From: a virus
IMG/VR virus record: IMGVR_UViG_3300014059_000004
Length of the DNA stretch: 64,000 nucleotides
Strand: one strand, 5' to 3'
Shown here: one piece after another, positions 1 through 64,000 of the stretch
Position numbering within the stretch: the stretch's first letter is position 1
Layout of the letters: each line of letters starts with the position of its first letter
Notes under the pieces: generated by a model
Told to the model about the DNA's origin: nothing
What the model saw: only the letters and a program-made list of their open reading frames with translations
The model's database searches: none
Position numbers and translations under genes: made by a program

Positions 1-2478
1 AACTTCTTGCCATCAACTGTGATATCGAGGTGTGTACCGTACCTAGAGCTTGAATTTGTGTTTGACAGAGGATTCAACAAAGACGTAAAGAAACTTCAGA
101 CAGCTGGACTTCTGAAGTTCTTGATGGGCGGCGTTGACGTCGATCCTGGCTCACCAAATGATATCATGAGAAAAGCTCGTGCCAAGAAGAATGACCAAAG
201 CGTTCAGACTTCAGCCGGCATGGAACTGTTCACTTCTCCGCAGACGTTGATCAACATGAATCCAGTTGAACCTGGTGCTCGATACGTTGATGTTCTTGAT
301 CCTACTCGGCCATTTGCATCTATCGAGAGCGTCAGCATCAACGTTGCACCGACTGTTGGCATCATGTCTTACAAGCATGCGACTGTTGTGATGAAGCTTC
401 ATGATCGTTCTAGGTTGGCAGAAGTTGCTGATCTGATCCAACCAACTACGTACACAAGAACAACTTGCTGGCTTACATACGGTTGGCGCCATCCTTATGA
501 GCCGTCTGGCGATTCAGCATCTGAAACGTACGCTGATTTCATAAACAGAAACATGCTAGTCAAAGAAGCATACGGCGTGAAGAACGCTTCGTATTCTTTT
601 GATCAGACCGGTCAAGTTTCTATCACGATTGAACTTTACACCAAAGCTGTGTCAGAGCTTCGTGACATCAAAGTTAACGAAGGTCCAAACTCGTTCAAGA
701 AGCTATCAGAGAGAATCAATGCGCTCGCAGAGCAGATTGCAGAACTTCGCAAAAGCTACAAGCTAGATCCTCCGACGGGATTGAACAAAGAGATCAGGGG
801 ATTCATGATCCTTGATGCTGCTGAGGGCGGGCAATTTCCTGATATGAAACCAGATGAGATCATCGATTCAATCAAGGGTCTCGAGAAGATGCTTCAAGAC
901 ACTGGAAGGATTGCTAAGGGTGCGTCTGACCCGTTGATAGCCAAGCTGAAAGAGCTGTACAAACCAACTGGAAAGAAGAACGAGAACTTTGAATTCAAAG
1001 AGCAAGTCAAGACAATTGCTTCTAATTACGTGAAGCAAAAGTTCGATGCTCTTGTAGCCGGCCCAGATCCATTTCTGATCTTCGATGAGAAGAACAAGAC
1101 GATGAAGGAAGAGACCGGGATCGAAGATGATCATCCGTTCTTGAAAGAATTGTCATCGTACAACAAGGAAGGCGACATCTCGAAAGAGCTAAAGGAAGGA
1201 ACCAACTTCCGCAAAGCCGTGGTGTCTTTTGGTAAGCTGTTCATGGTGTTCATGGCACCAGCTCTGTTTTCGATACAGACAGTAGATGAATTTCAAATCT
1301 TGTTCTACCAGCTCAACGACAGGGCTGGAAAGGCTTCATCAACAAACATAGCTGAGTTCCCAATCGATCTACCAGTCTTCCTGAGACAGTACAAAGAAGT
1401 GATAGAGAAGAACGGTACTGAAGCTATGACAGTTGAGCAATTTGTGAAGCTAGCTGTCGATGCGCAGATCAACGATTCAAGAGCTATCGGTTACGGCTTT
1501 CGCTCTGCTGGCGTCTTCAAGCCCTGGGATCCTAAGAACAGAGATCCGGATTACAAAGACAAGAAGAAAGGAGAACAATATGAATCGTTGCTCTCTTCTG
1601 TTAACGGTCGCCGCGGCACGTTTCAGATGCCGCAGATCGAAGTTTACGTTGAGATGACGCACGAAAGGTACGACAGCAAGTCAGGAAAATCAGTACCGGT
1701 TGATCTACTGCAGTACTTCAATGATCCAGCTAATTCTGTGTCAGCGAAACCTGACGAGTTGGGCAAGACTTTCAGAAAGATCTCGAAGATTCACGTTTAC
1801 GACAAGACAGTCAATCCGTACAAGACTGCTGCGTCAATACTCAGATCAGACACGCCGAACGGTACAACGTTCATGGAAGTCGATCCAGATCCATGGGTTA
1901 AACGTCACACTGAAGATCGCACGCAGATCGTGAAGAACATCTTCAAAGATCTGTACGAGATTGCAACGAACACCGGTGATACTGGCATCAAGCTGACCGT
2001 TGGAACGATGACGACCGATGCTAACAACCAGAAGGTGAAGCACATGGTGTCAAAGCTTGTTCCAAGCATCATCTACGGCATGAATTCGTCTGCTGTCATG
2101 GAAGCTAGCCTCTCGACGAAGCAAGATTCAAACTTGACAGCAGCGCAGCTATTGGGTCTAAACTCAGGTAAGAAAGTTTCAGCAACTCCTGCCGGCGGCG
2201 GTGGTGGTGGTTTGCCGCTAAAAGTCATTCCCGCTGCCTTGACCCTTCGAACGCTTGGCTGCCCGATATTGAACTATTCGCAGTTGTTCTTCATAGATTT
2301 TAACACTGGAACAACGATCGATAACATCTACGGAATCTGTGGATTGACCCACACGCTGACGCCTGGAAAGTTTGAATCTAGCTTGACAATGGCGTTCTAC
2401 GATGCATATGGCAAGTACGAAGGTGCTCCGCAGATCGTGCAGAAGATGAAAGACGGCATTAAGACTACAGAAAAGTAA
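1..2478 (+). CDS. large hypothetical protein, probably 5'-truncated by the window edge (frame open to nt 1); contains a Gly6 tract
   Basis: 823-aa ORF in the track. No recognisable catalytic motifs. Codon usage is consistent with its neighbours. Confidence 0.4.
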   Translation, partial: NFLPSTVISRCVPYLELEFVFDRGFNKDVKKLQTAGLLKFLMGGVDVDPGSPNDIMRKARAKKNDQSVQTSAGMELFTSPQTLINMNPVEPGARYVDVLDPTRPFASIESVSINVAPTVGIMSYKHATVVMKLHDRSRLAEVADLIQPTTYTRTTCWLTYGWRHPYEPSGDSASETYADFINRNMLVKEAYGVKNASYSFDQTGQVSITIELYTKAVSELRDIKVNEGPNSFKKLSERINALAEQIAELRKSYKLDPPTGLNKEIRGFMILDAAEGGQFPDMKPDEIIDSIKGLEKMLQDTGRIAKGASDPLIAKLKELYKPTGKKNENFEFKEQVKTIASNYVKQKFDALVAGPDPFLIFDEKNKTMKEETGIEDDHPFLKELSSYNKEGDISKELKEGTNFRKAVVSFGKLFMVFMAPALFSIQTVDEFQILFYQLNDRAGKASSTNIAEFPIDLPVFLRQYKEVIEKNGTEAMTVEQFVKLAVDAQINDSRAIGYGFRSAGVFKPWDPKNRDPDYKDKKKGEQYESLLSSVNGRRGTFQMPQIEVYVEMTHERYDSKSGKSVPVDLLQYFNDPANSVSAKPDELGKTFRKISKIHVYDKTVNPYKTAASILRSDTPNGTTFMEVDPDPWVKRHTEDRTQIVKNIFKDLYEIATNTGDTGIKLTVGTMTTDANNQKVKHMVSKLVPSIIYGMNSSAVMEASLSTKQDSNLTAAQLLGLNSGKKVSATPAGGGGGGLPLKVIPAALTLRTLGCPILNYSQLFFIDFNTGTTIDNIYGICGLTHTLTPGKFESSLTMAFYDAYGKYEGAPQIVQKMKDGIKTTEK

Positions 2479-2508
2479 GTTGCACATCTTACTGCCAGAG
2501 CCATAAGA

Positions 2509-3729
2509 TTGTTCAATCTTATGTCAGAGCCATTTTGTATCGATGCGAAGCTGATGGGCACTGAACGCCATCTGCACGTTGATGATGGTTACAAGTGGGT
2601 GGAAGAAATTCCGACAACTACTTGGCACTTGTCAGGCGAACTTAAATATTCGTCAAACAGGTGTCTAGACACCGTTATGAGGCTAAATTCAAAAGAAGCA
2701 GATCTTCTGCCTCATGAGAAGTACTTGAAGATGATGCAAGTCGTAGCGCCAGATCATGGACCTCGACAGCTTCCATGGGTTCACCTGATGACGAGCAAAG
2801 AACACAGGAGCTACGTCAGAAAACTGATTAATGAAGCGGTGGATACCATAGACAACTATTCGAAAGATTATTACGTGTCAACGTGGGTCAACGAGACAGC
2901 AGTATTGGATGCTTTGAAACCAGCCATGGTGTCTAGAAAAAAGTATGCCGAGCTCAAGGCAACTGTGAAGAATAACGTTCACACCATTGAAAGCTTCGAA
3001 CCAAATCTGTCTGGGTACGCAGCACCTGTGCTTTACGATCGACTTGCTACGCGAACCGGTCGCTTGACAGTGAAATCAGGTCCGCAAATCTTGACGTTGA
3101 AGAGAGAGCACAGGGACTTGGTAGTTCCTTCTACACCCAACGGTAAGATCATGTACGTTGATTTTGCCGCGCTGGAAGCTAGAGTTCTTCTCTACGAGGC
3201 TGGTGGCCAATGTTCAGACGTAGATCTTTACGGGATGATAGCAAGAGACTTGTTTGGCGGCACTGTGTCTAGAGACGCTGTGAAGCTAGCTGTCATCTCT
3301 GAGCTGTACGGTTCTGGGAAGCACACGCTTGGAGAGACGTTGCAGATATCTGGTGATCCCCTTGATAGATTCATAGCAAAGATCAAGGGATTCTTCAAGA
3401 CAAACGATCTAAAAGCAAGGGTGAAGGATCAGTACGTGAAGTTGGGTTACATACGAAACAGGCACGGTCGCATGGTGAAGATCGATGAGCCAATCGACAG
3501 GATCTTTGTAAATTCGTACGCACAATCAACTGGCGTTGATGTTAGCCTCCTTGGATTCAACGAGCTGCTGAAGAGTCTTAAGCACACGAAGTGCCGCCCG
3601 CTGTTCGTTCTTCACGATGCTCTCATCATAGATGTTCCGGAAGAATCAGTTGACGAAGTGATGCAGATCGAATCTGTAAAAGTTCCTGGTTACGTTCAAA
3701 ACTTTAAGCTAAAGGTTCAGATGATGTGA
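2509..3729 (+). CDS. family A DNA polymerase-like protein, polymerase (fingers/palm) domain only
   Basis: Motif A-like 'VDFAALEARVL', motif B-like 'RDAVKLAVISELYGSG', motif C-like 'VLHDALIIDV', with Pol I-like spacing (A to B about 50 aa, B to C about 100 aa). No 3'-5' exonuclease motifs. Confidence 0.55.
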   Translation: MFNLMSEPFCIDAKLMGTERHLHVDDGYKWVEEIPTTTWHLSGELKYSSNRCLDTVMRLNSKEADLLPHEKYLKMMQVVAPDHGPRQLPWVHLMTSKEHRSYVRKLINEAVDTIDNYSKDYYVSTWVNETAVLDALKPAMVSRKKYAELKATVKNNVHTIESFEPNLSGYAAPVLYDRLATRTGRLTVKSGPQILTLKREHRDLVVPSTPNGKIMYVDFAALEARVLLYEAGGQCSDVDLYGMIARDLFGGTVSRDAVKLAVISELYGSGKHTLGETLQISGDPLDRFIAKIKGFFKTNDLKARVKDQYVKLGYIRNRHGRMVKIDEPIDRIFVNSYAQSTGVDVSLLGFNELLKSLKHTKCRPLFVLHDALIIDVPEESVDEVMQIESVKVPGYVQNFKLKVQMM

Positions 3730-3768
3730 ATAAGTAATTGAACATTCAAACCAACGTAGAGTGTAATC

Positions 3769-4398
3769 TTGATCAAGATGAAAGCTCAACTACCTAATCT
3801 TACTGCTGAAGAAATTGAACAAAATTGGCTTAGATATGTTTCGCTATTGGGAAAGATTGGTGATCGATCGACTGCAGCGGTTAATATGGCAGAAGCGCTA
3901 GGTGAACGACTGGCACTATGTCCAGCTTCTGCTAAGAAAGACTTTCATAGAGCGTGTGCTGGAGGCTTGGTAGATCACTCGCTAAGAGTCTTGACAAACG
4001 CTCTTACGTACAGCAAAGCTTTCGGTTGGAAGCTTCCTAAAGATTCGTTGATCTTGTCGTGCTTGTGCCATGATCTTGGAAAAGTAGGTGACGTGGACAA
4101 CGAATATTACATCGCTGCAGAAGAATGGCGTGCTCAGAAGCTCGGTGAGCTGTACACGTACAACTACGACATGCAGCACATGAGTAACCCAGACAGAAGC
4201 ATCTTCTTGCTGCAGCACTACGGCGTGAAGCTGACTCAAGATGAGCACCTAGCTATCAGGCTCAACGATGGTTACGTCGTTGAAGAGAATAAGACGTACT
4301 GCTTGAAAGAACCGCTTCTTGCTCACGTGGTCATGACTGCAGATTACGTGTCTACGATGGTAGAAAAAGGTATGTTCCCAAGTGAATTACATCTCTGA
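3769..4398 (+). CDS. HD-domain phosphohydrolase-like protein
   Basis: 'HRACAGG...H' and 'CLCHDLGK' His/HD signature typical of HD metal-dependent phosphohydrolases. Confidence 0.4.
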   Translation: MIKMKAQLPNLTAEEIEQNWLRYVSLLGKIGDRSTAAVNMAEALGERLALCPASAKKDFHRACAGGLVDHSLRVLTNALTYSKAFGWKLPKDSLILSCLCHDLGKVGDVDNEYYIAAEEWRAQKLGELYTYNYDMQHMSNPDRSIFLLQHYGVKLTQDEHLAIRLNDGYVVEENKTYCLKEPLLAHVVMTADYVSTMVEKGMFPSELHL

Positions 4399-4780
4399 TC
4401 TTACGAAAGGATCGATCTGCGCTGATAATTTTCGAGTGCATGTTGTATCTGACGTTGAGTTGCACATGTACGCGGCGTTGGCTATGGCATTTTCTGGCGA
4501 CAAGAAAGCAGTGGCGTGGGCTGTGAAGAACGGAGAGCTGCACTTGTACAGCGCACCAGAGCATGTTGCTTTTCAGCTTCCTTTTCCTATGTCTTACGAT
4601 CTAAGCGCCAAGTTCGCTCTAGAATGGCTAAGTTCGTTGAAAGAAGATCAGCTTGGCAAGCAGCCTGACATAGACGGTAGCACCAGCAAAGGTTGGTGCA
4701 TTGATAACGAGCGCACTCACGTTGAAGATTGGAAGCTTCTAGCGAAGATCAAGCCTGTGTGGCTTACGTACCATAAGTGA
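4382..4780 (+). CDS. hypothetical protein
   Basis: ORF overlapping the upstream stop (translational coupling). Confidence 0.3.
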   Translation: MNYISDLTKGSICADNFRVHVVSDVELHMYAALAMAFSGDKKAVAWAVKNGELHLYSAPEHVAFQLPFPMSYDLSAKFALEWLSSLKEDQLGKQPDIDGSTSKGWCIDNERTHVEDWKLLAKIKPVWLTYHK

Positions 4781-5138
4781 AGTTTCATGTATACTTATAG
4801 TGATGAGTAGAGAACTGCTCGTGAGGTACTTGAGGCTAGCGATAGATGAGTCTAGGAATGCAAACGTTCCTACACAGCTCATCGAACCTGATTCTGTGGA
4901 TGATAACGATAAGAGGAACTTGGACCAAGTTGACGAATTTTCTGGTGTTGGAGCCGTAGCCGGTTACACAGCACCTCTAGGAATGTCACCAGACAAGCTG
5001 GGCAGGAAGAAGAACAAGAAGCGTTAACTGAAGTGATCTGAGGATTTTGAACTTCCCCAGCATGGGAGTGTACTGTAACATTAATCGCATTCTGCGGTTT
5101 GAGCAGTACACAATTGCTCATAAGGAAAGAGGACAAAC

Positions 5139-6029
5139 ATGGCGATAAATCTAGAGGCAATTCGTAAGCGTATGGCAGAACTCAACGGGCAGAAGAAGAC
5201 GTCTTCTGTTCAACTTTGGAAGCCAACGCCGGGCGAGTATAAAATTCGTGCAGTTCCTTGGAAGAACTCCACAGATGACCTGCCTTTTCTTGAGAGGTGG
5301 TTCTACTACATCGGAAACGCACAAGGAATCCTGTCGCCGAAGCAGTTCGGTAAGCCGGATCCGATCGATGATCTGATCAGGAAGCTGTATTCTTCTGGAA
5401 AGCCAGAAGATCGTGCAATGGCAAAGCAGCTTCATCCGAAGATGAGAGCGTACGTTGCTGTCGTTGTTAGGGGTCAGGAAGACAAGGGCGTCCAGGTTTG
5501 GAGCATCGGCAAGGGAATCTACAATCGCTTGCTTGGATTCTTCTCTGACGAGGAGGTTGGAGATTTTCTTGATCCTCTCGTTGGATTTGACCTGAAGGTC
5601 ACGATCACCCAAGTGCCTGGAAAACAATACCCAGACACGACTGTTGATGCTGCTCGTAGGCCATCAAAGCTGATGGAAGATCCTGCACAGATCGAGAAGT
5701 TGCTGGCATCGACGCCGAACCTAGACGACATGTATCGTCAGAAGTCGAAGGAAGAGATCGAGAAGGTCTTGAACGATTGGCTGAACAGCGACGTTGCTGC
5801 ATCAGAAGATGGCACCGAGAAGGGTGCACCTGCTAATGATGCGCTCGATGCACTTGTCAACGAAGTTGCAACCGCAGCGAAGGCACAACCTGCTTCTGCA
5901 CCTGCAGAAGAGCCAAAGAAGCAGAGCAAGAAAAAGTCGACGGCATCTGACGATGACGATGATGCACCTAAGAAGAAGCAAACACTTGACGATGCATTCA
6001 ACGAGCTGATGGAGACATTACGTGGCTAA
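5139..6029 (+). CDS. ssDNA-binding protein, T4 gp32-like
   Basis: N-terminus 'MAINLEAIRKRMAELNGQKKTSS...' resembles the gp32 N-terminal region. Acidic C-terminal tail 'ASDDDDDAPKKK...DDAFNELMETL'. Strong RBS 'aaggaaagagga' upstream. Confidence 0.55.
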   Translation: MAINLEAIRKRMAELNGQKKTSSVQLWKPTPGEYKIRAVPWKNSTDDLPFLERWFYYIGNAQGILSPKQFGKPDPIDDLIRKLYSSGKPEDRAMAKQLHPKMRAYVAVVVRGQEDKGVQVWSIGKGIYNRLLGFFSDEEVGDFLDPLVGFDLKVTITQVPGKQYPDTTVDAARRPSKLMEDPAQIEKLLASTPNLDDMYRQKSKEEIEKVLNDWLNSDVAASEDGTEKGAPANDALDALVNEVATAAKAQPASAPAEEPKKQSKKKSTASDDDDDAPKKKQTLDDAFNELMETLRG

Positions 6030-7254
6030 ACCTGCCAAGGTTGTTGCGGGTGAAGAACCTGCAAAGAAGAAAGCTGCAAACAGCGACGTTGACGATCTTA
6101 CGACTGAGATCATCAAGTCCATCAACAAAGAGTTCGGTCAACGTGTAGCGTACAACCTATCAGTAGACGAAGCGCCCACCAACGTGAAGCGTTGGTTGGA
6201 CACTGGTTCTATTCAGCTGAATTACGCTATCAGAAATGCTGCTGGAGGTGGTTATCCTGAAGGTCGAGTAATCGAGATTTCTGGACCACCGTCGATAGGT
6301 AAATCACACCTAGCGTACCACGCTGCTGCCATCGTCCAAGGGATGGGTGGGCTGGTCGTTTACATTGACACTGAGAATGCAACGCCAGTTGAGAAGCTTA
6401 AGAACGTTGGCATCAACGTTGCAAAGAGGTTCGTGTACTGCGATGCACATTGCACTGAAGAAGTATTTTCGATCATCGAATCTACTATCTTGAAGGCAAA
6501 GCAAGTCATGGACAAGAACGTTCCAATTCTTGTCATATGGGACTCAGTGGCAGCAACATCACCGAAGGCAGAACTAGACGGTGATTACGATCAAAACACA
6601 GTTGGTTTGCAAGCCAGAGTCATCAGCAAAGGCATGAGAAAGATCACTGGTGTGATCGGTCAGAATAACGTGACCCTGCTATGCCTCAACCAACTTCGAA
6701 CCGCTATCGGTGTAATGCACGGAGATCCAGACATCACGCCGGGCGGAAAATCGATTCCTTACCACGCAACGCTCAGAATCAGGCTTTCTTCTGGAACGCA
6801 AGTTAAAGATAGCAGCGGAAATGTCATTGGCATCCATGTCATCATGACGACGAAGAAGAACAAAGTCGCACCTCCTTTTAGGAAGTACGAATTTGACGTC
6901 ATCTTTGGCAGGGGAATTTCTGAGCACACTTACATCTTTGACGAACTTCGATCACACTGTGAAAAGAACGCTGTGACGATCGATCACAAGGATAGCAAGG
7001 GAAACGTTGAAAAGCTTCAGATCACCATTGAAGGTACACAAGCCTGGAAGACGCTGAAAGTTTTCAGCACCGTGACTGGAGAAGTTCTCATCGAGAAGAA
7101 GTTCCAAAAGAACAATTTTGATGAGATAATGGCAGATCCAGTGTATAAGCCATTCATTGACAAAGCCATAGAAGAGACGTACACTGTTCACGGTGGTGAT
7201 CCAGATTCGTCCGGTGAATCACCTTCGGAAGAAGAGGTCCTCGATGAAAGTTGA
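6022..7254 (+). CDS. uvsX: UvsX/RecA-family recombinase
   Basis: Walker A 'GPPSIGKSH'. RecA-fold core 'LVIWDSVAAT' and 'LLCLNQLR'. Overall length and architecture of UvsX. Confidence 0.75.
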   Translation: MAKPAKVVAGEEPAKKKAANSDVDDLTTEIIKSINKEFGQRVAYNLSVDEAPTNVKRWLDTGSIQLNYAIRNAAGGGYPEGRVIEISGPPSIGKSHLAYHAAAIVQGMGGLVVYIDTENATPVEKLKNVGINVAKRFVYCDAHCTEEVFSIIESTILKAKQVMDKNVPILVIWDSVAATSPKAELDGDYDQNTVGLQARVISKGMRKITGVIGQNNVTLLCLNQLRTAIGVMHGDPDITPGGKSIPYHATLRIRLSSGTQVKDSSGNVIGIHVIMTTKKNKVAPPFRKYEFDVIFGRGISEHTYIFDELRSHCEKNAVTIDHKDSKGNVEKLQITIEGTQAWKTLKVFSTVTGEVLIEKKFQKNNFDEIMADPVYKPFIDKAIEETYTVHGGDPDSSGESPSEEEVLDES

Positions 7255-7765
7255 AGTTCTCTACGATGGTCCGGCTGCTCCGGAGTACAAGACGCCTGGA
7301 GCAGCTGGGTGCGATCTGTACGCTGACGAGCACCAGATCGTCCTAGCAGGAAAGACAACGATCATCTCTACGGGACTTCGGCTTGCGATCCCAGAGGGAT
7401 ACGAAGGTCAAGTCAGGTCAAGATCAGGTCTTGCAACGAAAGGCGTGTTCGTTCTGAACTCTCCTGGTTGCATTGATTGTTTTTCGGGTGATTCGAAGAT
7501 TAGTACTCTTAATGGAAAAATGAGCATACATGATCTTCGAATCAATGATCATATTCATTCATTCAATGAATCAACGCATGAAATAGAAAGTGATATTGTC
7601 ACTGCCATTGTTGATGTGGGCGTAAGAGATGTTATCATTTTTCGCCTAGATGATAATACTACAATGTCTTTGACACCTGGAACGCTTGTATATACTAGCG
7701 CCGGCTTGAAGAGAGCTGATCAATTGACGTCATCTGATGAAATACTGGTTGACCATGATAGTTAG
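7244..7765 (+). CDS. dut: dUTPase N-terminal extein fused to a split-intein N-fragment (IntN, nt 7478-7762)
   Basis: dUTPase motifs 'AAGCDLYA' and 'IPEGYEGQVRSRSGLA'. Motif 3 'GCID' is then interrupted by intein block A 'CFSGDSKISTL'. The ORF ends at a TAG stop. The ATG overlaps the uvsX stop. Confidence 0.7.
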   Translation: MKVEVLYDGPAAPEYKTPGAAGCDLYADEHQIVLAGKTTIISTGLRLAIPEGYEGQVRSRSGLATKGVFVLNSPGCIDCFSGDSKISTLNGKMSIHDLRINDHIHSFNESTHEIESDIVTAIVDVGVRDVIIFRLDDNTTMSLTPGTLVYTSAGLKRADQLTSSDEILVDHDS

Positions 7766-8791
7766 TTATCATGGTCAAATGTTTGATATGCAACGTTGAA
7801 AAACCCTATTCTATCGTTGAACATCTACGTTGTAAGCACAAATTGTCAGTTGAAGCTTATCGTAAACAATTTGCCAACGCAGAAGTGAAATCTGCGTTGG
7901 CAATTGAAGCCATTTCTAAGCAACATAAGCTTGTTTGGCAAGATGAATCATACAAGCAAAAGATGCGTGCGTCTCGACAACGCACGCATCGTACAGATGA
8001 ATTTCGTAAAAAACAATCTGATATCATTAAAAGTACATACGCCCATGGGCATAGAACTTGGAATGATGGTCTGACAAAAGATTCGGATGAAAGACTGTCT
8101 TTGATTGGAAAAAAGAATTCAGAACATTTGACAGGCAGAACAAAAGATACACATGATTATCTTAAAGGAAAAAGTGTTTTCATGAAGAAATTTCATGAGG
8201 ATAATCCCGGTGTCTTTGTTCATAATAGAATTAATTGGTCAGAAGAACGAATAAAAGAATGGAAGGAAAAAATAAGTTCATCAGTTTGTGAAGCTTACCA
8301 TGATGGCAGATGTGGCAGTTCATATCGATATATCAAAGGTTGGTTCGAAACGAAAGATTCTAAAAGAGAACATTATGATTCATCATGGGAACTTTCTTTG
8401 ATGGAATTCTTGGAATCATTGAATGTTACGTGGACAAAAGCACATCGAATTACGATTGATTATCAATTTAATGGTAATAGAAGATACATTCCTGATTTTT
8501 TGATATCTTGGCGTGGTAAAAATTTGCTGCTTGAATTGAAGGGTTATGTTTCATCACAGATTGAACTTGATGAAAAAACTCAAGCAGCTAAAATTTGGTC
8601 AGAGAAACAAAACATGTGTTTTTCACTGTGTCATAGCGTAAACGAAGCAAAAGATGTCATTTGTAAATTTATGACGGAGGCAAATGAAACTAGCAAAAAT
8701 TGTTAATATTGAGCGTTCTACTGATCGTTGTTATGATTTGACCGTTGAAAACAATCATAATTTTTTCTGTAATGATGTTCTGATTCATAAC
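7478..8791 (+). mobile_element. fractured-gene element: split intein (IntN/IntC) with an interposed homing-endonuclease gene inserted in dut motif 3
   Basis: Intein block A sits after dut 'GCID'. IntC ends 'HN' followed by 'C-DYRG'. Joining the exteins restores canonical 'GxIDxDYRG'. Confidence 0.65.
7771..8706 (+). CDS. free-standing homing endonuclease between split-intein halves (Zn-finger N-terminus, PD-(D/E)xK Vsr-like C-terminus)
   Basis: 'CLICNV...HLRCKH' zinc finger. C-terminal '[18 protein letters not shown]' PD-(D/E)xK signature. Different reading frame from both dut halves. Confidence 0.5.
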
Positions 8792-9079
8792 TGTGATTAC
8801 AGAGGCGTTGTGAAAGTCATATTGCACAACGTAGGGTCATCGACATTTACTGTCAACAAAGGAGATAGGATAGCCCAGCTTGTAATTACGCCGATTATTC
8901 GAGCGTCATTCTCGCACTCTCGTGAGCTGCCAGAAACCGCTCGTGGAGCCGGTGGGTTTGGTTCAACTGGTACGTTAACTGATCTGTACTTGGGTCTTTG
9001 CGTTGATTACAGTTCAACATCTCTACACAAGGTGTTAAATGGACGAAAAATCAACGCAAAGACCCATTTTGATATATGA
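8684..9079 (+). CDS. dut: split-intein C-fragment (IntC, 36 aa) fused to dUTPase C-terminal extein
   Basis: '[36 protein letters not shown]' closely resembles DnaE-type IntC (cf. '...VYDIGVERDHNF...ASN'). It is followed by +1 Cys and dUTPase motif 3 'DYRGVVKV' and motif 4/5 'VITPI...[10 protein letters not shown]'. Confidence 0.7.
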
Positions 9080-10022
9080 CGCAATGAACAGCTTCGTGCG
9101 TGCATATGCAGCGTTTCCCGCAATGAACGTCAATGGTGAAGCTATGGGAGGCTGCGTTGGATTCTTGAAGACGCTTCGCAAGCTTGTTAACGAATACTCA
9201 CCATCTGCTGTGTACATCGCTTGGGAAGGTGGTGGATCGCAGAGAAGAAGAGCTCTGTTCTCAGAATACAAGATGAATCGACGACCAGAGAAGTTGAATC
9301 GATTCTATGAAGATGAAATACCAGATTCTGAAGAGAATCGTCAGCATCAACTGATAGTGCTGCTTAACTTGCTGAAGCACGTGCCAGTTTGTCAACTTTA
9401 TGTCTCTGATTGCGAAGGCGATGATCTTGTAGCTTACCTTGCACGGCAGAAATTTAAGAACGTTGACAAGATCATCGCTTCGTCTGACAAGGATATGTAC
9501 CAGCTCCTTGACGAGCAGACGAAGATCTACAATTTTCACAAGAAGATCATTGTGACAGGTGATGACATCTTGAATGAGTACAAGATCAAGCCGGGAAACT
9601 TTGGTCTAGCGAAAGCGTTGTGCGGTGATCCGTCTGACAACATCCCTGGTTTGAAGGGATTTGGGTTCAAGACAGCGTCTCGCGTTCTTCCGTTCTTGCA
9701 GCTTCAAGATGACATTCTTGTCAGCGATGTGATCGATTACTGCAATTCACACTATGACGAGTCAAAGTTGTACCAACGTGTTGTCGAAAATCAGGATCTT
9801 TTGAAGAGAAATTGGCGCCTCGTTCATCTAGACGGCAGCATGCTGTCCGCTGCTCAGGCTTCCAAAGTAGATCAATTGATCAGTACATACGTCCCACGTA
9901 GTGATAGGATCAGCTTTACTCGAGGGCTTATGAAGGAAGGCATCAATGATTTTGATGTTGCTGATTTCTTCATGACCTTCAACTGCATCGAGAACGTGGA
10001 AAATAGGACTAAAGAAAAATGA
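9039..10022 (+). CDS. 5'-3' exonuclease / RNase H (FEN family, T4 rnh-like)
   Basis: N-terminal '[14 protein letters not shown]' and '[10 protein letters not shown]...[14 protein letters not shown]', then '[11 protein letters not shown]'. The acidic clusters are typical of the FEN/PIN nuclease fold. A helix-hairpin-helix region '[18 protein letters not shown]' follows. Confidence 0.7.
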
Positions 10023-10807
10023 ACGATGACATCAAGCCGACAACGCAAGCTTCATTCGCACAGTATGGAAAGTCCTTCCAAGAAAAGCTGTGCCAAGCGC
10101 TGCTCGTTGACAAGCAGTTTGCAGAGCAGATGCTGGAGGTGTTTAACGTAACGTACCTAGAACCAAAGTACTTGGTGTTCCTTGCTGAACGTTATTTTTC
10201 GTACGCTCAGAAGTACAAGGTGTTTCCAACCATGCAGCTGCTCATCACCATCATCAGGGATGAGCTGAAGATTGGCACTGACGTTGTCATCAGAGATCAG
10301 ATAGTAGATTACTTGCAACGCATGCGTTCTAATCCTGACGTTGGAGATCTTCAGTACGTCAAGGAAAAGGCGCTCGATTTCTGCAGGAAGCAAGCTCTGC
10401 GCAGCGCGCTTGAAGAAGCAGTTGATCAGATCCAGGCTGAGAAGTACGAATCGATCGTTGAGGGTATCAAGAAGGCTGTGATGGTTGGAACTGCTCCGCA
10501 GTTGGGTCATGATTTCTTTGCTGATTATGAGAGTCGCTTCACTAAGTTGTCAAGGAATGCAATCGCCACAGGTCTTCCAGAGCTAGACAAGAAAGATATC
10601 TTGAATGGCGGCTTGGGGTCCGGCGAGCTAGGTTGCGTTGTTGGTGCGACTGGAACAGGAAAGTGTGTTCATCGTAATACTTACATTCAGGTAAAATATA
10701 CTGGGGTGAGAATCGATGGAAAACTATACAAGCCTTGGGATCGAATTGCAACAAAACGCGGAATCATCTTTGCTAGAGATGTCATCGAATCAGACGAGCT
10801 TGAGTGA
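10019..10807 (+). CDS. replicative helicase (DnaB/gp41-like) N-terminal part ending in Walker A, fused to a short intein N-fragment (nt 10664-10804)
   Basis: Walker A 'GATGTGK' is immediately followed by 'CVHRNTYIQV...' (intein block A). A stop follows after 47 intein residues. Confidence 0.55.
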   Translation: MNDDIKPTTQASFAQYGKSFQEKLCQALLVDKQFAEQMLEVFNVTYLEPKYLVFLAERYFSYAQKYKVFPTMQLLITIIRDELKIGTDVVIRDQIVDYLQRMRSNPDVGDLQYVKEKALDFCRKQALRSALEEAVDQIQAEKYESIVEGIKKAVMVGTAPQLGHDFFADYESRFTKLSRNAIATGLPELDKKDILNGGLGSGELGCVVGATGTGKCVHRNTYIQVKYTGVRIDGKLYKPWDRIATKRGIIFARDVIESDELE

Positions 10808-12318
10808 AAAATTCAAGTGTCAACATTGTTATCAACAATACAACAACCAGTCTGGTTTGATTACGCATATTCGACGCAAACATTCAACAACATTCACAGA
10901 TTACAAGTTGAAATTTGCGCATCTTTACAAAGTTGAAAAAAGAGAGAAAAAACTTAGTCTAAATGAACTAGCTAGACGTAAACGTGATGAAAAAGCTATT
11001 GATGATGGACTTAAAGTTTTGAAGTGCGAAATTTGCAATTATGAATCTTACTATTCTTTGATATCGCACATCGTAAGAAAACACGGTGTTGACATGAAGG
11101 AATATCGATCAAAGTATCCCTCAACTGTCGTGCAGCAAGTTACATCAGACATTAGGGAGAAAAATAAGAAGAATGCAACATTGCATCTTTCAGATCCGAT
11201 CAAGAAAGCAAACTTTCTAAAACGAAGATCTTTTCCCTCTGAGATGAAACATTGGATCAATAAGGGATTTTCATCAGATGAAGCAAAGAAAAAAGTTGCT
11301 GAATTTCAACAAAAGATTGCGCTTAAAGGCAATAATGAAAAAACGAAGGCAAAGCAGTCAATTAGAAATTCTGGTCAAAATAATCCAATGTCATTGACGT
11401 CAATTTCGAAACGCATGGGTGTTTCGAAGAATGAAGCAAGCAAATTGACGCCGTGTTATGGAAGATCAGGGTTTAAACACCCGATGTTTGGAAAAAAACA
11501 CAGCGTTGAAGCTTTGAACAAAATTGGTCGGCACATTAATCATACTGGTCGTTCGAAAATTGAACATGAAATGTCTGATTTGATCATTGCATTGTACGGT
11601 GGTCTAAAGAATGTTGGAGTCAACGGTTGGTGTTGTGATTACGTTAATCATAATCACCAAATCATAGTTGAATTTTTTGGTGATTATTGGCATCACAACC
11701 CAGAAAAATATGATAGAAATTTTGTCAACAACTTTACTAAACGTTCATCTGAAGAAGTTTGGTCACGTGATGCACGAAAATTGAATGAACTTAGAGAGAG
11801 TGGTTATAACGTTGTTGTGATCTGGGAATCTGATTGGCGAAACAAAAAAGAAGTCTGTTTGAACAGGATAAAAGATGCTTTCAATAGAACATTGTGAAGT
11901 TGTTGAAGTTGTTAAAATTGGTGATCTGTTTGATGATATTGGATTTGATGATAAATCTACTGTTGATGACTCTGGTGATTCATTCATTCCAAATGAATGG
12001 TCGATAGAAGTTAGATCACTTGACACTTTTTATCCTATAGATGGTTTTCGTTGGACAAAACCTGAACAGCAAGTGAAGTTGACATATGGCAAAGAATCTT
12101 CTTTGCAATGCTCACCAGAACACATTGTTTTGAAGTATTCTTCTACAGAAACTCAATGGACAAAAGTCAATGATCTATCGCCGGGTGATGACATTGTCAC
12201 TGTTAATGGCATTTGTACGATTGATTCGATTGATAATCTCGAGGAAATTGATCGTCTTTGCGATTTTCAAGTATCAATTGCGCACTCTTATTATGCTGAC
12301 GGTGTGTTGTCACATAAC
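10664..12318 (+). mobile_element. fractured-gene element: atypically split intein (47-aa N-fragment) plus homing-endonuclease gene inside the helicase P-loop
   Basis: The three pieces are in three different frames. The extein junction reconstitutes 'GTGK-S'. Confidence 0.5.
10716..11897 (+). CDS. free-standing homing endonuclease (C2H2 zinc fingers plus Vsr-like PD-(D/E)xK nuclease) between intein fragments
   Basis: 'CQHCYQQY...HIRRKH' and 'CEICNYES...HIVRKH' C2H2 fingers. C-terminal 'IIVEFFGDYWHHNP...VVVIWESDW' Vsr-like motif. Confidence 0.55.
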   Translation: MENYTSLGIELQQNAESSLLEMSSNQTSLSEKFKCQHCYQQYNNQSGLITHIRRKHSTTFTDYKLKFAHLYKVEKREKKLSLNELARRKRDEKAIDDGLKVLKCEICNYESYYSLISHIVRKHGVDMKEYRSKYPSTVVQQVTSDIREKNKKNATLHLSDPIKKANFLKRRSFPSEMKHWINKGFSSDEAKKKVAEFQQKIALKGNNEKTKAKQSIRNSGQNNPMSLTSISKRMGVSKNEASKLTPCYGRSGFKHPMFGKKHSVEALNKIGRHINHTGRSKIEHEMSDLIIALYGGLKNVGVNGWCCDYVNHNHQIIVEFFGDYWHHNPEKYDRNFVNNFTKRSSEEVWSRDARKLNELRESGYNVVVIWESDWRNKKEVCLNRIKDAFNRTL

Positions 12319-13116
12319 TCTCATTTCTTGACGTTCTTGGGTGCAATGGCGCTGAGGAACAACGTTGATGTTCTTCACTACACGTTCGAGCTATCAGAGA
12401 CTCAAGTTGGTATCAGGTACGATTCTAACTTGTGTGACATTGATTCGAATGCTGTCATTGACAGCAAGGATCGTATTCTTACTAAGTACGCAGAGCAAAA
12501 GCTGGGACGCTTGATCATCAAGTACTTTCCGACGAACACGGCTAGCATCTACACGCTTCGAAGTCACATCGAGCGCCTCGGAACGAAGGGTTTCAGGCCA
12601 GGATTGATCATCATCGACTATGCTGACATCATGAGATCAACTCGTCAGTTCGATTCTTTGAGACACGAGCTTAAGCTCGTTTACGAAGAACTAAGAGGAA
12701 TGGCTGGCGAGCTAGGAATCCCAGTGTGGACAGCGAGCCAGAGCAACAAAGAGGGAGCGACAAGCGAGATCATCGACATGGGAAACATGTCTGAAGCTTA
12801 CGGCAAGGCGATGATCGCTGACGTGATCGTCAGCATCTCTAGGCGCGCTCACGAGAAGTCAACGGGTCAAGGTCGATTGTACGTTGCAAAGAATCGTGCA
12901 GGGCGCGATGGTCTTGTTTACCCGTTGCACATTGACACCTCAAAGAGCAACTTTGAGATCTTGGGTGGACCGGGTTCTTTGGACGTCGCCATGAAGGAGA
13001 ACGAATCTGACATTAAGAAAGTTCTTCGTTCAAAGTGGAACGAGATGAGAAATGATCCAATCATCGGCGAAAATCTAAAAAGAGGAAGCGATTCTAGCGA
13101 TGACACGGGTTCTTGA
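11875..13116 (+). CDS. intein C-piece (148 aa, contains block B and terminal 'SHN') fused to helicase C-terminal RecA-like domain
   Basis: 'LTYGKESSLQCSPEHIVL' (block B-like)...'YYADGVLSHN|S', then helicase motifs 'LIIIDYADIM' and 'GIPVWTASQSNKEG'. Confidence 0.55.
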   Translation: MLSIEHCEVVEVVKIGDLFDDIGFDDKSTVDDSGDSFIPNEWSIEVRSLDTFYPIDGFRWTKPEQQVKLTYGKESSLQCSPEHIVLKYSSTETQWTKVNDLSPGDDIVTVNGICTIDSIDNLEEIDRLCDFQVSIAHSYYADGVLSHNSHFLTFLGAMALRNNVDVLHYTFELSETQVGIRYDSNLCDIDSNAVIDSKDRILTKYAEQKLGRLIIKYFPTNTASIYTLRSHIERLGTKGFRPGLIIIDYADIMRSTRQFDSLRHELKLVYEELRGMAGELGIPVWTASQSNKEGATSEIIDMGNMSEAYGKAMIADVIVSISRRAHEKSTGQGRLYVAKNRAGRDGLVYPLHIDTSKSNFEILGGPGSLDVAMKENESDIKKVLRSKWNEMRNDPIIGENLKRGSDSSDDTGS

Positions 13117-13176
13117 AGTGCGTATAGTTATGAAGCACCCCTTAGCGAACTGCTGTAGAGTGGAAAGAAAGCAAGA

Positions 13177-16100
13177 ATGAAGACATTTACGTACCAAGAA
13201 GCTCGTGATGCATCGGTTGACTATTTTTCTGGTGACACTCTAGCTGCTGATGTTTTTGTGTCCAAATATGCGTTGCGTGATTCAAATGATCAAGTTCTAG
13301 AGAGCACACCAGAAGCCATGCATCGTCGCCTGGCGAAGGAGTTCGCTAGGATAGAGTTGAACTACAAAAACTCTATTTCGTTCGAAGAAATCATGGAGTA
13401 TTTCAGCTCTTGGAAGATCGTGCCTCAAGGATCGCCGATGTCTGCGATTGGAAACACGAAGCAGATCCAGTCTCTGTCAAATTGCTTTGTCATTGAATCG
13501 CCGTACGATTCTTACGGCGGAATCATGAAGACCGACCAAGAGCAAGCTCAGATCATGAAGCGCCGCGGTGGTGTTGGATTCGACATCTCGTCAATCAGAC
13601 CAAAGGGATTGGTCACAACTAACGCTGCTCGTACGACCGATGGCATCGGTGTTTTCATGGAGCGCTTCAGCAACACTTGCAGGGAAGTCGCGCAAGGCGG
13701 TCGCCGTGGTGCTTTGATGATGACAATCTCTGTTCATCACCCAGAGATTCGCACGTTCATCAACATCAAGAAGAACGTTGAAAAAGTTACAGGCGCAAAC
13801 ATCTCGATCAGGTTGACTGATGAGTTCATGCGATCAGTGAAGGCTAGCGAGAAGTTCCAGCTAAGGTTCCCAGTTGAAGCAAATGCACAGCATACGATCA
13901 AAGAAGATGTCGACGCTGGTGAACTGTGGAATGAGATCATCGAGGCTGCTCATGCATCAGCTGAACCCGGTTTGCTATTTTGGGACAACGTTGTCAACAA
14001 CGGCCCAGCAGATGCATATCCCGGTTTCAAGTCTATCTCTACGAATCCTTGCTCTGAGATTGCTCTTTGCGCTTACGATTCGTGCAGATTGCTGCTTCTT
14101 AACGTTTCAAAGTTCGTAGAGAATCCTTTCACTGACAGAGCAAACTTCAACATCAAAGAGTTCAAGAGAGCTGCGTACGTTGCTCAACGCTTGATGGACG
14201 ACTTGGTTGATCTTGAGCTCGAAGCCGTCGATAGGATCATCGACAAGATCAACTCAGATCCAGAACCAGACGACGTAAAGAAGAACGAGCTAGATCTTTG
14301 GTTGAAGATCAGGGAAAAAGGTGCCTCGGGCCGTCGCACTGGTTTGGGAATCACTGGTCTTGGTGATGCCATTGCGTACGTTGGGTTGAAGTACGGATCA
14401 AGGGAATCTATCGATTTCACGGAAGATCTGTATAGAATGTTGGCTCTTTCTGCGTACCGTTCGTCAGTTGACATGGCGGCAGAACGTGGAGCATTTCCTG
14501 CGTTTTCTCACAACGTTGAAGCTGGTCATCCGTTCATTGAAAAGATCTTGGCACATGATGATGAGCTAAGGGCTGCATACAAGGTTCACGGTCGTCGTAA
14601 CATTGCCTTGACAACAACTGCACCCGCTGGATCAGTTTCAATCCTGACTCAAACAACGTCTGGTTGCGAACCTGTTTTTGCAGTTAGCTACAAGCGCAAG
14701 AAGAAGATCAATTCGAACGACGTCACGACCACAGCCAACTTTGTTGATGATCTTGGAGATCGTTGGCAAGAGTATACTGTCTACCATCATGGATTGAAGA
14801 TGTGGATGGATGTGACTGGAAAGACAGAGGCTGATATCGATGAATCGCCTTACAAGGGTTCTTCTAGTTCTGAGATCGATTGGCATGCTCGTGTTGACCT
14901 TCAAGCCGCAGCCCAAAGATGGATCTGCCATGCAATTTCCAGCACTGTCAACTTGCCATCAGATACGTCAGTTGAGACAGTTAAAAACATCTACATGCGA
15001 GGTTGGGAATCTGGGTGCAAGGGAATCACAGTGTATCGTGATGGTTGCAGAGCAGGCGTTCTATCGACAGAAGAGAAAAAGCCAAGTATTCAAGGAGCGT
15101 CAACCGATGGCTTGAAAGCCCTTCTTGACATTGTCACTAAGAACGTTAGCAGCATTCCATCAGCTGATTTGTACAAAAAATTGATTGAAGAAGAGCTCAC
15201 GAGGAGAGAGCCGACTCAACCAGAAAAGGTCGTCGAAGTTCATGCTCCGAAGCGTCCAAAAGAGCTAGAGTGTGACATCCATCGAGTCAACATCAAAGGC
15301 GAACAGTATCTTGTCTTCGTCGGATTGCTGAACGGCGTTCCATACGAAGTCTTTGCCGGTCTGTCAGAACACGTTGAAGTGCCAAAGAAAGTTAAGAAGG
15401 GAATCTTGATCAAGAATGGCAAGAAAGACGGCGTTGCAACGTACAATCTAAAGATTCCGGTGGGAGATGATGATTTTGTGACGTTCAAAGACGTTGTTAA
15501 CTTGTTTGACAACCCAACTTACGGTTCGTTCACCAGAACGTTGTCTCTAACGTTGAGGCATGGCATCCCGCTTCAGTACATCGTCGAGCAGCTTCGCAAA
15601 GACAAGCACAGCGACATGATGTCATTTTCAACTGTCATTGCTAGAGTCTTGAGCAAGGGTTACATCGTCGACGGAACGAAAGCAACGCAAGAAAAGCAGT
15701 GCTCAAGTTGCGGTTCTGATCAGCTAGCGTACATGGAAGGTTGCCAGACGTGCATGAACTGCGGAAGTAGCAAGTGTTCCTTATACTTAACTCCAAGACG
15801 AAAGGTTGATGACGTGAAAATCAAGATCACACCGCAGATGCTGAGGCAGCTTGTTAATGAAGAAGTTCTGAACGTGAAGCGCAAGGGAACTTTGAAGGAA
15901 GCCTTTGGACCATACGATGCTACTGGCGAGTATGATGACAAGGAATATGGCATGCAGCCGTGGAACTTTGAAGAGTCACACAGGGAATTGTTTGCGCAAG
16001 CGCTTGAACCGGTTATCAATGAATTCATGGAGTCTTTGGCTGAGATCGCTGAAAGAGCTTCACCACCAGATGCTAACATGTCTGCGCAAGATATTGGTAG

Positions 16101-16557
16101 CGATGAATACAACAGTTTCGGTGAAGACCTCAAAGAAGATCTTTTGAAGGTCATTGCTCAACACATGAAGAATGCGTCTGAAAATTTTGGTCTTTTAGAG
16201 GTTAACGTTATGAAGATAAAGCTAAGTGATCTGCGAAAGATCATCAGAGAAGTTGCAGTTTCACCTGCTGTCTTCAAGAGCAGCCAACCTGCAAAAGATC
16301 CGATGGAGAAGAAGAACATTGTCAAAGCGGTCTCTGATTTGAAGACAGCGTTCGAATCAGCGCTTCTAAGCAACCTTGTTCTTGCGAACCCAGAGAAGTA
16401 CGATGAATCCTCGAGAGAATTTGATGATCAGATGTACGAATCTCTTAAGACAACAGCGGCCTCAGCATCTGAACAAGTAGCATCAAAGATCAATGATGCA
16501 GTTCAGACTGCATGGGTTGCTGCACACAAAAACTCTAAGGTAAATCACTTAAAGTGA
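13177..16557 (+). CDS. nrdJ: ribonucleotide reductase, probably class II (NrdJ-like), with a roughly 250-aa non-RNR C-terminal extension
   Basis: Active-site 'NPCSEIAL'. C-terminal Zn-ribbon 'CSSCGSDQ...CQTCMNCGSSKC'. No nrdB partner. The extension carries two in-frame copies of the leader motif (see findings). Confidence 0.7.
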   Translation: MKTFTYQEARDASVDYFSGDTLAADVFVSKYALRDSNDQVLESTPEAMHRRLAKEFARIELNYKNSISFEEIMEYFSSWKIVPQGSPMSAIGNTKQIQSLSNCFVIESPYDSYGGIMKTDQEQAQIMKRRGGVGFDISSIRPKGLVTTNAARTTDGIGVFMERFSNTCREVAQGGRRGALMMTISVHHPEIRTFINIKKNVEKVTGANISIRLTDEFMRSVKASEKFQLRFPVEANAQHTIKEDVDAGELWNEIIEAAHASAEPGLLFWDNVVNNGPADAYPGFKSISTNPCSEIALCAYDSCRLLLLNVSKFVENPFTDRANFNIKEFKRAAYVAQRLMDDLVDLELEAVDRIIDKINSDPEPDDVKKNELDLWLKIREKGASGRRTGLGITGLGDAIAYVGLKYGSRESIDFTEDLYRMLALSAYRSSVDMAAERGAFPAFSHNVEAGHPFIEKILAHDDELRAAYKVHGRRNIALTTTAPAGSVSILTQTTSGCEPVFAVSYKRKKKINSNDVTTTANFVDDLGDRWQEYTVYHHGLKMWMDVTGKTEADIDESPYKGSSSSEIDWHARVDLQAAAQRWICHAISSTVNLPSDTSVETVKNIYMRGWESGCKGITVYRDGCRAGVLSTEEKKPSIQGASTDGLKALLDIVTKNVSSIPSADLYKKLIEEELTRREPTQPEKVVEVHAPKRPKELECDIHRVNIKGEQYLVFVGLLNGVPYEVFAGLSEHVEVPKKVKKGILIKNGKKDGVATYNLKIPVGDDDFVTFKDVVNLFDNPTYGSFTRTLSLTLRHGIPLQYIVEQLRKDKHSDMMSFSTVIARVLSKGYIVDGTKATQEKQCSSCGSDQLAYMEGCQTCMNCGSSKCSLYLTPRRKVDDVKIKITPQMLRQLVNEEVLNVKRKGTLKEAFGPYDATGEYDDKEYGMQPWNFEESHRELFAQALEPVINEFMESLAEIAERASPPDANMSAQDIGSDEYNSFGEDLKEDLLKVIAQHMKNASENFGLLEVNVMKIKLSDLRKIIREVAVSPAVFKSSQPAKDPMEKKNIVKAVSDLKTAFESALLSNLVLANPEKYDESSREFDDQMYESLKTTAASASEQVASKINDAVQTAWVAAHKNSKVNHLK

Positions 16558-16817
16558 AGATAACAGAAGCAGATCTCAGGAAGATCATCTCAGAAGAACT
16601 TTTGAGAGGTGTTCCTGAGTTTGTCATACGTCAGGCTTCAAGCGATTGCGTCGATCGTGTTCGACAGCACGTAACTCGGTTCATCCAGCAAAGAGCAGAG
16701 AATCAGACACACGCTCGCGAGCTAACAAAGCTAGCAAACCAGCTGCTTGAAGAGCTTGAGGACGAGATGTACGATCTGATCGAAGACAAGCTTCTAGCTT
16801 TCGTTCAAAGAACATAG
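16554..16817 (+). CDS. small protein of the shared N-terminal-leader family
   Basis: GTG start. 'VKITEADLRKIISEELL' leader. Confidence 0.4.
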   Translation: MKITEADLRKIISEELLRGVPEFVIRQASSDCVDRVRQHVTRFIQQRAENQTHARELTKLANQLLEELEDEMYDLIEDKLLAFVQRT

Positions 16818-16854
16818 CTTGAACAGCTAGCTTGGCATGCAGTAGAATGGCTGC

Positions 16855-17154
16855 ATGGATAACACGGAATACGTAGAATGCAAGTGTGGTTCATTTCCGC
16901 ACTTGCTTCGTTTTTACGTGGCAGAAGATGGATCAGTTGAAGTAGAGTACCTTCTGAAGGGTTACTTGCCGTGGTATAAGAGAATTTATCACGGCATTCG
17001 TTACATTTTGGGCTTTGACGTAGGACAAAATTTGTACGATTGTAGCATTCTTGATTGGGACGCTCAGAATAAGATCATAAAGTTGTTCAATGAAGTAGCA
17101 CATGAGCGCAGAAGAACGTATCTTCTAAATTACGACTATGGTGATGGTAAATGA
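16855..17154 (+). CDS. hypothetical protein
   Basis: 99-aa ORF, no motifs. Confidence 0.3.
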   Translation: MDNTEYVECKCGSFPHLLRFYVAEDGSVEVEYLLKGYLPWYKRIYHGIRYILGFDVGQNLYDCSILDWDAQNKIIKLFNEVAHERRRTYLLNYDYGDGK

Positions 17155-17187
17155 TACTACTACGCAGATCCACTATATCTATGATTC

Positions 17188-17943
17188 ATGTGGTATGTTT
17201 ATGTGTACAAAGATCCGATCGATTCTGTTGTGTTTTATGTAGGAAAAGGTCAAGGAAATCGTCATCGTTCACATCTGTTTAGAGCTAAAACTTGGATTGA
17301 TAAAGGAAAGCCAAACAAATATGGGTCGATCAATATTCACTTGATGAGAAAAATATCACAACTATGGGATAACAAGCTTGAGCCAATCGTTGAAATTCTC
17401 GAAAATTATTCTGTTGAAGAAGATGCATATTCAAGAGAGATTGTTGAAATTAACAATCATAGATCCGAACGATTGTGCAATATTGCAAATGGTGGTGAAG
17501 GTCTAAGAGCATGCGCAAAAGAAACAATAGAGAAAATTAAAGCTAGTCGAAAAATTTGGCTTGAATCTGAAAAAGGACAGTCTTGGAGAAAGACTATGTC
17601 AGAAAGTAGAAAAGGTGTAGGAAATCCTGCTTATGGTAAAAAAGAAGCAGAAGATCATAAAATAGCTAGAATGAAGAATCTGCTTTCAAAAACTCGTTGG
17701 AATAAAGGTCTACGAGGTGATCCACGTAGCGCAGGTCATCCAAAAGGTGTTTCTACGTGGAATGCTAAAGTATGTCGAATTACTAATCAGATTACTGGTC
17801 AGATCGTAGAAGCTGAATCAAAGACAAAATTGGCAAAGAAACTTAAAGAACAACATGTTGAATTGTCAATGTCATCTTTGTCTCGAGCTCTAGCAACTGG
17901 TAAGGCTGTTAAAAATTGGAAAGTTGAATATGTCACCAAATGA
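17188..17943 (+). CDS. free-standing GIY-YIG homing endonuclease
   Basis: 'YVYVYKDPIDSVVFYVGKGQGNRHRSH' GIY-YIG motif. Basic C-terminal DNA-binding region. Confidence 0.6.
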   Translation: MWYVYVYKDPIDSVVFYVGKGQGNRHRSHLFRAKTWIDKGKPNKYGSINIHLMRKISQLWDNKLEPIVEILENYSVEEDAYSREIVEINNHRSERLCNIANGGEGLRACAKETIEKIKASRKIWLESEKGQSWRKTMSESRKGVGNPAYGKKEAEDHKIARMKNLLSKTRWNKGLRGDPRSAGHPKGVSTWNAKVCRITNQITGQIVEAESKTKLAKKLKEQHVELSMSSLSRALATGKAVKNWKVEYVTK

Positions 17944-18592
17944 GAACAAAGTTGAATTGATTGGACTGTATGGTTCAGATGAAACACATGCACTTAGTGC
18001 ATGGACTTCAACGTCACGTAATTTGACTGATGAAAAAAGAGAACGTATACAACAGTTGCTTAAAATGCTAGCAGACAATGATCATGCTACGCCATTTGAA
18101 AAATCAAGCCTGCATTTTCTTGTGACAACGGACGTGGGATCACACATTCATCTTCTCAAGCATCGCATCGGTGTTTCTATCAACGCTGAATCTGCGCGGT
18201 ACAAAGAATTGAAAGATGACAAGTATTACGTTCCATTTGACTGGGATGTTGAAGAACGAGCTCAATACATTCAACACCTTGAATCTTCGTTGGCACAGTA
18301 CCATGAAGTTCTAGAACGTCTTGTGAAGAAAGGCATGTCAAGGAAGCGAGCAAAAGAATCTGCAAGATTTTACCTGCCGTACGGCAATCAGATCACCGCA
18401 GACGTGATGTTTAACTTCAGAAGCTTCGTTCACTTCTTGGAGCTCAGAAGGTCCAAGCATGCTCAAGCAGAGATCTACAACGTTGCTGATGCAATGCTTC
18501 GTTCAGTCGTCGCGGACGGCCGCTTCAACAAGAGCTTCTTGGCATTTGGATTCATCGACGAGATGGGTAACGTTCTAGAACCGGGAGAGTGA
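17924..18592 (+). CDS. thyX: flavin-dependent thymidylate synthase
   Basis: ThyX signature 'KHRIGVSINAESARY' (RHRxxSxxxxSxR). Confidence 0.8.
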   Translation: MNMSPNENKVELIGLYGSDETHALSAWTSTSRNLTDEKRERIQQLLKMLADNDHATPFEKSSLHFLVTTDVGSHIHLLKHRIGVSINAESARYKELKDDKYYVPFDWDVEERAQYIQHLESSLAQYHEVLERLVKKGMSRKRAKESARFYLPYGNQITADVMFNFRSFVHFLELRRSKHAQAEIYNVADAMLRSVVADGRFNKSFLAFGFIDEMGNVLEPGE

Positions 18593-19176
18593 AAATGGCA
18601 AAGATCATCGTCGTTGAAGGTGCAGATCAGCTTGGAAAAGAAACACAATCTAGGATGCTAGTAGCTTGGCTCATGAGCCAGGGTTACAGAGCTACACGAG
18701 TTGAAGTGCCAGTTCGAGATCACTTCACTTACCCGCTAATCTACAAGATGTTGAAGAATGGATGGGCAAATTCTTACCCAAACCTATTCCAGGCGATCCA
18801 ACATGCTAATCGACTAGCGTTCCAGACGTTCACGCTTCCGAAGCTAGAGCGTGAAAATGATTACGTAGTGTTCGATCGTTGGACGTTGTCGTCGATCATC
18901 TATGGTGATCTGACGTACGCAGATGCTGAGAAAACAAGAGAGAGGATATCTAAGCTGCGCCGAGCCGATCTGACAATCGTGATTCACGGTAAGTCATTTG
19001 GCAAGCGCGGTGATGATGCTTATGAAGCTGATGAAGTATTCCAGAGGATCGTCAACAATCGTTACGTTGATTGGGCCGATGCTCACCTTGCTTGCGCAAA
19101 GGTTTCAAATGCAGGATCTCGTCATGAGGTCCACGAGAAGGTCATCATTGCTGTTAGAGAATCTGGCCTAATTTGA
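18589..19176 (+). CDS. thymidylate/dNMP kinase-like P-loop kinase
   Basis: 'IIVVEGADQLGKETQSRML' Tmk-like P-loop. 'FDRW' substrate-binding region. Confidence 0.5.
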   Translation: MKMAKIIVVEGADQLGKETQSRMLVAWLMSQGYRATRVEVPVRDHFTYPLIYKMLKNGWANSYPNLFQAIQHANRLAFQTFTLPKLERENDYVVFDRWTLSSIIYGDLTYADAEKTRERISKLRRADLTIVIHGKSFGKRGDDAYEADEVFQRIVNNRYVDWADAHLACAKVSNAGSRHEVHEKVIIAVRESGLI

Positions 19177-19212
19177 GTTGAACAGAACACAAACCTGTAG
19201 TAGGATACTAAG

Positions 19213-19500
19213 ATGGATAAAACATACAAGCTATCAGATTCAGTTATCGCACGCATTGCACAAATTCTTCAAGAGGGAATCTTGATGGGCGTTGACATCG
19301 TTGACCTTCTTCGAATGGTTGAAGTTGAAACGTTTGGCGAAGAGCTCGTCTTGACGAAGGGTTACGTTGAACGAGTGAAGGCATCTCATGATGATGCACT
19401 TGCAAAGGTTGAACAGCTTAAGTCTGAGAGAAATAAGAACAGAGTAGTTATCGGTGATTTATGTCTGTGCTTGAAGGCGCCGTTGCAATTCTTCTGCTAA
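19213..19500 (+). CDS. hypothetical protein
   Basis: 95-aa ORF. Confidence 0.3.
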   Translation: MDKTYKLSDSVIARIAQILQEGILMGVDIVDLLRMVEVETFGEELVLTKGYVERVKASHDDALAKVEQLKSERNKNRVVIGDLCLCLKAPLQFFC

Positions 19501-19536
19501 CTCTCTGCTTTTTTATCGGTGAGCTAAAAAGGAAAC

Positions 19537-20421
19537 ATGAAAAAGAACGTTGATCGACTGTCAGAGATGTGGGAACAGCAACATGATTTCATGAAGCTGC
19601 TGTGCGAACGTCGTGGCTTTCCTCAATTTCCCGTTGACATGAAGACTAAGGTCGGACAACGATTCTTGAAGGGAATAACGTACGATTGCATGGATGAGCT
19701 GTTTGAAGCCAACCAAGAGCTGAAGAACAGCAAGGGTCATCGTGCAACAGAGATTTCCGAGCTAGATCGTGAAGCGTACGTTGAAGAGCTTGTCGATGCA
19801 CTTCACTACTTCTTTGAGATCGTCATTGCATCAGGTGTGACGCTTGATGAGATGCACGAAGCGTACATGAAAAAAGGTGAAGTCAACCGAAAAAGGATCG
19901 AATCAGGGTACTTAGCCCCTGTACATTGCTTAAGGAGTGTTTTATCATGTCTTCACGAGATTGGTTCTCGTGGAAAGGAAAACATTACTATGCTAACTCG
20001 TTACTATGATACGATGAGAAATCCAACCTACAAGTTCGGTGACTTTAACGCAATCTTTGATGACATGCTTTCAATTGATCCATTTAAGTCAGAATCTTCT
20101 ATCTGGACGAAGAAGATCATGAACAATCTACCAGAACCAACGTTTTGGCATGAGAAGACTGAAGAAGGTTCTGCTCTTCACGTTGAACTACCGGGATACA
20201 AGAAAGAAGACGTATCGATAACGCTGCAAGACAAGACTCTTGTTGTCAAGGCTGAACGTAAGATGCCCGGCGGTGCGAAGACTGTCTCGTGGAGCTGGCG
20301 CATTCAGGATACGTACGAGTCCAATCCAACGTTTGCGAAGCTAGCTGATGGCATCCTTACGATAGGATTGAAGAGTAAACAACCACCACCTGAAGAAGCA
20401 CTCAGCATAAAGATCGAGTAA
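19537..20421 (+). CDS. MazG-like all-alpha NTP pyrophosphohydrolase fused to a small heat-shock protein (alpha-crystallin/Hsp20) domain
   Basis: N-terminal 'DCMDELFEA...EAYVEELVDALHYFFE' EExxE-type MazG motifs. C-terminal 'ALHVELPGYKKEDVSITLQDKTLVVKAERK...ILTIGLK' alpha-crystallin domain. Confidence 0.5.
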   Translation: MKKNVDRLSEMWEQQHDFMKLLCERRGFPQFPVDMKTKVGQRFLKGITYDCMDELFEANQELKNSKGHRATEISELDREAYVEELVDALHYFFEIVIASGVTLDEMHEAYMKKGEVNRKRIESGYLAPVHCLRSVLSCLHEIGSRGKENITMLTRYYDTMRNPTYKFGDFNAIFDDMLSIDPFKSESSIWTKKIMNNLPEPTFWHEKTEEGSALHVELPGYKKEDVSITLQDKTLVVKAERKMPGGAKTVSWSWRIQDTYESNPTFAKLADGILTIGLKSKQPPPEEALSIKIE

Positions 20422-20447
20422 GCAAGTACGGCACCTACCTGGTACTC

Positions 20448-20470
20448 AACGCGCGGTAACCCCGCGCGTT
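20448..20470 (+). terminator. perfect 9-bp GC-rich hairpin (aacgcgcgg-taacc-ccgcgcgtt) in the 230-nt intergenic region
   Basis: Inverted repeat seen directly. No U-tract, so it may be a processing or regulatory hairpin rather than an intrinsic terminator. Confidence 0.3.
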
Positions 20471-20634
20471 GCACGTTTAGGGGTTAGTGATCACGTGAGG
20501 GCCCACGAATATATCTCGGTAATTTGATGTGGTTATCCACCCTTGCATTGTTGCAATATTGGTGTGCAAAGCTGCGACTATCGAGTGTGAGAATTATTCT
20601 ATATGAGTTACTAACTTGACGAGATAATTATGAC

Positions 20635-21312
20635 ATGGGAAATAGATCTGATCAAGTTAAAAAGTTGTGGCAAACACCAGAATTTCGTGAAAAAATTATC
20701 GCAGCATCTAAAGACGGAAAAGCGTCGATTGAATCAAAACTTAAGCGTTCTAAAAGCTCAAGTAAATTGTGGTCTGATCCGGATTATTGTGAAAAACAAC
20801 GAATAAAACACAATGAACGAAAGAAAAGATTTGAACAAAAGCGAGTGACTATAACGTGTCTGACGTGTGGAAAAGAATGTAAGGTTAATGCAACAGTTGC
20901 AAAAACTAAGAAGTATTGTTCTCGTCGTTGCGTTATTAACAATCCGGCTTTTAACGTAAATCGAAATTTTTCCAGCAGCACGTGTGCTGCTTGTCAGGCA
21001 GAATTTAAACCAACAGGTGCTAAGCAGTTGTGCTGCACTACATGCGTTCCAAATAATTCAGCAAAATCACGTTGGAATTCGTATAAATTGACTCAACCAA
21101 TGTATGAAATGTTGCTAAGTCAACAGGGAAATTGTTGCGCACTGTGCGAAATTTCATTCAGTAATTTGAATTCAAAAGAAATTCATGTAGATCATGATCA
21201 TACTACAAATAAAATTCGTGGCATATTGTGTATGCGGTGCAATCGTAGCTTGGGTGTGGTAGAGTATATTCCACACTTTTTGGAAAAAGTAGCAACTTAT
21301 GTCAACATTTGA
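20635..21312 (+). CDS. free-standing HNH homing endonuclease
   Basis: 'HVDHDHTTNKIRGILCMRCNRSLG' HNH motif. Multiple CxxC Zn-ribbons. Confidence 0.6.
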   Translation: MGNRSDQVKKLWQTPEFREKIIAASKDGKASIESKLKRSKSSSKLWSDPDYCEKQRIKHNERKKRFEQKRVTITCLTCGKECKVNATVAKTKKYCSRRCVINNPAFNVNRNFSSSTCAACQAEFKPTGAKQLCCTTCVPNNSAKSRWNSYKLTQPMYEMLLSQQGNCCALCEISFSNLNSKEIHVDHDHTTNKIRGILCMRCNRSLGVVEYIPHFLEKVATYVNI

Positions 21313-22252
21313 TATCGATACACGAACAATCATTCGTGTAATTCATGGTTCATATGCATATGGACTCAACATTGCAGGTTCAGATATCGATTACAAGGCT
21401 GTTTGTGTACCTACAAAAGAGCGGTATTTTGGATTTTTGAACAACTTTGAACAGGCTGAGATGATGGCATCAAAAACAGGTGGTGTTGACTCTGTGACCT
21501 TTGCACTTGATAAGTTCGTGCGGCTCGCTGCTGACTGCAACCCAAACATCATAGAGATCCTGTTCGTTGATGACAGCGACGTCCTCGACATCAATTCTTG
21601 GGGCGAAGAGCTCCGTGAGTTCAAAGACAATTTCATATCCAGGAAGGCGAAGCACACTTTCTCGGGCTACGCTCATGCTCAGCTTCATCGCATCAAGAAT
21701 CACCGTGCATGGTTGCTGAACCCTCCCGCGAGCGCTCCAGCACGATCCGATTTTGGGCTGTCCGACGTGTCTCGTGTCTCGAAGAGTGAGCTCGGCGCTT
21801 ACGATTCTGCGATCGAGAGCGGTATTGCTCTCGACGTGCCGAAGAGCGTCTTGACTCTGTTCACAAGGGAAAAGCAGTACGCCGCAGCAAAGACGCACTA
21901 CGACCAGTACGTTCACTGGAAGAAGTCTCGCAATCCTGCTCGAGCAGAGCTCGAAGCAAAGATTGGATATGATAGTAAACATGGCGCGCATCTCATAAGG
22001 TTGATGCGCATGTGCAAGGAGATCCTTGAGACTGGCAAGGTTAACGTGAAGCGTCGATTCGATAGAGAGGAACTTCTGGAGATTCGTAACGGTCATCGTC
22101 CCTACGATAGCCTCATCGAGGAAGCTGAGAGGCTTGAGAGCGATTGTGAAGAGCTGTACAAGACTTCTACAGTGCGCAAAGAGCCCGATCGGGAGAAGAT
22201 CGATGCATGGCTCGTGGATTTCACTGAGCGTTACCTTGCAATTCATGGCTGA
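21299..22252 (+). CDS. Pol-beta-superfamily nucleotidyltransferase
   Basis: 'IHGSYAYGLNIAGSDIDY' matches hG[GS]x9-13Dh[DE]h. GC-richer than the flanking genes. Confidence 0.5.
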   Translation: MSTFDIDTRTIIRVIHGSYAYGLNIAGSDIDYKAVCVPTKERYFGFLNNFEQAEMMASKTGGVDSVTFALDKFVRLAADCNPNIIEILFVDDSDVLDINSWGEELREFKDNFISRKAKHTFSGYAHAQLHRIKNHRAWLLNPPASAPARSDFGLSDVSRVSKSELGAYDSAIESGIALDVPKSVLTLFTREKQYAAAKTHYDQYVHWKKSRNPARAELEAKIGYDSKHGAHLIRLMRMCKEILETGKVNVKRRFDREELLEIRNGHRPYDSLIEEAERLESDCEELYKTSTVRKEPDREKIDAWLVDFTERYLAIHG

Positions 22253-22319
22253 AAATTAGTTTGAACATGGGGCGCACAGAAGGTAAAGTAAGCACATCTA
22301 ACGGAGACGGAGAAAGAAA

Positions 22320-23195
22320 ATGGGAAAGCTCAATCAAGTCATTGCAGTTGAAAAGTCGGTGAAGAACAAGGCTCATGCTGCGATCACTGAGATCTACCAG
22401 AAGATGCAGAAGGCTCCCCTCCTGCAGGGAATTTCGCGGACGTACCGTCCGAAGGACGAGCTTGGTGAGGTTCTTCCGTCTGAGTCGTCCCGTGTTCAGC
22501 TGAATGCTACGGATTTCCTCAAGGAGCTCTCGTCAACCTTGACGGATCTCTTTGACGTCACTGCGACGAAGGATTTCGCGAACTGCGAGGCTCGCACTGA
22601 TCTTACGGTCGGTGATGTGGTTCTTGCGAAGAACGTGCCGGTTACGTACCTTCTCTTCCTCGAGAAGAAGCTGGTTGATCTGCACACGTTCGTCAGCAAG
22701 CTTCCCGTCCTTGACTCTTCGGAGGAGTGGACTCTGGATCCGAATGTGAACTGCTACGCTACGAAGCCGTCCGAGACGACTCGTACGAAGAAGGTCTTTG
22801 TCCCGCTTGTCCTTGCTCCGGCGACTGACAAGCACGCAGCCCAAGTCAAGGAGGGCTACGAGGATCAGGTCGTGGGTTTCTGGAAGACTGTGAAGTTCTC
22901 CGGAGCTCTTCCGGCTCAGCGAGTTGCTGAGCTTCTGGCTCGAGTCGAGAAGCTGCAGCGTGCAGTGAAGTTCGCTCGTGAGGAATGCAACGCTCGTGAA
23001 GCACCACCAGTCCAGGTTGGAGCCCGCGTTTTCGATTACCTGTTCGGTTTATCCGTAACAGGTTTGCGCAAGCTGAAAATCAGCCTTACGCTAACAGAGA
23101 GAGCTAGCAAAATTGTAGGTTCAAATCCTACCCCCTCCACTGACTCACAGTCAAGGAGTGATTCACCTCAAGTTATGCTTGGAACGAATCAATGA
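22320..23195 (+). CDS. hypothetical protein; the 3' end probably runs spuriously into the tRNA-like locus
   Basis: 291-aa ORF in the GC-rich island. Its last 25 codons overlap a tRNA T-arm/acceptor sequence. Confidence 0.35.
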   Translation: MGKLNQVIAVEKSVKNKAHAAITEIYQKMQKAPLLQGISRTYRPKDELGEVLPSESSRVQLNATDFLKELSSTLTDLFDVTATKDFANCEARTDLTVGDVVLAKNVPVTYLLFLEKKLVDLHTFVSKLPVLDSSEEWTLDPNVNCYATKPSETTRTKKVFVPLVLAPATDKHAAQVKEGYEDQVVGFWKTVKFSGALPAQRVAELLARVEKLQRAVKFAREECNAREAPPVQVGARVFDYLFGLSVTGLRKLKISLTLTERASKIVGSNPTPSTDSQSRSDSPQVMLGTNQ

Positions 23196-23243
23196 GGAGG
23201 GGTGGCGGAACTGGCAGACGCACTGGTGATCTCAACTCAACCT
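23115..23243 (+). tRNA. tRNA-like pieces in permuted order: T-arm plus 3' acceptor strand (23115-23139), then 56 nt downstream a perfectly complementary 5' acceptor strand with a tRNA-Leu-like D-arm (23196-23221); the anticodon arm does not fold cleanly
   Basis: 'gtaggttcaaatcctac-cccctcc-a', then 'ggagggg-tg-gcg-gaactggcaga-cgc'. Confidence 0.3.
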
Positions 23244-23326
23244 GAAGCTATCGCAACAGGTTCACTTAGTCGATAAAGGATGCAAGGATCAATCAATCGT
23301 TCACCGGCTGAATATTGCGAACTAGT

Positions 23327-23434
23327 GTGAGTTCAAATCTCACCCGCGCCTCCATGTTCCAACAGGAACAGCTGAAGCAGTAAATAAGGCGCGGTAGCTT
23401 AATGGCAGAGCGAGGTCGTCTAAGGACTGACTGG
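23327..23434 (+). tRNA. circularly permuted tRNA-like gene: 3' half (T-arm, acceptor, CCA; 23327-23354) lies 33 nt upstream of the 5' half (acceptor, D-arm, anticodon arm, variable loop; 23388-23434); joined at 48/49 it gives a 75-nt cloverleaf with anticodon CUA
   Basis: 'gtgag-ttcaaat-ctcac-ccgcgcc-t-cca' and 'ggcgcgg-ta-gctt-aatggca-gagc-g-aggtc-gtCTAag-gactg-actgg'. The acceptor stem is 7/7 complementary. Canonical U8, A14, G18G19, A21 and T54-Psi55-C56 are present. Confidence 0.4.
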
Positions 23435-23503
23435 TGAACTTAAACGTGTGATCCCTTTCTGTAAAAAATCGACGTCAACACGATAAGTTGACTAACTCTA
23501 GAT

Positions 23504-23535
23504 GGCCCGGGTAGGATACACCCGGGCCGTCGCTA
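23504..23535 (+). terminator. GC-rich hairpin (ggcccggg...cccgggcc) followed by 'taatttt'
   Basis: 8-bp perfect stem, 9-nt loop, T-rich tail. Just upstream of pnk. Confidence 0.4.
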
Positions 23536-23582
23536 ATTTTGGGACAGTGCACTTATTGCACTAACAGTGTTAGGATAAAAGA

Positions 23583-24563
23583 ATGAGAACTGTTTTCATC
23601 TTGCGTGGGTTGCCGGGGTGTGGAAAGTCGACTTTCGCAGCGAGCCTCGTTGCAAAGGAGCCAAAGCGCTGGGTTCGCATCAACCGTGATGACCTGAGGT
23701 CTATGTCAGTGGGACCAGCAAACAACCCGCACACCGGTGACAAGACTCGTGAAGAGTTTGTTCGTGAGGCGAAGAACAACCTGCTGTCTGCTGCGTTGAA
23801 GTCCGGTTACGATGTCATCTTGGACGACACGCACCTTGTGCCGCAGACCGTGAAGAAGCTGCACACGTTCGTGGAATCGATCGGCAACGTGAAGGTCATC
23901 GAGAAGTCTTTCAACGTTGACGTAGAAGAGGCAATCGCCCGTGATGCGAAGCGCTCAGGCTTTGCTCACGTGGGTGAGAAGGTCATCCGTGACATGGCTC
24001 GTGGAGCCGGATTGGAAGGTCGACGAAAGCTGCCTGATCGTGAAGTTTACTACCCACCGATCGGTTGCGGCGATCCCCTGACGATCAATCCAGATCTTCC
24101 AACAGCTATCATGGTCGACTTGGACGGTACGCTTGCTCTCATCGGCGATCGTTCGCCTTACGATGCGACCGACTGCGACGAAAAAGATTTGCCGAACTGG
24201 CCTGTCATCAAAACGGTCCTGGCGATGCATGCTCAAGGCGTGAAGATCATCTTCATGAGCGGCCGCGACGTGAAGTATCGTCCAGAAACTGTGCGGTTCA
24301 TCGAGAAGTACTGCCGTGAGATCGATCTGAAGCTCTGGGGCCCGGGCGGTCAGCCAATTCCCTATGAGCTGCACATGCGCGGTGAACTGGATCTGACTAA
24401 AGTTGATCAGCGAAAGGACAGCATCATCAAGGAAGAACTCTTTGATGCTCATGTTCGTGGGAAGTACAACGTTCTGTTCGTTCTTGACGATCGGAATCAG
24501 GTTTGTAGAAAATGGCGTGAATTGGGTCTAACCGTTTTTCAAGTAGCAGAAGGTGATTTTTAG
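23583..24563 (+). CDS. pnk: polynucleotide 5'-kinase/3'-phosphatase (T4 Pnk-like)
   Basis: N-terminal P-loop 'ILRGLPGCGKSTFA...INRDDLR'. C-terminal HAD phosphatase 'IMVDLDGTLA'. Ends '...LDDRNQVCRKWRELGLTVFQVAEGDF', nearly identical in pattern to the T4 Pnk C-terminus. Confidence 0.8.
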   Translation: MRTVFILRGLPGCGKSTFAASLVAKEPKRWVRINRDDLRSMSVGPANNPHTGDKTREEFVREAKNNLLSAALKSGYDVILDDTHLVPQTVKKLHTFVESIGNVKVIEKSFNVDVEEAIARDAKRSGFAHVGEKVIRDMARGAGLEGRRKLPDREVYYPPIGCGDPLTINPDLPTAIMVDLDGTLALIGDRSPYDATDCDEKDLPNWPVIKTVLAMHAQGVKIIFMSGRDVKYRPETVRFIEKYCREIDLKLWGPGGQPIPYELHMRGELDLTKVDQRKDSIIKEELFDAHVRGKYNVLFVLDDRNQVCRKWRELGLTVFQVAEGDF

Positions 24564-24599
24564 CATGTTGCTGTCTGACACGAAAAGGTTTCAGCAACG

Positions 24600-24857
24600 A
24601 TGAGTGCTGTGAAGCACATCATGTTCGGCCTCGTTGCGGTGGAAGACTTTCAAAAAGTCGCTGATCGATTGTACGAACTGGGTGCTGAGGGTGTAGATCA
24701 GCTCTACAGGGACACTAACTCTGTAGAGCTGGCATCTCGGTGCTACGTTCAAGTTAACGAAAGCTGCCATGATTCCATCTTGGATGAACTGAAGAGTTCA
24801 TCCAACGTTTGTGACATCATGATTCCAGCGCAGAGAGTGGTAAGAAAGAGAGCGTAA
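24600..24857 (+). CDS. hypothetical protein
   Basis: 85-aa ORF. Confidence 0.3.
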   Translation: MSAVKHIMFGLVAVEDFQKVADRLYELGAEGVDQLYRDTNSVELASRCYVQVNESCHDSILDELKSSSNVCDIMIPAQRVVRKRA

Positions 24858-24858
24858 C

Positions 24859-25644
24859 GTGAAAAAATACGATCGTACCCGACACATTCGAGGAAGTCGT
24901 TTCCAACACGGAGACGATGATCTTGAAGCTGTTCCGTGGGAAGATCTTGCTGGCAAGAATCTTGTCGTAGAAGAAAAAATTGATGGCGCAAATGTTGGTA
25001 TCAGCTTTGAAGATCAACGCTTGATGCTGCAATCACGAGGGCACTACCTTAGAGGTGGTCCTCGTGAGACTCAATTCAACCTTTTGAAGCAATGGGCAAC
25101 TTCAAAGACAGAAGATCTGTACTGCGTTCTCGAAGATCGTTACGTTATGTTCGGTGAGTGGATGTATGCATGTCACACCATGTTTTACGATGCATTGCCT
25201 CACTACTTCATGGAGTTTGACGTATACGATCGAGACACAAATCTCTACCTTGATACGCCGTCCAGAATGCAGCTTTTGGCACCGCTAAACTTGCAGTCTG
25301 TGTTGGTCTTGAAGAGCGGAAAGTTCTTGAAGTTGAAAGAGCTTCAGTCTCTCATCCTTAGATCAAACTTCGTGACTGATCAACGTAATGAAAATTACGT
25401 GAAGTCTGCCAGAGCAGCGTACCCAGAAAAGACAGATGAAGAGATCCTAGCGAAACTTGACAAGAACGACACGATGGAAGGCCTCTACGTGAAATGGGAA
25501 GAAGGAGGTTATGTCCGTGGACGTTACAAGTTTGTTCGTGAATCATTCATTTCGTCTATTACGGGTCAAGAAGAACATTGGCGTGACAGACCAATTGTTC
25601 CGAATTGCCTGACGCCGCTAGCGTTGGAAAAAATGTTCGAATAA
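24859..25644 (+). CDS. ATP-dependent RNA ligase-like nucleotidyltransferase
   Basis: Motif I 'EEKIDGANVGI' (KxDGxN). Motif IV 'EGLYVKWEEGG' (EGxVxK). Confidence 0.55.
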   Translation: MKKYDRTRHIRGSRFQHGDDDLEAVPWEDLAGKNLVVEEKIDGANVGISFEDQRLMLQSRGHYLRGGPRETQFNLLKQWATSKTEDLYCVLEDRYVMFGEWMYACHTMFYDALPHYFMEFDVYDRDTNLYLDTPSRMQLLAPLNLQSVLVLKSGKFLKLKELQSLILRSNFVTDQRNENYVKSARAAYPEKTDEEILAKLDKNDTMEGLYVKWEEGGYVRGRYKFVRESFISSITGQEEHWRDRPIVPNCLTPLALEKMFE

Positions 25645-26513
25645 CGGAGTATTATTCACGCATGCCAAAAATTGCATGGGCCACAGATATCCACCTTGAC
25701 ACTCTGGAGAAAACGCCAGAGAAGATCGTTCAGTTCGCAGAATCGTTGATCGTCGATCAACCAGATGCAATCGTTTTGACGGGTGATCTTTCAACGTACG
25801 CTGATCTAACGTACCACCTGTCTATCATCGAACGTGTTGTCCAGCGACCTGTTTACTTCGTCCTTGGAAATCATGATTTCTGGGGCGGCGGCGTCTCTGA
25901 CGTTCGTCTTGAGATGAAGAACCTCAGCAACATGTCGCAGTTCTTGCGATACTTGCCGAACACTCCGTACGTGACGTTGTCACCAACAACAGCTCTTGTT
26001 GGTCATGACTGTTGGTACGATGCGGGCTACGGGTCACCGATGACAAGCACGATGATCATGAATGACTGGATCAGGGTGAAAGATTTTGCCGTAGAGCACT
26101 GCGTCACGTACGGAGATACGTACGGATCATACAAGACTAACAAACCTAAGGTCATCGAGATCTCGAAGAAGCTAGCGTCTGAAGGTACAGCGCACATCAT
26201 CAATGGCATAAAAACAGCGGCAAAGTATCACAAAGTGATCATGATTGCCACGCACTTTCCACCATTCCAAGAGACTCATCTCTACAATGGTAAAGTTGGC
26301 GATGCAGCTGCACAGCCATGGTACACGAACAAGATGCTCGGTGACGTTCTTCGTCAAGCAGCATCACAGCTTCCAAAGGTCAGGTTTGAGGTCTTTGCTG
26401 GTCACACTCATGGGAAGTGTGACATGCAGATCAGCGACAACTTGTTTGTTCACGTTGGCGAAGCCGAGTACAAGCAACCACGCTTGCAGAATGTCATCAC
26501 GGTGCCTTTATGA
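25605..26513 (+). CDS. calcineurin-like metallophosphoesterase (alternative start 25662 'MPKIAW')
   Basis: 'DIHLD', 'LTGDLSTY' and 'VLGNHDFW' metallophosphatase motifs. Confidence 0.6.
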   Translation: MPDAASVGKNVRITEYYSRMPKIAWATDIHLDTLEKTPEKIVQFAESLIVDQPDAIVLTGDLSTYADLTYHLSIIERVVQRPVYFVLGNHDFWGGGVSDVRLEMKNLSNMSQFLRYLPNTPYVTLSPTTALVGHDCWYDAGYGSPMTSTMIMNDWIRVKDFAVEHCVTYGDTYGSYKTNKPKVIEISKKLASEGTAHIINGIKTAAKYHKVIMIATHFPPFQETHLYNGKVGDAAAQPWYTNKMLGDVLRQAASQLPKVRFEVFAGHTHGKCDMQISDNLFVHVGEAEYKQPRLQNVITVPL

Positions 26514-27337
26514 GCTCGCCATGGTACGTTGAAACATTCAACGACGGCGTTGCAATAAGAGCAGATTCAACGCAGCCGGCTTTGATGGATTACGTCAAAG
26601 AGCTAGCTGGACCAGTCCCATTGATCATCGCTGATCCACCGTACGGAAATGTCGTGAAAGACAAGTGGGATCGAGTTGATGATACAGCTGATGCTTTTGC
26701 AGGCTGGATGACTTCTTGGACGCATGCATGGAAAGATGCATGCCTCGCTCCAGGAGCAGCTTTCTACGTGTGGGGCGGAATTGGATCACCAGGCTTCAGG
26801 CCTTTCTTTGCTTACGTCATGAAAGCAGAGGTTGAGGGCAAATTTGAGCTAGCTAACTTGATAACTTGGAAGAAGCGTCGTGCGTATGGGTTGAAGTACA
26901 ACTACCTCTTCACACGAGAAGAGTGCGCGTACTTTGTTAACGGCACGTCGAAAGCACCTCGAAAGTTCAACATTCCGTTGCTCGATGAGAAGCGTGGTTA
27001 CAGCGGGTACAACAAGAAGTACCCAGCAAAGAGCGAGTTCTACCGCAGGTCAAACGTGTGGACTGACATCAATGAGATCATGCATGGAAAGTTTCATCCC
27101 ACAGAGAAGAAGCAACGATTGCACGAGATCATGATAGAAGTTCACACAGATCCGGGTGAGTGGGTCGTCGATCCGTTCGCTGGATCTGGTGTCACGGCTT
27201 TTGCAGCCAGAAAATTGGGAAGAAAATTTGTGATCATTGAATCAGACCCGGCGTACTTTGATTCCACGGTCCGCCGCCTCCGCGGCAACAACGTAAAGGA
27301 AGAAAACACAGATGAACGATCAACAGACGAACCTTGA
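26510..27337 (+). CDS. DNA N6-adenine/N4-cytosine methyltransferase (beta class)
   Basis: Catalytic 'IIADPPYG'. AdoMet motif 'VVDPFAGSGVTAFAA' at the C-terminus. Confidence 0.7.
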   Translation: MSSPWYVETFNDGVAIRADSTQPALMDYVKELAGPVPLIIADPPYGNVVKDKWDRVDDTADAFAGWMTSWTHAWKDACLAPGAAFYVWGGIGSPGFRPFFAYVMKAEVEGKFELANLITWKKRRAYGLKYNYLFTREECAYFVNGTSKAPRKFNIPLLDEKRGYSGYNKKYPAKSEFYRRSNVWTDINEIMHGKFHPTEKKQRLHEIMIEVHTDPGEWVVDPFAGSGVTAFAARKLGRKFVIIESDPAYFDSTVRRLRGNNVKEENTDERSTDEP

Positions 27338-27608
27338 GGGTGTAGAGATCAGTGAAGAGAATCTTCGAGCAGATCGACACGCAGTGTCACGAAGCATCTC
27401 GTTCGCTGAAGACAGGCGAAAGAGGTTGCAGAATCTCGTTTCACGGAAGTCTTCAGCTAAGTGGAAGGCAGAAAAAGCTACGAAGATGATCAGGCGCCTC
27501 GTTGCAACTGATCGGATCATCGATGCTGGAAACCAAGCGTTGATCATGATCGATGCAAAGCTTCTTGAGATGAAGAGCGAAAAGAAGTTACGTAACAATC
27601 ATTGCTAA
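27312..27608 (+). CDS. hypothetical protein
   Basis: 98-aa ORF. Confidence 0.3.
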   Translation: MNDQQTNLEGVEISEENLRADRHAVSRSISFAEDRRKRLQNLVSRKSSAKWKAEKATKMIRRLVATDRIIDAGNQALIMIDAKLLEMKSEKKLRNNHC

Positions 27609-27616
27609 AAGTTAAC

Positions 27617-27650
27617 GTGGGCCTGGGAAACCGGGCCCACAGTGCTTTCT
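27617..27650 (+). terminator. 10-bp hairpin with GAAA tetraloop (gtgggcctgg-gaaa-ccgggcccac)
   Basis: Inverted repeat immediately after the 27312-27608 stop. 160-nt intergenic spacer follows. Confidence 0.4.
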
Positions 27651-27769
27651 AGAGAATGAATGTATTAGTACTGTGTATCTAGCAAACGATTTTTTAAGAT
27701 TATTCTGTGCAGTTACCGTGCAAACTATGGGCCTTGTAGATGGTCACCAACCTGGGATACAGTGATTAG

Positions 27770-28726
27770 ATGAAGCTTCATCCTCTTGTCGCAAAAGATC
27801 GTTTCATGCCGAAAGATGATTTCATTCGTTGGTTTGAGATGAATGGTTTCCTCACAAATGCAGCGTGGAATCTGATTGACATGGCGTTCAAACACGGTGC
27901 TTACATTGCTGGCGGGTTTGCTAACAAGGTTGCCACAGTTAAGAACTGCGGCAAGTATCGCGGTGATCTTGAAGAAGATACGATGAGAGAGTTTTTGATG
28001 TATACGAACTACGAACTGAGACATCCGTATGCTTACAAAGTTCATGGTGGAGACATTGACGTTTGGTTCCGGACGAAAGAAGGTCTAGACGCGTTTCTTC
28101 TTGAGCTGAACGGGAATTTTGAAAATTCGATGAAAGATCGGACGCCCATGACGTCTGGGTTTGGTATTGAAGTGAAGTGTTGGCAGCACCCAGATCCTGC
28201 ACCCGAACCTCGTAGGGATTATCACGGGCAGGTCGTTCAGATCATGACTGCTGTGTGGGGTGAACCAGAAGAAATCATGGAGAAGTTTGACATCTACAAT
28301 GCAGCTGTTTGCATCACAAAAGACTGCCAAGTCTTGGTTCCGGAAGGTTGGGAAGATCTCAACGCCAAGGGAATCTTGCACCTTCAACATTTCAATGAGA
28401 AGTATACGTTCCAACGAATTACTAAATGGGCGCAGAAACACGGTTACGTCGGTGGTTTCACGCCGGGTGCAATTGAGATCTTGAAAGAGGCACAACCTAA
28501 ACTCATTGAAGATATCTTGAACTCAAAGATCCCGCGCTACAAGCCCGGAGTTACATGGAACATGCCAGAATTTCTGAAGAGATGGACGCTTCCAATGAGG
28601 AAGCTTCTTCCGATCGAAATCATCCTCAATTTTGTTCCAGTCGGTGGTCAAAAAGACAACTACAAAGAGTATTTCAACCCTTTCATCATTGAGTTGATCC
28701 ATCGTGGGGCAAAAGGAGTGCAATAA
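27770..28726 (+). CDS. hypothetical protein
   Basis: 318-aa ORF. Confidence 0.35.
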   Translation: MKLHPLVAKDRFMPKDDFIRWFEMNGFLTNAAWNLIDMAFKHGAYIAGGFANKVATVKNCGKYRGDLEEDTMREFLMYTNYELRHPYAYKVHGGDIDVWFRTKEGLDAFLLELNGNFENSMKDRTPMTSGFGIEVKCWQHPDPAPEPRRDYHGQVVQIMTAVWGEPEEIMEKFDIYNAAVCITKDCQVLVPEGWEDLNAKGILHLQHFNEKYTFQRITKWAQKHGYVGGFTPGAIEILKEAQPKLIEDILNSKIPRYKPGVTWNMPEFLKRWTLPMRKLLPIEIILNFVPVGGQKDNYKEYFNPFIIELIHRGAKGVQ

Positions 28727-28765
28727 GCAATAGCTATGTAGTACAATTGTCTTAGGAAGGACTCC

Positions 28766-29293
28766 ATGAACCGCGCTCTGTTGCTCAACGCAGACTATTC
28801 ACCGTTGCATTTCATTAGCGATGAACGTGCAATCGTTCTCGTGTACATCGGTCACGCCGAGGTTGTCGAGATGAACGGTGCGCCATCTGTGTGGTCGGGC
28901 GAGTACTTTGTTTCGCCTTCCACGAAGATTGCGGTGCCAGCAACCATCAGGCTGACTTCAAGAATCACCAAGAAGTGGAAGCAGCCTCGATTCAGGCGAA
29001 AGGTCTTGTTCAACCGCGACGGGTGGAAGTGTCAGTACTGCTCTGAAGAGCTTAATTGGTCTTCCGTCACGATGGACCACGTTCATCCAAGTTCACGAGG
29101 TGGAGACACTTCGTGGAAGAACTGCGTCGCGGCATGCAAGCCTTGCAATCGCAAGAAGGCGAACAGGACTCCTGATGAAGCGAACATGCGCCTCCTGAAG
29201 GTACCAGTGAACCCAACGCCGCTGCACTTTTGGGACATCTCTAAAACCTCCGCAGTCCACCCTGACTGGGAGGCATTTATCCCAAAGATGTAA
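28766..29293 (+). CDS. free-standing HNH endonuclease
   Basis: 'CQYCSEELNWSSVTMDHVHPSSRGGDTSWKNCVAACKPCNRKK' HNH/Zn motif. Confidence 0.6.
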   Translation: MNRALLLNADYSPLHFISDERAIVLVYIGHAEVVEMNGAPSVWSGEYFVSPSTKIAVPATIRLTSRITKKWKQPRFRRKVLFNRDGWKCQYCSEELNWSSVTMDHVHPSSRGGDTSWKNCVAACKPCNRKKANRTPDEANMRLLKVPVNPTPLHFWDISKTSAVHPDWEAFIPKM

Positions 29294-29305
29294 TACTTAC
29301 GCTAT

Positions 29306-29533
29306 GTGAGCGGTAAGAAAAAAGCAGAAACGCTGCGGACCACGGTCGGAGAGATTCGATCTGTGGTCCGCAGCCAATTTAGGCTCTTGAATGAAGCCTA
29401 CGATCATGATTTGCTAGATGATCCAGCATTCAATGAAGAATCTATGCTTGTTCCAGATTCGACGAAGGTTCTGATAAAAAAGTACCTAGAGCTGATGGGC
29501 CTAAGTAATAGCAGATCTCACGGTTCAAGTTGA
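29306..29533 (+). CDS. hypothetical small protein
   Basis: 75-aa ORF. Confidence 0.25.
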   Translation: MSGKKKAETLRTTVGEIRSVVRSQFRLLNEAYDHDLLDDPAFNEESMLVPDSTKVLIKKYLELMGLSNSRSHGSS

Positions 29534-29563
29534 GTACAATACTTAGAACGTAGGAGAAGCTTT

Positions 29564-30694
29564 ATGCACGTTAGGTTGAAAGATCTGCAGAACCTCGTAA
29601 GCAAGGTTCTTAATGAGGAAACTGTTCTTAGGGAACTGCGAGAAGAAGTTGCATCGAAGCTGGGTCCATCAGTCAACACTGCTGGTTCGCTCCAGCAAGT
29701 TGCTGAAGAAGCCATCTACAGGTTGGATGTGCTTGCTAGAACCGGTCGCAAGCATGAAATCTTTGATGAGCAGCTTAGCGCAAAGCTATCGACGATGAAA
29801 TCATCTGCTGCACGTGATCTTGCAGCTCGAATGTTGCCAGAACGCAAGCTTTTGAAGCTTGCTACTGATCCATCGCCAGCAGTTCGTCACAGCGTGGCAC
29901 GTCGAGTTCCTTTCAAGGTTCTCGTTGAGATGAAGAAGAAGTACAGGAATGACGACGAGCTAAACGTCATCTTTGAGAGCAGGAAGCTAAACGAAGCTGG
30001 TTTGCCGAAGCCAAAGGTTGATGACGAACAGTTTGACATGTACGGCGAAGAAGCTCTTGGCGATGCTGTGAAGCAACGTGATGATATTGAACTGTCTGAT
30101 CAATGGTACGAATCTCTTGCAGGGAAGTTCATCCAAGATTACGGAACGAACCTTGAGGGGCAGTGGGAAGAGCTTCTTGTGAAGAGATATTGTTCTTCTG
30201 TTAAAGCAACGTCTGGTGTTGAAGTTGACACAGAAAAACTTCTGAAGTGTGTTAAAGACTTGCTTGAAGAAAGAGAAGAGCTTCACCTAAAGAGGAACGA
30301 GCTTAAGGAATCTGCTTCCAGGCGTGCTTCACACATGCTGCCTGAGTACGTTGAATCCAAAGATCCAGTGAAAGAACTGTTGCATACAAACTGCTCTGCA
30401 TCGCAGTACGTGGCTCTAGCAAAAAGCGTGTTTAAGATCTCTGAGACAATTGCGTCGCACAGCGTTCGTAACGGCAGGCTCAACGAAGGTCTAGACATCA
30501 GCAACGTTGTTCCTTTCTCTGGGCGCTTGCCTTCAAAGGGTGAATTCCGCAACGTTGATGAACGTGCAGTTCAGCGTTACGTTGATTCTTGGAACATGAT
30601 CCAAGAGAGCAAGGGTGACATTGTGAAACTCACGTGGTCGCCGTCTCCGGCACAGCGTGGAAGATTTACGCTAAAGATCATGGAAAAGTTATGA
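29564..30694 (+). CDS. leader-family protein (376 aa)
   Basis: 'MHVRLKDLQNLVSKVLNEE' leader. Confidence 0.4.
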   Translation: MHVRLKDLQNLVSKVLNEETVLRELREEVASKLGPSVNTAGSLQQVAEEAIYRLDVLARTGRKHEIFDEQLSAKLSTMKSSAARDLAARMLPERKLLKLATDPSPAVRHSVARRVPFKVLVEMKKKYRNDDELNVIFESRKLNEAGLPKPKVDDEQFDMYGEEALGDAVKQRDDIELSDQWYESLAGKFIQDYGTNLEGQWEELLVKRYCSSVKATSGVEVDTEKLLKCVKDLLEEREELHLKRNELKESASRRASHMLPEYVESKDPVKELLHTNCSASQYVALAKSVFKISETIASHSVRNGRLNEGLDISNVVPFSGRLPSKGEFRNVDERAVQRYVDSWNMIQESKGDIVKLTWSPSPAQRGRFTLKIMEKL

Positions 30695-31245
30695 AGCGAC
30701 GCCTAGTAGAAACTCTAGAAGTTCAGATTGTCCTTGCTGATAACAACGCAGGGTTTGTCACAGAGAACATGTGTGCTGAGTGGGGATCTGTAACGTACCC
30801 TGAACTTTCAGTCATGCTAGTTCATTTGAGGCATCTTGCTCTGCTACACCAGACGCATCACTGGACTGCGAAGGGTGATCCATTCTACGGTGATCACTTG
30901 CTGTTTGAGCGTCTCTACAACTCAGTAACACCAGAGATTGATTCAGTAGCTGAGAAAGCTATTGGCCTAGGCACGACTGCAAATGTCGACGTTGCGCTTC
31001 AGACGATGCAGTTGAACAAGCTAGTTCAGAATTACGGCATGTCACAGATGATTCCAACTGAATCTGACCTAGCACGTAGGTCGCTGATGGCAGAGTATAA
31101 TTTTCTTGCCGTTGTCGCAAAACTTGTCGAGCTCATGAAAGAATCTGGAACGTTGACTCGAGGCCTAGACAACTTGATCGCTGGCATAGAAGATCAACAT
31201 GAAGGAAATTGCTACTTGCTGAAGCAAAGGTGCTCTTTAGGTTGA
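30691..31245 (+). CDS. Dps/ferritin-like protein
   Basis: 'HLALLHQTHHWTAKGDPFYGDHLLFERLY...DSVAEKAIGLG' Dps ferroxidase-site pattern. ATGA overlap with the upstream stop. Confidence 0.55.
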   Translation: MKRRLVETLEVQIVLADNNAGFVTENMCAEWGSVTYPELSVMLVHLRHLALLHQTHHWTAKGDPFYGDHLLFERLYNSVTPEIDSVAEKAIGLGTTANVDVALQTMQLNKLVQNYGMSQMIPTESDLARRSLMAEYNFLAVVAKLVELMKESGTLTRGLDNLIAGIEDQHEGNCYLLKQRCSLG

Positions 31246-31778
31246 AAAAAGTTCAACGAAGCCTGTCTCCGCTTGAATTTGCAGCTGCTAAGTCTTTCCA
31301 TCTAAAAGTAGTCTGTCATTCTCGACGACCGTACTTGATCACTAAGTGGAGGCGCATGCCAAAGAGCTCGGAAGCATTGACATGTTGGTGCGCTAAAGAT
31401 CCTCACTTCGGTAAAGTGTATATCACGCTAAAGTATACGGTGGACGTTCCACCACAATCTATAAAGAAAGGTCGTCCTATCACGAGAAAAACATGGCTCG
31501 TGACGTTGGGTTCTGAACCGTTCGAGTACAAACCAGATTGTGATTCTGTGGTCTTCAAACGCTACGTGATCAGCAATGAAGAAACAAGGGTTGAGCTCAT
31601 CCAGCATGCATTGTCCAACCAGATGTTTGCTATGTTTGGCATCAACGTCTATAAGACAGACGGTTTTAAGATAACAGAAACAAAGAAGAGGATCGAAGAA
31701 ACGAAGCTTGTTGCATCAGTTCCTTCGAAGAATTTGAATCGTGGTAGAGATACTTACACTTGGAAGTTAAACCAATGA
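31209..31778 (+). CDS. hypothetical protein
   Basis: 189-aa ORF. Confidence 0.3.
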   Translation: MLLAEAKVLFRLKKVQRSLSPLEFAAAKSFHLKVVCHSRRPYLITKWRRMPKSSEALTCWCAKDPHFGKVYITLKYTVDVPPQSIKKGRPITRKTWLVTLGSEPFEYKPDCDSVVFKRYVISNEETRVELIQHALSNQMFAMFGINVYKTDGFKITETKKRIEETKLVASVPSKNLNRGRDTYTWKLNQ

Positions 31779-32470
31779 AGATGAAAATTTCGACTCTCCG
31801 GAACGTGATCAAGGAAGTTCTTGAGACTGTTGCTGGTCAGGATGACGCCGCTGAGTTTGACGCAGCTCTCGCTGCTTACGCAAACGACTGGAAGAACTTT
31901 ACTCGTGAGACGCCAGAAGTTGATCCAGTCGAGGCTGCTGAAGCTGCTGCTGATGGTTTCTTTTACGACAATCCAGGTTGGCAGAAGTGGTCGATTGGAA
32001 CTGGAATGTCACGTGAAGACATGGCTCAAGCAGTTGTCGATGCCGTGTACAGCGCTATGATGAATGGTCCAGTGACTGAAGCTACAGAAAAAGAAAGTGA
32101 GTACGGTCGCACGGGCGCTGATCCTGGTCCATACCCAACGCCAGAAAATTTTTGGGTTAACCGTCGTGACGGCAACGGTTCCTACGATGCGAAACACCGT
32201 TGGGGTCCTAACCCACCTCCGGGTGCCAAATACGAAGAGTCGTTTGATGACGGTCATCTTAAGCCAGGACCAGTAGTCATCAACAATCGCTTCTGGTACG
32301 ATAACATCGAAGTCATGGATGACGACGAGGCCGAGCAGAAGCAAATCATAAATCTAAAGCCTGGTGAGTCGTGGCACACCGGCGGCGGATTCCACGGTAA
32401 CGGATACACGGTAACGAGGGTTTCTTTACCACTTAAGGGCCCACCAAGGCCCACAGAATTAATCTTCTAA
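31760..32470 (+). CDS. leader-family protein, Gly/Pro-rich
   Basis: 'MKMKISTLRNVIKEVLE' leader. Confidence 0.4.
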   Translation: MEVKPMKMKISTLRNVIKEVLETVAGQDDAAEFDAALAAYANDWKNFTRETPEVDPVEAAEAAADGFFYDNPGWQKWSIGTGMSREDMAQAVVDAVYSAMMNGPVTEATEKESEYGRTGADPGPYPTPENFWVNRRDGNGSYDAKHRWGPNPPPGAKYEESFDDGHLKPGPVVINNRFWYDNIEVMDDDEAEQKQIINLKPGESWHTGGGFHGNGYTVTRVSLPLKGPPRPTELIF

Positions 32471-32471
32471 T

Positions 32472-32500
32472 AAAAGAGGTAGTTTTATGCTGCCTCTTTT
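32472..32500. terminator. bidirectional hairpin terminator between convergent genes (aaaagagg...cctctttt)
   Basis: 8-bp stem flanked by A-run and T-run on opposite sides, between a + gene and the lone - gene. Confidence 0.45.
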
Positions 32501-32502
32501 AT

Positions 32503-32997
32503 TCATTTAGCGCTCGGCCAGGCACCCGTTGCTTTATGAGTCATCCAAGCTGCGAATCCTTCAGGATTTTCCATGCCAGCACTCTTTGCTTTCTTCACCT
32601 TGTCTTTGAACTTCTTGGTGCCCTTGACCCACGATTTTGCAGCGGCTTTCGAAGGCCCGCGCTTCTTTGCTTCTGCAACGTTGTTTTCGACAACGTCACC
32701 CTCATCATTGACAATCAAGTAGCTCGGCAGCGCTGCAACGACAGCTTCTTCGGTTGTTGCCAGCCAGCTCGCAAGTGCCTCGAGTGATACGATTCCTTCT
32801 TCTCTGTACAAGTCTTCCCACGTTGTGATGACTTCTTGAGGAGAGATTCGAACCCGCGTTTCTTCCATGCTCAACGGTTCACCGAAGCGCTCTGTCAAGA
32901 TCTTGTTCGCTGATTCAAAGATGTTGGTCTTAAGCATGTTACTAAGTATGTGAAAATCTGAAGCAACAAGTGATATAGTATGCACCTCATGAGCCAA
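32503..32997 (-). CDS. hypothetical protein with Lys/Ala-rich histone-H1-like C-terminal tail
   Basis: Minus-strand ORF. Tail 'KKRGPSKAAAKSWVKGTKKFKDKVKKAKSAG'. Confidence 0.4.
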   Translation of the reverse strand: MAHEVHTISLVASDFHILSNMLKTNIFESANKILTERFGEPLSMEETRVRISPQEVITTWEDLYREEGIVSLEALASWLATTEEAVVAALPSYLIVNDEGDVVENNVAEAKKRGPSKAAAKSWVKGTKKFKDKVKKAKSAGMENPEGFAAWMTHKATGAWPSAK

Positions 32998-33327
32998 CAG
33001 CAGAATTTCTTGAGGGTAAAGCTTCTAGAAGAGTTCAACCAGATATTGTGCGAGCATAATCCGATGTGTCTGAACGAAGTTAGCGCAGACGAATACCAGT
33101 CTGAGGCTCTGTCTATCCTTGCAAGATTTTCAGAAGCTGGGTTTCACCTGGCTGAAAAAGACTCGATCGGCGAGCTGGCTAGCAGCATCGTGCTCAGCGT
33201 TCTGAACTTTTGGTTCACAGACACTGCACACCAGCACAGAGACAAAATCAACAAGTGTTCAGCAGCGCTCGTAGAAGCGTACTATAACTCTTGGATCAGA
33301 ACAAGTGTAGATGAGGGCTTAGTGTAG
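32980..33327 (+). CDS. hypothetical protein
   Basis: 115-aa ORF. Confidence 0.3.
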   Translation: MHLMSQQQNFLRVKLLEEFNQILCEHNPMCLNEVSADEYQSEALSILARFSEAGFHLAEKDSIGELASSIVLSVLNFWFTDTAHQHRDKINKCSAALVEAYYNSWIRTSVDEGLV

Positions 33328-33340
33328 TACGATAGCGGCA

Positions 33341-34351
33341 ATGTCGAAGAAAGTTCTGATCACGGGTATCGCTGGTTTTCTTGGTTCGCATCTTGCGTTG
33401 CATCACATCGCAGCCGGTGATGAGGTGATCGGTCTGGATGATTTCTCTTCGTCGAAGAGAGATTCTCTTCATCTTGCTACGATCAAGCGCCTCATGGCAG
33501 AGAAGAAGTTGGGGGAAGTCTATGAGTGCGACATTGCAGAGCAGAAGCAGGTTCATTACTGCTTGCAGAAGCACGCAATGAAAAAGTCACCAGCGGGAAT
33601 TGATCTGATCTATAACTTCGCTTGCCCTGCTTCACCGCCTCGATACCAACAGATTCCAACGAAGACGATGATGACATGCGTGGCCGGAACTAACAACATC
33701 ATCGACGTTGCTATGTGTAACAATTCTGTAGTTGTGCACGCCTCAACGTCTGAAGTGTACGGCGATCCGGATATCACTCCTCAAGTTGAATCTTATAGGG
33801 GTTGCGTGAACCCTTACGGTCCCCGAGCATGCTACGATGAAGGCAAGCGCGCAGCAGAAGCGTTGTGCTACGATTCTCTTTTCAAGTACGGCGTAGACGT
33901 ACGTCTCGTTAGAATATTCAACACGTATGGCCCTCATCTTGATGTAACAGACGGACGTGTAGTTTCAAACTTTATAACTCAAGCCTTGTACAACAAAGAT
34001 ATCACAATCTATGGTGATGGTTCTCAAACAAGGTCATTTTGTTACGTAGATGATCTGATACGTGGAATTGTTTCTTTGGGAGCCTTGAGCTACAATCCAA
34101 AAACGCCCATTAATTTGGGAAATCCAAATGAGTTTACCATTAAAGAACTTGCAGATGTTGTTATGTCTTTGATTCCAAGTAGCAAATCAAAATTTGTATG
34201 GCAGTCCATACCTATTGATGATCCACTTCAGAGAAAACCAGATATTACTATAGCGAAAGAAATTCTTAAATGGCAACCGAGTGTGCAATTGCTGGAAGGT
34301 CTTCAGAAGACGATACACTACATTCAGAACGTGAATGTGCAATTTACGTGA
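33341..34351 (+). CDS. NAD-dependent sugar-nucleotide epimerase/dehydratase (UDP-glucuronate decarboxylase-like SDR)
   Basis: 'VLITGIAGFLGSHL' Rossmann motif. 'TSEVYGDP'. Catalytic 'YDEGK' (YxxxK). Confidence 0.65.
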   Translation: MSKKVLITGIAGFLGSHLALHHIAAGDEVIGLDDFSSSKRDSLHLATIKRLMAEKKLGEVYECDIAEQKQVHYCLQKHAMKKSPAGIDLIYNFACPASPPRYQQIPTKTMMTCVAGTNNIIDVAMCNNSVVVHASTSEVYGDPDITPQVESYRGCVNPYGPRACYDEGKRAAEALCYDSLFKYGVDVRLVRIFNTYGPHLDVTDGRVVSNFITQALYNKDITIYGDGSQTRSFCYVDDLIRGIVSLGALSYNPKTPINLGNPNEFTIKELADVVMSLIPSSKSKFVWQSIPIDDPLQRKPDITIAKEILKWQPSVQLLEGLQKTIHYIQNVNVQFT

Positions 34352-34998
34352 TCACTAACAATGTTAATAACAAACGATATGTTGGGAAATCTGTTCAGCC
34401 AACTAGACGTTGGCTTGGGCACAAATCTTATGCCCGACGTGGTGATCTAAGAAGATTGTATTGTTCGATGCGAAAACATGGCGTTGAACAGTTCAAATTT
34501 GAAATATTGACGTGGTGTGATAGTGAAGACGCTGCTTTTCTTGAAGAAAAAAGAATAGTAACTGAGTGGAATCTATGTGATCCACGTGTAGGTTATAACT
34601 TGACTAGTGGTGGTCGTGGTGGATGTAGAGTGTCAGATCAAGTACGTCATAGAATGAAATTGCGTGAACCTTCAATGAAGGGTCGTAAACACACTGAAGA
34701 AACAAAGCGTCTATTGTCAATAGCTAGCTCTGGTGCTAATAATGCAAATTTTGGTAAACATAAAAGTGATGAAACTAAGCAAAAAATGAGTGATTCACAA
34801 AAAGGTCGTAAATTTACTGATGATCATCGTGAAAAGCTACGCCAGGCGAAGCTTGGAAAAAAGACAGGACGTAGTATACCACCAGAAATGGCTATAGCAA
34901 GAAGAAATATGAAAGGAACTATCGAGGCAAAAGAAGCTGCTAAATTGGGTTGGATAACACGTCGTGCCAAAATTAATGATGATACTGTAAATCAGTAA
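34270..34998 (+). CDS. free-standing GIY-YIG homing endonuclease
   Basis: 'IYVITNNVNNKRYVGKS...RRWLGHKS' GIY-YIG. Repeated basic NUMOD-like modules. Confidence 0.55.
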   Translation: MATECAIAGRSSEDDTLHSERECAIYVITNNVNNKRYVGKSVQPTRRWLGHKSYARRGDLRRLYCSMRKHGVEQFKFEILTWCDSEDAAFLEEKRIVTEWNLCDPRVGYNLTSGGRGGCRVSDQVRHRMKLREPSMKGRKHTEETKRLLSIASSGANNANFGKHKSDETKQKMSDSQKGRKFTDDHREKLRQAKLGKKTGRSIPPEMAIARRNMKGTIEAKEAAKLGWITRRAKINDDTVNQ

Positions 34999-35085
34999 AT
35001 TTATCGACATTTAACGAAAACTTAGTGTGAACTTGCGCTGTCACGAGCCTTACAATGTAAGGTAAGACGAATTACATGACACCGA

Positions 35086-35136
35086 AACGATTTGTTGGTC
35101 TTCATAATCACACGTGCTTTTCTTAGTGGCTCCTAT
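35086..35136 (+). CDS. 16-codon ORF 'MTPKRFVGLHNHTCFS' matching the DnaE PHP-domain N-terminus (displaced original dnaE start?)
   Basis: ATG with upstream 'taaggtaag'. 85% nt identity to 35972-36024, with differences at wobble positions. Ends TAG immediately after the Ser codon. Confidence 0.35.
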
Positions 35137-35164
35137 GGATTATTAGGTGGTCATCTAAATTAAA

Positions 35165-35926
35165 GTGAAGTATATTCATGGTGTTGAAGCCATGAAATCA
35201 AGAGAAAAAGTTTGTGACTGGTGCCATAATCCTTTTATTGATAAATCAAAAGGTAATTGGTGCCGCACATGTTCAAAAAACTGTCGTAATCAACTTCGAA
35301 CGCAAAATATGAGAAAAGGTGGCGCATTTGAATGGGATGAAGAACGACGTAAGAAAATTGGTGAAATAACCAAACAGAATCTACTTTCAGGAAAAGTAGA
35401 AAATCCGTGGTCTCGTAATGAGGTCAAAGAAAAAATTCGTCAGACGAACCTTAAAAAGTTTGGTGTTTCGAACTGGAGACAGACGAAAGAGGGTCGTGAA
35501 AGAACTATTACGTTCAATAAGAAACGAATTCGTTCGCGAGAAGAACGTCGAAAACATAGTGATAATGCTCGAAAACAAATGAAAGGTGGTCTCAAATCAC
35601 GAGGAAAGGCCGGGAAGCGAGATGATCTTCCTGGATTTTATCGCAGTCCATGGGAGGCAAATTACGCACGAATTCTTATCCACCAGGGAAAATCTTGGCT
35701 ATATGAACCGAAAACGTTCGAGCTCGCAAGTGGGATTTCTTACACGCCAGATTTCTATGTTGATGGTTGTTTCATTGAAATCAAAGGCTGGATGGATGAT
35801 CGGTCGAAACGTCAACTCGACGAATTTACAATTGAGTATCCAAACGAGAGGTTGCAAATTGTTGGTCCGAAGGAATATTATAGCCTTCGACAACAATACG
35901 CGTCATTGATTAAGGAATGGGAATGA
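35165..35926 (+). CDS. free-standing homing endonuclease (Zn-finger N-terminus, PD-(D/E)xK C-terminus) inserted at the dnaE 5' end
   Basis: 'CDWCHNPF...CRTCSKNC'. Repeated basic modules. 'PDFYVDGCFIEIKG'. Confidence 0.5.
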   Translation: MKYIHGVEAMKSREKVCDWCHNPFIDKSKGNWCRTCSKNCRNQLRTQNMRKGGAFEWDEERRKKIGEITKQNLLSGKVENPWSRNEVKEKIRQTNLKKFGVSNWRQTKEGRERTITFNKKRIRSREERRKHSDNARKQMKGGLKSRGKAGKRDDLPGFYRSPWEANYARILIHQGKSWLYEPKTFELASGISYTPDFYVDGCFIEIKGWMDDRSKRQLDEFTIEYPNERLQIVGPKEYYSLRQQYASLIKEWE

Positions 35927-36924
35927 AAATTAACGATTCAAACAACAGAAAGGAGGTATCCCTAGAAAACTCTGTGCGCACTCCGAAGCGATTTGTTGGT
36001 TTGCATAATCACACAGGGTTTTCGTAGGGGATTTAATCACCCTTTGACGGCCTCGGATACCCGAACGAACATTTCGATTTTTGTCGTGAGAATGGTCTTG
36101 ATGCTCACGCAATTACTGAGCACGGTAACATGAACAGTTACGCTCATGCTCAACTCGCAGTTGAAGATTGGAATAAAGCAAACCCAAAACTTCCTTTCAA
36201 GTACATTCCGGGTTGTGAAATGTACTTTCACCCAAGCTTGAAGCAGTGGGAAGTTGACAAGCTTCGTGCTGAAGAAGCCCTGGTCGATAAGAAAGCAGCA
36301 GCGAAGCTCCTGAAGGAGCAGGAAAAGCTGCAGACAAAGATCATTGCTGTCGTCGATGAAGCGGATGAAACCGAAGACATCGAGATGACCAATGCTCTGA
36401 CAGTTGAAAATGAAGACGAGTCAAAGTCAACGAAGCACTTCAATCCCGTCAACCGTCGTCATCACCTTGTTGTTCTGCCAAAGAACCAGCAGGGCTTGCT
36501 GTCCATTTTCTCTGCGTGCTCGAAAGCGTACATGCAGGGTTTTTACAGATTCCCTCGCATCGACTTGGAGATGCTGAAGGAAGCAGGAAAAGATCGTAAC
36601 ATCGTTGTCACTTCTGCATGCATTCATCCAGATTCAATTGTGATCACCAATTGTGGTTCAATGAAGATTGTTAATCTAGTTGAACATGTAAAAAATGGCA
36701 CTGAAATTTCGGTGTTGTCATATGATCATGACACAAACCAACTTGTTTTTAAGAAAGTTACTTGGGCTGATAAAACAAGAGAACAAGCAAAAATTGTTCG
36801 AATTAAGCTTAAAAATGGTGCAACATTGCGGGTAACGCCTGATCACAAAGTCTATACTAAACGTGGTTGGGTAGAAGCACAAGAACTTCTGAAAACAGAT
36901 CATATACTGTCAATCCACCAATAG
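35923..36924 (+). CDS. dnaE: DnaE (Pol III alpha) N-terminal PHP-domain segment plus split-intein IntN (36619-36921); reading frame interrupted by in-frame TAG (36025-27) and TAA (36034-36) 15 nt apart; conventional ORF resumes at 36130
   Basis: 'RFVGLHNHTGFS'-[tag ggg att taa tca]-'PFDGLGYPNEHFDFCRENGLDAHAITEHGNM...HLVVLPKNQQGLLSIF...IVVTSA|CIHPDSIV' aligns with the DnaE PHP N-terminus. All parts are in one frame. Confidence 0.45.
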
Positions 36925-38009
36925 TTATTGGTGGACAACTATGAGAAAATTTGATTCTAAAAAGAAAGCACTAGCTCGTCAAGAATTTCTTGACTCTCTA
37001 ACTCATGTAGGTCTGACGACGGTTGAATTGAAGCGCCTGGCATCAGACCTACATTATAGTTTGTCTATGATTTATGATCTAATTGTGAGAGATCACAATG
37101 ATATTGTTACACGTTTTCGTTTTTCAAAACGATCAATTGTAAATCTGTTTCATAAACTAGGCATAGTTCATAACAATAAACTTTACTTGAGATTGCCTCA
37201 AGAAGTTAAGTTGCAGTTCAAATATCCTAAGGGAACTTCTCTTGAAGAGATAAAAAAGATCTGTTCACAACAATCTTCAAAAGGTGCTAAGACTACTCAT
37301 CGTATTAGAAAGGCATGGGATGCATACACGCCCAAAAATAATACTGAATATTATCTCAATAAAGGATATTCTCTTGACGAAGCAAATGTTAAATCGTCAG
37401 CCTTTCGAAAAAGTAAGTCTCCATTCTCAAGATCATTTTCGAACTATCAACAGCTTGCTGCTGATGACGTTCTAGAACTAATTCGTGAACTCTCAAGAAA
37501 TAGAGGGCTTAAAGGGCTTGTTAGTATGCGTGCTCGCAATTCGAAACTCGAATTGCGAGTTGTATCTGAATTGCTAAACAAAGATATTCATTGTGAAACA
37601 CAGAAAATTTTGGGCAAATTTGCATATGATGTTTTTGTACCAAGATTCAATCTGATCATTGAAGTAAATGGAACGTACTGGCACGCAGATCCACGCGTTT
37701 ATAACGCTGATGATCTAATTCAATTTCCGTACGGGCAAGTTAAGGCAAGTGAAAAATGGTCAAAAGATGAGATAAAGTTGGCTTATGCCAGATCAATTGG
37801 CTATAATGTTTGTGTGTTGTGGGAAGCGGACTTGAAAAAAGAAGGTTACCTTGACGAATTCATCAAATCAATCAATGACAGCTATGCAGATGACAACTGA
37901 ATTCGTTGAAATTGACAGCATTTCCATTGACGAAGAAACACCTGACGTATATGACATAACAGTTGAAGATACACATTGTTTTTTTGCTGATGGTTCGCTA
38001 GTCCATAAT
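36619..38009 (+). mobile_element. fractured-gene element in dnaE: split intein plus interposed homing-endonuclease gene
   Basis: The extein junction restores DnaE 'TSA-C-IGG' ('S[AG]C' motif). The three ORFs are in three frames. Confidence 0.6.
36941..37900 (+). CDS. free-standing homing endonuclease (Vsr-like PD-(D/E)xK) between dnaE split-intein halves
   Basis: 'IIEVNGTYWHADP...VCVLWEADL' Vsr-like motif. Confidence 0.5.
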   Translation: MRKFDSKKKALARQEFLDSLTHVGLTTVELKRLASDLHYSLSMIYDLIVRDHNDIVTRFRFSKRSIVNLFHKLGIVHNNKLYLRLPQEVKLQFKYPKGTSLEEIKKICSQQSSKGAKTTHRIRKAWDAYTPKNNTEYYLNKGYSLDEANVKSSAFRKSKSPFSRSFSNYQQLAADDVLELIRELSRNRGLKGLVSMRARNSKLELRVVSELLNKDIHCETQKILGKFAYDVFVPRFNLIIEVNGTYWHADPRVYNADDLIQFPYGQVKASEKWSKDEIKLAYARSIGYNVCVLWEADLKKEGYLDEFIKSINDSYADDN

Positions 38010-41000
38010 TGCATCGGCGGGTTTCCCTCTTGGAGCGTATTCCAAGTGCTTCAGGGAATTTCGTTCGATAATCTCAACCAGTCGCTCCTTGACGACAAGG
38101 CTCTTCTTGATAAGTGCGTTGATGCTGTCGGAAATACGTACGACATGATGGTGTCTGCGGTTGGTGAAGGAAATTACTTCCTCGAGCTGCAGTTCAACCG
38201 TCTGCCGGCGCAGAACCTTGTCAACCGTGCAATCATTGAGTTTGCAACCAGAAATGGTTTGCAAAAACAACTTGTTGTCACTGGGGATGCGCACTACTAC
38301 AATCCAGACGTTTGGAAGGAGCGCGAGCTCTACAAAAAGCTGGGTTGGATGAACTACCAGACGATCGATCCCAATTCACTTCCAAAGTCTCGAGATGAGC
38401 TGAAGTGCGAACTTTACCCAAAGAACGCGCCTCAGATGTGGGATGAGTACTTGAAGTCGAAGGTCGATACGTCTTTTTACGATGATCAGATCATCTGTGA
38501 TGCAATTGAGCGAACCCACGACATCGCGCATCACCTCATTGGTGAGGTTAAACCAGATCGATCGCAAAAGTTTCCAACTGAGCGCCTCATCCCACCGGGT
38601 GAGAAGTCATTCAACCATCTCGTGAAGTTGTGCAAGGATGGGATGGTGAAGCGGGGGCTCGATGGCAAGGATGAATACCTTGATCGTTTGAAAGAAGAGC
38701 TCGGCGTCATCAAGCAGATGAAGAATGCTGACTACTTCATCTCGTACCAAAAGATCATCGAGCTAGCTCGAAAAGTTGTCCTACTTGGTCCTGCGCGAGG
38801 TAGTGGTGGAGGTTCTCTGGTGAATTATGTGCTTTACATCACTGATCTCGATCCAGTCAAGTGGGATCTACCATTTTCGAGATTTCTTTCTGTGCACCGC
38901 GTCGGTGCACCAGACATTGATAGCGACGTTGCTGATCGTGACAAGGTTCTTGACCAGCTACGTAATTTCTTTGGTTATGAGAACGTTGTTCCAATCTCGA
39001 ACTACAACGCCTTCAAGGTGAAGAGTCTCTTGAAGGACATCAGCAAGTTCTATGGGATTCCGTTCGATGAAGTCAACGCAGCGACTAGAACTGTCGAAGA
39101 CTCTGTTCGCCGCGCAACGATGAAGGAAGGTGATGACAAGAACCTATTCGTGCTCACGTACGATGAGGGTTTGAAGTACGACAAAGCATTTTCAGACTTC
39201 ATTGCGCGGCACCCTGAGGTTGGCGAATCTATGAACGTTCTGTTCAAGCAGAATCGTTCTCTTGGTCGCCATGCAGGTGGCGTTCTAATTGCTGATGACC
39301 TTCCAAACAAGATGCCGCTGATCACCAGCAAGGGTGAACCGCAGAGTCCTTGGGTCGAAGGCGTCAACTTCAAGCACCTTGAGAAGATCGGAAATTTCAT
39401 CAAGTACGACATCCTTGGTCTTGAAACGTTGAGGTTGATCGAAAGAACGATCGAGCTAATCCTCATCAAAGAGGGAAATGCAGCCCCGACGTTCGATGAC
39501 ATTAAGACGTGGTATGAAAATAACATGTCGCCCGACGTCATCGATCTTGACGATCAAGAAGTCTTCAAGGTATATAGCGAAGGAAGACATGCTGGTATAT
39601 TTCAGCTAACGTCGAAGGGTGCTCAGCAACTTTTCAAGAAAGCTCGACCAAAGAGCATCATCGATATCGCGGCTTTGACGTCTATTTATCGACCAGGTCC
39701 GCTAGCAGCTCACGTTGACAAGCTGTGGTTGAAGCATGAAGTTGAACCGTACGATTGGGGTCATCCACTTATTAACGCCACACTAGAAAAAACACGTGGT
39801 CTGCTAGTGTTCCAAGAGGGCGTCATGGCCCTTGTCAACAAAGTTTCAGGTTTTCCGTTGTCTGAAACTGATGAAGTTCGTAGAGCTATCATGAAGCGCA
39901 GCATCTCAGGTGGTGAGGCTGCGAAGAAGAAGATGAAGGAGCTTGAAGACAGCATTGTTGCTGGTGCTGTGAAGAACGGTGTTCCGGAAGCAACTGCTCG
40001 CAAGATGTATGAAACTATATGTTTTATGAGTGGCTATGGCTTCAATGCGTCTCATGCTGTTGCTTATGCCATTGATTCGTACTGGTGTGCCTGGTTGCTA
40101 ACGCACTACGAAGAGCAATGGTTGTGTGCTTATCTCGAGTCGATGTCAAACACCCCAGAACAACGAGCAAAAGCTTTCAGCGAAGTGAAGGCTTTGGGCT
40201 ACCAGATCGTCCCAATCGATATCAACCAAGCTGCGTTGGGCTGGACTGTGCTGCCTGGCAAGAAATTGATGCCATCGATGACAAGCTGCAAGGGTGTTGG
40301 TGATTCAGCAGTTGAAGAAATCATGGAAAACAGACCTTACGAGACAATTGAAGATCTGTTGTGGGATGATGAATTCAACTGGAAACACAGCAAGTTCAAC
40401 AAGAGGGCTCTAGAAGCTCTCATCAAGATCGGTGCATTTGGTTCAATGAACATCGTTGGCGAAGGTAAGCTCTTCAGCAGCTACAAGCACATGCACGATG
40501 TCATCGTTGGATCTCACGTTGAGACAGTGACAAAGAAGAGGAAGGGAGAAGTTTCAACGTTCGAAGCTGAGATAGATCATAACGCTCTGATAAAGCGACA
40601 TCCCAAGAGCGATCCAACTGAAGGTTTGAAGAACTTCTTTGAGCTTGTTCGAAAGTACGCCGGGCAACCTGATTGGTCTTCTATCGAGAAGACTCAAAAC
40701 ATGGTTGAAGTGTTCGGCACCTTGGATGTGACAGCGATGATCGATCCTCGGTTGCTCGATGCCCTAGATGGGAAGGGTGTAGTTCCAGTCGAAGATGTTG
40801 AGCTCGGCGAGATAAAAGTTTGCTGGTTTGTCGTCACTCCTACTTCACCCAAGAAGGGTGCAAAGCCCGTGACTGGCGTGAAGCGCAAGACAAAGAACGG
40901 AAAAGAGTACGTTCAGCTCTTTGCAACCGGTCCGACAGGCAAGCCAAATCGCATCAGCGTGTGGGGTTGCAAAGAGCTGCTTCAACCGTTCACGTTGTAC

Positions 41001-41183
41001 TGCGCTGAAGTTGAGAGGAACGAGTTTGGAATGTCGACTGCGGTGTTCAAGATGAGAAAATTGGGATTAGCGCTTGCTGCCCATCTTCAGATTCTTGGAA
41101 TCATTAGCGCTCCAGTTGTATCCACCGCCGACAGCGCCGGGTCCACCACCATGAGAGAATCCAGTTGGATTTCCCCATGCTGA
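37851..41183 (+). CDS. dnaE: split-intein IntC (about 37890-38009) fused to DnaE (Pol III alpha) C-terminal extein (palm, fingers, beta-binding, OB)
   Basis: 'VYDITVEDTHCFFADGSLVHN|CIGG'. Then 'LGPARGSGGGSLVNYVLYITDLDPVKW', 'GAPDIDSDV' and 'GIFQL' DnaE signatures. Confidence 0.75.
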   Translation: MTNSSNQSMTAMQMTTEFVEIDSISIDEETPDVYDITVEDTHCFFADGSLVHNCIGGFPSWSVFQVLQGISFDNLNQSLLDDKALLDKCVDAVGNTYDMMVSAVGEGNYFLELQFNRLPAQNLVNRAIIEFATRNGLQKQLVVTGDAHYYNPDVWKERELYKKLGWMNYQTIDPNSLPKSRDELKCELYPKNAPQMWDEYLKSKVDTSFYDDQIICDAIERTHDIAHHLIGEVKPDRSQKFPTERLIPPGEKSFNHLVKLCKDGMVKRGLDGKDEYLDRLKEELGVIKQMKNADYFISYQKIIELARKVVLLGPARGSGGGSLVNYVLYITDLDPVKWDLPFSRFLSVHRVGAPDIDSDVADRDKVLDQLRNFFGYENVVPISNYNAFKVKSLLKDISKFYGIPFDEVNAATRTVEDSVRRATMKEGDDKNLFVLTYDEGLKYDKAFSDFIARHPEVGESMNVLFKQNRSLGRHAGGVLIADDLPNKMPLITSKGEPQSPWVEGVNFKHLEKIGNFIKYDILGLETLRLIERTIELILIKEGNAAPTFDDIKTWYENNMSPDVIDLDDQEVFKVYSEGRHAGIFQLTSKGAQQLFKKARPKSIIDIAALTSIYRPGPLAAHVDKLWLKHEVEPYDWGHPLINATLEKTRGLLVFQEGVMALVNKVSGFPLSETDEVRRAIMKRSISGGEAAKKKMKELEDSIVAGAVKNGVPEATARKMYETICFMSGYGFNASHAVAYAIDSYWCAWLLTHYEEQWLCAYLESMSNTPEQRAKAFSEVKALGYQIVPIDINQAALGWTVLPGKKLMPSMTSCKGVGDSAVEEIMENRPYETIEDLLWDDEFNWKHSKFNKRALEALIKIGAFGSMNIVGEGKLFSSYKHMHDVIVGSHVETVTKKRKGEVSTFEAEIDHNALIKRHPKSDPTEGLKNFFELVRKYAGQPDWSSIEKTQNMVEVFGTLDVTAMIDPRLLDALDGKGVVPVEDVELGEIKVCWFVVTPTSPKKGAKPVTGVKRKTKNGKEYVQLFATGPTGKPNRISVWGCKELLQPFTLYCAEVERNEFGMSTAVFKMRKLGLALAAHLQILGIISAPVVSTADSAGSTTMRESSWISPC

Positions 41184-41570
41184 TCCCATGCCAGTTCCAC
41201 CACCGCCCGAGCCTGCGAAAGGATTCCTGCCGTGTGCTCCAGCTCTAAATCCTCTGACGCTCTTTGTCACGTTTCTGCCAACAAACTTGAACCCAAGATC
41301 GCCAAGTTCTTTCTTGATGTGCGCAAGATCGCTAGCACCAGCTTCAGAGACTTCCATCTTTGAACCATACTTTGCTTGCGTCATGTTGCGTCCAAGAGCA
41401 TGCAAATCGATGAAGTTGTATTCATAGTTGTCATCATCTAGCTTGCTCTCTATGAAAGCCTCCAATGACATGTATTCAGGATTTTCTCGCAATTCGTTGA
41501 TTTCTTCGTCAAGATCATCCTCAAGCACTTCTGATATCAAACGTCTCAAGGCACCTAGTTGCAGCTTCAT
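41067..41570 (-). CDS. leader-family protein with Gly-rich C-terminus (minus strand)
   Basis: 'MKLQLGALRRLISEVLEDD' leader. C-terminal 'GSGGGGTGMGSAWGNPTGFSHGGGPGAVGGG'. Confidence 0.4.
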   Translation of the reverse strand: MKLQLGALRRLISEVLEDDLDEEINELRENPEYMSLEAFIESKLDDDNYEYNFIDLHALGRNMTQAKYGSKMEVSEAGASDLAHIKKELGDLGFKFVGRNVTKSVRGFRAGAHGRNPFAGSGGGGTGMGSAWGNPTGFSHGGGPGAVGGGYNWSANDSKNLKMGSKR

Positions 41571-41609
41571 GCTGTGTAAATATCGCGTTAATGTGTTAAA
41601 CTGGTAAAT

Positions 41610-42173
41610 ATGAACAATCGTCCATCCTATTGGTCTAAGTCAGTTGCGGAAAAAGTGGTTGAATCTCTCATGCCCGACATCTTCAAGCTGGTCGGAGAAG
41701 ATGCAAAAGAAGATCAGCAGTACGTAGATGACATGAAAGAAGATTTGCTCAGAGCTATTGATCTCGAAGATGATGAGTATCGCATCTGCAGGAACCTAGA
41801 ACGTTCAACGTGGGAAGTTGATTCAGCATTGTATGATATCATGAGCAAGGTTGCGTACTTGCGCACAAAGCACCATTATACTGAAGAAAAGGAATGGGTG
41901 AAACAGCATTCGATTAATCTCGAATATTCTGTGGGCCAACGAGTGACCTTCAAGAAGCCTAATGGGACCCAGGTTGAGGGTGAGGTGATCAAGCTGCATG
42001 AGGATCGTGCTTCATACACTGTCTACTGCGAAAGTGAAGGTCACGTGAGGTCTGGTGTCGGAACACACGGCCTTGTTATCGCTGCCGAAGATTTGGCTCT
42101 CGTCCAAGAAGAGCGCCGGTCGAATTTTAGCGTCGTTTCTCCGGGCGTTGGGTCTAGAGAGAATGACGTCTGA
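41610..42173 (+). CDS. hypothetical protein
   Basis: 187-aa ORF. Confidence 0.3.
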   Translation: MNNRPSYWSKSVAEKVVESLMPDIFKLVGEDAKEDQQYVDDMKEDLLRAIDLEDDEYRICRNLERSTWEVDSALYDIMSKVAYLRTKHHYTEEKEWVKQHSINLEYSVGQRVTFKKPNGTQVEGEVIKLHEDRASYTVYCESEGHVRSGVGTHGLVIAAEDLALVQEERRSNFSVVSPGVGSRENDV

Positions 42174-42378
42174 GGATCTTGTTCAGATCGATTGTCCAAT
42201 TTGCGGGTGTCTATTCTGGTCGTTCAACCCAGAAAAATGGACTGTTAACAGGAAGGTTTGTTCACGGTGCTGGAAGCTAGCGAAACCAGCGTTCATTGAA
42301 TCAATGCTTGAAAGCTTGAGTCATTTTTCTGTGAACAGGAATGATGCTACGTAGTAGTATGATCCGAAAGAAGGAAAC

Positions 42379-42924
42379 GTGACGTCAGAGCAAAAAATAG
42401 TGATGATATGTGGTCCTGATATGACGGGAAAAACTCAAATTGCGCAAGAGTTGTCGCGTCGAACAGGGCTTCCGTACTTCAAAGCAACATCAGAGCACAC
42501 TTCATTCTTGTCTTCAAGAGTTTCAAAGAACGATCAGTTTTTGAGCCAGCTACGATTTGCAGATCCACGAGTCCTTGACTTGCTGCGGCAAACGGGACAC
42601 AGCGTCATATTTGATCGCGCGTATCCTTGCGAGTATTCGTACTCCAAGGTGTTGGGCCGTGAAACTGACATGAAGATGCTCTACCACGTTGACGAAGCAT
42701 GGGCTAACATTGGCGCCCGCGTCGTTCTGTGTCATCGATCATCGTACGTTGGCATTGAAGATGACTTGGATCCAACTATCAACGCTGAGGTTCTTCAAAA
42801 GCTTCACGATGAGTACTTCACTTTTGCATCATGGACGAAGACGAAGCTTCTGAAGCTTAACGTTGATGATGAAGATCTAGAGCGTGAGATGCGAGAGGTT
42901 CTTGCATTCATCAAGGGATTATAA
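42379..42924 (+). CDS. P-loop kinase (dNMP kinase-like; candidate modified-nucleotide kinase)
   Basis: 'IVMICGPDMTGKTQIAQEL' Walker A. 'FDRAYP' substrate loop. Confidence 0.45.
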   Translation: MTSEQKIVMICGPDMTGKTQIAQELSRRTGLPYFKATSEHTSFLSSRVSKNDQFLSQLRFADPRVLDLLRQTGHSVIFDRAYPCEYSYSKVLGRETDMKMLYHVDEAWANIGARVVLCHRSSYVGIEDDLDPTINAEVLQKLHDEYFTFASWTKTKLLKLNVDDEDLEREMREVLAFIKGL

Positions 42925-43607
42925 TGGCAAAGATCATAAACTACGATTCTGAATTTTTTGACGACGGCAGGAAGTACTTCGCTCGCGGCCTTCCGGCATG
43001 GAAGGACTTCGTCTTGAAGGATTTGAAAGCCACGTCGATTGCCGATTTTGGCTGCGGTCAAGGTGATTGGCTCGAACCTCTTGAAGGCATCATCCCGATC
43101 TGGTGCTGCGACGGTTATGCTGACATGACAGCATTGAGAGTCAACCAATCAAACTTCAGAAAGATAGACATCGGAACTGTGAAGCCTAGCACGCTTGATG
43201 TTGGCCCACGTGACGTTGTCATGTCGCTTGAAGCGATGGAGCACGTTTGCAACGTTCATGAAGGCAATTTCTTGGACTGCATGCTGCTGCCAAATCCTCG
43301 CATCGTTGTTTTTGGTGTTGCATCTGGTCGTGGCACTTACGATCCCAACCAAGGAAAGATCAATCGTTTGGGCGAATTCGTCCCGGGTGGTCCTGATTGG
43401 CTGCCGCAGTTCGGACGTCACCACGTGAACTGTCAACCGGTCTCTGTCGTTGAGGGAAAGATGCTGAAGAGAGGCTACGTTGTAGATCCCGTTCTTACAT
43501 CAAAGTTTTCCAACTTGAGAGTTCCAGGGCGCAACAAGAAGGGTCGCTTTGCGTTCGCTTCTTTCTACAGGAAGAACACTCGAGTTTACGTAAAGGCTTC
43601 CCAATGA
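42924..43607 (+). CDS. class I SAM-dependent methyltransferase
   Basis: Motif I 'IADFGCGQGDW'. ATGA-coupled to the upstream kinase. Confidence 0.55.
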   Translation: MAKIINYDSEFFDDGRKYFARGLPAWKDFVLKDLKATSIADFGCGQGDWLEPLEGIIPIWCCDGYADMTALRVNQSNFRKIDIGTVKPSTLDVGPRDVVMSLEAMEHVCNVHEGNFLDCMLLPNPRIVVFGVASGRGTYDPNQGKINRLGEFVPGGPDWLPQFGRHHVNCQPVSVVEGKMLKRGYVVDPVLTSKFSNLRVPGRNKKGRFAFASFYRKNTRVYVKASQ

Positions 43608-43906
43608 GCATTGTCATAGCTGTTCTAACGTACATTATAGCTGTCGTACCCGTCTTCGTGATTGGTTTCATCATCGGAGACATACGACGAGACATTGCTG
43701 CGATCAGGGTGATGAGCTCTGAAAGGATGACAACGGCTACTGATCTGATGAACATTCATGGGCTGATATCTTCTGGCAACGTTCAAGCTGCCGATGAATA
43801 CGTCAACAGCACATTTTACTCAATTGCTGCTCATGATCTAACAACGCCACGTCGCATACCAAACTTGATCACAGCTTCACCGGATTGCAATGACGACGAA
43901 CACTAA
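43604..43906 (+). CDS. small membrane protein
   Basis: N-terminal TM 'IVIAVLTYIIAVVPVFVIGFIIG'. Confidence 0.3.
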   Translation: MSIVIAVLTYIIAVVPVFVIGFIIGDIRRDIAAIRVMSSERMTTATDLMNIHGLISSGNVQAADEYVNSTFYSIAAHDLTTPRRIPNLITASPDCNDDEH

Positions 43907-44408
43907 ACCATGCCCAGGGTGTTCGATCGAAATTCCAACGTGCGTGAATAGATGCTGGGATTGCGGCATAGCCAACGCAATAGAAGCTGGAGGCAAGTTT
44001 TACTGCCCAAACGAGCTGCCTGTTGGTTGCATCAAAGCTGACGGCAACATGTTTGAACACGAGCATGGTGATCATCCAGATTACAAGTTCCCTGTTAACG
44101 TTGAGTACGTTGGACCTCTGAAGATAGGTCACGTGTCAGACTATGCTACCATGATATCATCTGACGTTGAAGAGCAAAATCTAACGCTCGAAACTTTTGA
44201 CGAGGCAGAAGTTAGAGCCACGATGGGTGAGGTACATGCGCTAGTTTACACTGACGGCATCGTTGCATTGACGCTCTACGAGTACACGTACGCTCTGTGG
44301 CTCCTTGAAGATGGCGGCAAACCAATCTGCGATCAACGTTACTGGAAGAAACCTGAGTGGAGGCTTTCAGAGGCTTCGATTGAAAAGATAAAGGTGTTGA
44401 AAAGATGA
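43890..44408 (+). CDS. hypothetical Cys-rich protein
   Basis: 'CPGCSIEIPTCVNRCWDCG' Zn-ribbon-like N-terminus. Confidence 0.3.
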   Translation: MTTNTKPCPGCSIEIPTCVNRCWDCGIANAIEAGGKFYCPNELPVGCIKADGNMFEHEHGDHPDYKFPVNVEYVGPLKIGHVSDYATMISSDVEEQNLTLETFDEAEVRATMGEVHALVYTDGIVALTLYEYTYALWLLEDGGKPICDQRYWKKPEWRLSEASIEKIKVLKR

Positions 44409-44761
44409 GCAGAAGCAAAATTTGGATCGAGCTGCATTATGCTATGCTCGATGGCCGCGAAGAGTGCGTTCCCGAGTCGATAGGATGGACAAATGGGCAC
44501 ATATTCTTCAAGACCGGTCGTGCTTCAACAAGGATTAAAGCTCCGGCGTCATGGACTTTTGATGAACTAGATGGTTCGTACGATCGTGAAGCATGCGTTC
44601 AACATACTGTTGATCAAATCAGAGAAGAGATTGCTTCTGATTATGGTGAGAATCTGTTGAAGTCAATGGTTGGTCGGATGTTCGATCAAGCCAAGGCTCA
44701 CTGCGACGCAGAACACCAAGAGTACAGGAAGCAGAGCAATCCGGGCAGAAAAGGACATTGA
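44405..44761 (+). CDS. hypothetical protein
   Basis: 118-aa ORF. Confidence 0.3.
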   Translation: MSRSKIWIELHYAMLDGREECVPESIGWTNGHIFFKTGRASTRIKAPASWTFDELDGSYDREACVQHTVDQIREEIASDYGENLLKSMVGRMFDQAKAHCDAEHQEYRKQSNPGRKGH

Positions 44762-45679
44762 TTATAATGGGACAAAAACGACTTTTGATTCAAACTTGAT
44801 AGTGAGCAACGACACAAGTGCTGCTGATGTCATCGTTAGTGACTCTTTGTCTGTGATTCGCAGCAACTTCATGTTATGCTTTGCAAACCAGTGTTCCTGA
44901 GCACGATCGACATGCCATTTTCCAACGATGCTCTCAGATCGAGGCGAACCAGATTTGATATGTTCTTCGAGAGGTCGATCTAGTCCATGCCAATAGACGC
45001 CATCAACTTGAATCCAGACATCAATTGATTTAACGTAGAAGTCAATAGGCCAGTTTGTTCCTATGGGTTTGTGTTGACGTTCGATGTCATTGACACCAAA
45101 TAGTTCAACAAGAAGTTCGTGCATGCGATCTTCTGCTTTTGATTTTCGATACGAATTATTACGCTTCATAGATTCATGGTTCTTACGGACAGCTTCTTGC
45201 CAGTTAACACGAGCATATACTTCTGGTATTGCCAAAGCACTCTTAACGCCATAACGTTTCATGAATGTTTCTATTCGCTTTGTTTTTACTGCTGCAATTT
45301 GAATCACATTTTCAACGCCATATTTTTCAACATTATTTTTACGTCGTAGTTTTTTATGTTCTTCTACTTGCATAGGACTAACAGAACCGAATTTCTTAAG
45401 AGACGTAGCACGTCGTTTTGCTTCGACATCTGGATGTTGTGAGGGGCGCACAGTTCCCCAACGTGATACCCACGTCTGTTCAGCTAGCACCCTGATCAAT
45501 CCACCTGATTGCATGCCAACACCGAAGCAGCTTCTAGAGCACCAATGAGTTGTTCTATTGATATCACGTGATCTTCTTTTACTTTCATATTCTGCGCTGC
45601 ATGCATCGCAACGTAGTTTTATAGACACGATCTTTACGCTTCCGTTTTTCGCTTGTTTAGATGTCACTGTAAGAATCAT
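44762..45679 (-). CDS. free-standing homing endonuclease (Vsr-like), minus strand
   Basis: 'CDACSAEY' Zn-finger. Repeated basic modules. 'IDFYVKSIDVWIQVDGVYWHG' Vsr-like motif. Confidence 0.5.
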   Translation of the reverse strand: MILTVTSKQAKNGSVKIVSIKLRCDACSAEYESKRRSRDINRTTHWCSRSCFGVGMQSGGLIRVLAEQTWVSRWGTVRPSQHPDVEAKRRATSLKKFGSVSPMQVEEHKKLRRKNNVEKYGVENVIQIAAVKTKRIETFMKRYGVKSALAIPEVYARVNWQEAVRKNHESMKRNNSYRKSKAEDRMHELLVELFGVNDIERQHKPIGTNWPIDFYVKSIDVWIQVDGVYWHGLDRPLEEHIKSGSPRSESIVGKWHVDRAQEHWFAKHNMKLLRITDKESLTMTSAALVSLLTIKFESKVVFVPL

Positions 45680-45717
45680 TATATGTACCTATGTCGTTTA
45701 CAATATAGAGTATATGC

Positions 45718-47073
45718 ATGAAAAGACTCCTGATAGAGACGCAGTTGTCAAATTATGATGTGAATGGGAAATTTATCCTAGAATGTGATTCAGGGTGGAA
45801 TATGGTCATGGGTCGCGTAAGGGTGATGCTTCAGCTGAACCCAGAGCTGCACATCACAGTGATGATCCCGCAGCTTGGTGATGACGGCAGAAAGAGACAA
45901 GTTGTAACTGATCCCTGGGATGTGTACCCAGATCTTTGGGATCGTTACGGTGCAGATGGTGATAATCGTCTAGCGTTCTTTGAGCACAACATCATCGGAA
46001 ATGCTCTTGTGACTCGTTATGATTTTGACTGGACGGGTCTAGCTGTCGGTCTAAATCTCGGGATGCAGAAGTTGAGCCGCGCTCCCAAGTGGGACGCAGT
46101 TTACATCAACGATCCAATGCATCTAAGAGCTTTCAAGGCGATGTTCCACGTTGTTGGTGGATACCAACCCAAGTTTTTCGTGCATTCCCACTTCGTGGAT
46201 GTGCCATCATGTCCAAAGTTTCCAGCCGAAGCGTCGCTGTGGCTCGGTCAATGCGAAGCAGCGATGAAAGCCGATTGGAACTTCTGGCAGTGCGAATCTG
46301 CGTTGGCAGAGTTTGAAGTTGAAGCCAGGAAGCTTTACAGAGATGAAGTTGTTCAAAAGATCCTCGAAAAGTCTTCACCGTGGGATGACGGATACTCTCG
46401 AGAAGAGATCACATCACTAGTCAACTTCGACAATCTTAGGTTTGATGTCAACCTGGTCGAGAAGCTGCAATCAGCCGGCAAGAAGATCATCTTTGTCCCG
46501 AACCGTATCGGTGAAGCAGGGGTGTCTAGCGACTACACGAACTGCGGCAAGTTCATGTTTGACATCTTGCCAAAGCTTCACAATCGTCGCCAAGACTTCG
46601 TTGTCATTGCTGGAAATCCCAGCCAGAAGATCTCTAACTCTAGCTTGCAAGATCGCTGCGGCCGTCACGGCTACGTGTCTCTTGTCTCTGGCCCGCTTAA
46701 CAGAGATGAATTCAAGTACATAGCCTCCAGAGCTGAGATATCTGTTGGGTTGTACGATCAGGACACGTACGGTGGAACGGCTGCTAGAGAATGCACAGAA
46801 TTGGGATGTATACCTTTTTGGATTTCTTGTAATGAATATTCTAAGCTGGCTCGAGATGCAGGAGGGCACCCTTTCATGGGCTCGCCAGACTTTTCTGATG
46901 CACCAGACGTGCTGAGCAAGTTGCTCGATGAGTTCAGCGAGCTGAGAGCTCACACCGTCGACATGAATGATCTTCGTGAACGTCTCCGTGATGCTGTTAG
47001 AGCTCGGTGCTCTTACGAGGTGACGACGCTTTCAGCAATGCGGAAGATGAACTTGCTCTGCAACGTCGACTAA
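45718..47073 (+). CDS. putative GT-B-fold glycosyltransferase
   Basis: 'KIIFVPNRIGEAG...VVIAGNP' and 'GGTAARECTELGCIPF' resemble the GT-B C-terminal nucleotide-sugar-binding motif. Weak. Confidence 0.35.
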   Translation: MKRLLIETQLSNYDVNGKFILECDSGWNMVMGRVRVMLQLNPELHITVMIPQLGDDGRKRQVVTDPWDVYPDLWDRYGADGDNRLAFFEHNIIGNALVTRYDFDWTGLAVGLNLGMQKLSRAPKWDAVYINDPMHLRAFKAMFHVVGGYQPKFFVHSHFVDVPSCPKFPAEASLWLGQCEAAMKADWNFWQCESALAEFEVEARKLYRDEVVQKILEKSSPWDDGYSREEITSLVNFDNLRFDVNLVEKLQSAGKKIIFVPNRIGEAGVSSDYTNCGKFMFDILPKLHNRRQDFVVIAGNPSQKISNSSLQDRCGRHGYVSLVSGPLNRDEFKYIASRAEISVGLYDQDTYGGTAARECTELGCIPFWISCNEYSKLARDAGGHPFMGSPDFSDAPDVLSKLLDEFSELRAHTVDMNDLRERLRDAVRARCSYEVTTLSAMRKMNLLCNVD

Positions 47074-47118
47074 CACGCTGTACATTAGCCCTGTAGGTGG
47101 GTATAGTCTTACCTAGAC

Positions 47119-48087
47119 ATGAAAGTCCTCATAACTGGCTACGCAGGGTTCATTGGTTCAAATTTGACAGCAGCATGCGTAGCTGCTGGTTGGACAGTTA
47201 CTGGTGCTGATGATTTTTCTAATGGGCACGCAGAATTTTTGAGCGATTCAACTCTTCGAGAAATTCGTGAATTTAAGTGTGATTTTTCTGATGAAGCAGT
47301 TCTTCAGAAGATCAGGGACAAAGAGTTTGACGTTGTCATCCATCTTGCTGCTGTTCCAAGAGTTTCGTACTCTGTGGAGCATCCGTTTGAAACGAACGAT
47401 GCAAACGTCACGAAGACGCTGAAGTTGCTGGAAGCATGCAGAGGAAACATCACACGGTTCGTCTTTGCTTCATCTTCTTCAGTGTACGGCGGCGCTCTTA
47501 AGCTACCCACGCATGAGAGCGAAGAGAAGAATCCCAAGTCGCCGTACGCGCTTCAGAAATCTATCATCGAAGATTACTTGACGTTGTACAAGACGTTCTA
47601 CGGTCTAGATTCTGTCTCCTTGAGGTTCTTCAACGTCTTTGGACCCAACGCGCTGGGTGGTTCTCCGTACGCAACTGCGCTCGCCGCGTGGTTGACGGCC
47701 ATCAAGAAGGGTGAACCGCTTCGCTTCGATGGTGACGGCTCTCAATCAAGAGACTTGTGTTACGTTGACAACGTTGTTGATGCATGCATGAAGGCCGCAA
47801 CAGCGCAGCTTCCATCTGCTGAAGCGCATCGATTCAACGTAGCATGTGGAACTGAAGTATCCAACAACGACATCATTCTTTACCTTCTGAAGCGTTACGG
47901 CGGGTTCAAGCTCAACGTCGCGCCTACACGGCCAGGTGATGTGAAGCGAACGCTAGCAAACATCAGCGGTGCATCAGTTTACCTTGCGTACAGCGTAAAA
48001 GTTCCTGTTTGGGAAGGTATTGCTCGCACATGCGATTGGTACGACAACAATTGGGACTGGGCAAAGAACCTAAAGCTTAACGTCTGA
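47119..48087 (+). CDS. NAD-dependent UDP-sugar 4-epimerase-like SDR
   Basis: 'VLITGYAGFIGSNL', 'FASSSSVYGG' and 'YALQKS' (YxxxK). Confidence 0.65.
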   Translation: MKVLITGYAGFIGSNLTAACVAAGWTVTGADDFSNGHAEFLSDSTLREIREFKCDFSDEAVLQKIRDKEFDVVIHLAAVPRVSYSVEHPFETNDANVTKTLKLLEACRGNITRFVFASSSSVYGGALKLPTHESEEKNPKSPYALQKSIIEDYLTLYKTFYGLDSVSLRFFNVFGPNALGGSPYATALAAWLTAIKKGEPLRFDGDGSQSRDLCYVDNVVDACMKAATAQLPSAEAHRFNVACGTEVSNNDIILYLLKRYGGFKLNVAPTRPGDVKRTLANISGASVYLAYSVKVPVWEGIARTCDWYDNNWDWAKNLKLNV

Positions 48088-48237
48088 TGAAATCAGATCA
48101 TCATGTCCACTTTATGCTATGGGTGCTGTTGCTGTTCACAATCGTTCTGTCGATCGTTGACATTAGGGCACACAATGAGATGAAGGTGAGAATTCAAACG
48201 CTAGAAGACAAGGTGCTGGACCTGGAGATGAAGACGA

Positions 48238-48897
48238 ATGATACGAATTGAGCATAGAGTCAGCGATGTTCGGAGTTGGTTCCGTGAGCTAAAAGCATCT
48301 GGCGAGCACGTGACCGACAAAACAGGTTGCAAGATGATTGAGGTCATAGGTGCAACGTTCATTGCGGATGAAGAAGCTATCTTTGGGACCGTGAACAGGG
48401 ACTACGCAGCTAGGGAGATCGAGTGGTACAAGTCTATGTCTCTTAACGTTCATGATATCCCTGGCGGTGCACCTGCTGCTTGGGTTGCATGCGCTACACC
48501 TAACGGTGAGATCAACTCGAACTATGGTTATCTTATCTGGAGCCCTGAGAATCACGATCAGTACAGCAACGTTCTAGCTGAACTTCGTCGAGCTCCAGAA
48601 AGCCGACGCGCAGAGATGGTGTACACGCGTCCTTCGATCTGGAAAGATTACAACCGTAGCGGGATGAGCGACTTCATCTGTACTGATTCAGTCCAGTACT
48701 TCGTCAGAAATGGAGAGCTGGTTGCTGACGTTCGCATGAGGTCGAACGATGTCTTGTATGGATATCGCAACGACCGCGTCTGGCAAGATTTTGTTCACAA
48801 GCAGCTTGCTAACGATTTGGGCGTCAAAGTTGGTCCCATGATTTGGCATGCGGGTTCTTTGCACGTATACGAAAAGCATTGGCACTTGGTTGAATAG
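48238..48897 (+). CDS. thymidylate synthase (ThyA)-family enzyme, probably a dUMP/dCMP hydroxymethylase-type paralog
   Basis: 'DKTGCKMIEVIGATF' (compare ThyA 'DRTGTGTLSVFG'). Catalytic-Cys region 'DFICTDSVQYFV'. 'RMRSNDVLYG' (compare 'QRSCDVFLG'). '...GSLHVYEKH' (compare 'GDTHLYSNH'). Confidence 0.55.
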   Translation: MIRIEHRVSDVRSWFRELKASGEHVTDKTGCKMIEVIGATFIADEEAIFGTVNRDYAAREIEWYKSMSLNVHDIPGGAPAAWVACATPNGEINSNYGYLIWSPENHDQYSNVLAELRRAPESRRAEMVYTRPSIWKDYNRSGMSDFICTDSVQYFVRNGELVADVRMRSNDVLYGYRNDRVWQDFVHKQLANDLGVKVGPMIWHAGSLHVYEKHWHLVE

Positions 48898-49074
48898 CAT
48901 GGCAAAGCAAAAAGGAGATCAGCTACCATCGATTGAGAAGATGTTCGAGGTAGCAGTAAGAAGCGTCGTTGAGCTCGGTGAGATGCTCGGGTTGAGCATT
49001 GATCAAGTGGTTGAGCTCATAAAAGTAGCCTGGCAGACTGAAGTGAACTACAAAGAAGAAAAGGAGAATGGAAA

Positions 49075-49632
49075 ATGACTGTTATTGTTGGCGTCGTTGA
49101 GGGAAAGAACGTTTGGCTCGGTGGTGATCGTGCAGCAACTGGTGGCGGTCTAGACAGGGTTCTCTTGAAGCATCCGAAGATCTTCTTGAAGAACGGCATC
49201 GGCGTTGGTGTTTGCGGGTTGCCAAAGGTCATGGATGCTATCAAGCATGGCATCGAATTCCCGCCGCACGAGAGCGGTTCTGCGAAGGACTATCTTGTCA
49301 GCAAGTGGGTACCTGCGATCCGCGAAGGTTTGAAGAAGTTTGATTGCACTGAGGAGCATCGTGGTCAGCACTACTTCCACGGTGCGCTACTCATTGCATA
49401 CAGGGGTGAGCTGCACGAGCTCGAGGGAAACTTCCAGCTCGTTGAGAGTGCTCGTGGTTACGCTTCTGTTGGCTCTGGATCCCCTGCAGCGTTGGGTGCA
49501 TTGAAGGCTTCGAAGGGCGTGGGGCCGGCGAAGAAGAGAGTTCTGGATTCTCTCAAGGCTGCCGCAGAAGAGAATGCCGGGTGCGCTCCTCCGTTCGACA
49601 CGCTTGTCGTTGTCGGATTACTAGTGTTCTAG
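49075..49632 (+). CDS. HslV/ClpQ-like Ntn-hydrolase (proteasome beta-type peptidase)
   Basis: 'MTVIVGVVEGKNVWLGGDRAATGGG' (compare HslV '[23 protein letters not shown]'). 'VGSGSPAALGALKA' (compare 'IGSGGPYAQAAARAL'). Confidence 0.5.
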   Translation: MTVIVGVVEGKNVWLGGDRAATGGGLDRVLLKHPKIFLKNGIGVGVCGLPKVMDAIKHGIEFPPHESGSAKDYLVSKWVPAIREGLKKFDCTEEHRGQHYFHGALLIAYRGELHELEGNFQLVESARGYASVGSGSPAALGALKASKGVGPAKKRVLDSLKAAAEENAGCAPPFDTLVVVGLLVF

Positions 49633-49651
49633 ACCGGTTAGAGTAGCGATC

Positions 49652-50221
49652 ATGAGCAAGCAAGCTAATCCAACATTCGTGATGTACGTCGGACCCATGT
49701 GGTCATCAAAATCATCTCGATTGTTGATGGAGCTTGAGCGTTGCAAGTACCAGAAGAGAAACGCTCTAGTTTTCAAGCCTGCGATAGATGATCGCTACTC
49801 TACGTCTCAGATCGTGACGCACGGTGGTTGGCGTCACGATGCAGTCACTGTCAATAACGCAGAAGGTATTCTTGCGAAAGTTCTTGAAGAGCAGAACAAC
49901 GACATTAGCATCATCGCAGTAGATGAAGCTTTCATGATTAACGGCGTTGCTGATGCTTTGACGTTCTTGTACAGGAACGGCTACAACATCATAGTGTCAA
50001 CGCTTGACACTGCATTCAATGGTAAGCCGTTCGATGAAGTGACAAAGATGCTGCCTTGGGCAACGTCAATAGAGAAGTGCTCAGCAGTGTGCACGATCTG
50101 CTCGCAAGATGCTCATTTTACGTACAAGAAGAGCGAAGATGAAACGTTGCTTGAAGTTGGCGGGCACGAGCTATACGAGCCGCGTTGCTTGCGATGTCAT
50201 CCTTTCATAGTGCTAACATGA
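49652..50221 (+). CDS. tdk: thymidine kinase
   Basis: 'MYVGPMWSSKSS' P-loop. C-terminal Zn ribbon 'CAVCTICS...CLRCH'. Confidence 0.75.
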   Translation: MSKQANPTFVMYVGPMWSSKSSRLLMELERCKYQKRNALVFKPAIDDRYSTSQIVTHGGWRHDAVTVNNAEGILAKVLEEQNNDISIIAVDEAFMINGVADALTFLYRNGYNIIVSTLDTAFNGKPFDEVTKMLPWATSIEKCSAVCTICSQDAHFTYKKSEDETLLEVGGHELYEPRCLRCHPFIVLT

Positions 50222-51504
50222 TTCAATCTGAAATAGATTTGTGTCCTATTTGTCATGGCAAAAAAAAGTCAAAAAATGATTACTGTTCAAAAACATGCTT
50301 CCAGAAAAGCAAACGAGTCACCATTAAATGCGTTCAATGTAATTCTGCATTCAATGTTTTGAAGTGTTATGCTGACAATGGAAGAAAGTTTTGTTCAAGA
50401 AAATGTAGCGCTTTGCACAACAAAGCTGAACAAAAATCTATAACGCATGTTCAAGTAAATTGCTCTTGGTGTAACAAAACAAATTTTCGTTATCGTTCAA
50501 CAATTGTTGCGCATGCAAATTGTTTTTGTGGTAGAGAATGTTATCTAGCATTTCATTCACAAAATAAAATTGTAGTGCAATGCAGTGGAAAAGATTGTTC
50601 AAACTTTGTGAAAAGCAATCTGAAACATCATTATGATCGTTATTGTTCTCGTGATTGTTACAAAAGATCTTACGAACCAGAAAATTTTAACAAGAACTTT
50701 CTTAAAGGAAGATACAAGTCAACAAAGGCTGGAACAGTTCATTACGATTCTAGCTATGAGCTACGAAGATTCAAAGAACTGGATTTTGACAATACAGTTC
50801 TAGCATGGGGTAGATGTAAAGATAAAATTCTTTGGTCTGATGAAGAAGGTAATGCACACTATTACAATCCTGATCTCTTCATCAATTATGACTCTAATAT
50901 CGTGGTCGTTGAAGAGATTAAGGGCTACGTTAATGAACATACGAATAAAAAGATCGAAGCCGCTAGATCTTTTTATTCCAACAAGAACATTGAATTTCGC
51001 GTGATTTATGAACGCGATCTTGAACCTATTGAAAAAATTCATGAATACTATGAAAATGACATAGGCACATTCAGTAGATCGTCATATGATTCTATTTGGA
51101 TGCATGTTGCAGTTGCATTTGCAAAAAGATCAACATGTTGCAGATTGCGAGTTGGCGCAGTTTTTGTTGATCAACATAATGAACGCGTTCTATGCCTGGG
51201 CTACAATGGATCAAATTCTGGAGGGCTTAATGGCTGTGATTCCCTAACACCAGGTTCTTGTGGTTGCATTCATGCAGAAATTAATGCCATTTCTCACGCA
51301 TCTGAATCTCTTGAAAATTCCACAGTTTACGTAACTACATCTCCATGCATAATGTGTGCAAAAAGTCTAATTAACAGTCGAGTTGGAAGAATCGTGTACT
51401 TGCAAAAGTACAGAAATTCAACTGGTGTAAAATTGCTTCGTGAAGCTGGAATTCAAGTTGATTCTTATCAGGATCTAGTAGATTTCTCAAATGAATCAAG
51501 ATGA
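50185..51504 (+). CDS. in-frame fusion: Zn-finger/PD-(D/E)xK homing-endonuclease-like N-terminal region plus dCMP deaminase (deaminase could start independently at M 51100)
   Basis: N-terminal multiple CxxC motifs and 'YNPDLFINYDSNIVVVEEIKG'. C-terminal 'MHVAVAFAKRSTCC...VGAVFV' and 'CIHAEINAI...SPCIMCAKSLIN' deaminase motifs. Confidence 0.55.
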   Translation: MLAMSSFHSANMIQSEIDLCPICHGKKKSKNDYCSKTCFQKSKRVTIKCVQCNSAFNVLKCYADNGRKFCSRKCSALHNKAEQKSITHVQVNCSWCNKTNFRYRSTIVAHANCFCGRECYLAFHSQNKIVVQCSGKDCSNFVKSNLKHHYDRYCSRDCYKRSYEPENFNKNFLKGRYKSTKAGTVHYDSSYELRRFKELDFDNTVLAWGRCKDKILWSDEEGNAHYYNPDLFINYDSNIVVVEEIKGYVNEHTNKKIEAARSFYSNKNIEFRVIYERDLEPIEKIHEYYENDIGTFSRSSYDSIWMHVAVAFAKRSTCCRLRVGAVFVDQHNERVLCLGYNGSNSGGLNGCDSLTPGSCGCIHAEINAISHASESLENSTVYVTTSPCIMCAKSLINSRVGRIVYLQKYRNSTGVKLLREAGIQVDSYQDLVDFSNESR

Positions 51505-51631
51505 TCATCAACGCTGGAATCTCTAGGGTCGTGTATGACATCCAGTACAGGGATTCGTCAGGTCTTGTCTTGCTGCAATCAGTTGGTATTGAAGTCATGA
51601 GAACATCGGACGCAATACTTACATCGAGAAC

Positions 51632-51967
51632 ATGAGAGCACTTACTGATAAGGACATCATAGAAGTCTTCCGTGAAGAGTGGGACTCACGTGTTGCGTCT
51701 CTAACGGAGACCGTCGACGTTGCGATGACTGCAAAGATCGGCAAAGGAGAAGAGAAGATGATCATCGCTCCAGAGCTGAAAGTTCTTCACAAGAACAGTG
51801 GAATTCGCTACACAGTGGATTCAGTCGGTCCTAACGATTGCATACTCAGGACGCCAGAGGGTGAAAAATTCCTGATTGATGCAGAAGAACTTGAAAAGAA
51901 TTACGAGCTGAGCTTACAAGGAAAAGATCATGAGCAAAAAGAACATACTGGAAGGTCTAGACCTTGA
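51632..51967 (+). CDS. hypothetical protein
   Basis: 111-aa ORF. Confidence 0.3.
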   Translation: MRALTDKDIIEVFREEWDSRVASLTETVDVAMTAKIGKGEEKMIIAPELKVLHKNSGIRYTVDSVGPNDCILRTPEGEKFLIDAEELEKNYELSLQGKDHEQKEHTGRSRP

Positions 51968-52646
51968 TAAGACGATCAGAGATGCGCTATCGCGTTCCGC
52001 TGCAGTGAAAGAAGTTGGAAAGATCAACGAGTCCTACGTTGCAGAACCGAAGCCGTTCAAGCAAGTCTCTGAGATGGTTTCGCAGAAGACCAAAGAAGCG
52101 CACACAACTCTTTACCGTGAGTACGTTGACACGTTGAACAATGTTTCTGCGCAGCTTGACACTGCTGACAGGGGCGCTTCAAATTCAAAGCACAGTGACT
52201 TCAGGTCATTGAAGCTTGATGAAGCGTACAACCTCAATGCTGTGTGGCTTCATGAGCTGTACTTTGCGAACTGCTACGATCCTCATTCTGAGATCGTGAT
52301 GGATTCAATCGCTTACATCAAGCTGCAGAGAGACTTCGGAACGTTCGAAGATTGGCAACGTGACTTCATCGCATGTGCCATGGCTGCTGGAAATGGATGG
52401 GCTGTTTGCGGGTACCACACTTTCTTGAAGAAGTACATCAACGTTCCAATCAGCCACCACAGTGGAGATATCCCACTAGGCTTCTACCCAGTGATCGTTG
52501 TCGACATGTGGGAGCATGCATACGCTAGAGACTACTTGACCGATAAGAAGAGCTACTTGATCGCTCAGATGAGAGAGATCAATTGGGAAGTTTGCGAAGA
52601 TCGTTTTAAGAGAGCTGAAGCAATCGGCGTGGCGGTGAAGTCATGA
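51930..52646 (+). CDS. Fe/Mn superoxide dismutase-like protein (divergent)
   Basis: 'HTTLYREYVDTLNNV', 'NGWAVCGYH' and C-terminal 'VVDMWEHAYARDY' (SOD 'DxWEHAYY' motif). Confidence 0.4.
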   Translation: MSKKNILEGLDLDKTIRDALSRSAAVKEVGKINESYVAEPKPFKQVSEMVSQKTKEAHTTLYREYVDTLNNVSAQLDTADRGASNSKHSDFRSLKLDEAYNLNAVWLHELYFANCYDPHSEIVMDSIAYIKLQRDFGTFEDWQRDFIACAMAAGNGWAVCGYHTFLKKYINVPISHHSGDIPLGFYPVIVVDMWEHAYARDYLTDKKSYLIAQMREINWEVCEDRFKRAEAIGVAVKS

Positions 52647-53212
52647 AGACTTTTAAGGTTCGCTTGGGTGATCTTCGGCGTGTTCTAAGAGAAGAGATTC
52701 TCAGAGAAGAAGGCGAAGCGCCAACGCCACCAACAGAAGAGCCGGGAGAAGATTCACTAGACTCTCAGGTCGATCGTTACTTGAATGACTATGAAAAAGA
52801 AGCAAAGTCCGCAAAGACCGAGGGTCGCGATTGGCGAATGACTGTGCGTCGAATCGTTGAAGCTGGTGAAGATGACGACAAGGGTGATGATTCTAGCGAT
52901 GAACCAAAGAAGCTTACTGTTGAAGACATTGACGTGGGCTCTTTTGTCAACGGCGTTGTCAGGTTGATAGACAACTACGACTCCTTGCTAGAAGTTAGAA
53001 ATACGATCTTGCGTAGGGCGTCAAACTTCTTGTCGAAGAATTACGATGAGTCAGTTGCTGATTCATTCAAAGAGCAGCTTCGCAACGAGCATGGTATGGA
53101 GATCGGTAAGTCAAGGGATGAAATGGAAGATGAATTCACTGCACCTCCAGCTGATCGAGCAGGTGATGGAGGCGTCGGCGGAGGAGGAGCAGTCTTAGTT
53201 CATGAAATCTGA
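52643..53212 (+). CDS. leader-family acidic protein
   Basis: 'MKTFKVRLGDLRRVLREEIL' leader. Gly-rich tail. Confidence 0.4.
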   Translation: MKTFKVRLGDLRRVLREEILREEGEAPTPPTEEPGEDSLDSQVDRYLNDYEKEAKSAKTEGRDWRMTVRRIVEAGEDDDKGDDSSDEPKKLTVEDIDVGSFVNGVVRLIDNYDSLLEVRNTILRRASNFLSKNYDESVADSFKEQLRNEHGMEIGKSRDEMEDEFTAPPADRAGDGGVGGGGAVLVHEI

Positions 53213-53555
53213 CGCGCTTGTCACAAAGAAAAGCTTGCACATCAACCTTGACAAAGAGGTGCATGCTGAACTACGCGTTAAATCTTTCCATCATGGTGTT
53301 TCTCTTCAAGAACTATTTGATGAGTTCGCTAGGCAAGTTATTGATGACGCTGGGCCGGGTTACAACGTCTTGAAAGGCCTAGTGACGAAGAAAATACGTG
53401 CAGCTCTCGATGATGCTCCAAAGCCAAAGAGAGATTACGGCAAAAAATTGCATGAACTTGACGCTGAAGCGATGTATACTCTAATAGAGGAAAATGAAAG
53501 ACGTGAAAAACTTGAAGAAATCGCTCGAAGAGAAGCTGCTGGCGAAAGCGATTGA
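53202..53555 (+). CDS. hypothetical protein
   Basis: 117-aa ORF. Confidence 0.3.
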   Translation: MKSDALVTKKSLHINLDKEVHAELRVKSFHHGVSLQELFDEFARQVIDDAGPGYNVLKGLVTKKIRAALDDAPKPKRDYGKKLHELDAEAMYTLIEENERREKLEEIARREAAGESD

Positions 53556-53807
53556 TGCATTTGAGTACTTGATGTCAGCGTCTGGGATGTTGACTGAGAC
53601 CAAGTCTGACATCCTAGCTCTGTCTATCAACGTTAGTTCAGTCGCTAAGTCGATTGTCTCTCTTGCTAAAGCCTACAAGGTTCACAATGAGCGCATTGCT
53701 GAGATTGAAGCAACGCAGAAGAAGATCATCGAACTGTTGAAGGGAAAACCAGCTGAATATGCTCCCGCAACAAAGACAAAAGAAGTCCCGAACAAGCCGA
53801 ACTTACG

Positions 53808-54200
53808 ATGGCAAAATTTTGGGCATTCGTCAAAGCTTACTGGCAACTTGCCGTTGGATTTCTCATTGCTGTCGCTGGTTTCTTCATCTTTACGAGGCAA
53901 AAATCTTCTTTTTCTGACCAGCTGTCAGATATCAAGAAGGCGCACGAGGAAGAGATTAAGAAGATCAATGAGGCACGTGAAGAAGAGCGAAAAGCTCACA
54001 TCGAGAACGAGCGTAAGCTCAATGAAACGTTGATGTCAATCCAGCAGCAGTACGAAGCTGCTAAGAGAGACCTTGACGAGAAGAAGCGTAAGGAGATTGA
54101 GAACATCGTGAAAAAGTGGAGCGATGATCCGACCGAGCTTTCAAAGCAACTGTCGGAAGCGGCAGGTTTCACAGTTGTCATCCCCACGGGTGGTAAGTGA
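53808..54200 (+). CDS. type-II membrane protein with coiled coil (i-spanin-like)
   Basis: N-terminal TM 'WQLAVGFLIAVAGFFIF', then charged coiled-coil region. Confidence 0.4.
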   Translation: MAKFWAFVKAYWQLAVGFLIAVAGFFIFTRQKSSFSDQLSDIKKAHEEEIKKINEAREEERKAHIENERKLNETLMSIQQQYEAAKRDLDEKKRKEIENIVKKWSDDPTELSKQLSEAAGFTVVIPTGGK

Positions 54201-54691
54201 AAAAGTTCATCACGCTAGTAACGTTTCTGACGTTCTTCTTTTCAGCAATCCCTGGTCGATGCGAAGGGTTGACTGTGCCAGCAGTTCCAGCTGCTGAACC
54301 AGATCCTGGTGCTGTGACGACTCCTATGAAAAAGGGTGAGCCAGCACCTTACACTGGTGTTTTGCTATCGCCAAAAGCTGTTGCAAGCATCATCGTGCAG
54401 CTAAATTCTTCCAAAGATCAAGTGAAGATCGAAGTTGACAAGGCGAAAGCTGAAGCTGCCGCACAGTCGCAGTTCAAGCTCGCAGAACTTCAAGCAACGA
54501 CTGACGCTGAGAAGAAGATCCTAAGTGCATCAATCGTTGCAAAAGAAAAAGAGATTGCTGCGCTAAACGAAGAGATTCGAAAGCAATCATCTAGCTCTAG
54601 CAATCCCATGCTGTGGGTTGCTGGTGGTTTTGCTGGCGGCGCTGTTTTCACCGTGCTCACCGTTTTTGCTCTATCGCATGCGACCAAATGA
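54197..54691 (+). CDS. secreted/lipoprotein-like protein with C-terminal TM (u-spanin-like topology)
   Basis: Signal 'MKKFITLVTFLTFFFSAIPGRC'. Coiled-coil middle. C-terminal TM 'WVAGGFAGGAVFTVLTVFAL'. Confidence 0.4.
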   Translation: MKKFITLVTFLTFFFSAIPGRCEGLTVPAVPAAEPDPGAVTTPMKKGEPAPYTGVLLSPKAVASIIVQLNSSKDQVKIEVDKAKAEAAAQSQFKLAELQATTDAEKKILSASIVAKEKEIAALNEEIRKQSSSSSNPMLWVAGGFAGGAVFTVLTVFALSHATK

Positions 54692-54726
54692 TCTGTACGG
54701 CCTATTTAGGACCAGAGGTTGTCGAC

Positions 54727-55053
54727 ATGGAAGAAGAGAAGAAAGCCGCTGATCCAACTGAGGTTCAGTCTAAGTGGTATTGGGTGAAAGACGCAGCTGG
54801 ACATGGAAGCGTCACAGTCACTCTTGTCTTCGTATCATTTTGGGTTACAACGTTGGCTTACGTGCTCTCCATGTTTGAGACGCTTGGTCCTATTCATGTC
54901 CGTCCATTCGATGTTGCTGCATGTGCCAGCTATTTTGCTCCTATCCTTGCGTTGTATTTTGGACGACGCTATACTGATGCGAAGCTTGGCAATCCTAACA
55001 TCCCGCAAGCAGAAGCTCCCAAGGGCGAATTATGGCACAAAAGATCACTGTAA
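54727..55053 (+). CDS. two-TM small membrane protein (holin-like)
   Basis: Start moved to the ATG with 'gagg' RBS. TMs 'VTVTLVFVSFWVTTLAYVL' and 'AACASYFAPILALYFG'. Confidence 0.35.
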   Translation: MEEEKKAADPTEVQSKWYWVKDAAGHGSVTVTLVFVSFWVTTLAYVLSMFETLGPIHVRPFDVAACASYFAPILALYFGRRYTDAKLGNPNIPQAEAPKGELWHKRSL

Positions 55054-56783
55054 CCAGGACAGCGTTGCGTGAGCTTGTATCAGAGCTTCTTGATAACAAG
55101 AAGTTCGGGCAAGTTTGCCTTGAAGAGGCGGATGATCCGGTTGATGTCAACCCAGTTGTTGATCAGTCAGCAATACTTACTGATCCTAGCAATCCGAACT
55201 ACAAGCCAAACAACAAAGCTGAATTTCAAGTTGCTGTGAAGGCCCTAAGCGACGATCTGCCAGACGAAAAAGTTTCTGACGTGTATGAAAAGCTAGTGGG
55301 GGCCCTTGACGTGCCCGACGAAAAGGAAGATACGATGAAAAACAAGAAGACGACGGGCACAAAGAGCGCTAAAAAAGACACGGCAGCTGAATCACTCATC
55401 AGGCTAGCTGTTCGCAAGCAGCTGCAAGAACTTAACATTGTTTCTGAAGCGCCATTTGACAAGAAGCCAAAGAATTTCGGACCAGTCGTTGGACCGCTTC
55501 CGCCTGTCACAAAGATCCCAGCCGGTGTTCATGGCGGTGAGTACATGGCAAAGTTTGACAAGTCGAAGAGAGACCTGAAGAAGGTCATGAAGAACCCAGT
55601 TGAAGACCCCCTTGACGACGTACAATCAGACGTGCCAGAGAGGGCAAAGTTCAACACTGTGTCAGACGTCTCCGGAGCATCGTTCCAAGATATCGCCAAG
55701 GATCTTGGTTTTTCAGTCGCTGGCGCGAAGCAAGCTGTCGATAAGGCAATGCTGAAGGCACAGTGGGTTGCTGACATGCAAGATAAGTCGCCAGAGGATC
55801 TTGAGATCATCGTCTTGTCGAGCATGAACGACTACATCAAGATGCTGAGCCGTTCGGGTGAGCTATCGGCTTCTGATGTTGCTCTCATGAAAGCACATCC
55901 AGACATCGTCAGAGATCTAGATGGTTTCCGCGAATTTCTTGACAAATCGATCAGGCGTGCACGTGGTGGTGAGAAGCTGTACAATCCAACTGCACCAACG
56001 AGTGCTGCACCAGAAGAGTCGGGCGCAGAGTCAACAAGTGAGCCAGCAGCTCCAAAGGCACCAAGAGAGCCAAAAGCCAGCAAGGATTCGTACAAGGTTT
56101 ACAAGGGCGGCCAGAAGTACAACGGTGCTTCTGTTGTCACTCGCTACAAGGGCAAAGTCTTTGGCAAGATGGGTGCATCAGAGTTCAAGCCAGGAGAGTC
56201 TGGCATTGTCTCGCCTGAAGATGGCAAGCTGAAGGTTAAGAAGCCAACTGGCGATCACACCCAAGTTTGGGAACCAGTTGGTGAATCTCGCTCCCGGACT
56301 CGCACAATCAAGAAGGGTCCGCTGACGATCGTTCTCGAGACGATGGGCTCACCCGTTGATGAAGATCTAGTCTCTAGGAGCGAAGTTGAACAGCTCGTTT
56401 CTTCCGGTGCATCATCTATCACAGACCCAGTTTCGTTGGAGTCTGCGCTTAACGATGCTTTTGGTGATCGTGAATTCAGCCCAGAAGCCCTAGAGTACAT
56501 GTACGATGTTTTCCCTGACATCATGCAGAGCCTTGAGGGTCTTGAGCCATCTGCAGAAGAGCAAGAGTATCATCACACGGGTGATGCACCTTGCCCAACT
56601 TGCGGCGGCGCGAACACCCACCAAGCAGAAGCTGACGAAATTTACTGCGCAGATTGCGACTCTACGTTTCCGCTAGTGTTAACCACAAGAAAGAGAATCA
56701 ATGAACGACGTAGCAATAGTTGCCGCGGCGCAGTTCAACCCAGAGCTGCTCAACGTCCAGAAGAATCTGGCTGTTGCTACTGA
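55032..56783 (+). CDS. leader-family large protein (583 aa)
   Basis: 'MAQKITVTRTALRELVSELL' leader. Confidence 0.45.
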   Translation: MAQKITVTRTALRELVSELLDNKKFGQVCLEEADDPVDVNPVVDQSAILTDPSNPNYKPNNKAEFQVAVKALSDDLPDEKVSDVYEKLVGALDVPDEKEDTMKNKKTTGTKSAKKDTAAESLIRLAVRKQLQELNIVSEAPFDKKPKNFGPVVGPLPPVTKIPAGVHGGEYMAKFDKSKRDLKKVMKNPVEDPLDDVQSDVPERAKFNTVSDVSGASFQDIAKDLGFSVAGAKQAVDKAMLKAQWVADMQDKSPEDLEIIVLSSMNDYIKMLSRSGELSASDVALMKAHPDIVRDLDGFREFLDKSIRRARGGEKLYNPTAPTSAAPEESGAESTSEPAAPKAPREPKASKDSYKVYKGGQKYNGASVVTRYKGKVFGKMGASEFKPGESGIVSPEDGKLKVKKPTGDHTQVWEPVGESRSRTRTIKKGPLTIVLETMGSPVDEDLVSRSEVEQLVSSGASSITDPVSLESALNDAFGDREFSPEALEYMYDVFPDIMQSLEGLEPSAEEQEYHHTGDAPCPTCGGANTHQAEADEIYCADCDSTFPLVLTTRKRINERRSNSCRGAVQPRAAQRPEESGCCY

Positions 56784-57456
56784 ACTAGCTTTTGAAGCCG
56801 CGGCGAAAGGTGCACGCGTCATCGTTCTACCCGAGCTTTGCACTTCTGGGTTTGCGTTGCGATCTCCTCGTGAAGCAATGGAGTGTGCTCAGGAACGTGA
56901 TGGGTATCAGACAGAAGCGTTCATCCCAATTGCCAATCGCTACAACTGCTACATTGTCTTTGGCTACCCGGAGCTCTATGAAGGTAAGCTGTACAACTCA
57001 GCGGCCATCGTGGGTCCCTCGGGCCTCGCAGGGAATTCGCAGAAAAGCAACCTATGGGGCAATGACAACATTTGGGCGCAGCCCTCAGAAGCCCTTCATG
57101 CACTAGTCGTGACGCCAGTCGGTCGGCTGGGAGCGCTAGTCTGCAGGGATGCAATGAATCACTACAGAGAATCGTACGCTTTTTACAAGCCTGGGCAGAA
57201 ATTTTACAGCAAAGGCTCTGTTGACATGATTGCTCTTCTGACGAACTGGGGCGGCGCCTATGGGTACCCAGATTCAGCTTGGGTTGAGCTTGTTGAAGAC
57301 ACAAGGGCAAATGTCATTGTGTCAAACAGAGTTGGCACCGAGCGCGATCTGAAGTACAAAGGTGGCAGTTGTTGTATCGATAGAAATAGACGTATTTATA
57401 CACACGGATCGAGCTTCACAGAAGCAGCGATCGTCGGTGGGATGATCATCATATGA
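56701..57456 (+). CDS. carbon-nitrogen hydrolase (nitrilase superfamily)
   Basis: 'ARVIVLPELCTSGF' (catalytic Glu), Lys region and 'ALVCRD' (catalytic Cys). Confidence 0.6.
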   Translation: MNDVAIVAAAQFNPELLNVQKNLAVATELAFEAAAKGARVIVLPELCTSGFALRSPREAMECAQERDGYQTEAFIPIANRYNCYIVFGYPELYEGKLYNSAAIVGPSGLAGNSQKSNLWGNDNIWAQPSEALHALVVTPVGRLGALVCRDAMNHYRESYAFYKPGQKFYSKGSVDMIALLTNWGGAYGYPDSAWVELVEDTRANVIVSNRVGTERDLKYKGGSCCIDRNRRIYTHGSSFTEAAIVGGMIII

Positions 57457-57827
57457 AACAGCTACAAAAGCTTCACGAGCAGTTCATGAAAATGGCTGAT
57501 CGTCCCATGACGTTCGGCAAGCTTCCTATCTCTGCTCGTGAACCTGATGCACCTCTCGTTGCGATGAATCGCTGGGAGAAGTGCGATGATGGATCGATCA
57601 CGAAGACATACACGTTCAAGAGGAAAGAAGATCGCAACCCGTTCCTCTACGCGTTGCTTGAGTACGAAGAAGAAGTGGGTCACAATGCTAACATCACCGT
57701 AGTAGGTGATTCTGTCAATGTTCGTCTCATAACGCACGACATAGATCAAGTGACAGAGCTTGACAAAGAGTACGCATCCTACGCCGATACTGCGTACAAA
57801 GATATCGTTACTACGCCCATCTCGTGA
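57453..57827 (+). CDS. hypothetical protein
   Basis: 124-aa ORF, ATGA-coupled. Confidence 0.3.
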   Translation: MKQLQKLHEQFMKMADRPMTFGKLPISAREPDAPLVAMNRWEKCDDGSITKTYTFKRKEDRNPFLYALLEYEEEVGHNANITVVGDSVNVRLITHDIDQVTELDKEYASYADTAYKDIVTTPIS

Positions 57828-57842
57828 TGTAAATTTGTCTCC

Positions 57843-58262
57843 ATGAGAGACAAAGAGATGACAATTCGAGCAGACACGTCGCGTGTTCTGATGTCTGACG
57901 TGCTCAATGATGCAGTCATTGAAGGTGTCACAGTAGAACCTCCAGCGTACATCATATGTCGCATCAACGTGAAAGATGACGAAGAGAAATCTATCGTTGG
58001 AACGTTGAGCAGCATCCTTCTGGATGAACACATTGAAGTTGAAGTTTCAACTTTGCTAGAAGACGGTTTCACAACGCTAAAGAACTTCACGTTGTACAAG
58101 ATCGCAAGCCTAGAGATCTCCGGTGATGAGAACGGCGGGATGAGCATCGAAGGTCCGCTGACGATATCGGCTGTCAGGATAGAAGCGATAGATTACACGC
58201 GCCGAATGTGCACCTTGCTCGTTAAGTTGCAAGGAGAGTTACCTATTTACATGCGAGGATGA
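57843..58262 (+). CDS. hypothetical protein
   Basis: 139-aa ORF. Confidence 0.3.
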   Translation: MRDKEMTIRADTSRVLMSDVLNDAVIEGVTVEPPAYIICRINVKDDEEKSIVGTLSSILLDEHIEVEVSTLLEDGFTTLKNFTLYKIASLEISGDENGGMSIEGPLTISAVRIEAIDYTRRMCTLLVKLQGELPIYMRG

Positions 58263-58265
58263 GCT

Positions 58266-58526
58266 ATGGAGAAGATCGAAGAAGATTGCACTGATTGCGA
58301 TGGTGCTGGCGGCGACTGCGAGAAGTGCGATGGAACTGGAAAGCTCCTGCACGATGATGTCAACGAAGGTTACACGTTTGACAAGTTCATGGACTCTATC
58401 GTTCTGAAAGAATCGCGAGTTAGTCCAAGGAAAAAAGTCGTCGATTCCCCTCAGAGAGAAAGAGCTCGTCGTCACCAAGAGCGTCCGTTGAACAGAACCA
58501 GGTTCGGTGGTTTACATGAAAAATAA
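58266..58526 (+). CDS. small Zn-ribbon protein
   Basis: 'CTDCDGAGGDCEKCDGTGK'. Confidence 0.3.
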   Translation: MEKIEEDCTDCDGAGGDCEKCDGTGKLLHDDVNEGYTFDKFMDSIVLKESRVSPRKKVVDSPQRERARRHQERPLNRTRFGGLHEK

Positions 58527-59109
58527 CGTCAAGATAACTACGGGACGTAGCCTTGGTAAACTCTTGGACGCTGTCATCAGCGAGAGCGTCAAGGCGGGGC
58601 TGTACCAGAAGTCACTTCAGGAGAAAGAGAAGCAAGACGCTATGGCTTCAAACGCTCCAGATCCAGCGCCGTCCCCACCGGCAGATTCACAAGATGAAAA
58701 GAGTCACGGTTCAAAGACGGCTGAAGACGAGAAGAGCGAGATGGAGAGTGGTGACATCGATCACACCGACGTCATTGAGAAGCTCAACACCATAAGATCG
58801 GGTCACTCATTTAGAGATGAGAAAGTTGCGTCTGCGATGGAACAGTACATCAACTCGTTGTCATCTGCGGAGAAAACAGCACTTCTAGCGTTCTTGAAAG
58901 GAATCGCGCAGATCGTAACTGGCGAGGTCGCAGCACAAGATGCAGCAGATCCAGGCGACAAGCCGTCAGACGTGAAGATGGAGAAGGGTCCGAAGACGAA
59001 GCACATCAAGCCTAACGTCATCGTGTCACAGACACCCAAAGTCAATAAAGACTCTGGCGCTGAAAATACGTCAGGTCCTACGCCCATCACGCCGAAGAAG
59101 AAGTTATAA
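58507..59109 (+). CDS. hypothetical acidic protein
   Basis: 200-aa ORF. Confidence 0.3.
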   Translation: MVYMKNNVKITTGRSLGKLLDAVISESVKAGLYQKSLQEKEKQDAMASNAPDPAPSPPADSQDEKSHGSKTAEDEKSEMESGDIDHTDVIEKLNTIRSGHSFRDEKVASAMEQYINSLSSAEKTALLAFLKGIAQIVTGEVAAQDAADPGDKPSDVKMEKGPKTKHIKPNVIVSQTPKVNKDSGAENTSGPTPITPKKKL

Positions 59110-59609
59110 ATTACAGCGATCGCGTTGTAGTATGAGGGTGTCATGGAAAACAACGAAAACTTTATCGAAACGCGATCGATCACGCTTCCCAAAGGCGGCA
59201 CGCTTGAGATCAAGATCACCCAAGAGCTACTTGACAGAATTCGTTACCAGTTTCAGATCGAAAAGTCAGAAACTGTCACTGACGATCACATGAGGATGTT
59301 CATCTGGGGTGCGGTATCGACAGCGCTTGACAAAGCTGAGAAAGAGATGAAGGATGGATGACGATCTTAAAGAATACATCAAGCTCGTTGTTGAGAGCAA
59401 AGTCAGAGAGGCTGATGTCTCTGACGGCTCAAAAGTGCCGCACGGGTCAAAGAAGCACATCAGAGATCTTGAAGCCAGGATCGAAGACCTCATCAAGTGG
59501 CGCGATCGTCAGAAGAAAGGTTCAGAAGCTCGAGCCAACTACGCTCGACTTGTGCAACGTCTTCGTGGAGAGCTAGCGTCTGCAAAGAGAAAGGCTGAGA
59601 AGCTTCAAA

Positions 59610-60953
59610 ATGCTAAGAGCGTCGAAAAAGAATTACGTCAATGAAGGTGGTGCCGTCGGTCATCTGCAGCACATAGTTGACAACAGAGAGCTTACTTTCG
59701 CAGAGATTAAAAACATTCTTTCGATTGCGTCAAAAGGCAAGCTTCAGAAGGTTTCTGAGAAGTTCGATGGCATGAACCTTGTCTTCAGCTGGGATAGCTC
59801 AACTAACGCGCTGCGAGCGGCAAGGAACACAACGGACATAAAGAACGGTGGTCTAGACGCTGATGGAATCGCTGCAAAATTTCGCGACAGAGGAAATGTA
59901 GGCGATGCATTCAATTCAGCATTCAAAGTTCTGAACGACGCTCTTGGTGCAATACCAGAGAGCACGTTGATCAATATTTTTGGTGAGAATTGCGAAAAGT
60001 GGTACTCGATGGAAGTCATCTACACGCAAAATCCTAACGTCATCAACTACGATGAAAATAGCATCATCTTTCATGGATGGCCAGTGTTTCAAGTTGTCAA
60101 CGGAAAAGTTCAAAAATCTGACGATGAATCTGGTGTTGATATTATTTCTGCAAACGTTGAGAAGATGCAGAAAGCTGTAACGATGCGCTCTTGGCGCGTC
60201 CGTGGTCCTTCGCTTCTTAAGATGAAGGAAATATCAGATGGTACTGTTTTGCGCAAAGCTATTAACAAGATTGAAGCTGCGCAGGGCGAAGCGGGAGTGT
60301 CAGATTCTCAAACTATCGAAGATTATTTGAGAAGCCTAGTCACAGATGTTGTGATTCAGAAATTTGGGCTTCCAAAAGAGATCACATCTGCGATCGTTGA
60401 GCGCGTGATTGAATCATCGTCAGCGCCCAAGCTAACTGCGATCAAGATGTTGCTGAAGAATTCGCAGTTGTACGAAGAAATTGCTGCGTTTGTTAAAGAA
60501 TCACCAAAGCTTCTGAAAGATCTGATCTTTCCGATTGAAGATGCTATCTACGATCTTTCGATTGAAGTGTTGCACGGCCTTGAGTCATCTCTCATCAATG
60601 ATTCTAGCGCTGAAGTTCAACGCCTTAGAGCTGAAGTTAAAAGAGCGATAAACGCGATTGAATCTTCTGGTCAAGAAGATGCGATTGCAATATTGCAAGC
60701 CCAGATGCAAAAGTTGAAGAGCATCGAAGGAATCAACACTCCGATGGAAGGCATTGTTTTCATGTACAAGGGAAACGCTTACAAATTCACTGGCAGTTTT
60801 GCAGCTGCAAATCAAATTCTTGGCTTGTTCAAATATGGTCGTGGCAGCATTAAACCCATGGCAACAACTGAATCTGTGAGAATCAAACCCTGGTATGCAT
60901 ACTTACAACATGATTCAGCTAAAGAAGCGAATAGTCGACAAGCTCGTGGTTGA
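59610..60953 (+). CDS. second nucleotidyltransferase-family ligase (Rnl1-like RNA ligase or ATP-dependent ligase)
   Basis: Motif I 'SEKFDGMNLVFS' (compare T4 Rnl1 'TKEDGSLVS'). Motif IV/V 'MEGIVFMYKGNAYKF'. Confidence 0.4.
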   Translation: MLRASKKNYVNEGGAVGHLQHIVDNRELTFAEIKNILSIASKGKLQKVSEKFDGMNLVFSWDSSTNALRAARNTTDIKNGGLDADGIAAKFRDRGNVGDAFNSAFKVLNDALGAIPESTLINIFGENCEKWYSMEVIYTQNPNVINYDENSIIFHGWPVFQVVNGKVQKSDDESGVDIISANVEKMQKAVTMRSWRVRGPSLLKMKEISDGTVLRKAINKIEAAQGEAGVSDSQTIEDYLRSLVTDVVIQKFGLPKEITSAIVERVIESSSAPKLTAIKMLLKNSQLYEEIAAFVKESPKLLKDLIFPIEDAIYDLSIEVLHGLESSLINDSSAEVQRLRAEVKRAINAIESSGQEDAIAILQAQMQKLKSIEGINTPMEGIVFMYKGNAYKFTGSFAAANQILGLFKYGRGSIKPMATTESVRIKPWYAYLQHDSAKEANSRQARG

Positions 60954-62436
60954 AAATCAACTACGATCACTTATCAAGAGATTGATAGTTGAATCTGATT
61001 TCAAAGTTGGTTCTGAGTACGATGCTCAGGAAGTCGCAGCAAAAGAACGTTACGAGGCTGCACAAGCTGATCTTGTTGCGTGGGATGATAACCAAAAGAA
61101 GAAAGAAGCTCTGTTCGCCAAAGCTAAAGAGATGGGCGTAACGCCAGACACGGCGAAGAAAAGGTTGAAGGACAACCCACAGTACACCTACGATCCAAAG
61201 CTAGCTGCGAAGCAACGAAAGACGCTCGAAGATGCTCTTAAGAAAGCCGAGCAAGAGTACTCAGAGTACAACGCTGAGCTTCGTGGTTACGTTCGTTCAA
61301 AAGCACCAAAGGCAGAGAAATCTTTCGACAAGCAGCTCCCGCCGCCGAAGAAGAAGGTTTACATGTCGATCGACGACGTGAAGCCATTGAAGTGGTACAC
61401 GTGGCCGAAAGAAGTGAAGAAGTCTGGTAAGTCGTTTGGTTCAGCGAAAGCCGCCGGCGGATCCTCTGGTGACGAGGTCGGTCGCACGATGGGTCCAGGC
61501 GAAGAATGGCTCGAGTTCATCCTTGGCGGTCAGATGCAAGGTGGAAAAGTTCCTTACGATATCGTCACTGTTGACGGACGCTCGTGGGAAGTGAAAGCCT
61601 TGGACGGCGCCGGGTCAATGATTCGTCCAGGCACAGAGGGAAGAGCTGCTTTCGCCAAACCACGAAAGCGCCTCATCTCGATCATGACGCAGATCAAGAA
61701 CTTTGTTGCTCTTGCTCGCAGGCCAGGCTTCTTTGAGAAGGGCGACTTGTCAGAATCAGAAGCTAACATGATCTCTTTCGTGAAAGTCTTCGTTGAAGAT
61801 GATTACGAGATGATCGTTGAGAAAGGTGAGATCGGCCGCGACAGGTTCATTGCGTTCAGAGGAATCCTGAAGTCGATACAGAAGTTCAAGCACGATCACA
61901 GTGGCATCGATCACGATCATGGCACAGCGCCAGTCGACACAAGGATATCTTTGAACGACAAAGAAGTCAAGGTTGACAAGCCAACGTTCATCGACGTTGC
62001 AAAGCGCGTTGAGCGCGCTACGGGGGACAAGAGCGTCCTCACTGGCTTCGAGAAGTTTGAGCTTCTGTTCTCAACGTTGAAAGATGCTGCGTTCGATGAT
62101 CCAAGCGAGTTCTTCAACGAGTGGTTCAACTCCATCAACATTGACAACGTCTTCGAGCACGTTGACGGCGTCTTCATCGTGAACCGAAACGGGTTCCTCA
62201 TGGTACCGCGGTCCATGTTCAGGAAAGCGTTCAAGTTTGAGATCGTGTCTCAAGGCTTGCCACGCTTCTCGCTTGCGCTGCCTTGGGGACCCTTACGTAA
62301 GCCGATAAGCAAGCTTATCCAGCTCTTCAGCAGCGCTTCGGTGGTCTGCTTGCTGAGGATGTTCCAGATGGCTTCACCATCGACGCCAGGAGGCAAGTTC
62401 TTGACGAAAGAAGCCTTGTCGCCTGCGGCCAAGTAG
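60895..62436 (+). CDS. hypothetical protein
   Basis: 513-aa ORF. Confidence 0.3.
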   Translation: MHTYNMIQLKKRIVDKLVVENQLRSLIKRLIVESDFKVGSEYDAQEVAAKERYEAAQADLVAWDDNQKKKEALFAKAKEMGVTPDTAKKRLKDNPQYTYDPKLAAKQRKTLEDALKKAEQEYSEYNAELRGYVRSKAPKAEKSFDKQLPPPKKKVYMSIDDVKPLKWYTWPKEVKKSGKSFGSAKAAGGSSGDEVGRTMGPGEEWLEFILGGQMQGGKVPYDIVTVDGRSWEVKALDGAGSMIRPGTEGRAAFAKPRKRLISIMTQIKNFVALARRPGFFEKGDLSESEANMISFVKVFVEDDYEMIVEKGEIGRDRFIAFRGILKSIQKFKHDHSGIDHDHGTAPVDTRISLNDKEVKVDKPTFIDVAKRVERATGDKSVLTGFEKFELLFSTLKDAAFDDPSEFFNEWFNSINIDNVFEHVDGVFIVNRNGFLMVPRSMFRKAFKFEIVSQGLPRFSLALPWGPLRKPISKLIQLFSSASVVCLLRMFQMASPSTPGGKFLTKEALSPAAK

Positions 62437-62882
62437 CTACGCATCTTGGTACCGCTTACATCCACCGTCTGTGTCCTCTGGATGGGCTTTAGAATAATCT
62501 TCTTATTGTTCCAAAGGTTTCCAGCGTACTTATTAAGTGATTTTTCTGGGAAGTTCGTGGCAAGGTCGTCAGGGTCTGCATACACTGTGAAAGTGTCGTC
62601 CATGTTACCAGACTCGTTAGCTTCGCCCAAGACTTTCCAGATGTTTGCGATGGGTGATCCGCCGTACGTTATCTCAACGTTCTCTGGCATGATTGCTTCG
62701 AGGTGCTCTTTCCAGATGCGCAGCATGTCGCTGCCAAGTATGGGAAGCTCGCCTGGTCGCTTCCGGTCGCTGGTTGAAACGAAAAGCTTCACGATGTCGT
62801 TTTCACTAGCAGCGATCTGTATCAGACCCACGTGTCCTGCGTGGGTTGGTTTTCCCGACATGCCGATGAGACCAATTTGCAT
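62250..62882 (-). CDS. nicotinamide/nicotinate mononucleotide adenylyltransferase-like (HxGH nucleotidyltransferase), trimmed to M127 of the ORF
   Basis: 'MQIGLIGMSGKPTHAGH' (HxGH) and 'VSGTKMRSYL' (ISSTxxR-like). Confidence 0.5.
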   Translation of the reverse strand: MQIGLIGMSGKPTHAGHVGLIQIAASENDIVKLFVSTSDRKRPGELPILGSDMLRIWKEHLEAIMPENVEITYGGSPIANIWKVLGEANESGNMDDTFTVYADPDDLATNFPEKSLNKYAGNLWNNKKIILKPIQRTQTVDVSGTKMRSYLAAGDKASFVKNLPPGVDGEAIWNILSKQTTEALLKSWISLLIGLRKGPQGSASEKRGKP

Positions 62883-62915
62883 GCTTCTTAAGTATCGTAG
62901 CTCGCGGAGCATGCA

Positions 62916-63407
62916 GTGTTCAATTACCCATGCTTGGTGTATGATGGGAGCATGAGCGGCAAGAAGAAGTCTATTGTTAAGACGACGTCCTGCGGAACGT
63001 TGACGTACCGGTTGGCGCCGCAGTGGATTGACACCGAGATCCTCTTGGTGAAGCAATTTTCCAAGAAGGGAAATTGGGGCGTACCCAAGGGTCACATCAA
63101 TCCTGGTGAAACCATCGAGAAGTGCGCAATCCGCGAGACCAAAGAGGAAACTGGCATCGACGTTGAGCTCGGGATGCGATTGACTGACACGCTGGCTTCT
63201 TACAAGAAGGAAGAGAAGACAGTTGTGACTTACTTGGCCGTGCAGACGTGCGACAACCACCCAGACGCCAGCGATCCAGATTCGGAAGTAGCAGACGTTC
63301 GGTGGTTCAAGGTTTCAGAGCTGCCGGGTCTCGTTCGGTACCAGGAGTCAGTCATCCACGAAGGTATCGAGGCGATCAAGGCAATCTGGAGCTCTCAGCA
63401 TGGATGA
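62916..63407 (+). CDS. Nudix hydrolase
   Basis: Nudix box 'GHINPGETIEKCAIRETKEETGI' (Gx5Ex7REUxEExGU). Confidence 0.7.
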   Translation: MFNYPCLVYDGSMSGKKKSIVKTTSCGTLTYRLAPQWIDTEILLVKQFSKKGNWGVPKGHINPGETIEKCAIRETKEETGIDVELGMRLTDTLASYKKEEKTVVTYLAVQTCDNHPDASDPDSEVADVRWFKVSELPGLVRYQESVIHEGIEAIKAIWSSQHG

Positions 63408-63687
63408 TGAAGGCAGCGATGAGCTTGATCCTGAGTACGATCAAGTTGTCGTTGATGTCTTCCGCTACGCTGGTTTTCTTGACGAATGGTCGGCGATAAA
63501 GAAGCAGCTGCTGCTCAACATGCGCGTTGAGATGAGGCCTGCGTTGAATTCTTACGATCCCGTGCTTAAAAAGCGCGTCATCACGAGAGTAGATAGAGCG
63601 CTGGCTGCACGTTGGTCGGAATTGTCTGGCCGCAAGGTCATATTTAAGGGTGATGAAAAGCCAACGCAGCAAAAGGATCCTACGTGA
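63400..63687 (+). CDS. hypothetical protein
   Basis: 95-aa ORF. Confidence 0.25.
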   Translation: MDDEGSDELDPEYDQVVVDVFRYAGFLDEWSAIKKQLLLNMRVEMRPALNSYDPVLKKRVITRVDRALAARWSELSGRKVIFKGDEKPTQQKDPT

Positions 63688-64000
63688 GTACATAAGAGAG
63701 ATCCTGAAAGAGGATGATGGGTACGGTGGCATGATGGGTGCTGCGTACGACATGATGCCTTACGGTGCCCATTTTGCCTCACAAGATGCTCTTTATTCAA
63801 CGTTTGTCAAGCCGTTCGTTGACGTTGTGCAAGTTGCTGCTGGCAAGACGAAAGAAGTCAGCAAGCGAGCTCAAACTCTGTTCAAGGTCTCATTTGAGGC
63901 TTTCATGGTGTCGATCATCCCGTGGTTGACAACCGAGTTCAAAGAGATCTTTGATGAAGAGAAAGATGCTCTTGCGAAGATCAAGTCAGAGTACAACGAT

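Follow-up and report, generated by a model that had tools for sequence, protein, structure and literature searches.

Fractured genes, in which the two halves of a split intein lie around a free-standing endonuclease gene, were described by Dassa et al. (2009) at the gp41-1, gp41-8, NrdJ-1, IMPDH-1, NrdA-2, DnaE, ligase and terminase loci (PMC2677866). The same disposition is found in a large genome, that of Pseudomonas jumbo phage MIJ3, where the PolB gene is fractured (PMC6892783). The histidine of block B is the most conserved single residue of inteins and is essential in many of them, although a few natural inteins which do not have it still splice (PMC6333167).

The stretch analyzed here (the window) comprises 64,000 nt of IMG/VR record IMGVR_UViG_3300014059_000004, one strand read 5' to 3'. 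Its dut gene had been read in an earlier note as an N-extein with IntN, a free-standing endonuclease ORF and an IntC with the C-extein, and ORF calls, Pfam searches and PDB alignments agreed with this layout base for base. The N-ORF (7244-7765, + strand, from an ATG at 7244 to a TAG at 7763-7765) encodes 173 aa, of which 78 belong to dUTPase and 95 to IntN; the middle ORF (7771-8706, + strand) encodes the 311 aa endonuclease in a frame different from that of the other two; the C-ORF (8684-9079, + strand, ATG at 8684) encodes 131 aa, 36 of IntC and 95 of C-extein. We consider it quite probable that the segment 7478-8791 is a mobile fractured-gene cassette, made of a canonically split mini-intein (95 + 36 aa) around a free-standing homing endonuclease gene and located after the codon of the motif-3 Asp.

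The dut locus is a fractured gene of the type of Dassa et al., sharing with those genes the three ORFs in the same order on one strand, the phage origin, the break at a conserved active-site motif of an enzyme of DNA or nucleotide metabolism, a hairpin at the endonuclease start, and IntN and IntC of similar sizes; the overlap between endonuclease and IntC is 23 bp in dut and 6-69 bp in the described genes (PMC2677866). Differences are also evident: the spacer between IntN and the endonuclease is 5 nt compared with 27-51 nt, the endonucleases of that set are GIY-YIG or Vsr-like whereas that of dut combines a zinc finger with a TnsA-like PD-(D/E)xK domain, the T4/Aeh1 late-promoter motif TATAAATA present in 10 of their hairpins is absent from the dut locus, and the eight host enzymes described there do not include dUTPase (PMC2677866). 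Moreover, the dut intein differs from that set by having no block B His. No report of a dUTPase intein was found in the searchable literature; dut is a new host enzyme for split-intein fracture, broken directly after the motif-3 Asp, and dUTPase joins the enzymes known to be fractured in this way. MIJ3 PolB resembles it as a split intein around a free-standing endonuclease in a large genome, but has another host enzyme, an HNH nuclease and a Ser1 intein with a canonical block B His (TEDH) (PMC6892783). Given this phage, and given that the fractured-dut family is present on many contigs of 100-360 kb, the earlier statement that such an arrangement is rarely seen in a complete phage context was too strong.

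The N- and C-ORFs lie in one common frame, and the distance from the stop of the former to the start of the latter is 921 nt, a multiple of three, which favours considering the layout as an artefact or a misreading, either a misassembled continuous intein with a nested endonuclease or a group I/II intron that is spliced out of the transcript and leaves a continuous mini-intein to be translated. We regard this as extremely unlikely. The same stop and starts are found in at least 13 independent assemblies and in diverged lineages, non-coding sequence amounts to only 5 nt, between the IntN stop and the endonuclease start, and IntC is provided with a separate GGAGG and a conserved start Met. The shared frame carries several stops within 7766-8683, which excludes read-through or frameshift into a continuous intein. 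An Rfam search that included introns gave no match in 7000-9400 even at E<=1 and, at gathering thresholds, no hit anywhere in the window, and we reject such an intron in the middle segment. A sequencing error at the 7763 stop, on which the earlier note made the split depend, can be discarded as well: the identical endonuclease ORF is present in at least 13 contigs of independent runs, all of those shown having the 173-aa N-ORF and all except L059 a called C-ORF, so the stop is real. Diverged versions of the arrangement were found in at least nine further lineages. Among the homologues of the N-ORF or C-ORF there was no contiguous (unsplit) form of the intein, the longer C-ORF homologues having C-terminal extensions only.

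The N-extein (7244-7477, + strand, 78 aa) contains motif 1 (AGCDL), motif 2 (SRSG) and GCID, the first half of motif 3, its last residue being the motif-3 Asp. The C-extein (8792-9079, + strand) begins with the +1 Cys, followed by DYRG (the rest of motif 3), motif 4 (DRIAQL), motif 5 and a 36-aa tail which overlaps the next gene. Both outer ORFs matched the Pfam dUTPase profile, the N-ORF over positions 5-79 (E=1e-10) and the C-ORF over positions 67-129 (E=5.6e-17), and the joined exteins aligned as a dUTPase without gaps across the junction to PDB 3mbq (E=2e-37; 3mbq segment LNTPGTIDSDYRGEVKVLL) and also to 8y1q, with the five motifs of the homotrimeric dUTPases (PF00692) in order. This gap-free alignment to solved dUTPases confirms that the enzyme is split inside motif 3 (GCID / C-DYRG), as had been proposed. 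It could be argued that a selfish insertion has killed dut in this phage and left two non-functional halves, as a stop and a foreign ORF interrupt the gene and the 36-aa tail beyond motif 5 is unusual; we find this very improbable. All five motifs are intact, the dN/dS of the exteins against the diverged copy L056 is 0.01 or lower, at least 60 clusters of IntC plus dut-C ORFs keep the same start and motifs, and the tail is shared with the intact gene of a close relative (L007, see below).

The two intein halves were recognizable at the expected places. IntN (7478-7765, + strand) consists of 95 codons from Cys1 (CFSGDS...) followed by the TAG at 7763-7765, and IntC (8684-8791, + strand, 36 aa) contains blocks F and G, terminates in His-Asn and overlaps the endonuclease ORF by 23 nt. 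Hint and Hint_2 matched the tail of the N-ORF and Intein_splicing the head of the C-ORF (E=1.9e-6), matches that are below the Pfam gathering thresholds and are backed by PDB alignments. When fused, IntN and IntC matched the 137-aa Spl DnaX mini-intein, of the HINT fold, from one end to the other (E=1.6e-9), with residues 3-131 of the fusion aligned. IntN also aligned to Ssp DnaB and other mini-inteins, a Thr of the query facing their block B His, and IntC to the C-termini of the Spl DnaX, gp41-1 and DnaB inteins. The split falls between blocks B and F, the canonical site, where nested endonuclease domains normally sit. IntN is acidic (net charge -9) and the head of IntC basic, a segregation of charge that holds in all lineages.

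Cys1, the terminal HN and the +1 Cys, residues expected of a class 1 intein, are invariant across six lineages of 48-90% identity, as are the block F Asp and NNHNF. Block B of IntN reads T66-P-G-T69, with Thr at the usual His position, a feature that had escaped the earlier note; of the class 1 motif T-x-x-H the Thr is kept and the His is replaced by Thr or Ser in nine lineages (TPGT, TPNT, TENT and TPNS), while P0026 has a Lys there, so that none of the ten lineages with a block B reading has the His. The dN/dS values against L056 (0.10 for IntN and 0.03 for IntC) indicate purifying selection on both halves. On these comparisons we infer that the dut halves would undergo trans-splicing despite the absent block B His, and that dUTPase function would require it.

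The family-wide loss of this His could also be taken as a loss of the splicing chemistry, the intein halves persisting as a non-covalent docking module on which the dUTPase fragments assemble unspliced. There is a precedent for assembly in two pieces, since the mobE-fractured NrdA of phage Aeh1 is reported to do so without an intein (PMC3045599). Docking would need none of the invariant splicing residues, and for this reason docking alone is disfavoured: Cys1, the terminal His-Asn, the +1 Cys and the block F residues remain invariant down to ~48% identity, and IntC evolves with the dN/dS of 0.03 given above. Furthermore, an unspliced complex would wedge a 131-aa domain into the catalytic motif 3, directly behind its Asp, and a few natural inteins splice without the block B His (PMC6333167). 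Altogether we judge assembly by docking improbable and favour trans-splicing.

With regard to how an intein of this kind might work, the nearest comparison is with the orthologues of the Tko CDC21-1 intein, natural inteins also devoid of the block B His, which are contiguous, archaeal and located in CDC21/MCM, whereas that of dut is a naturally split phage intein (PMC6333167). Unlike them, the dut intein has Thr or Ser at the His position and Asp at -1. A bolder reading, which we hold only as a tentative and rather doubtful one, is that the dut element belongs to a family of naturally split inteins that has lost the block B His permanently, would activate the N-terminal scissile bond by another route and travels with an undescribed class of zinc-finger plus TnsA-like homing endonucleases dedicated to one site. 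Possible participants in this other route are the Thr/Ser pair of block B and the invariant -1 Asp, which would correspond to the catalytic aspartate in motif 3 of dUTPases; if this alternative activation were true, splicing could be coupled to the correct folding of the active-site hairpin of dUTPase. Independently of that reading, a compact split intein of 95 + 36 aa without the block B His could inform on the catalysis of the first splicing step, and could serve as an orthogonal protein-ligation tool.

The putative free-standing homing endonuclease gene (7771-8706, + strand, 311 aa) encodes a protein with a CxxC...H...H zinc finger at the N-terminus, a helical region in the middle and, at the C-terminus, a PD-(D/E)xK nuclease domain whose catalytic residues (E207, P241-D242, E255 and K257) are invariant in the family. 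The TnsA-like N-terminal domain PF08722 matched above its curated cut-off, with the catalytic E/D/ExK and the restriction-endonuclease fold present. As a sequence search against the PDB found nothing, structure prediction was needed, and the predicted fold matched those of TnsA, VRR-NUC, Bax1 and Hjc. The locus differs from Tn7, the source of TnsA, in that it lacks genes for transposase partners; neither the N-terminal zinc finger nor the helical region is related to TnsA, and homing to one site would be expected for the dut enzyme. The earlier note had anticipated a Vsr-like nuclease, an assignment that we do not retain: the protein has the canonical PD-(D/E)xK motif and not the E-D-x-H-D of I-Bth0305I and the Vsr-like (EDxHD) family, and shares no sequence similarity with their nuclease domains. 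Among homing endonucleases, I-Ssp6803I is a known member of the PD-(D/E)xK group. The combination of a zinc finger with a classical PD-(D/E)xK domain joins the GIY-YIG, Vsr-like and HNH enzymes located between split-intein halves (PMC2677866, PMC6892783).

Only 16 clusters of this endonuclease family were found among 5.8 billion sequences. The context was read in ten lineages, phages of unrelated gene neighbourhoods among them, and in each the gene lies between dut-N plus IntN and IntC plus dut-C, so that, by the genomic contexts available, the family appears strictly tied to the dut site. Its activity, and a target in intein-less dut, are predicted from these sequences.

A perfect 12-bp hairpin (7749-7778, + strand, with arms at 7749-7760 and 7767-7778 and a 6-nt loop) spans the border between IntN and the endonuclease, the loop holding the IntN stop TAG and the 3' arm the endonuclease ATG (7771). 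Its RNA fold has an energy of -21.8 kcal/mol (z=-2.9). The arms are kept in the L004 group and in L050, in the latter with a 16-nt loop, and no such hairpin exists in the two most distant lineages. Since both arms are coding sequence (DHD and MVK) and there is no covariation, their conservation could reflect protein constraint. The endonuclease start codon has no Shine-Dalgarno sequence, and the hairpin likely serves for translational control of the endonuclease. A Shine-Dalgarno GGAGG (8676-8680, + strand), located in the 3'-terminal part of the endonuclease ORF, lies 3 nt upstream of the IntC start, whose Met (MK..KI) is kept in every family member examined. Eleven sigma-70-like sites were found where 5.6 were expected, none of them compelling.

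Evidence on the mobility of the element comes from L007, a relative at 94% nucleotide identity and with the same gene order in which dut is uninterrupted and reads GCIDSDYRG (intact fragment GGCTGCATTGACTCAGATTACAGAGGC). The difference between both is of exactly 1314 bp, corresponding to the whole cassette (7478-8791, + strand) of IntN, endonuclease gene and IntC. Residues 1-78 of the N-extein are 99% identical to the intact L007 dut, and the exteins show only four substitutions in ~450 otherwise identical bases, none of them more than 12 nt away from the insertion point (from L007 to the window, GGC>GGT, GAC>GAT and TCA>TGT); the +1 position is Ser (TCA) in L007 and Cys (TGT) in the window. 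Eight independent contigs share the cassette at 99.6-100% identity, with 0-5 mismatches over its 1314 bp, whereas the upstream flanks of the same contigs differ by 4-7% (14-83 mismatches in ~0.3-1.2 kb aligned). The GC content is about 0.31-0.40 in the cassette versus 0.47-0.55 in the flanks, the profile falling from about 0.5 to about 0.33 at the cassette.

An empty allele in L007, occupied alleles in its relatives and an element more conserved than its flanks are what is expected of homing, and a near-identical cassette in backgrounds with such diverged upstream flanks points to recent homing, as far as sequence comparison can tell. The block of high identity extends over the C-extein, sequence beyond 9074 being densely diverged in the comparison of cassette contigs; as L007 shares that block without the cassette, ordinary recombination could explain part of the identity pattern. 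A frozen relic, with an endonuclease that has ceased to home, vertical inheritance of the element and dut kept functional by splicing, would agree with a family confined to one site in one gene and with an endonuclease start without Shine-Dalgarno sequence and buried in a hairpin. We believe this to be unlikely, and to a similar degree as docking, since presence and absence of the element are polymorphic between genomes of 94% identity, the cassette is far more uniform than the upstream flanks and far in GC from the host genome, the catalytic E/D/E/K are invariant and the dN/dS of the endonuclease against L056 is 0.20. Recent homing is the reading that we prefer. Occupied and empty alleles in near-identical genomes, together with the numerous cassette copies carried by diverged backgrounds, make homing, co-conversion and target specificity accessible from sequence.

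In the mechanism that we propose, a single mRNA would give three proteins, and the N-extein-IntN and IntC-C-extein products would meet via their intein halves, by the acidic IntN and the basic head of IntC. Trans-splicing would proceed through Cys1, the terminal His-Asn and the +1 Cys, yielding a normal dUTPase chain with Cys for Ser at a variable position of motif 3. In relatives that infect the same cell, the endonuclease would cut an intein-less dut in or close to the sequence coding for motif 3, and recombinational repair would then transfer to the cut allele the cassette together with a part of the downstream extein. Synthesis of the endonuclease would probably be low, with no Shine-Dalgarno sequence and the start codon buried in the 12-bp hairpin, and its initiation would rely on ribosomes terminating at the IntN ORF.

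In the IMG/VR pattern search the empty-site junction was found only in the contig of L007, and the occupied junction was not found. Among the deposited phage genomes of INPHARED there was no DNA match to the dut locus, no full-length homologue of the endonuclease and no intein-bearing dut; the closest RecA in this set is only ~39% identical, which indicates that the phage has no cultured relative in INPHARED.

Finally, three fractured loci had been announced in the window, and three are indeed present: besides dut, they are dnaB (10019-13116) and PolIII alpha (36130-41183). The endonucleases of these two loci look like Vsr-like enzymes by their conserved residues and mutual similarity; in Pfam, one of the two gave only a sub-threshold match and the other gave no match. 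The break in the dnaB intein lies near its N-terminus, at an atypical, non-canonical site.

The dut locus of the window is made up of three ORFs in one direction, as seen both in the ORF list and in the raw sequence. The N-ORF (7244-7765, + strand, 173 aa) starts in its homologues at ATG 7244, not at the upstream GTG 7193; the middle ORF (7771-8706, +, 311 aa) lies in a different frame, and the C-ORF (8684-9079, +, 131 aa) is again in the frame of the N-ORF. The first 79 positions of the Pfam dUTPase profile match the N-ORF and positions 67-129 the C-ORF, with Hint matching the tail of the former and Intein_splicing the head of the latter; PHROGs assignments agree with Pfam. Extein and intein borders were set by cutting the ORFs at CFSGDS and HN|CDYRG, which gives, all on the + strand, the dUTPase N-extein (7244-7477), the N-terminal intein half IntN (7478-7762), the C-terminal half IntC (8684-8791) and the dUTPase C-extein (8792-9079). 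Against solved dUTPases the joined exteins show no gap at the junction (3mbq, E=2e-37), with GCID-CDYRG opposite GTIDSDYRG, and the predicted spliced chain carries all five dUTPase motifs. Joined in turn, the intein halves match the 137-aa Spl DnaX mini-intein end to end (E=1.6e-9), and can also be aligned to the DnaB, NrdJ-1, gp41-1 and RecA inteins. The ORF list, raw sequence, Pfam, PHROGs and PDB alignments thus confirm the fractured dut described in the earlier note, coordinates included, as well as its claim that motif 3 is split, since GCID-CDYRG spans the junction; the interpretation given there is supported, with corrections.

dN/dS was computed against L056, a contig whose cassette is ~85% identical, with values of 0.011 for the N-extein, 0.10 for IntN, 0.20 for the endonuclease, 0.03 for IntC and about 0 for the C-extein. 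Six lineages at 48-90% identity share without exception Cys1, Phe2, both threonines of block B, Asp and NNHNF of block F, the terminal His-Asn and the +1 Cys. The intein halves show the charge pattern that natural split inteins are known for and that Dassa et al. (PMC2677866) stressed: in every lineage an acidic IntN, with a net charge of -9 to -12, is paired with an IntC that begins with 15 residues of basic character (+2 to +6). Selection, invariant residues and charges together argue that both the splicing of the dut intein and the endonuclease would be functional.

The block B His of reference inteins (TGNH, TANH) falls opposite Thr69 of IntN (T66-P-G-T69) in every PDB alignment. This position is Thr or Ser in all nine dut-intein lineages examined, block B reading TPGT in the window and contigs L004, L056 and L067, TPNT in L050, L052 and L068, TENT in L053 and TPNS in L069; the distant sequence P0026 has Lys. 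This His is the single most conserved intein residue, essential in many inteins and missing only in "a very small subset" (Tko CDC21-1 orthologues), which has a compensatory residue (Friedel et al., PMC6333167). Its absence would suit a reading in which the intein halves only dock and do not splice, a reading that fits poorly with the invariant nucleophiles and would leave a 131-aa domain lodged in motif 3, whose invariant Asp is the -1 residue. The conservation of T-x-x-T/S across the family under purifying selection rather suggests a working alternative, not decay.

At least 13 contigs, each from an independent run, encode an identical dut endonuclease protein; of eight such places, all had the 173-aa N-ORF called and seven the C-ORF (the exception being contig L059), and contig L063 does not differ from the window in the compared region (100% identity). 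The earlier note had left room for a continuous intein ORF, but the stop at 7763 is real, with the same layout in at least 13 independent contigs. Read-through or artefact as the source of the three-ORF layout was rejected on the ORF list and these contigs, as was an intron in the middle segment (no Rfam match, only 5 nt non-coding). Diverged versions of the layout occur in L004 and five sister contigs, in L050/L051, L052 and L053-L055, in L056/L057, and in L067, L068 and L069, several of them in unrelated gene neighbourhoods on contigs of 100-360 kb. Clustered at 90% identity, the ORFs of IntC plus dUTPase C-extein form a family of at least 60 clusters, every one beginning at the same methionine of IntC (MK..KI); no contiguous version of the intein was found among N-ORF or C-ORF homologues.

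The endonuclease start lies in a perfect 12-bp hairpin (arms 7749-7760 and 7767-7778), whose loop contains the stop codon of IntN and whose 3' arm contains the ATG of the endonuclease; stop and start are only 5 nt apart, and no Shine-Dalgarno sequence precedes the ATG. The L004 group and L050 conserve both arms, L050 with a loop of 16 nt, and L052 and L053 lack them. The ATG of IntC is preceded at a distance of 3 nt by GGAGG, and IntC shares 23 bp with the endonuclease ORF. Of the 16 endonuclease leaders of Dassa et al., 15 had a hairpin, and the overlaps they reported measured 6-69 bp (PMC2677866); the TATAAATA element of their hairpins is absent in the dut locus. We infer from these signals that endonuclease translation is probably low-level and termination-coupled.

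Contig L007 (IMGVR_UViG_3300033121_002020), with ~94% DNA identity to the window and the same gene order, has an uninterrupted dut reading GCIDSDYRG, and base-level comparison gives an exact 1314-bp insertion in the window, 7478-8791. The exteins differ by only four substitutions in ~450 otherwise identical bases (L007 to window: GGC>GGT, GAC>GAT, TCA(Ser)>TGT(Cys+1)), all within 12 nt of the insertion point, and every cassette-bearing contig has the GGT...GAT|...|TGT version. Compared with the window, eight independent contigs show 0-5 mismatches in the cassette and 1-5 in the C-extein (about 290 nt), whereas upstream (roughly 0.3-1.2 kb aligned) they show 14-83, about 4-7%, and beyond 9074 divergence is dense; the near-identical block, cassette plus C-extein, therefore runs from ~7463 to 9073. 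GC is ~0.33 across the cassette versus ~0.5 outside. Empty site, near-identical cassette and GC drop are together what one would expect if a homing element were sweeping through a population of diverged phages and co-converting mainly its downstream side. A frozen element that no longer homes fits poorly with an empty site and a near-identical cassette in diverged backgrounds, or with the dN/dS of the endonuclease.

The right edge of the block coincides with a hairpin of high stability (8991-9066; RNA fold -39.2 kcal/mol, z=-8.2), formed by a perfect 18-bp inverted repeat (8991-9008 and 9049-9066). The flap-endonuclease-like gene downstream has its start codon (9039) inside this hairpin, which is kept at 99-100% in all related contigs. 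The dut neighbourhood is a hotspot of insertions. Some close relatives (L059/L060) have a shortened upstream recA/uvsX and, ahead of it, an ORF that faintly matches MTES_1575 (Vsr-like), and L056, L064 and L065 carry a 324-aa reverse-strand ORF between dut and the flap-endonuclease gene.

The dut endonuclease has no sequence match in PDB, its Pfam match to TnsA-like_N is barely above threshold (27.4 vs 26.5 bits), and its family is small (16 clusters among 5.8 billion sequences). The family alignment displays an N-terminal zinc finger (C4/C7/H18/H23), a helical middle with conserved WNxGLTK and LTGRTK motifs, and a third region with invariant E207 ... P241-D242 ... E255-x-K257. The AF2 model has a mean pLDDT of 75.5, with 10-residue block means of 86-95 over residues 190-300; Foldseek placed TnsA on top, then Bax1, VRR-NUC, Hjc and RecU. 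Fold-comparison values were 9.1 for TnsA (1t0f), 8.3 for VRR-NUC, 8.0 for Bax1, 7.7 for I-Bth0305I, 7.1 for Hjc and 6.6 for Vsr, by which the protein is predicted to be a classical PD-(D/E)xK nuclease. The Vsr-like endonuclease that had been proposed for dut did not hold, the PD-(D/E)xK residues being invariant and TnsA the best fold match; with the Vsr-like (EDxHD) endonucleases of published fractured genes it has only the fold superfamily in common. Ten lineages were read in context, and in each of them it occupies the same site in dut, flanked by the same intein halves; the middle ORFs of L067-L069 match its family profile (E=1e-65 to 1e-93). The zinc finger is the sole part shared with the endonuclease of the dnaB locus (E=5e-5), which suggests that nuclease types have exchanged DNA-binding modules. 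Elsewhere in the window, a single 439-aa ORF (50185-51504) combines a Cys-rich N-terminus, a TnsA-like PD-(D/E)xK domain paralogous to the dut endonuclease (phmmer E=8e-7) and a complete dCMP deaminase domain, with no separate start codon for the full deaminase N-terminus; it may be a homing-endonuclease/deaminase fusion.

In architecture the dut locus matches the fractured genes described by Dassa et al. 2009, whose hosts were gp41, IMPDH, DnaE, NrdA, NrdJ, ligase and terminase and whose endonucleases were GIY-YIG or Vsr-like (PMC2677866); a cultured example is PolB of jumbo phage MIJ3, with an HNH endonuclease (PMC6892783). dUTPase is absent as an intein host from Dassa et al., the MIJ3 paper, the text of the Novikova et al. 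survey and the openly searchable literature, subscription journals and InBase being outside this scope. The source phage has no close cultured relative in INPHARED. The locus is a known kind of arrangement that varies in two respects, its type of nuclease and a block B that lacks the His, and does not overturn current understanding. As a natural system the family is unusually clean, combining an empty site and a defined target with numerous near-identical copies, and it also provides a split intein of potential use whose catalytic block is non-canonical.

That the window holds three fractured loci is borne out, dut being accompanied by dnaB (10019-13116) and PolIII alpha (36130-41183). The former, a DnaB-type helicase gene common to the window and L007, consists of an N-ORF (10019-10807), an endonuclease ORF (10716-11897) and a C-ORF (11875-13116), its intein lying within the Walker A loop (GTGK|C...HN|SHF); the predicted spliced product is gap-free against the intact DnaB of L004 (70% identity). 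The split site is atypical, leaving 47 aa in the N piece and 148 aa, with blocks B, F and G, in the C piece; in PDB the intein is best matched by VidaL (6vgv), itself atypically split. In the PolIII alpha (DnaE-type) gene the break follows the PHP domain; the gene comprises an N-ORF (36130-36924), an endonuclease ORF (36941-37900) and a C-ORF (37851-41183), and its split intein has the canonical TPDH, NrdJ-1 being closest (8ubs, E=8e-15). A 9-bp hairpin (36914-36935) has the IntN stop in its loop, as at dut, and the endonuclease GGTGG in its 3' arm.

Both endonucleases look Vsr-like in sequence (EFFGDYWH..., EVNGTYWH...) to judge by their conserved residues and mutual similarity; that of dnaB, with two C2H2 fingers and NUMOD3 besides this domain, has only a sub-threshold Pfam nuclease match, and that of PolIII alpha has none in Pfam. 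Directly upstream of the latter gene, a 253-aa Cys-rich ORF with repeat motifs (35165-35926) and a PD-(D/E)xK-like C-terminus ("...YTPDF...IEIKGW") has no Pfam match and is a probable further free-standing endonuclease. This genome segment is unusually rich in homing-type nucleases, free-standing genes of GIY-YIG (LEM-3-like; 17188-17943), Endonuclease VII (20635-21312) and HNH (28766-29293) type standing among nucleotide-metabolism genes. A ribonucleotide reductase-like ORF of 1126 aa (13177-16557) has a long C-terminal extension after a Cys-rich motif.

Follow-up and report, generated by a model that had tools for sequence, protein, structure and literature searches.

How does a phage keep a replicative helicase whose coding sequence stops at the Walker A lysine and is taken up again, in another frame, 1,655 bp downstream? 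The gene lies in a 64,000-nucleotide stretch of viral DNA (the window), and its source is a freshwater phage, uncultured and probably large. From its sequence we read the locus as a fractured gene, in which a DnaB/gp41-like replicative helicase is interrupted by an atypically split intein that probably splices in trans, and we give this reading a probability of about 85%.

Organization of the fractured helicase locus

Three ORFs on the plus strand, which between them use all three reading frames, make up the locus: ORF1 (10019-10807, 262 aa), ORF2 (10716-11897, 393 aa counted from the first ATG) and ORF3 (11875-13116, 413 aa). ORF1 overlaps ORF2 by 92 nt and ORF2 overlaps ORF3 by 23 nt. ORF1, whose homologues carry the JGI name replicative DNA helicase, encodes helicase residues 1-215 (the N-extein, 10019-10663), which close with the Walker A motif GATGTGK, and then a 47-aa IntN (10664-10807, 47 codons from Cys1 to Glu47 plus the TGA stop). 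Its end reads GELGCVVGATGTGK followed by CVHRNTYIQVKYTGVRIDGKLYKPWDRIATKRGIIFARDVIESDELE and the stop, 47 residues past the Walker A lysine. ORF2, a zinc-finger/NUMOD3/Vsr-like homing endonuclease gene, has a Shine-Dalgarno-like GGGGTGAGA (10703-10711) 4 nt upstream of its ATG. The ATG of ORF3 is preceded at 6 nt by a Shine-Dalgarno AGGA (11865-11868) within the 3'-terminal part of ORF2. ORF3 opens with MLSIEHCEVV and includes LQCSPEHIVL; residue 148 is the last of ADGVLSHN and of the IntC (11875-12318, 148 codons). S-HFLTFLGAM follows, and with it the C-extein (12319-13116, helicase residues 216-480 plus stop codon), which opens with SHFLTFLG and matches DnaB_C in Pfam (E = 4.5e-14). The intein is thus inserted between Walker A Lys215 and the P-loop serine, and that serine is Ser+1.

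The first-pass annotation had proposed this anatomy: an N-piece made of GATGTGK and an IntN with block A alone, a C2H2/Vsr-like homing endonuclease in the middle, a 148-aa remainder with block B and VLSHN ahead of S-HFLTFLGAM and the rest of the helicase, and the whole intein placed within the Walker A P-loop. Its coordinates, lengths and quoted motifs agree with the ORF list throughout, and the Pfam matches and invariant motifs described here bear the remainder out.

Slight ORF overlaps of 92 and 23 nt are what frameshifted pieces might show, and the same annotation had named frameshift errors in one contiguous intein as a danger. In that case sequencing or assembly errors would have broken up an uninterrupted intein whose endonuclease domain lies nested within it. 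We consider such an artefact vanishingly improbable. An identical ORF1 protein is found on at least 23 independently assembled contigs, the stop falls at the same position in 82 diverged homologues, and ORF2 and ORF3 each have an ATG and a Shine-Dalgarno sequence of their own. The endonuclease belongs to a free-standing family (zinc finger, NUMOD3, Vsr-like) and is not a LAGLIDADG or HNH enzyme nested at the canonical intein site. With the split recurring in many independent contigs and lineages, the frameshift objection fails; relatives that lack the endonuclease still have two separate ORFs, with the IntN stop, the IntC start and, in the junction DNA read (L009), the Shine-Dalgarno sequence all in place.

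Exteins and empty-site alleles

When ORF1 residues 1-215 are joined in silico to ORF3 from residue 149 through to helicase residue 480, the resulting 480-aa protein is identical at 480/480 positions to P0272, a helicase without interruption that 14 other metagenome contigs encode among the same neighbouring genes. The N-extein corresponds to its residues 1-215 and the C-extein to residues 216-480, both at 100% identity, and the alignment with a further helicase (P0256) runs without a gap across the extein junction. Because the joined exteins equal P0272, the boundaries of the intein are fixed, and the element is a presence/absence polymorphism of 1,655 bp. This whole cassette of IntN, endonuclease gene and IntC (10664-12318) is missing from near-identical empty-site alleles; in BLAST comparisons of four loci (L089-L092) with the window, alignment stops at 10666 and picks up again at 12324.

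Three observations suggest that the cassette is mobile. Intein-free alleles are interspersed among relatives of equal similarity. Divergence over the cassette is mosaic: identity to a relative, L008, is 87-94% across 10400-12300 but 96-100% in the flanking extein. Finally, silent differences from the empty allele are concentrated at the insertion site, where the C-extein has six in its first 12 nt, all synonymous.

One might ask whether such a helicase is simply a pseudogene on its way out, with another helicase carrying out replication. The window holds a high density of homing endonucleases and several interrupted replication genes, which would favour this, yet we regard this explanation as highly improbable. 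Against L008 the extein halves have a pN of 0.002 and a pS of 0.075, which points to strong purifying selection on both. Their protein sequence equals that of the uninterrupted allele, and lineages with as little as about 50% identity retain the fractured state.

The intein and its splicing motifs

The intein is of class 1. The IntC comprises the head strand and helix alpha1 (MLSIEHCEVVEVVKIGDLF) and carries block B at S80-P-E-H83, block F at Asp130 and block G at His147-Asn148, with Ser+1 directly following (HN/S). Among 14 aligned family members the block B histidine, the block F aspartate and SHN/S are invariant. The block B threonine position is Ser in the phage IntC and Ala in its relatives and in VidaL, and block B is therefore non-canonical. 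Against L008 the IntC has a pN/pS of 0.18.

AlphaFold2 folded the fused IntN and IntC into a HINT fold with a mean pLDDT of 83.2 and a pTM of 0.79. The nearest solved relative of the phage intein is VidaL, an atypically split intein: Foldseek returned VidaL first (TM 0.84 on the target) and then only inteins, the profile matched VidaL at E = 1.9e-15, ahead of gp41-1 (2e-13), CatC (1.9e-8) and PolB16 (1e-6), phmmer found VidaL at 1.6e-5, and hhalign gave it a probability of 98%.

It is conceivable that the halves no longer splice and act only as interaction domains that hold the helicase pieces together non-covalently. The unconserved block B threonine would fit with this, and there is a precedent for such non-covalent rescue after fragmentation by a mobile element, on the account given in PMC3045599, in a ribonucleotide reductase fragmented by a homing endonuclease. 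We nevertheless think it unlikely, since the break falls between the Walker A Lys and Ser, and an ATPase with 195 foreign residues there is unlikely to work. The nucleophiles and the His-Asn pair are invariant family-wide, which would be unexpected were the chemistry dispensable, and VidaL, the closest solved relative, splices efficiently in trans with a half-life of about 1 min (PMC13014065).

The 47-residue N-fragment

Block A is present in the IntN and block B is absent from it. Residues 1-17 form the block A/beta1-beta2 core and are comparable to the 16-aa IntN of VidaL, the first 16 residues being alike in pattern (CLPKEAVVQIRLTKKG in VidaL, CVHRNTYIQVKYTGVR in the phage). Residues 18-47 (IDGKLYKPWDRIATKRGIIFARDVIESDELE, 10715-10804) are a conserved 30-residue extension. 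Among the best 120 ORF1 homologues, 94 continue from GK into the intein cysteine, 82 of these 94 stop after exactly 47 residues, and in all 82 Cys1 is invariant.

Is the extension part of a functional IntN, or do only the first 16-17 residues serve, as in VidaL? The shorter alternative gains from the endonuclease ORF, which opens at 10716, exactly past IntN residue 17 and in another frame, from the 16 residues that suffice for VidaL, and from a contiguous relative (P0009) that does without the segment. But the extension is more conserved than the core, its mean column entropy being 1.19 bits and that of residues 1-17 being 1.74 bits; in homologues with the 47-aa tail T30, R32, G33 and D44 are invariant, and P24, W25 and D39 are 99% conserved. 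Its silent sites are near saturation (pS 0.62, pN/pS 0.38), and therefore the constraint acts on the protein. The segment is also kept where overlap with the endonuclease offers no explanation, as in L004, where the endonuclease begins downstream of the IntN stop, in the endonuclease-deleted loci L009, L094 and L096, and in the contiguous intein of P0003. The model builds it as beta strands and a short helix at block pLDDT 77-96, a confidence that could be over-optimistic given that just three of the 14 sequences in the input alignment included the IntN part. We consider an IntN confined to the first residues distinctly unlikely, and conservation shows that the 47-aa fragment is no by-product of read-through.

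The endonuclease and its decay in split relatives

ORF2 is a predicted free-standing homing endonuclease of the Vsr-like type, annotated from Pfam, PHROGs and its Vsr match. It comprises two C2H2-type zinc fingers, a NUMOD3 motif that exceeds the Pfam cut-off, and a C-terminal Vsr-like nuclease domain (..VEFFGDYWHHNP..VVIWESDW..). Further Pfam matches are to C2H2/BED zinc fingers and to the MTES_1575/DUF559 nuclease domain, the MTES_1575 match being weak (26.6 bits, below the 38.2-bit cut-off); Vsr endonuclease is the best match among solved structures, also weakly (E = 0.013). The protein shares 57% identity with the endonuclease that occupies this position in L004, and its pN/pS against L008 is 0.14. 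Its true start codon is uncertain, as gene callers placed the start on identical contigs at the equivalents of 10746, 10779 or 10857, and the 92-nt overlap with the IntN applies if the ATG at 10716 is used. A search of the locus for a group I intron found none.

The intein belongs to a metagenomic family that is large and undescribed. Like ORF3, at least 12 representatives of clusters formed at 50% identity begin ML.IE, and other members, such as P0003 and P0009, are contiguous. Three split loci have lost the endonuclease to decay, leaving spacers of 51 nt (L009), 131 nt (L094) and 273 nt (L096) between an intact IntN stop and an intact IntC start. Endonuclease fragments can still be recognised in what the L094 and L096 spacers encode (..VIWESEWR..CMKRIK; LSCYLCE..HITRMH), and the L009 spacer, judged by eye, keeps the endonuclease 3' end (..ERIKK). 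In L009, where the junction DNA was read, the Shine-Dalgarno sequence is intact and the remnant reads ..AGAGGATTAAAAA ATG.

Proposed model for splicing and homing

On our reading, a free-standing Vsr-like homing endonuclease gene has broken the intein that interrupts the helicase, near the intein N-terminus and in an inserted hairpin past strand beta2, leaving an IntN of 47 and an IntC of 148 residues. One transcript would then yield three proteins, the N-piece, the endonuclease and the C-piece. The IntN and IntC would associate and complete the HINT fold; after an N-S acyl shift at Cys1 the N-extein would pass to Ser+1, and Asn148 cyclisation with an O-N shift would restore GATGTGK-SHFL and an active 480-residue helicase. 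The endonuclease, for its part, may target helicase alleles that lack the intein, carried by co-infecting phages, and cut them near the P-loop codons; repair would then provide them with a copy of the entire 1.66-kb cassette.

Comparison with known inteins

Atypically split inteins are a known and useful class, and the first-pass annotation was right to place the phage intein in it as a new natural example. It is a real member, although one of a large metagenomic family rather than an isolated case, and its N-fragment is not very short: known natural atypical split inteins have an IntN of 15-37 aa (PMC13014065), against 47 aa here. Fractured gene, atypical split and P-loop insertion site have each been described in the literature, and the locus is not a new kind of system.

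VidaL (PDB 6vgv/6vgw, 16-aa IntN), the best match in both sequence and fold, shares with the phage intein Cys1, Ser+1, a C-terminal ..G(I/V)(V/L)SHN before the Ser, a replaced block B threonine and a split past strand beta2, the S1 position (PMC13014065). Identity is only about 25% over 110 aligned columns, however. VidaL's IntN corresponds only to about the first 17 residues of the phage IntN, whose conserved 30-residue extension lies beyond, and the phage IntC has about 8 more N-terminal residues. Published VidaL constructs carry ESG before and SGK after the intein, whereas the phage exteins read GTGK and SHF, and VidaL's insertion point or host probably differs from the phage helicase site.

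In organization, the closest parallels are the fractured genes of Dassa et al. 2009, which likewise lie on one strand, mainly in phages (PMC2677866). One is a terminase intein whose split follows motif N1 and whose 122-aa IntC includes every other motif (PMC2677866). These loci, including the terminase locus (later GOS-TerL/Cat), and AceL-TerL follow the same arrangement of enzyme N-part with IntN, free-standing Vsr-like or GIY-YIG endonuclease, and IntC with enzyme C-part. The host differs, being a helicase here and a terminase in GOS-TerL and AceL-TerL, as does the split, at S1 (past beta2, with the insertion) in the phage intein and at S2, after helix alpha1, in AceL-TerL and GOS-TerL (PMC13014065). 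The terminase inteins have an IntN of 25-37 aa rather than 47, and the Dassa et al. loci have non-coding spacers of 27-51 nt where the phage endonuclease ORF may overlap the IntN. The gp41-1 to gp41-9 inteins of the same study also interrupt a phage DnaB/gp41-type helicase with a split intein and an intervening endonuclease, and gp41-1 is the second-best profile match, but their split is canonical (IntN 88-105 aa, IntC 33-54 aa). Inteins gp41-1 to gp41-7 are inserted at position 356 of P-SSM2 gp41, and gp41-8 and gp41-9 each elsewhere (PMC2677866).

The insertion target itself is shared with the bacterial DnaB site b inteins, in which the Mg2+-coordinating P-loop serine is the +1 nucleophile (Mycobacterium smegmatis DnaBi1, PMC6195587); unlike the phage intein, DnaBi1 is a class 3 mini-intein from a cellular genome and is contiguous, with neither split nor endonuclease gene. 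PolB16 OarG resembles the phage intein in its natural S1 split and long IntC (168 aa) (PMC10189870), yet is cysteine-less (Ser1/Ser+1), has a 15-aa IntN and interrupts a PolB polymerase. With Vsr-like homing endonucleases, a family that Dassa et al. 2009 predicted and that is represented, as PMC3239194 describes it, by the characterised I-Bth0305I, ORF2 shares the C-terminal nuclease core (D..E.FG.YWH..RD..V..W) preceded by the DNA-binding motif NUMOD3, and it differs from them in having two additional C2H2-type zinc fingers at its N-terminus.

The split helicase gene and its empty allele

The replicative helicase locus of the window comprises three plus-strand ORFs, each in its own frame: ORF1 (10019-10807, 262 aa), ORF2 (10716-11897, 393 aa) and ORF3 (11875-13116, 413 aa). 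The C-terminus of ORF1 reads ...GELGCVVGATGTGK, then CVHRNTYIQVKYTGVRIDGKLYKPWDRIATKRGIIFARDVIESDELE, then TGA, so that its stop lies 47 residues past the Walker A lysine. ORF3 begins with MLSIEHCEVVEVVKIGDLF, carries ...LQCSPEHIVL... internally, and reaches residue 148 at the end of ...YYADGVLSHN, directly after which SHFLTFLGAM... follows; it matches the Pfam family DnaB_C (E = 4.5e-14). The order on one strand is thus that of a fractured gene, with the enzyme's N-part fused to an intein N-fragment (IntN), a free-standing endonuclease gene, and an intein C-fragment (IntC) fused to the enzyme's C-part. Gene order is identical in the related metagenome loci L004, L008, L010, L011, L013, L093 and L095. 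A Shine-Dalgarno sequence, AGGA, lies 6 nt upstream of the ORF3 ATG and GGGGTGAGA lies 4 nt upstream of the first ATG of the endonuclease ORF, while a promoter and terminator scan of 9900-13300 gave counts not above those in shuffled sequence. The ORF list and the Pfam matches bear out all coordinates, lengths and motifs of a first-pass annotation, which had read the locus as an atypically split intein.

That the split is natural and not an artefact is argued by its recurrence, by the length of the IntN tail, and by the Shine-Dalgarno-like signals of the downstream pieces. The exact ORF1 protein occurs on at least 23 independently assembled metagenome contigs (ENA lake metagenomes and Logan assemblies), all with the identical three-ORF arrangement. 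Among the 120 best ORF1 homologues, 94 continue as GK|C..., and the tail of these is exactly 47 intein residues long in 82, 48 in 7 and 49 in 2. A group I intron could also have carried an endonuclease into the gene, but an Rfam E-value scan of 9500-13500 found no such intron or other Rfam family apart from a single chance snoRNA match, and ORF2 occupies the entire gap.

The insertion point is fixed by an empty allele. Clustered with ORF1 at 90% identity are 480-aa proteins, named replicative DNA helicase by one source, and one of these, P0272, is identical at 480/480 residues to the product spliced in silico from ORF1(1-215) and ORF3(149-413). P0272 is encoded on 14 contigs, with neighbours as in the window (a RecA-like gene, dUTPase, 5'-3' exonuclease and ribonucleotide reductase). 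When the DNA of four loci with the empty site (L089-L092) is aligned to the window, the match ends at 10666 and resumes at 12324, so the cassette of IntN, endonuclease gene and IntC, at 10664-12318 (1,655 bp), is a clean insertion. Across the insertion point the empty allele in L089 reads ...GGAACTGGCAAG|AGTCACTTTCTT..., and the in-silico junction peptide of the spliced product is GTGK-SHFLTFLGAMALR. Precise removal of the intein in silico therefore restores a colinear host protein, as is also seen with the more distant helicase P0256, to which the spliced protein aligns at 59% identity with no gap across the P-loop. The insertion lies directly before the Walker A Ser, which becomes the +1 residue (GxxGxGK|S in the window). 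This is the known "site b" of DnaB-type helicases, where the Walker A Ser/Thr likewise serves as +1 nucleophile (PMC6195587). Distant intein-free alleles read GVGK-SHFL... and are interspersed with intein-bearing relatives of equal similarity to ORF1.

Silent differences between the window and the empty allele cluster at this point. Upstream, the window has ACT GGC where the empty allele has ACA GGA, two silent differences in the last three N-extein codons. Downstream, AGT CAC TTT CTT (window 12319-12330) stands against TCT CAT TTC TTG (L089 4646-4657), so that the first 12 nt (four codons) of the C-extein hold 6 differences, all silent, versus about 4% overall, and the first Ser has switched codon family (AGT versus TCT). 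We infer that the cluster reflects either a co-conversion tract or protection of the endonuclease target, and it may mark the endonuclease recognition site.

Intein identity and fold

The intein begins with Cys1 directly after GATGTGK, and this residue is Cys in 82/82 homologues with a 47-aa tail. Of the conserved blocks, IntN holds only A, and B, F and G lie in IntC. Block B is SPEH, in which the His is invariant and the usual Thr is Ser in the window and Ala in relatives and in VidaL; block F is RLCD130 and block G is SH147-N148|S149. In a family alignment of 14 members the block B His, the block F Asp and the terminal Ser-His-Asn|Ser are invariant. A word-indexed protein search with the IntC part found no match, and the family relatives were found by exhaustive HMMER search. 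The IntC part alone matches VidaL (PDB 6vgv), whose host may be a T4-like helicase (T4Lh), at E = 1.6e-5, and the profile of the 14 members matches VidaL (1.9e-15), gp41-1 (2e-13), NrdJ-1 (1.2e-8), CatC (1.9e-8) and PolB16 (1e-6). In hhalign the match to VidaL has 98% probability and 25% identity over 110 columns. An AlphaFold2 model of IntN47 fused to IntC148, a prediction from a shallow alignment, has a mean pLDDT of 83.2 and a pTM of 0.79; a Foldseek search of the PDB with it returned VidaL first (TM 0.84, normalised on VidaL), and the top 48 matches were all inteins or other HINT-fold domains (BIL, hedgehog). Together, IntN and IntC appear from sequence and model to make up the complete HINT domain of a class 1 intein that would be able to splice. 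We also considered whether ORF3 might hold a complete intein by itself, starting from its own Cys7 (MLSIEH-C-EVV..), but this position is E, K, V, S or R in relatives, the segment aligns with the strand before helix alpha1, and the true N-junction is set by the empty allele.

The split position and the extension of IntN

VidaL has the IntN CLPKEAVVQIRLTKKG and an IntC that runs MIEEKKVTVQELRELY...GIVSHN|S (PMC10264447). Residues 1-16 of the window's IntN, CVHRNTYIQVKYTGVR, follow the pattern of the VidaL IntN, and in the predicted structure helix alpha1 (IGDLFDD) falls in IntC, as in VidaL, while strand beta2 falls in IntN. IntN residues 7-17 and IntC residues 4-14 are modelled as long strands, and the IntN residues between them, 18-47, as three short strands and a short helix. 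Relatives in which the intein is contiguous occur both with and without this extra segment: P0009 (locus L012) reads GK|CVDPRECVSIRYRTGDEVILEDIELGKLF and lacks it, while P0003 (locus L088) reads GK|CVFSRTIIPIRYEQIKINGQSYKPWDKINTQRGTIYAKDIKEVERSLTEEDIEIGDLF and has the same extension, unbroken. This places the split at the S1 position (nomenclature of PMC13014065). In the model, the split is the tip of a hairpin inserted at S1, absent from P0009, and the endonuclease gene is found at that tip. More distant contiguous P-loop helicase inteins vary at the same place, with no insertion in P0054, P0076 and P0036 and a different insertion of about 40 residues in P0034 and P0052. The idea that the extension is confined to split forms is weakened accordingly, as the contiguous P0003, P0034 and P0052 all hold insertions of about 40 residues there.

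One explanation for residues 18-47 would be that they are simply read-through of imported DNA. We reject this on account of their conservation, the constraint on the protein, and their retention irrespective of the endonuclease. Over 82 sequences the mean column entropy is 1.19 bits for residues 18-47 and 1.74 bits for residues 1-17; T30, R32, G33 and D44 are invariant and P24, W25 and D39 are 99% conserved. Eight distinct IntN DNA sequences are close to saturated at silent sites (pS 0.62), with a low pN (0.23 for residues 18-47, 0.35 for residues 1-17), which points to constraint on the protein and not on the DNA. The extension is also kept where the endonuclease starts past the IntN stop (L004) and where the endonuclease is gone (L009, L094 and L096). 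The whole 47-residue IntN thus appears to be functional. Our best guess is that the role of the extension is to dock the fragments. A stronger form of this idea, in which the 30-residue extension and the extra head of IntC form a distinct docking mini-domain where the intein is split, conserved above catalytic block A, is tentative, and we consider it rather unlikely. If the extension does drive fragment recognition or gate splicing in the P-loop, these inteins would form a sub-class of their own, structurally new among the atypically split inteins, and the family would provide an orthogonal way of bringing fragments together that could be put to practical use.

The endonuclease and the element's life cycle

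ORF2 has NUMOD3 above the Pfam cut-off, along with C2H2/BED zinc fingers, and its nuclease domain matches MTES_1575 and DUF559, both below their cut-offs. The best match among solved structures is the Vsr mismatch endonuclease (E = 0.013), in which the D, FWH, RD and V.VWE motifs line up with those of ORF2, and this places ORF2 in the predicted Vsr-like family known from fractured genes. The gene starts somewhere between 10716 and about 10800, and gene callers differ on identical contigs; a start at the first ATG (10716) gives an overlap of 92 nt with IntN, and later candidates up to 10800 overlap or abut it. A shorter endonuclease, to which ORF2 is 57% identical, occupies the same position in L004, with a spacer of 19 nt between the IntN stop and its called start. 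Relative to L008, ORF2 has a pN/pS of 0.14, indicative of purifying selection.

About a dozen distinct split lineages were inspected. The endonuclease gene is intact in nine of them (the window, L004, L008, L010, L011, L013, L014, L093 and L095) and missing in three, where spacers of 51 nt (L009), 131 nt (L094) and 273 nt (L096) take its place. The L094 spacer retains the endonuclease remnant ..VEVIWESEWRHDHEACMKRIK, the L096 spacer retains a zinc finger (LSCYLCEMRSNNLNSHITRMH) and ..VVIWECDWK.., and the L009 spacer, read by eye, apparently keeps the 3' end of the endonuclease with the Shine-Dalgarno of IntC. The IntN stop and IntC start are intact in all three, the Shine-Dalgarno being read in L009 only. 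A split intein that persists beyond its endonuclease must still work, which makes this the best indirect argument for trans-splicing. Both activities of the window locus, splicing and endonuclease cleavage, are inferred.

Population data indicate that the cassette is exchanged within the population. Window and L008 are 87-94% identical over 10400-12300 and 96-100% identical in the flanking helicase sequence, with pS of 0.25-0.28 in the cassette versus 0.075 in the extein. Against L003, the dip in identity is limited to the endonuclease gene.

Relation to known split inteins

The arrangement of the window locus is the same as that of the fractured genes described by Dassa et al. 2009, who reported a new Vsr-like endonuclease family and one terminase intein broken after motif N1 (PMC2677866). 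In their loci a non-coding spacer of 27-51 nt precedes the endonuclease, whereas the first ATG of the window's endonuclease, its start being uncertain, overlaps IntN. The fractured phage helicases described there, gp41-1 to gp41-9, are canonically split (IntN 88-105 aa, IntC 33-54 aa; PMC2677866), unlike the atypically split helicase intein of the window. The characterised natural atypically split inteins are AceL-TerL (25 aa), GOS-TerL (37 aa), VidaL (16 aa) and PolB16 OarG (15 aa) (PMC13014065, PMC10189870). The first-pass reading of an atypical split holds: IntN contains block A only and the predicted structure puts the split at S1. Its 47 residues exceed the 15-37 of described natural atypical IntNs (PMC13014065), a difference explained by the conserved insertion. 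In published constructs the flanks of VidaL are ESG|SGK; those of the window are GTGK|SHF.

We found no description of this helicase-intein family in the full-text literature, and in the literature searched the window locus is the first case we found of a helicase P-loop interrupted by an atypically split intein. Nor was the intein found in the cultured phages of the GenBank collection: megablast of 9000-14000 gave no match, and tblastn of ORF3 matched the helicase part alone (best 41.7% identity, Microcystis phage Mel-JY01). The locus is one of a large metagenomic family with a longer IntN, at 47 aa, than those described.

Naturally atypically split inteins are rare, and their value lies in the short IntN, which can be supplied by synthesis for protein semisynthesis and labelling. 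The window locus belongs to a large, diverse and apparently undescribed family with more than 90 N-piece sequence clusters, which makes many natural variants available to screen, though for peptide synthesis an IntN of 47 aa is rather long. Public data on related phages include loci with an empty site, fractured genes with the endonuclease, split inteins with endonuclease remnants, and contiguous inteins with and without the inserted hairpin. Because these states coexist, natural intermediates at an atypical split site allow a direct test of the "gene-breaking" model of split-intein origin.

Phage context and other interrupted genes

The source is probably a large freshwater phage; contigs with the same proteins reach 313 kb. 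Other genes of the window code for a RecA-like protein, a Pol III alpha subunit, ribonucleotide reductase, thymidine kinase, dCMP deaminase and superoxide dismutase. Homing endonucleases have heavily invaded the replication module of this phage, and at least three genes in the window are fractured. Just upstream of the helicase, at 7193-9079, the dUTPase gene is split in two. Its N-part carries an IntN of canonical length (7193-7765), and its C-part follows a short IntC that ends in ..VLIHN|C (8684-9079); between them, at 7771-8706, lies the gene for a 311-aa endonuclease in which a zinc finger is combined with a TnsA-like nuclease domain. This cassette (7477-8794, 1,318 bp) is absent from the near-identical L001, L008 and L089-L092, where the dUTPase is intact. 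The third fractured gene, at 36130-41183, is that of Pol III alpha (DnaE), made up of the PHP domain with IntN (36130-36924), a 319-aa ORF that has no Pfam match and may be the endonuclease (36941-37900), and IntC with the remainder of the protein (37851-41183).

Two free-standing GIY-YIG endonuclease genes, at 17188-17943 and 34270-34998, one also with NUMOD3, coincide with low-GC islands (about 0.39-0.40 versus about 0.47 elsewhere), and the helicase and dUTPase cassettes are likewise low in GC. A 439-aa ORF at 50185-51504 joins a Cys-rich region, a TnsA-like nuclease domain and dCMP deaminase in frame with no intervening stop; probably two genes abut here, one for an endonuclease and one for the deaminase, the latter with its own start likely close to residue 305.

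The helicase itself carries further inteins in some relatives. In the distant relative L014 / L015 (about 2338-5664) it is in three pieces. One break is the atypical P-loop split, here with a Vsr-like endonuclease and an IntN tail that differs and is about 62 aa long; the other is a second intein, canonically split at ..VSQVNR|C, whose halves lie only about 36 nt apart with no endonuclease. The helicases P0003 (L088), P0006 and P0007 have a second intein that is contiguous, at ..WTA|C...VVKN|SQSNKEG, and its insert is long in P0003 (weak Pfam HNH_3) and P0006 and shorter in P0007.

Identity to otherwise identical contigs is mosaic at 9000-9900, in the 5'-3' exonuclease gene, and at 13400-14800; the exonuclease gene is 80-90% identical and adjoins blocks of 100%. 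Together with ribonucleotide reductase products called at 969, 1008 and 1126 aa on near-identical contigs, this indicates frequent recombination in the population.

Follow-up and report, generated by a model that had tools for sequence, protein, structure and literature searches.

The window, a 64,000-nt stretch of the virus record IMGVR_UViG_3300014059_000004, carries on its plus strand a frame of 1126 aa (ORF 13177..16557) in which a class II (B12-dependent) ribonucleotide reductase (RNR) gene, nrdJ, is continued by two small modules, here called M1 and M2. The nrdJ proper comprises 868 codons (13177..15780, plus strand). Both Pfam Ribonuc_red_lgN and Ribonuc_red_lgC match it, the latter at aa 101-620, and the phrog_84 alignment covers aa 10-868 of its product. 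RNR homology ends at residue 868 (nt 15780), just past the Cys-rich Zn-ribbon tail CSSC...CQTCMNCGSSKCS; the Cys-rich tail of NrdJ has a role in re-reducing the active site. With its barrel, all-alpha domains and CxxC...CxxCxxC tail the window NrdJ resembles other class II enzymes that have a Cys-rich Zn-finger C-tail, but whereas relatives finish at the tail, the window lineage adds at least 100 residues beyond it. Past residue 868 the frame runs without a stop for another 257 codons, with M1 (from a GTG at 15814) and M2 (from an ATG at 16210) inside the long ORF, and a third module, M3 (16554-16817), follows through a GTGA overlap. ORF and domain matches thus confirm that the stop-less run from the Zn-ribbon into two internal modules, noticed in an earlier sequence-only reading of this DNA, is real.

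M1 (15814..16209, plus strand) spans 132 codons from a GTG start at 15814-15816 and shares its reading frame with both the preceding nrdJ and the following M2. M2 (16210..16557, plus strand) encodes 115 aa from an ATG start and ends in TGA, and M3 (16554..16817, plus strand) encodes 87 aa from a GTG that overlaps the M2 stop. All three begin with a copy of the same short peptide motif, hereafter the tag, which reads VKIKITPQMLRQLVNEE in M1, MKIKLSDLRKIIRE in M2 and MKITEADLRKIISEE in M3; the motif copies VKIKITPQMLRQLVNEEV, MKIKLSDLRKIIREV and MKITEADLRKIISEEL begin at GTG 15814-15816, at ATG 16210 and at GTG 16554, respectively, the last overlapping the TGA of the long ORF. The start signals that had been proposed for the two internal modules were found with small corrections. 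For M1, the AAGG at 15802-05 (AAAGG at 15801-15805) stands 8 nt before the GTG as described, but the GTG is located at 15814 and not at about 15808; for M2, AGAGG (16197-16201) precedes ATG 16210, with a spacing of 8 nt instead of 9. The M2 Shine-Dalgarno (SD) sequence is strong (-6.5 kcal/mol, above 91% of called starts), while that of M1 is average (-3.6 kcal/mol) and no better than background ATG/GTG sites within nrdJ.

A motif profile detected seven tag copies in the window, those of M1, M2 and M3 and four at the first codons of other ORFs, and nothing comparable in the wrong frames or on the wrong strand of the window. Five copies are therefore located at ORF starts, and the fusions alone account for the internal position of the remaining two. 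The other leader genes are found at 31775..32470 (plus strand, MKMKISTLRNVIKEVLE), 41067..41570 (minus strand, 167 aa, MKLQLGALRRLISEVLEDD), 52643..53212 (plus strand, 189 aa, MKTFKVRLGDLRRVLREEIL, 9.8 bits in the motif profile) and 55032..56783 (plus strand, 583 aa, MAQKITVTRTALRELVSELL). The genes at 31775 and 55032 gave no significant Pfam or PHROG match, and the one at 52643 gave no PHROG match; the same is true of a 376-aa ORF at 29564..30694 (plus strand) with a weakly tag-like N-terminus, MHVRLKDLQNLVSKVL. The consensus of about 15 residues, MK[IL]TxxQLRxII[KR]EE[LIV], is widespread in uncultured aquatic T4-like phages, and no cultured relative was found. IMG/VR holds at least 153 unique tagged proteins of 46-356 aa, often encoded in tandem arrays. 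With a profile that came from unrelated IMG/VR proteins only, M3 still scored 21.6 bits and M2 13.9 bits, whereas M1 stayed below 6 bits, which makes the M1 tag the most degenerate.

All seven window tags finish in [ILV]-x-E (VNE, IRE, ISE, IKE, ISE, LRE, VSE), and this end recurs in hits from loci selected by nrdJ or by the major capsid protein (MCP). I12, E14 and E15 in the IMG/VR tag set were imposed by the search pattern; unbiased hits for this feature come only from the window and from the nrdJ and MCP loci. Past the tag the window proteins have no detectable similarity, except for a second motif, MYD/MYE, that recurs in M2, M3 and the genes of L004, the nearest of the distantly related loci. 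The invariant tag residues use all synonymous codons (six for Leu8, five for Arg9), which argues for selection on the peptide and not on the DNA, and the DNA of the seven window tags is not conserved. In some proteins the tag stands before cargo-like domains (a TseH/NlpC-P60-type hydrolase, an AAA_33 kinase). It is not strictly N-terminal everywhere, since internal and C-terminal copies exist, and in-frame double-tag proteins were found elsewhere (L154, P0068, P0090).

In each of the 73 related phage loci that reach the nrdJ end, the gene terminates 0-1 codon past the aligned ...KC(S/G) of the Zn-ribbon. In the window the exact place of this stop codon is occupied by TTA (Leu; 15781..15783, plus strand). 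The junction reads TCC TTA TACTTAACT in the window and GGC TGA TACTTAACT in L004, and L006-L014 have TGA/TAA TATTTAG at the nrdJ end. These aligned junctions show that the nrdJ stop was converted to TTA by a one-base change from TGA or TAA. The same TTA is present in 17/17 close-relative assemblies that span the junction; with this codon fixed in the population, M1 forms a C-terminal extension of NrdJ in all sampled members of the species. Neither fusion is an assembly error, because the nrdJ/M1 junction lacks a stop in 17 independent assemblies from different samples and the M1/M2 junction lacks one in three other assemblies as well (L003, L101, L102).

That the extension is a conserved NrdJ domain can be ruled out, given that the ORF finishes at the Zn-ribbon in 73/73 relatives. 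An exhaustive HMMER search with M1+M2 also contradicts an integral extension: all 54 matches are stand-alone proteins of only 73-186 aa, and among these 54 no match spans both modules and none has the length of NrdJ. Comparison of NrdJ in relatives uncovered no conserved single-domain extension, the finding that the sequence-only reading had named as one that would refute it, so that the idea of separate modules survives. About 42 stand-alone homologs align to M2, in most cases with their first residue matched to the internal Met (query residue 134), and about 11, of 111-165 aa, align to M1. In L004 the array is laid out as separate genes in the order nrdJ, A, B, C, D, a 95-aa gene, thyX and tmk; M2 aligns with gene B from 1-115 to 1-115 (46% identity, E 4e-37, same first Met), and M3 is 60% identical to gene D. 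The M3 family is conserved and located after nrdJ in most relatives; its two alignments (A3 and A5) have 57 database matches, none with a name, and some members carry 8-15 extra residues before the tag. By a rough pattern, a tag-type gene starts 8-65 nt after the nrdJ stop in 39/72 related loci.

Three haplotypes were found at the M1/M2 junction. Haplotype B, the majority, has an ATGA stop/start overlap between M1 and M2, and haplotype C has a TGA 11 nt upstream of the M2 ATG; in these two, which together make up the majority, M2 is a separate 115-aa gene. Comparison of the three shows that a net +1 indel close to the M1 3' end, restricted to the window haplotype, fused M1 with M2 and removed the ATGA overlap. 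Between haplotypes M1 differs by an in-frame 6-nt indel and, sharply, in its 3' half. Its pN/pS is 0.27-0.31, compared with 0.03-0.12 for M2 and 0-0.07 for M3, so that all three modules are under purifying selection in the frames given here.

The gene-upstream motif ATACTTA, a candidate phage promoter element, occurs inside the fused ORF at 15783..15789 (plus strand), 24 nt upstream of the M1 GTG. It is present in 11 copies in the window where 2.77 are expected, and 11 copies were reached in 0/100 shuffles. All copies are gene-oriented and most lie 2-32 nt upstream of a start codon; two precede the leader genes at 29564 (at 29539) and 31775 (at 31750). In relatives, TACTTA-like motifs follow the nrdJ stop.

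Comparative sequence data show that M1, M2 and M3 were originally separate small genes, arrayed behind nrdJ in this group of large T4-like phages, and that the two separating stops were lost in the lineage of this phage, which is why M1 and M2 are joined to nrdJ. Among the origins that had been proposed for the array, the data (73/73 nrdJ ends, the separate genes of L004, the 54 stand-alone homologs) favour a decayed stop codon. This corresponds to known gene fusions by stop loss or indel, with a point change in the stop at nrdJ/M1 and an indel that removes the ATGA overlap at M1/M2, but differs from them in that the downstream genes retain their own start signals and that a natural population is fixed for the first fusion but polymorphic for the second. 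Nested internal initiation, likewise proposed, is compatible with a decayed stop and probably complements it, judging from the strong M2 SD and the ATACTTA kept before M1. Separate proteins are probably still produced from the three modules: M1 would be translated from its own GTG and expressed via the conserved ATACTTA, M2 would be expressed from its own strong SD and ATG, M3 would be coupled to M2 through the GTGA overlap, and the long NrdJ-M1-M2 fusion would be a tolerated by-product. The suggestion of RNR-linked expression, on the other hand, was not borne out, as the modules in relatives are separate genes with their own upstream motif and the fusion is lineage-specific, for M2 even limited to one haplotype. 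Taken as a whole, a stop-loss fusion of separate tagged genes, with a tag that may function in a T4-like manner, is our best explanation, to which we assign a probability of about 0.75.

The commonest neighbour of tag genes is the head maturation protease (Pfam Peptidase_S77, the gp21 family). An S77 gene is present in 27/120 tag loci; in 17 of these 27 no more than about 1.1 kb separates the starts of the tag gene and the protease gene, both on the same strand, and in 19 no more than about 2 kb. Tag genes near S77 hold the positions of gp67, gp68 and gp22. A T4-type head module of portal, S77 and MCP is present in the clade of the window phage, where S77 was observed only in relatives with MCP identities of 60-81%. 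The protease is found upstream of the MCP in 36/36 MCP-selected loci with an S77-matching sequence, at a distance of about 4 kb where the protease gene is complete. The S77 protein of locus L375 is 35% identical to T4 gp21 (E 3e-24), and the sister contig of the window phage, Ga0364571_10130, encodes a gp23-like MCP (E 9e-29). A tag gene of about 80 aa follows S77 in at least 16 loci chosen by MCP homology only, and in the clade of the window two tagged genes are located after S77 and before a scaffold-like protein and the MCP. In locus L185 the order is a gp20-like portal, a 273-aa and a 180-aa gene, tagged genes of 79 and 148 aa, a 98-aa gene and S77, compared with gp20, gp67 (80 aa), gp68 (141 aa) and gp21 in T4. 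Small tagged genes fill the same slots around the protease gene as the T4 core proteins, although no sequence similarity of the tagged genes to gp67, gp68 or gp22 was detected and, unlike the tagged proteins, the T4 core proteins lack one uniform common tag.

The T4 protease gp21 cleaves behind L/I-x-E, and residues 1-10 of IPIII make up the T4 capsid targeting sequence, CTS (PMC9026906, PMC3012670). The T4 CTS, carried by IPI, IPII, IPIII and Alt and removed by gp21, is like the tag a short conserved N-terminal peptide on unrelated, fast-evolving small proteins, which are encoded at dispersed sites between early genes and genes of nucleotide metabolism (ipII and ipIII adjoin denV, e and nudE, and ipI adjoins gene 1). 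Substrate N-termini in T4 read MKTYQEFIAE (IPII, IPIII), MLKEQLIAE (gp22) and MAKINELLRE (gp24). Both CTS and tag start with MK and end in hydrophobic-x-Glu, matching the L/I-x-E of gp21, although the Val found at the first motif position of some tags falls outside the published L/I (PMC9026906). Relatives in the clade of the window phage, like T4, encode an S77 protease of the gp21 family together with a head of the gp20/gp23 type. The tag is longer than the CTS (about 15 residues, MK[IL]TxxQLRxIIKEE, against the 10 of MKTYQEFIAE) and more widespread and uniform, with hundreds of uncultured aquatic phages and numerous copies in each genome, 7-8 in the 64 kb examined here; the resemblance between the two is one of pattern, and no alignment-based homology was found. 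In the giant phages phiKZ and SPN3US the diverged gp21 homologs gp175 and gp245 cut many head-internal proteins after Glu at a short motif (PMC9026906, PMC5694885), but there the propeptides share the cleavage motif (S/A/G-x-E) and no conserved 15-residue N-terminus.

Head targeting of the tagged proteins began as a guess in the sequence-only reading and has gained circumstantial support from the [ILV]-x-E end, the S77 neighbourhood and the T4-like head module of the clade. Given this end, the conservation at the peptide level and the adjacency to S77, a T4-like capsid-targeting propeptide appears to be the best functional reading of the tag. As an amphipathic helix at the N-terminus, the tag would dock its protein onto the prohead scaffolding core, a gp21-family S77 prohead protease would cut after its [ILV]-x-E and thereby remove it, and M1-M3 and the other tagged window proteins would be internal head proteins that are packaged with the DNA and possibly injected. 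We give even odds to the tag working like the T4 CTS in this way, with cleavage by S77. That a very large set of uncultured T4-like phages from aquatic habitats uses it as a portable, general head-targeting signal seems to us an equally balanced proposition; if so, the packaged and injected protein sets of these phages could be read directly from sequence.

The tag might instead carry no targeting or cleavage signal and be the conserved helix 1 of small helical proteins that form a diversified paralogous family, perhaps serving as a common partner-binding or oligomerisation helix in a cytoplasmic role such as nucleotide metabolism or takeover of the host. For M3, AF2 (pLDDT 91) predicts a confident three-helix protein with the tag as helix 1 (residues 5-17), which could belong to the fold itself instead of being removed, and the extra residues ahead of the tag in some members, the internal and C-terminal copies, the shared MYD/MYE motif and the M3-type gene that adjoins nrdJ in a large share of relatives all agree with such a family. 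This is possible but doubtful, as it fits poorly with a tag in front of unrelated globular domains and with proteins of very different length that lack detectable similarity past the tag, and it leaves the invariant [ILV]-x-E, the S77 neighbourhood and the gp67/68/22 positions unexplained. Tandem arrays of variable content, the exchange-like haplotype difference in the M1 3' half and the conserved upstream ATACTTA could also mean that the tag region (promoter, RBS and first codons) serves chiefly as the boundary of a recombination or expression cassette, retained because it allows phages to reshuffle their small genes, an idea put forward for the T4 internal-protein locus; the peptide would then be secondary. 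Conservation at the amino-acid level through all synonymous codons, together with the unconserved DNA of the seven window tags, makes this unlikely. ClpX N-motifs have Met, a basic residue and then hydrophobic residues at the extreme N-terminus, a general shape shared by the tag, and a degradation or host-machinery recognition tag of this type could time protein lifetime; no result supports the idea, the head-module neighbourhood would stay unexplained, and we consider it extremely improbable.

As for the fusion itself, NrdJ-M1-M2 could be a functional polyprotein, a single chain with the internal tags as cleavable linkers or targeting signals, where S77 would release M1 and M2, or a share of the RNR pool would enter the prohead. 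The fixation of the nrdJ/M1 fusion in 17 assemblies, purifying selection on M1 in the fused frame, the [ILV]-x-E end of each internal tag and the double-tag proteins seen elsewhere are in line with it, but none of the 73 more distant relatives has the fusion, that of M1 with M2 is one of three haplotypes only, and M2 retains its own strong SD. Moreover, the T4 targeting sequence is an N-terminal propeptide that is placed N-terminally in fusions, and gp21 processes its substrates inside the prohead (PMC9026906); there is no hint that a tag could work when placed 870 residues away from the N-terminus. We therefore regard a polyprotein as quite improbable, and the earlier proposal of one cut by the protease that recognises the leaders is left without support. 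The chance is slimmer still that the fusion is used in such a way that the tags draw a fraction of the RNR into the prohead with M1 and M2, to be trimmed and delivered with the DNA; injected RNR would then supply dNTPs in the next host before any phage gene is expressed. Stop-loss fusion of separate genes thus remains the preferred reading, within which M1 may be a working C-terminal part of NrdJ instead of a by-product, since its fusion to nrdJ is fixed and M1 is constrained in the fused frame.

In the window, NrdJ and two small modules, M1 and M2, share one long ORF of 1126 aa (13177..16557, plus strand). By Pfam, the RNR all-alpha domain and the barrel fall within residues 1-620, and PHROG family 84 (ribonucleotide reductase large subunit) covers residues 10-868, with residue 868 (nt 15778-15780) being the Ser directly after the Cys-rich tail CSSC...CQTCMNCGSSKC; past this residue 257 more codons follow without a stop. 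Each module begins with a leader peptide of about 15 residues, here called the tag: VKIKITPQMLRQLVNEEV in M1 (GTG at 15814, plus strand, AAAGG 8 nt upstream), MKIKLSDLRKIIREV in M2 (ATG at 16210, plus strand, AGAGG 8 nt upstream) and MKITEADLRKIISEEL in M3 (16554-16817, plus strand), whose GTG at 16554 shares bases with the TGA that ends the long ORF (GTGA). The sequence-only reading had described this layout correctly, with an extension after NrdJ, internal tags and a separate third gene, and its coordinates for the modules were right within a few bases. A motif profile located four further tag copies at 31775, 41570 (minus strand), 52643 and 55032, each forming the first codons of an ORF, and a weaker copy at 29564. 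Past the tag no similarity was detectable between the tagged proteins of the window, except for a recurring MYD/MYE motif. The surrounding region is of the replication and nucleotide metabolism type of a large phage, with genes for a RecA/UvsX-type recombinase, SSB, a split DnaB helicase, a split DNA polymerase, ThyX, thymidylate kinase, polynucleotide kinase, RNA ligase and many homing endonucleases.

Judged by comparison with related sequences, the extension is not part of NrdJ. We collected 80 IMG/VR loci with an NrdJ 50-66% identical in the C-terminal third, the one exception being L083, a short 95%-identical NrdJ fragment on a contig ending inside nrdJ. All 73 loci with the 3' end on the contig lack the extension, and their nrdJ ORF stops 0-1 codon past the aligned ...KC(S/G). 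By a rough pattern, a tag-type gene starts 8-65 nt after the nrdJ stop in 39 of 72 loci, and several loci align to the window by tblastn right across the stop codon (...CGWSRCS*YLVFMKIKIKDLRHLIRE...). At the stop position the window reads TCC TTA TACTTAACT versus GGC TGA TACTTAACT in the distant relative L004; codon 869 (TTA, 15781-15783) is therefore the ancestral stop site, and a single base change suffices. L004 carries the entire array as separate genes with conserved synteny: nrdJ (848 aa, terminating in TGA) is followed by gene A (139 aa, in the position of M1, no significant similarity to M1, E 0.3), gene B (115 aa, a full-length match to M2 at 46% identity that shares the first Met, E 4e-37), the additional tag-like gene C (about 116 aa, MKKPIKLSKEALHRIIVTEV), gene D (87 aa, with 60% identity to M3), a 95-aa homolog of window 16855-17154, and then thyX and tmk. 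An exhaustive HMMER search with M1+M2 against 1.84 billion representative proteins yielded 54 homologs, all of 73-186 aa. About 42 match residues 134-245 of the query, mostly from their own residue 1 (query residue 134 is the internal Met of M2), and about 11 match the M1 portion; none of the 54 covers both modules and none is of NrdJ length. The homolog sequences retrieved have the tag at or near the N-terminus, and a word-indexed protein search with the extension gave a near-identical fragment as sole match. With 73 of 73 relatives stopping at the end of nrdJ and the genes of L004 separate, a decayed stop codon, one of the options considered in the sequence-only reading, is the best explanation. 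The RNR-linked expression that it had also proposed is not implied by the layout, as the modules stand as separate genes in relatives.

Exact-sequence look-ups with M3 and a 99%-identical variant retrieved contigs from more than 15 further samples, in which population variants of the same phage differ at the M1/M2 junction. The nrdJ/M1 junction is stop-less (TTA) in 17 of 17 assemblies covering it; the nrdJ-M1 fusion is therefore fixed and an assembly error is excluded. In haplotype A (window, L101, L102 and L003) M1 and M2 are in frame and stop-less, giving the 1126-aa ORF. Haplotype B, the majority, has 6-nt and 4-nt indels, and the TGA of its fusion ORF (1008 aa) overlaps the M2 ATG (ATGA), while in haplotype C (L097, L106; 969 aa) a TGA lies 11 nt before the M2 ATG; in both, M2 is called as its own 115-aa gene. 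All three haplotypes encode a recognisable version of one and the same M1 protein; it differs between them by an in-frame 6-nt indel and diverges in its C-terminal half. In comparisons with the other haplotypes, crude pN/pS was 0.03-0.12 for M2, 0-0.07 for M3 and 0.27-0.31 for M1; all three modules are real coding sequences, and M1 is the fastest-evolving. The anatomy is firm: three ancestral genes have lost two stops, a clean natural case of neighbouring genes merged by stop loss, fixed at the first junction and still polymorphic at the second. For annotation this calls for caution, as the '1126-aa NrdJ' is three genes. The called nrdJ ORF of haplotype C (L097, L106) begins 102 nt nearer M3 than that of haplotype B (L087), 969 vs 1008 aa, which suggests an indel of about 34 codons inside nrdJ. 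Further downstream, a GIY-YIG homing endonuclease gene between a 99-aa gene and thyX (window 17188-17943) is missing from nearly all other haplotypes of the phage, where thyX lies directly next, and is a presence/absence polymorphism of a mobile endonuclease.

The heptamer ATACTTA occurs 11 times in the window versus 2.77 expected, and the count stayed below 11 in all of 100 shuffles. All copies (plus strand: 4791, 10677, 15783, 29293, 29539, 31750, 51615, 55173 and 60899; minus strand: 32943-32949 and 62889-62895) are oriented with the local genes, and most are located 2-32 nt 5' of a start codon. The copy at 15783-15789 overlaps the former stop codon, 24 nt 5' of the M1 GTG; copies also stand in front of the tag genes at 29564 and 31775, and TACTTA-like sequences are also present 3' of the nrdJ stop in distant relatives. 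We infer that ATACTTA is a candidate phage-specific promoter-type element. A sigma-70 and terminator scan of 13000-17400 found sites no more numerous than in shuffles and no terminator-like site between nrdJ and the modules, so read-through transcription from the nrdJ promoter is also possible. The Shine-Dalgarno duplex of the M2 ATG (-6.5 kcal/mol) ranks above 91% of called starts and is equalled by 8% of the ATG/GTG sites within nrdJ; that of the M1 GTG (-3.6) is average and indistinguishable from background. Programmed frameshifting, for which out-of-frame stops in 'ACTTAA/TTTTAG' before each module were considered, was rejected because the same bases form the conserved upstream ATACTTA-like motif and because alternative-frame stops within 10 codons are frequent by chance. 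Internal initiation is probably retained in the fused ORF, and the retained signals argue well for separate production of M2 and M3 and weakly for that of M1. Fixation of the nrdJ-M1 fusion, together with the constraint on M1 in the fused frame, means that M1 may in addition work as a tail of NrdJ. That the whole NrdJ-M1-M2 fusion is a used chain, that is a polyprotein, seems very improbable to us; the fixed first junction would suit it, and against it stand the polymorphic second junction and the separate genes of the relatives.

The tag is a more valuable result than the fusion. Hundreds of otherwise unrelated small proteins of uncultured freshwater and marine T4-like phages carry this N-terminal peptide of 15 residues, whose conservation is at the level of amino acids. 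Scanning IMG/VR with a degenerate DNA pattern for M-K-x5-L-R-x2-I-x-E-E gave at least 120 stretches and at least 153 unique tagged proteins of 46-356 aa (median about 100), whose genes often form tandem arrays of three or four. At positions left free by the pattern, the consensus among the matches listed is I3 69%, T4 82%, Q7 60%, I11 83% and [LIV]16 73%; the overall consensus, pattern-fixed positions included, is MK[IL]TxxQLRxII[KR]EE[LIV]. The invariant residues are encoded by all synonymous codons, and the constraint therefore lies on the peptide. All seven tags of the window terminate in [ILV]-x-E. Among the IMG/VR matches listed most tagged proteins are without a recognisable domain, two exceptions being a TseH/NlpC-P60-type hydrolase (PF25218, 9e-15) and an AAA_33 kinase; M1, M2, M3 and the other tagged ORFs gave no significant Pfam or PHROGs match. 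In the GenBank phage collection neither the extension nor the 583-aa tagged protein of the window nor the tag had a relative at the DNA or protein level, save for a 484-kb uncultured phage (E=2), and its nearest NrdJ (crAss-like phages) and RecA-type recombinase are 36% and 39% identical, respectively. A fold search with the M3 model against viral structures returned nothing under E=0.6, and a motif-string search of the literature found no description of the tag. Two tags in one chain were noted in L154 (215 aa, with a second complete tag MKITKRQLRRIIRE at residue 129), P0068, P0090, L167 and L196, all tagged sequences from outside the window; in-frame joining or duplication of tag modules thus recurs in the family. 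A Dps-like/starvation-inducible DNA-binding protein (phrog_3636, phrog_858) is encoded at window 30634-31245, between the tag genes at 29564 and 31775, and in other phages (L146, L183) a canonical tag is followed by a sequence that is Dps/ferritin-like by eye, without confirmation by Pfam.

Tag genes are concentrated around the gene of a gp21-type prohead protease, and the last residues of the tag match the cleavage motif of that protease. Among the matches listed, the 147 ORFs of 150 aa or more that lie closest to tag genes hit the PHROG annotation 'head maturation protease' most often (14 phrog_207 and 10 phrog_3014); these proteins belong to Pfam Peptidase_S77 (S77), the T4 gp21 family. By tblastn, 27 of the 120 tag loci listed hold an S77 gene; measured from the start of the protease gene, the tag gene begins no more than about 1.1 kb away in 17 of these 27 and no more than about 2 kb away in 19, on the same strand, either upstream or downstream. 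In locus L185 the genes between a T4-type portal gene (PF07230, 243 bits) and S77 encode, in order, 273, 180, 79, 148 and 98 aa, those of 79 and 148 aa being tag genes; this is comparable to the T4 order gp20, gp67 (80 aa), gp68 (141 aa), gp21. ATACTTA density was also tried as a clade marker for S77 loci and had no discriminating power.

The window is part of a 101-kb Logan contig. Head and tail genes were followed by walking stepwise along its sister contig, a 104-kb JGI contig (Ga0364571_10130) that is near-identical to it and reaches further upstream. The walk met a tape-measure protein, then a T4 gp26-type baseplate hub and a gp19-type tail tube, two large tandem sheath paralogs of 1004 and 1032 aa (L229 613-6787), neck-like proteins (N-terminal similarity) and fibre-like proteins; between the sheath paralogs and the tail tube lie a GIY-YIG endonuclease and a canonical tag gene (MKITESQLRKLIKEVLKEE, 113 aa). 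The first three walks showed tail, sheath, neck and fibre genes only, with no S77 seen, and the fourth, last stretch contained a gp23-type major capsid protein (MCP; blastp vs T4 gp23, E 9e-29). The S77 gene of the window phage itself would lie just past this stretch. A metagenome scan with this MCP selected 80 loci by capsid homology alone (60-81% identity). S77 is located 5' of the capsid gene in all 36 MCP loci with S77-matching sequence, at about 4 kb where the protease is complete. One of them, L375, is on a contig of 212,804 bp, of the same size and sample as the IMG/VR contig with nrdJ locus L035 and tail tube locus L288. Its gene order runs from terminase through a gp20-type portal and a 286-aa gene to S77 (5972-6580; 35% identity with T4 gp21, E 3e-24); then come genes of 141 aa (starting with MKMTRNELKDLVKE), 78 aa (starting with MKLTSNLLKRIIMQEV) and 164 aa, a 644-aa scaffold-like gene and the capsid protein. 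A tag profile built from unrelated sequences gave 51 matches on the MCP loci, 49 of them on the gene strand; these matches include a conserved tag gene of about 80 aa that at least 16 loci have at a distance of 1.1-1.5 kb past the start of S77. The clade MCP starts with MKSFTIDQLAQGIKERH or MKFFSLDQLSQGIRDKH (L375 9869-11749; L366 9869-11764), an N-terminus of tag-like general shape (MK, QL, hydrophobic-K/R-E/D), and the scaffold-like protein of L375 contains an internal APRIRELIEKELLEE.

T4 offers a precedent: gp21 cleaves after L/I-x-E, the N-terminal ten residues of IPIII suffice for capsid targeting, and the internal proteins are diverse, with only the capsid targeting sequence (CTS) in common (PMC9026906, PMC3012670). 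The N-termini in the T4 record are MKTYQEFIAE for IPII and IPIII, MLKEQLIAE for gp22 and MAKINELLRE for gp24, and the T4 ip genes sit among nucleotide-metabolism genes, like the tag genes of the window. By this analogy the tag would be a T4-like capsid-targeting signal or propeptide, to which we assign a probability of about 0.5. Four independent lines point to it: a portable N-terminal peptide under peptide-level selection, the [ILV]-x-E terminus, the S77 neighbourhood, which is a strong line with tag genes at core-protein positions, and the T4-type head module of the clade. Against targeting, the confident three-helix model of M3 predicts the tag as helix 1, residues precede the tag in some family members, and the tag has no sequence homology to the T4 CTS. 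An integral helix or partner-binding element, as which the tag could serve instead, is in our estimate a doubtful alternative; the helical model would agree with it, and the protease neighbourhood and cleavage motif speak for targeting. As a targeting signal, the tag family seems to be a hitherto undescribed version of the T4 CTS/propeptide system, very widespread among uncultured aquatic T4-like phages. If the tag is a CTS, the internal and injected proteins of uncultured phages, likely anti-defence and takeover factors, could be listed from sequence alone, and it would provide a natural, widely compatible packaging tag for engineering.

Several core genes of the window are apparently split by intein or homing-endonuclease insertions (7193-9079, 10019-13116 and 36130-41183). 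The dUTPase carries a TnsA-like/intein piece and is uninterrupted in the sister contig (L085), the DnaB helicase contains an intein fragment as well as a zinc-finger endonuclease, and an HNH gene stands between the two pieces of the DNA polymerase. Two thymidylate-synthase-type genes are found at 17924-18592 and 48238-48897, ThyX (PF02511) and a gene matching phrog_160, with thymidine kinase, dCMP deaminase and an HslV-like peptidase nearby.
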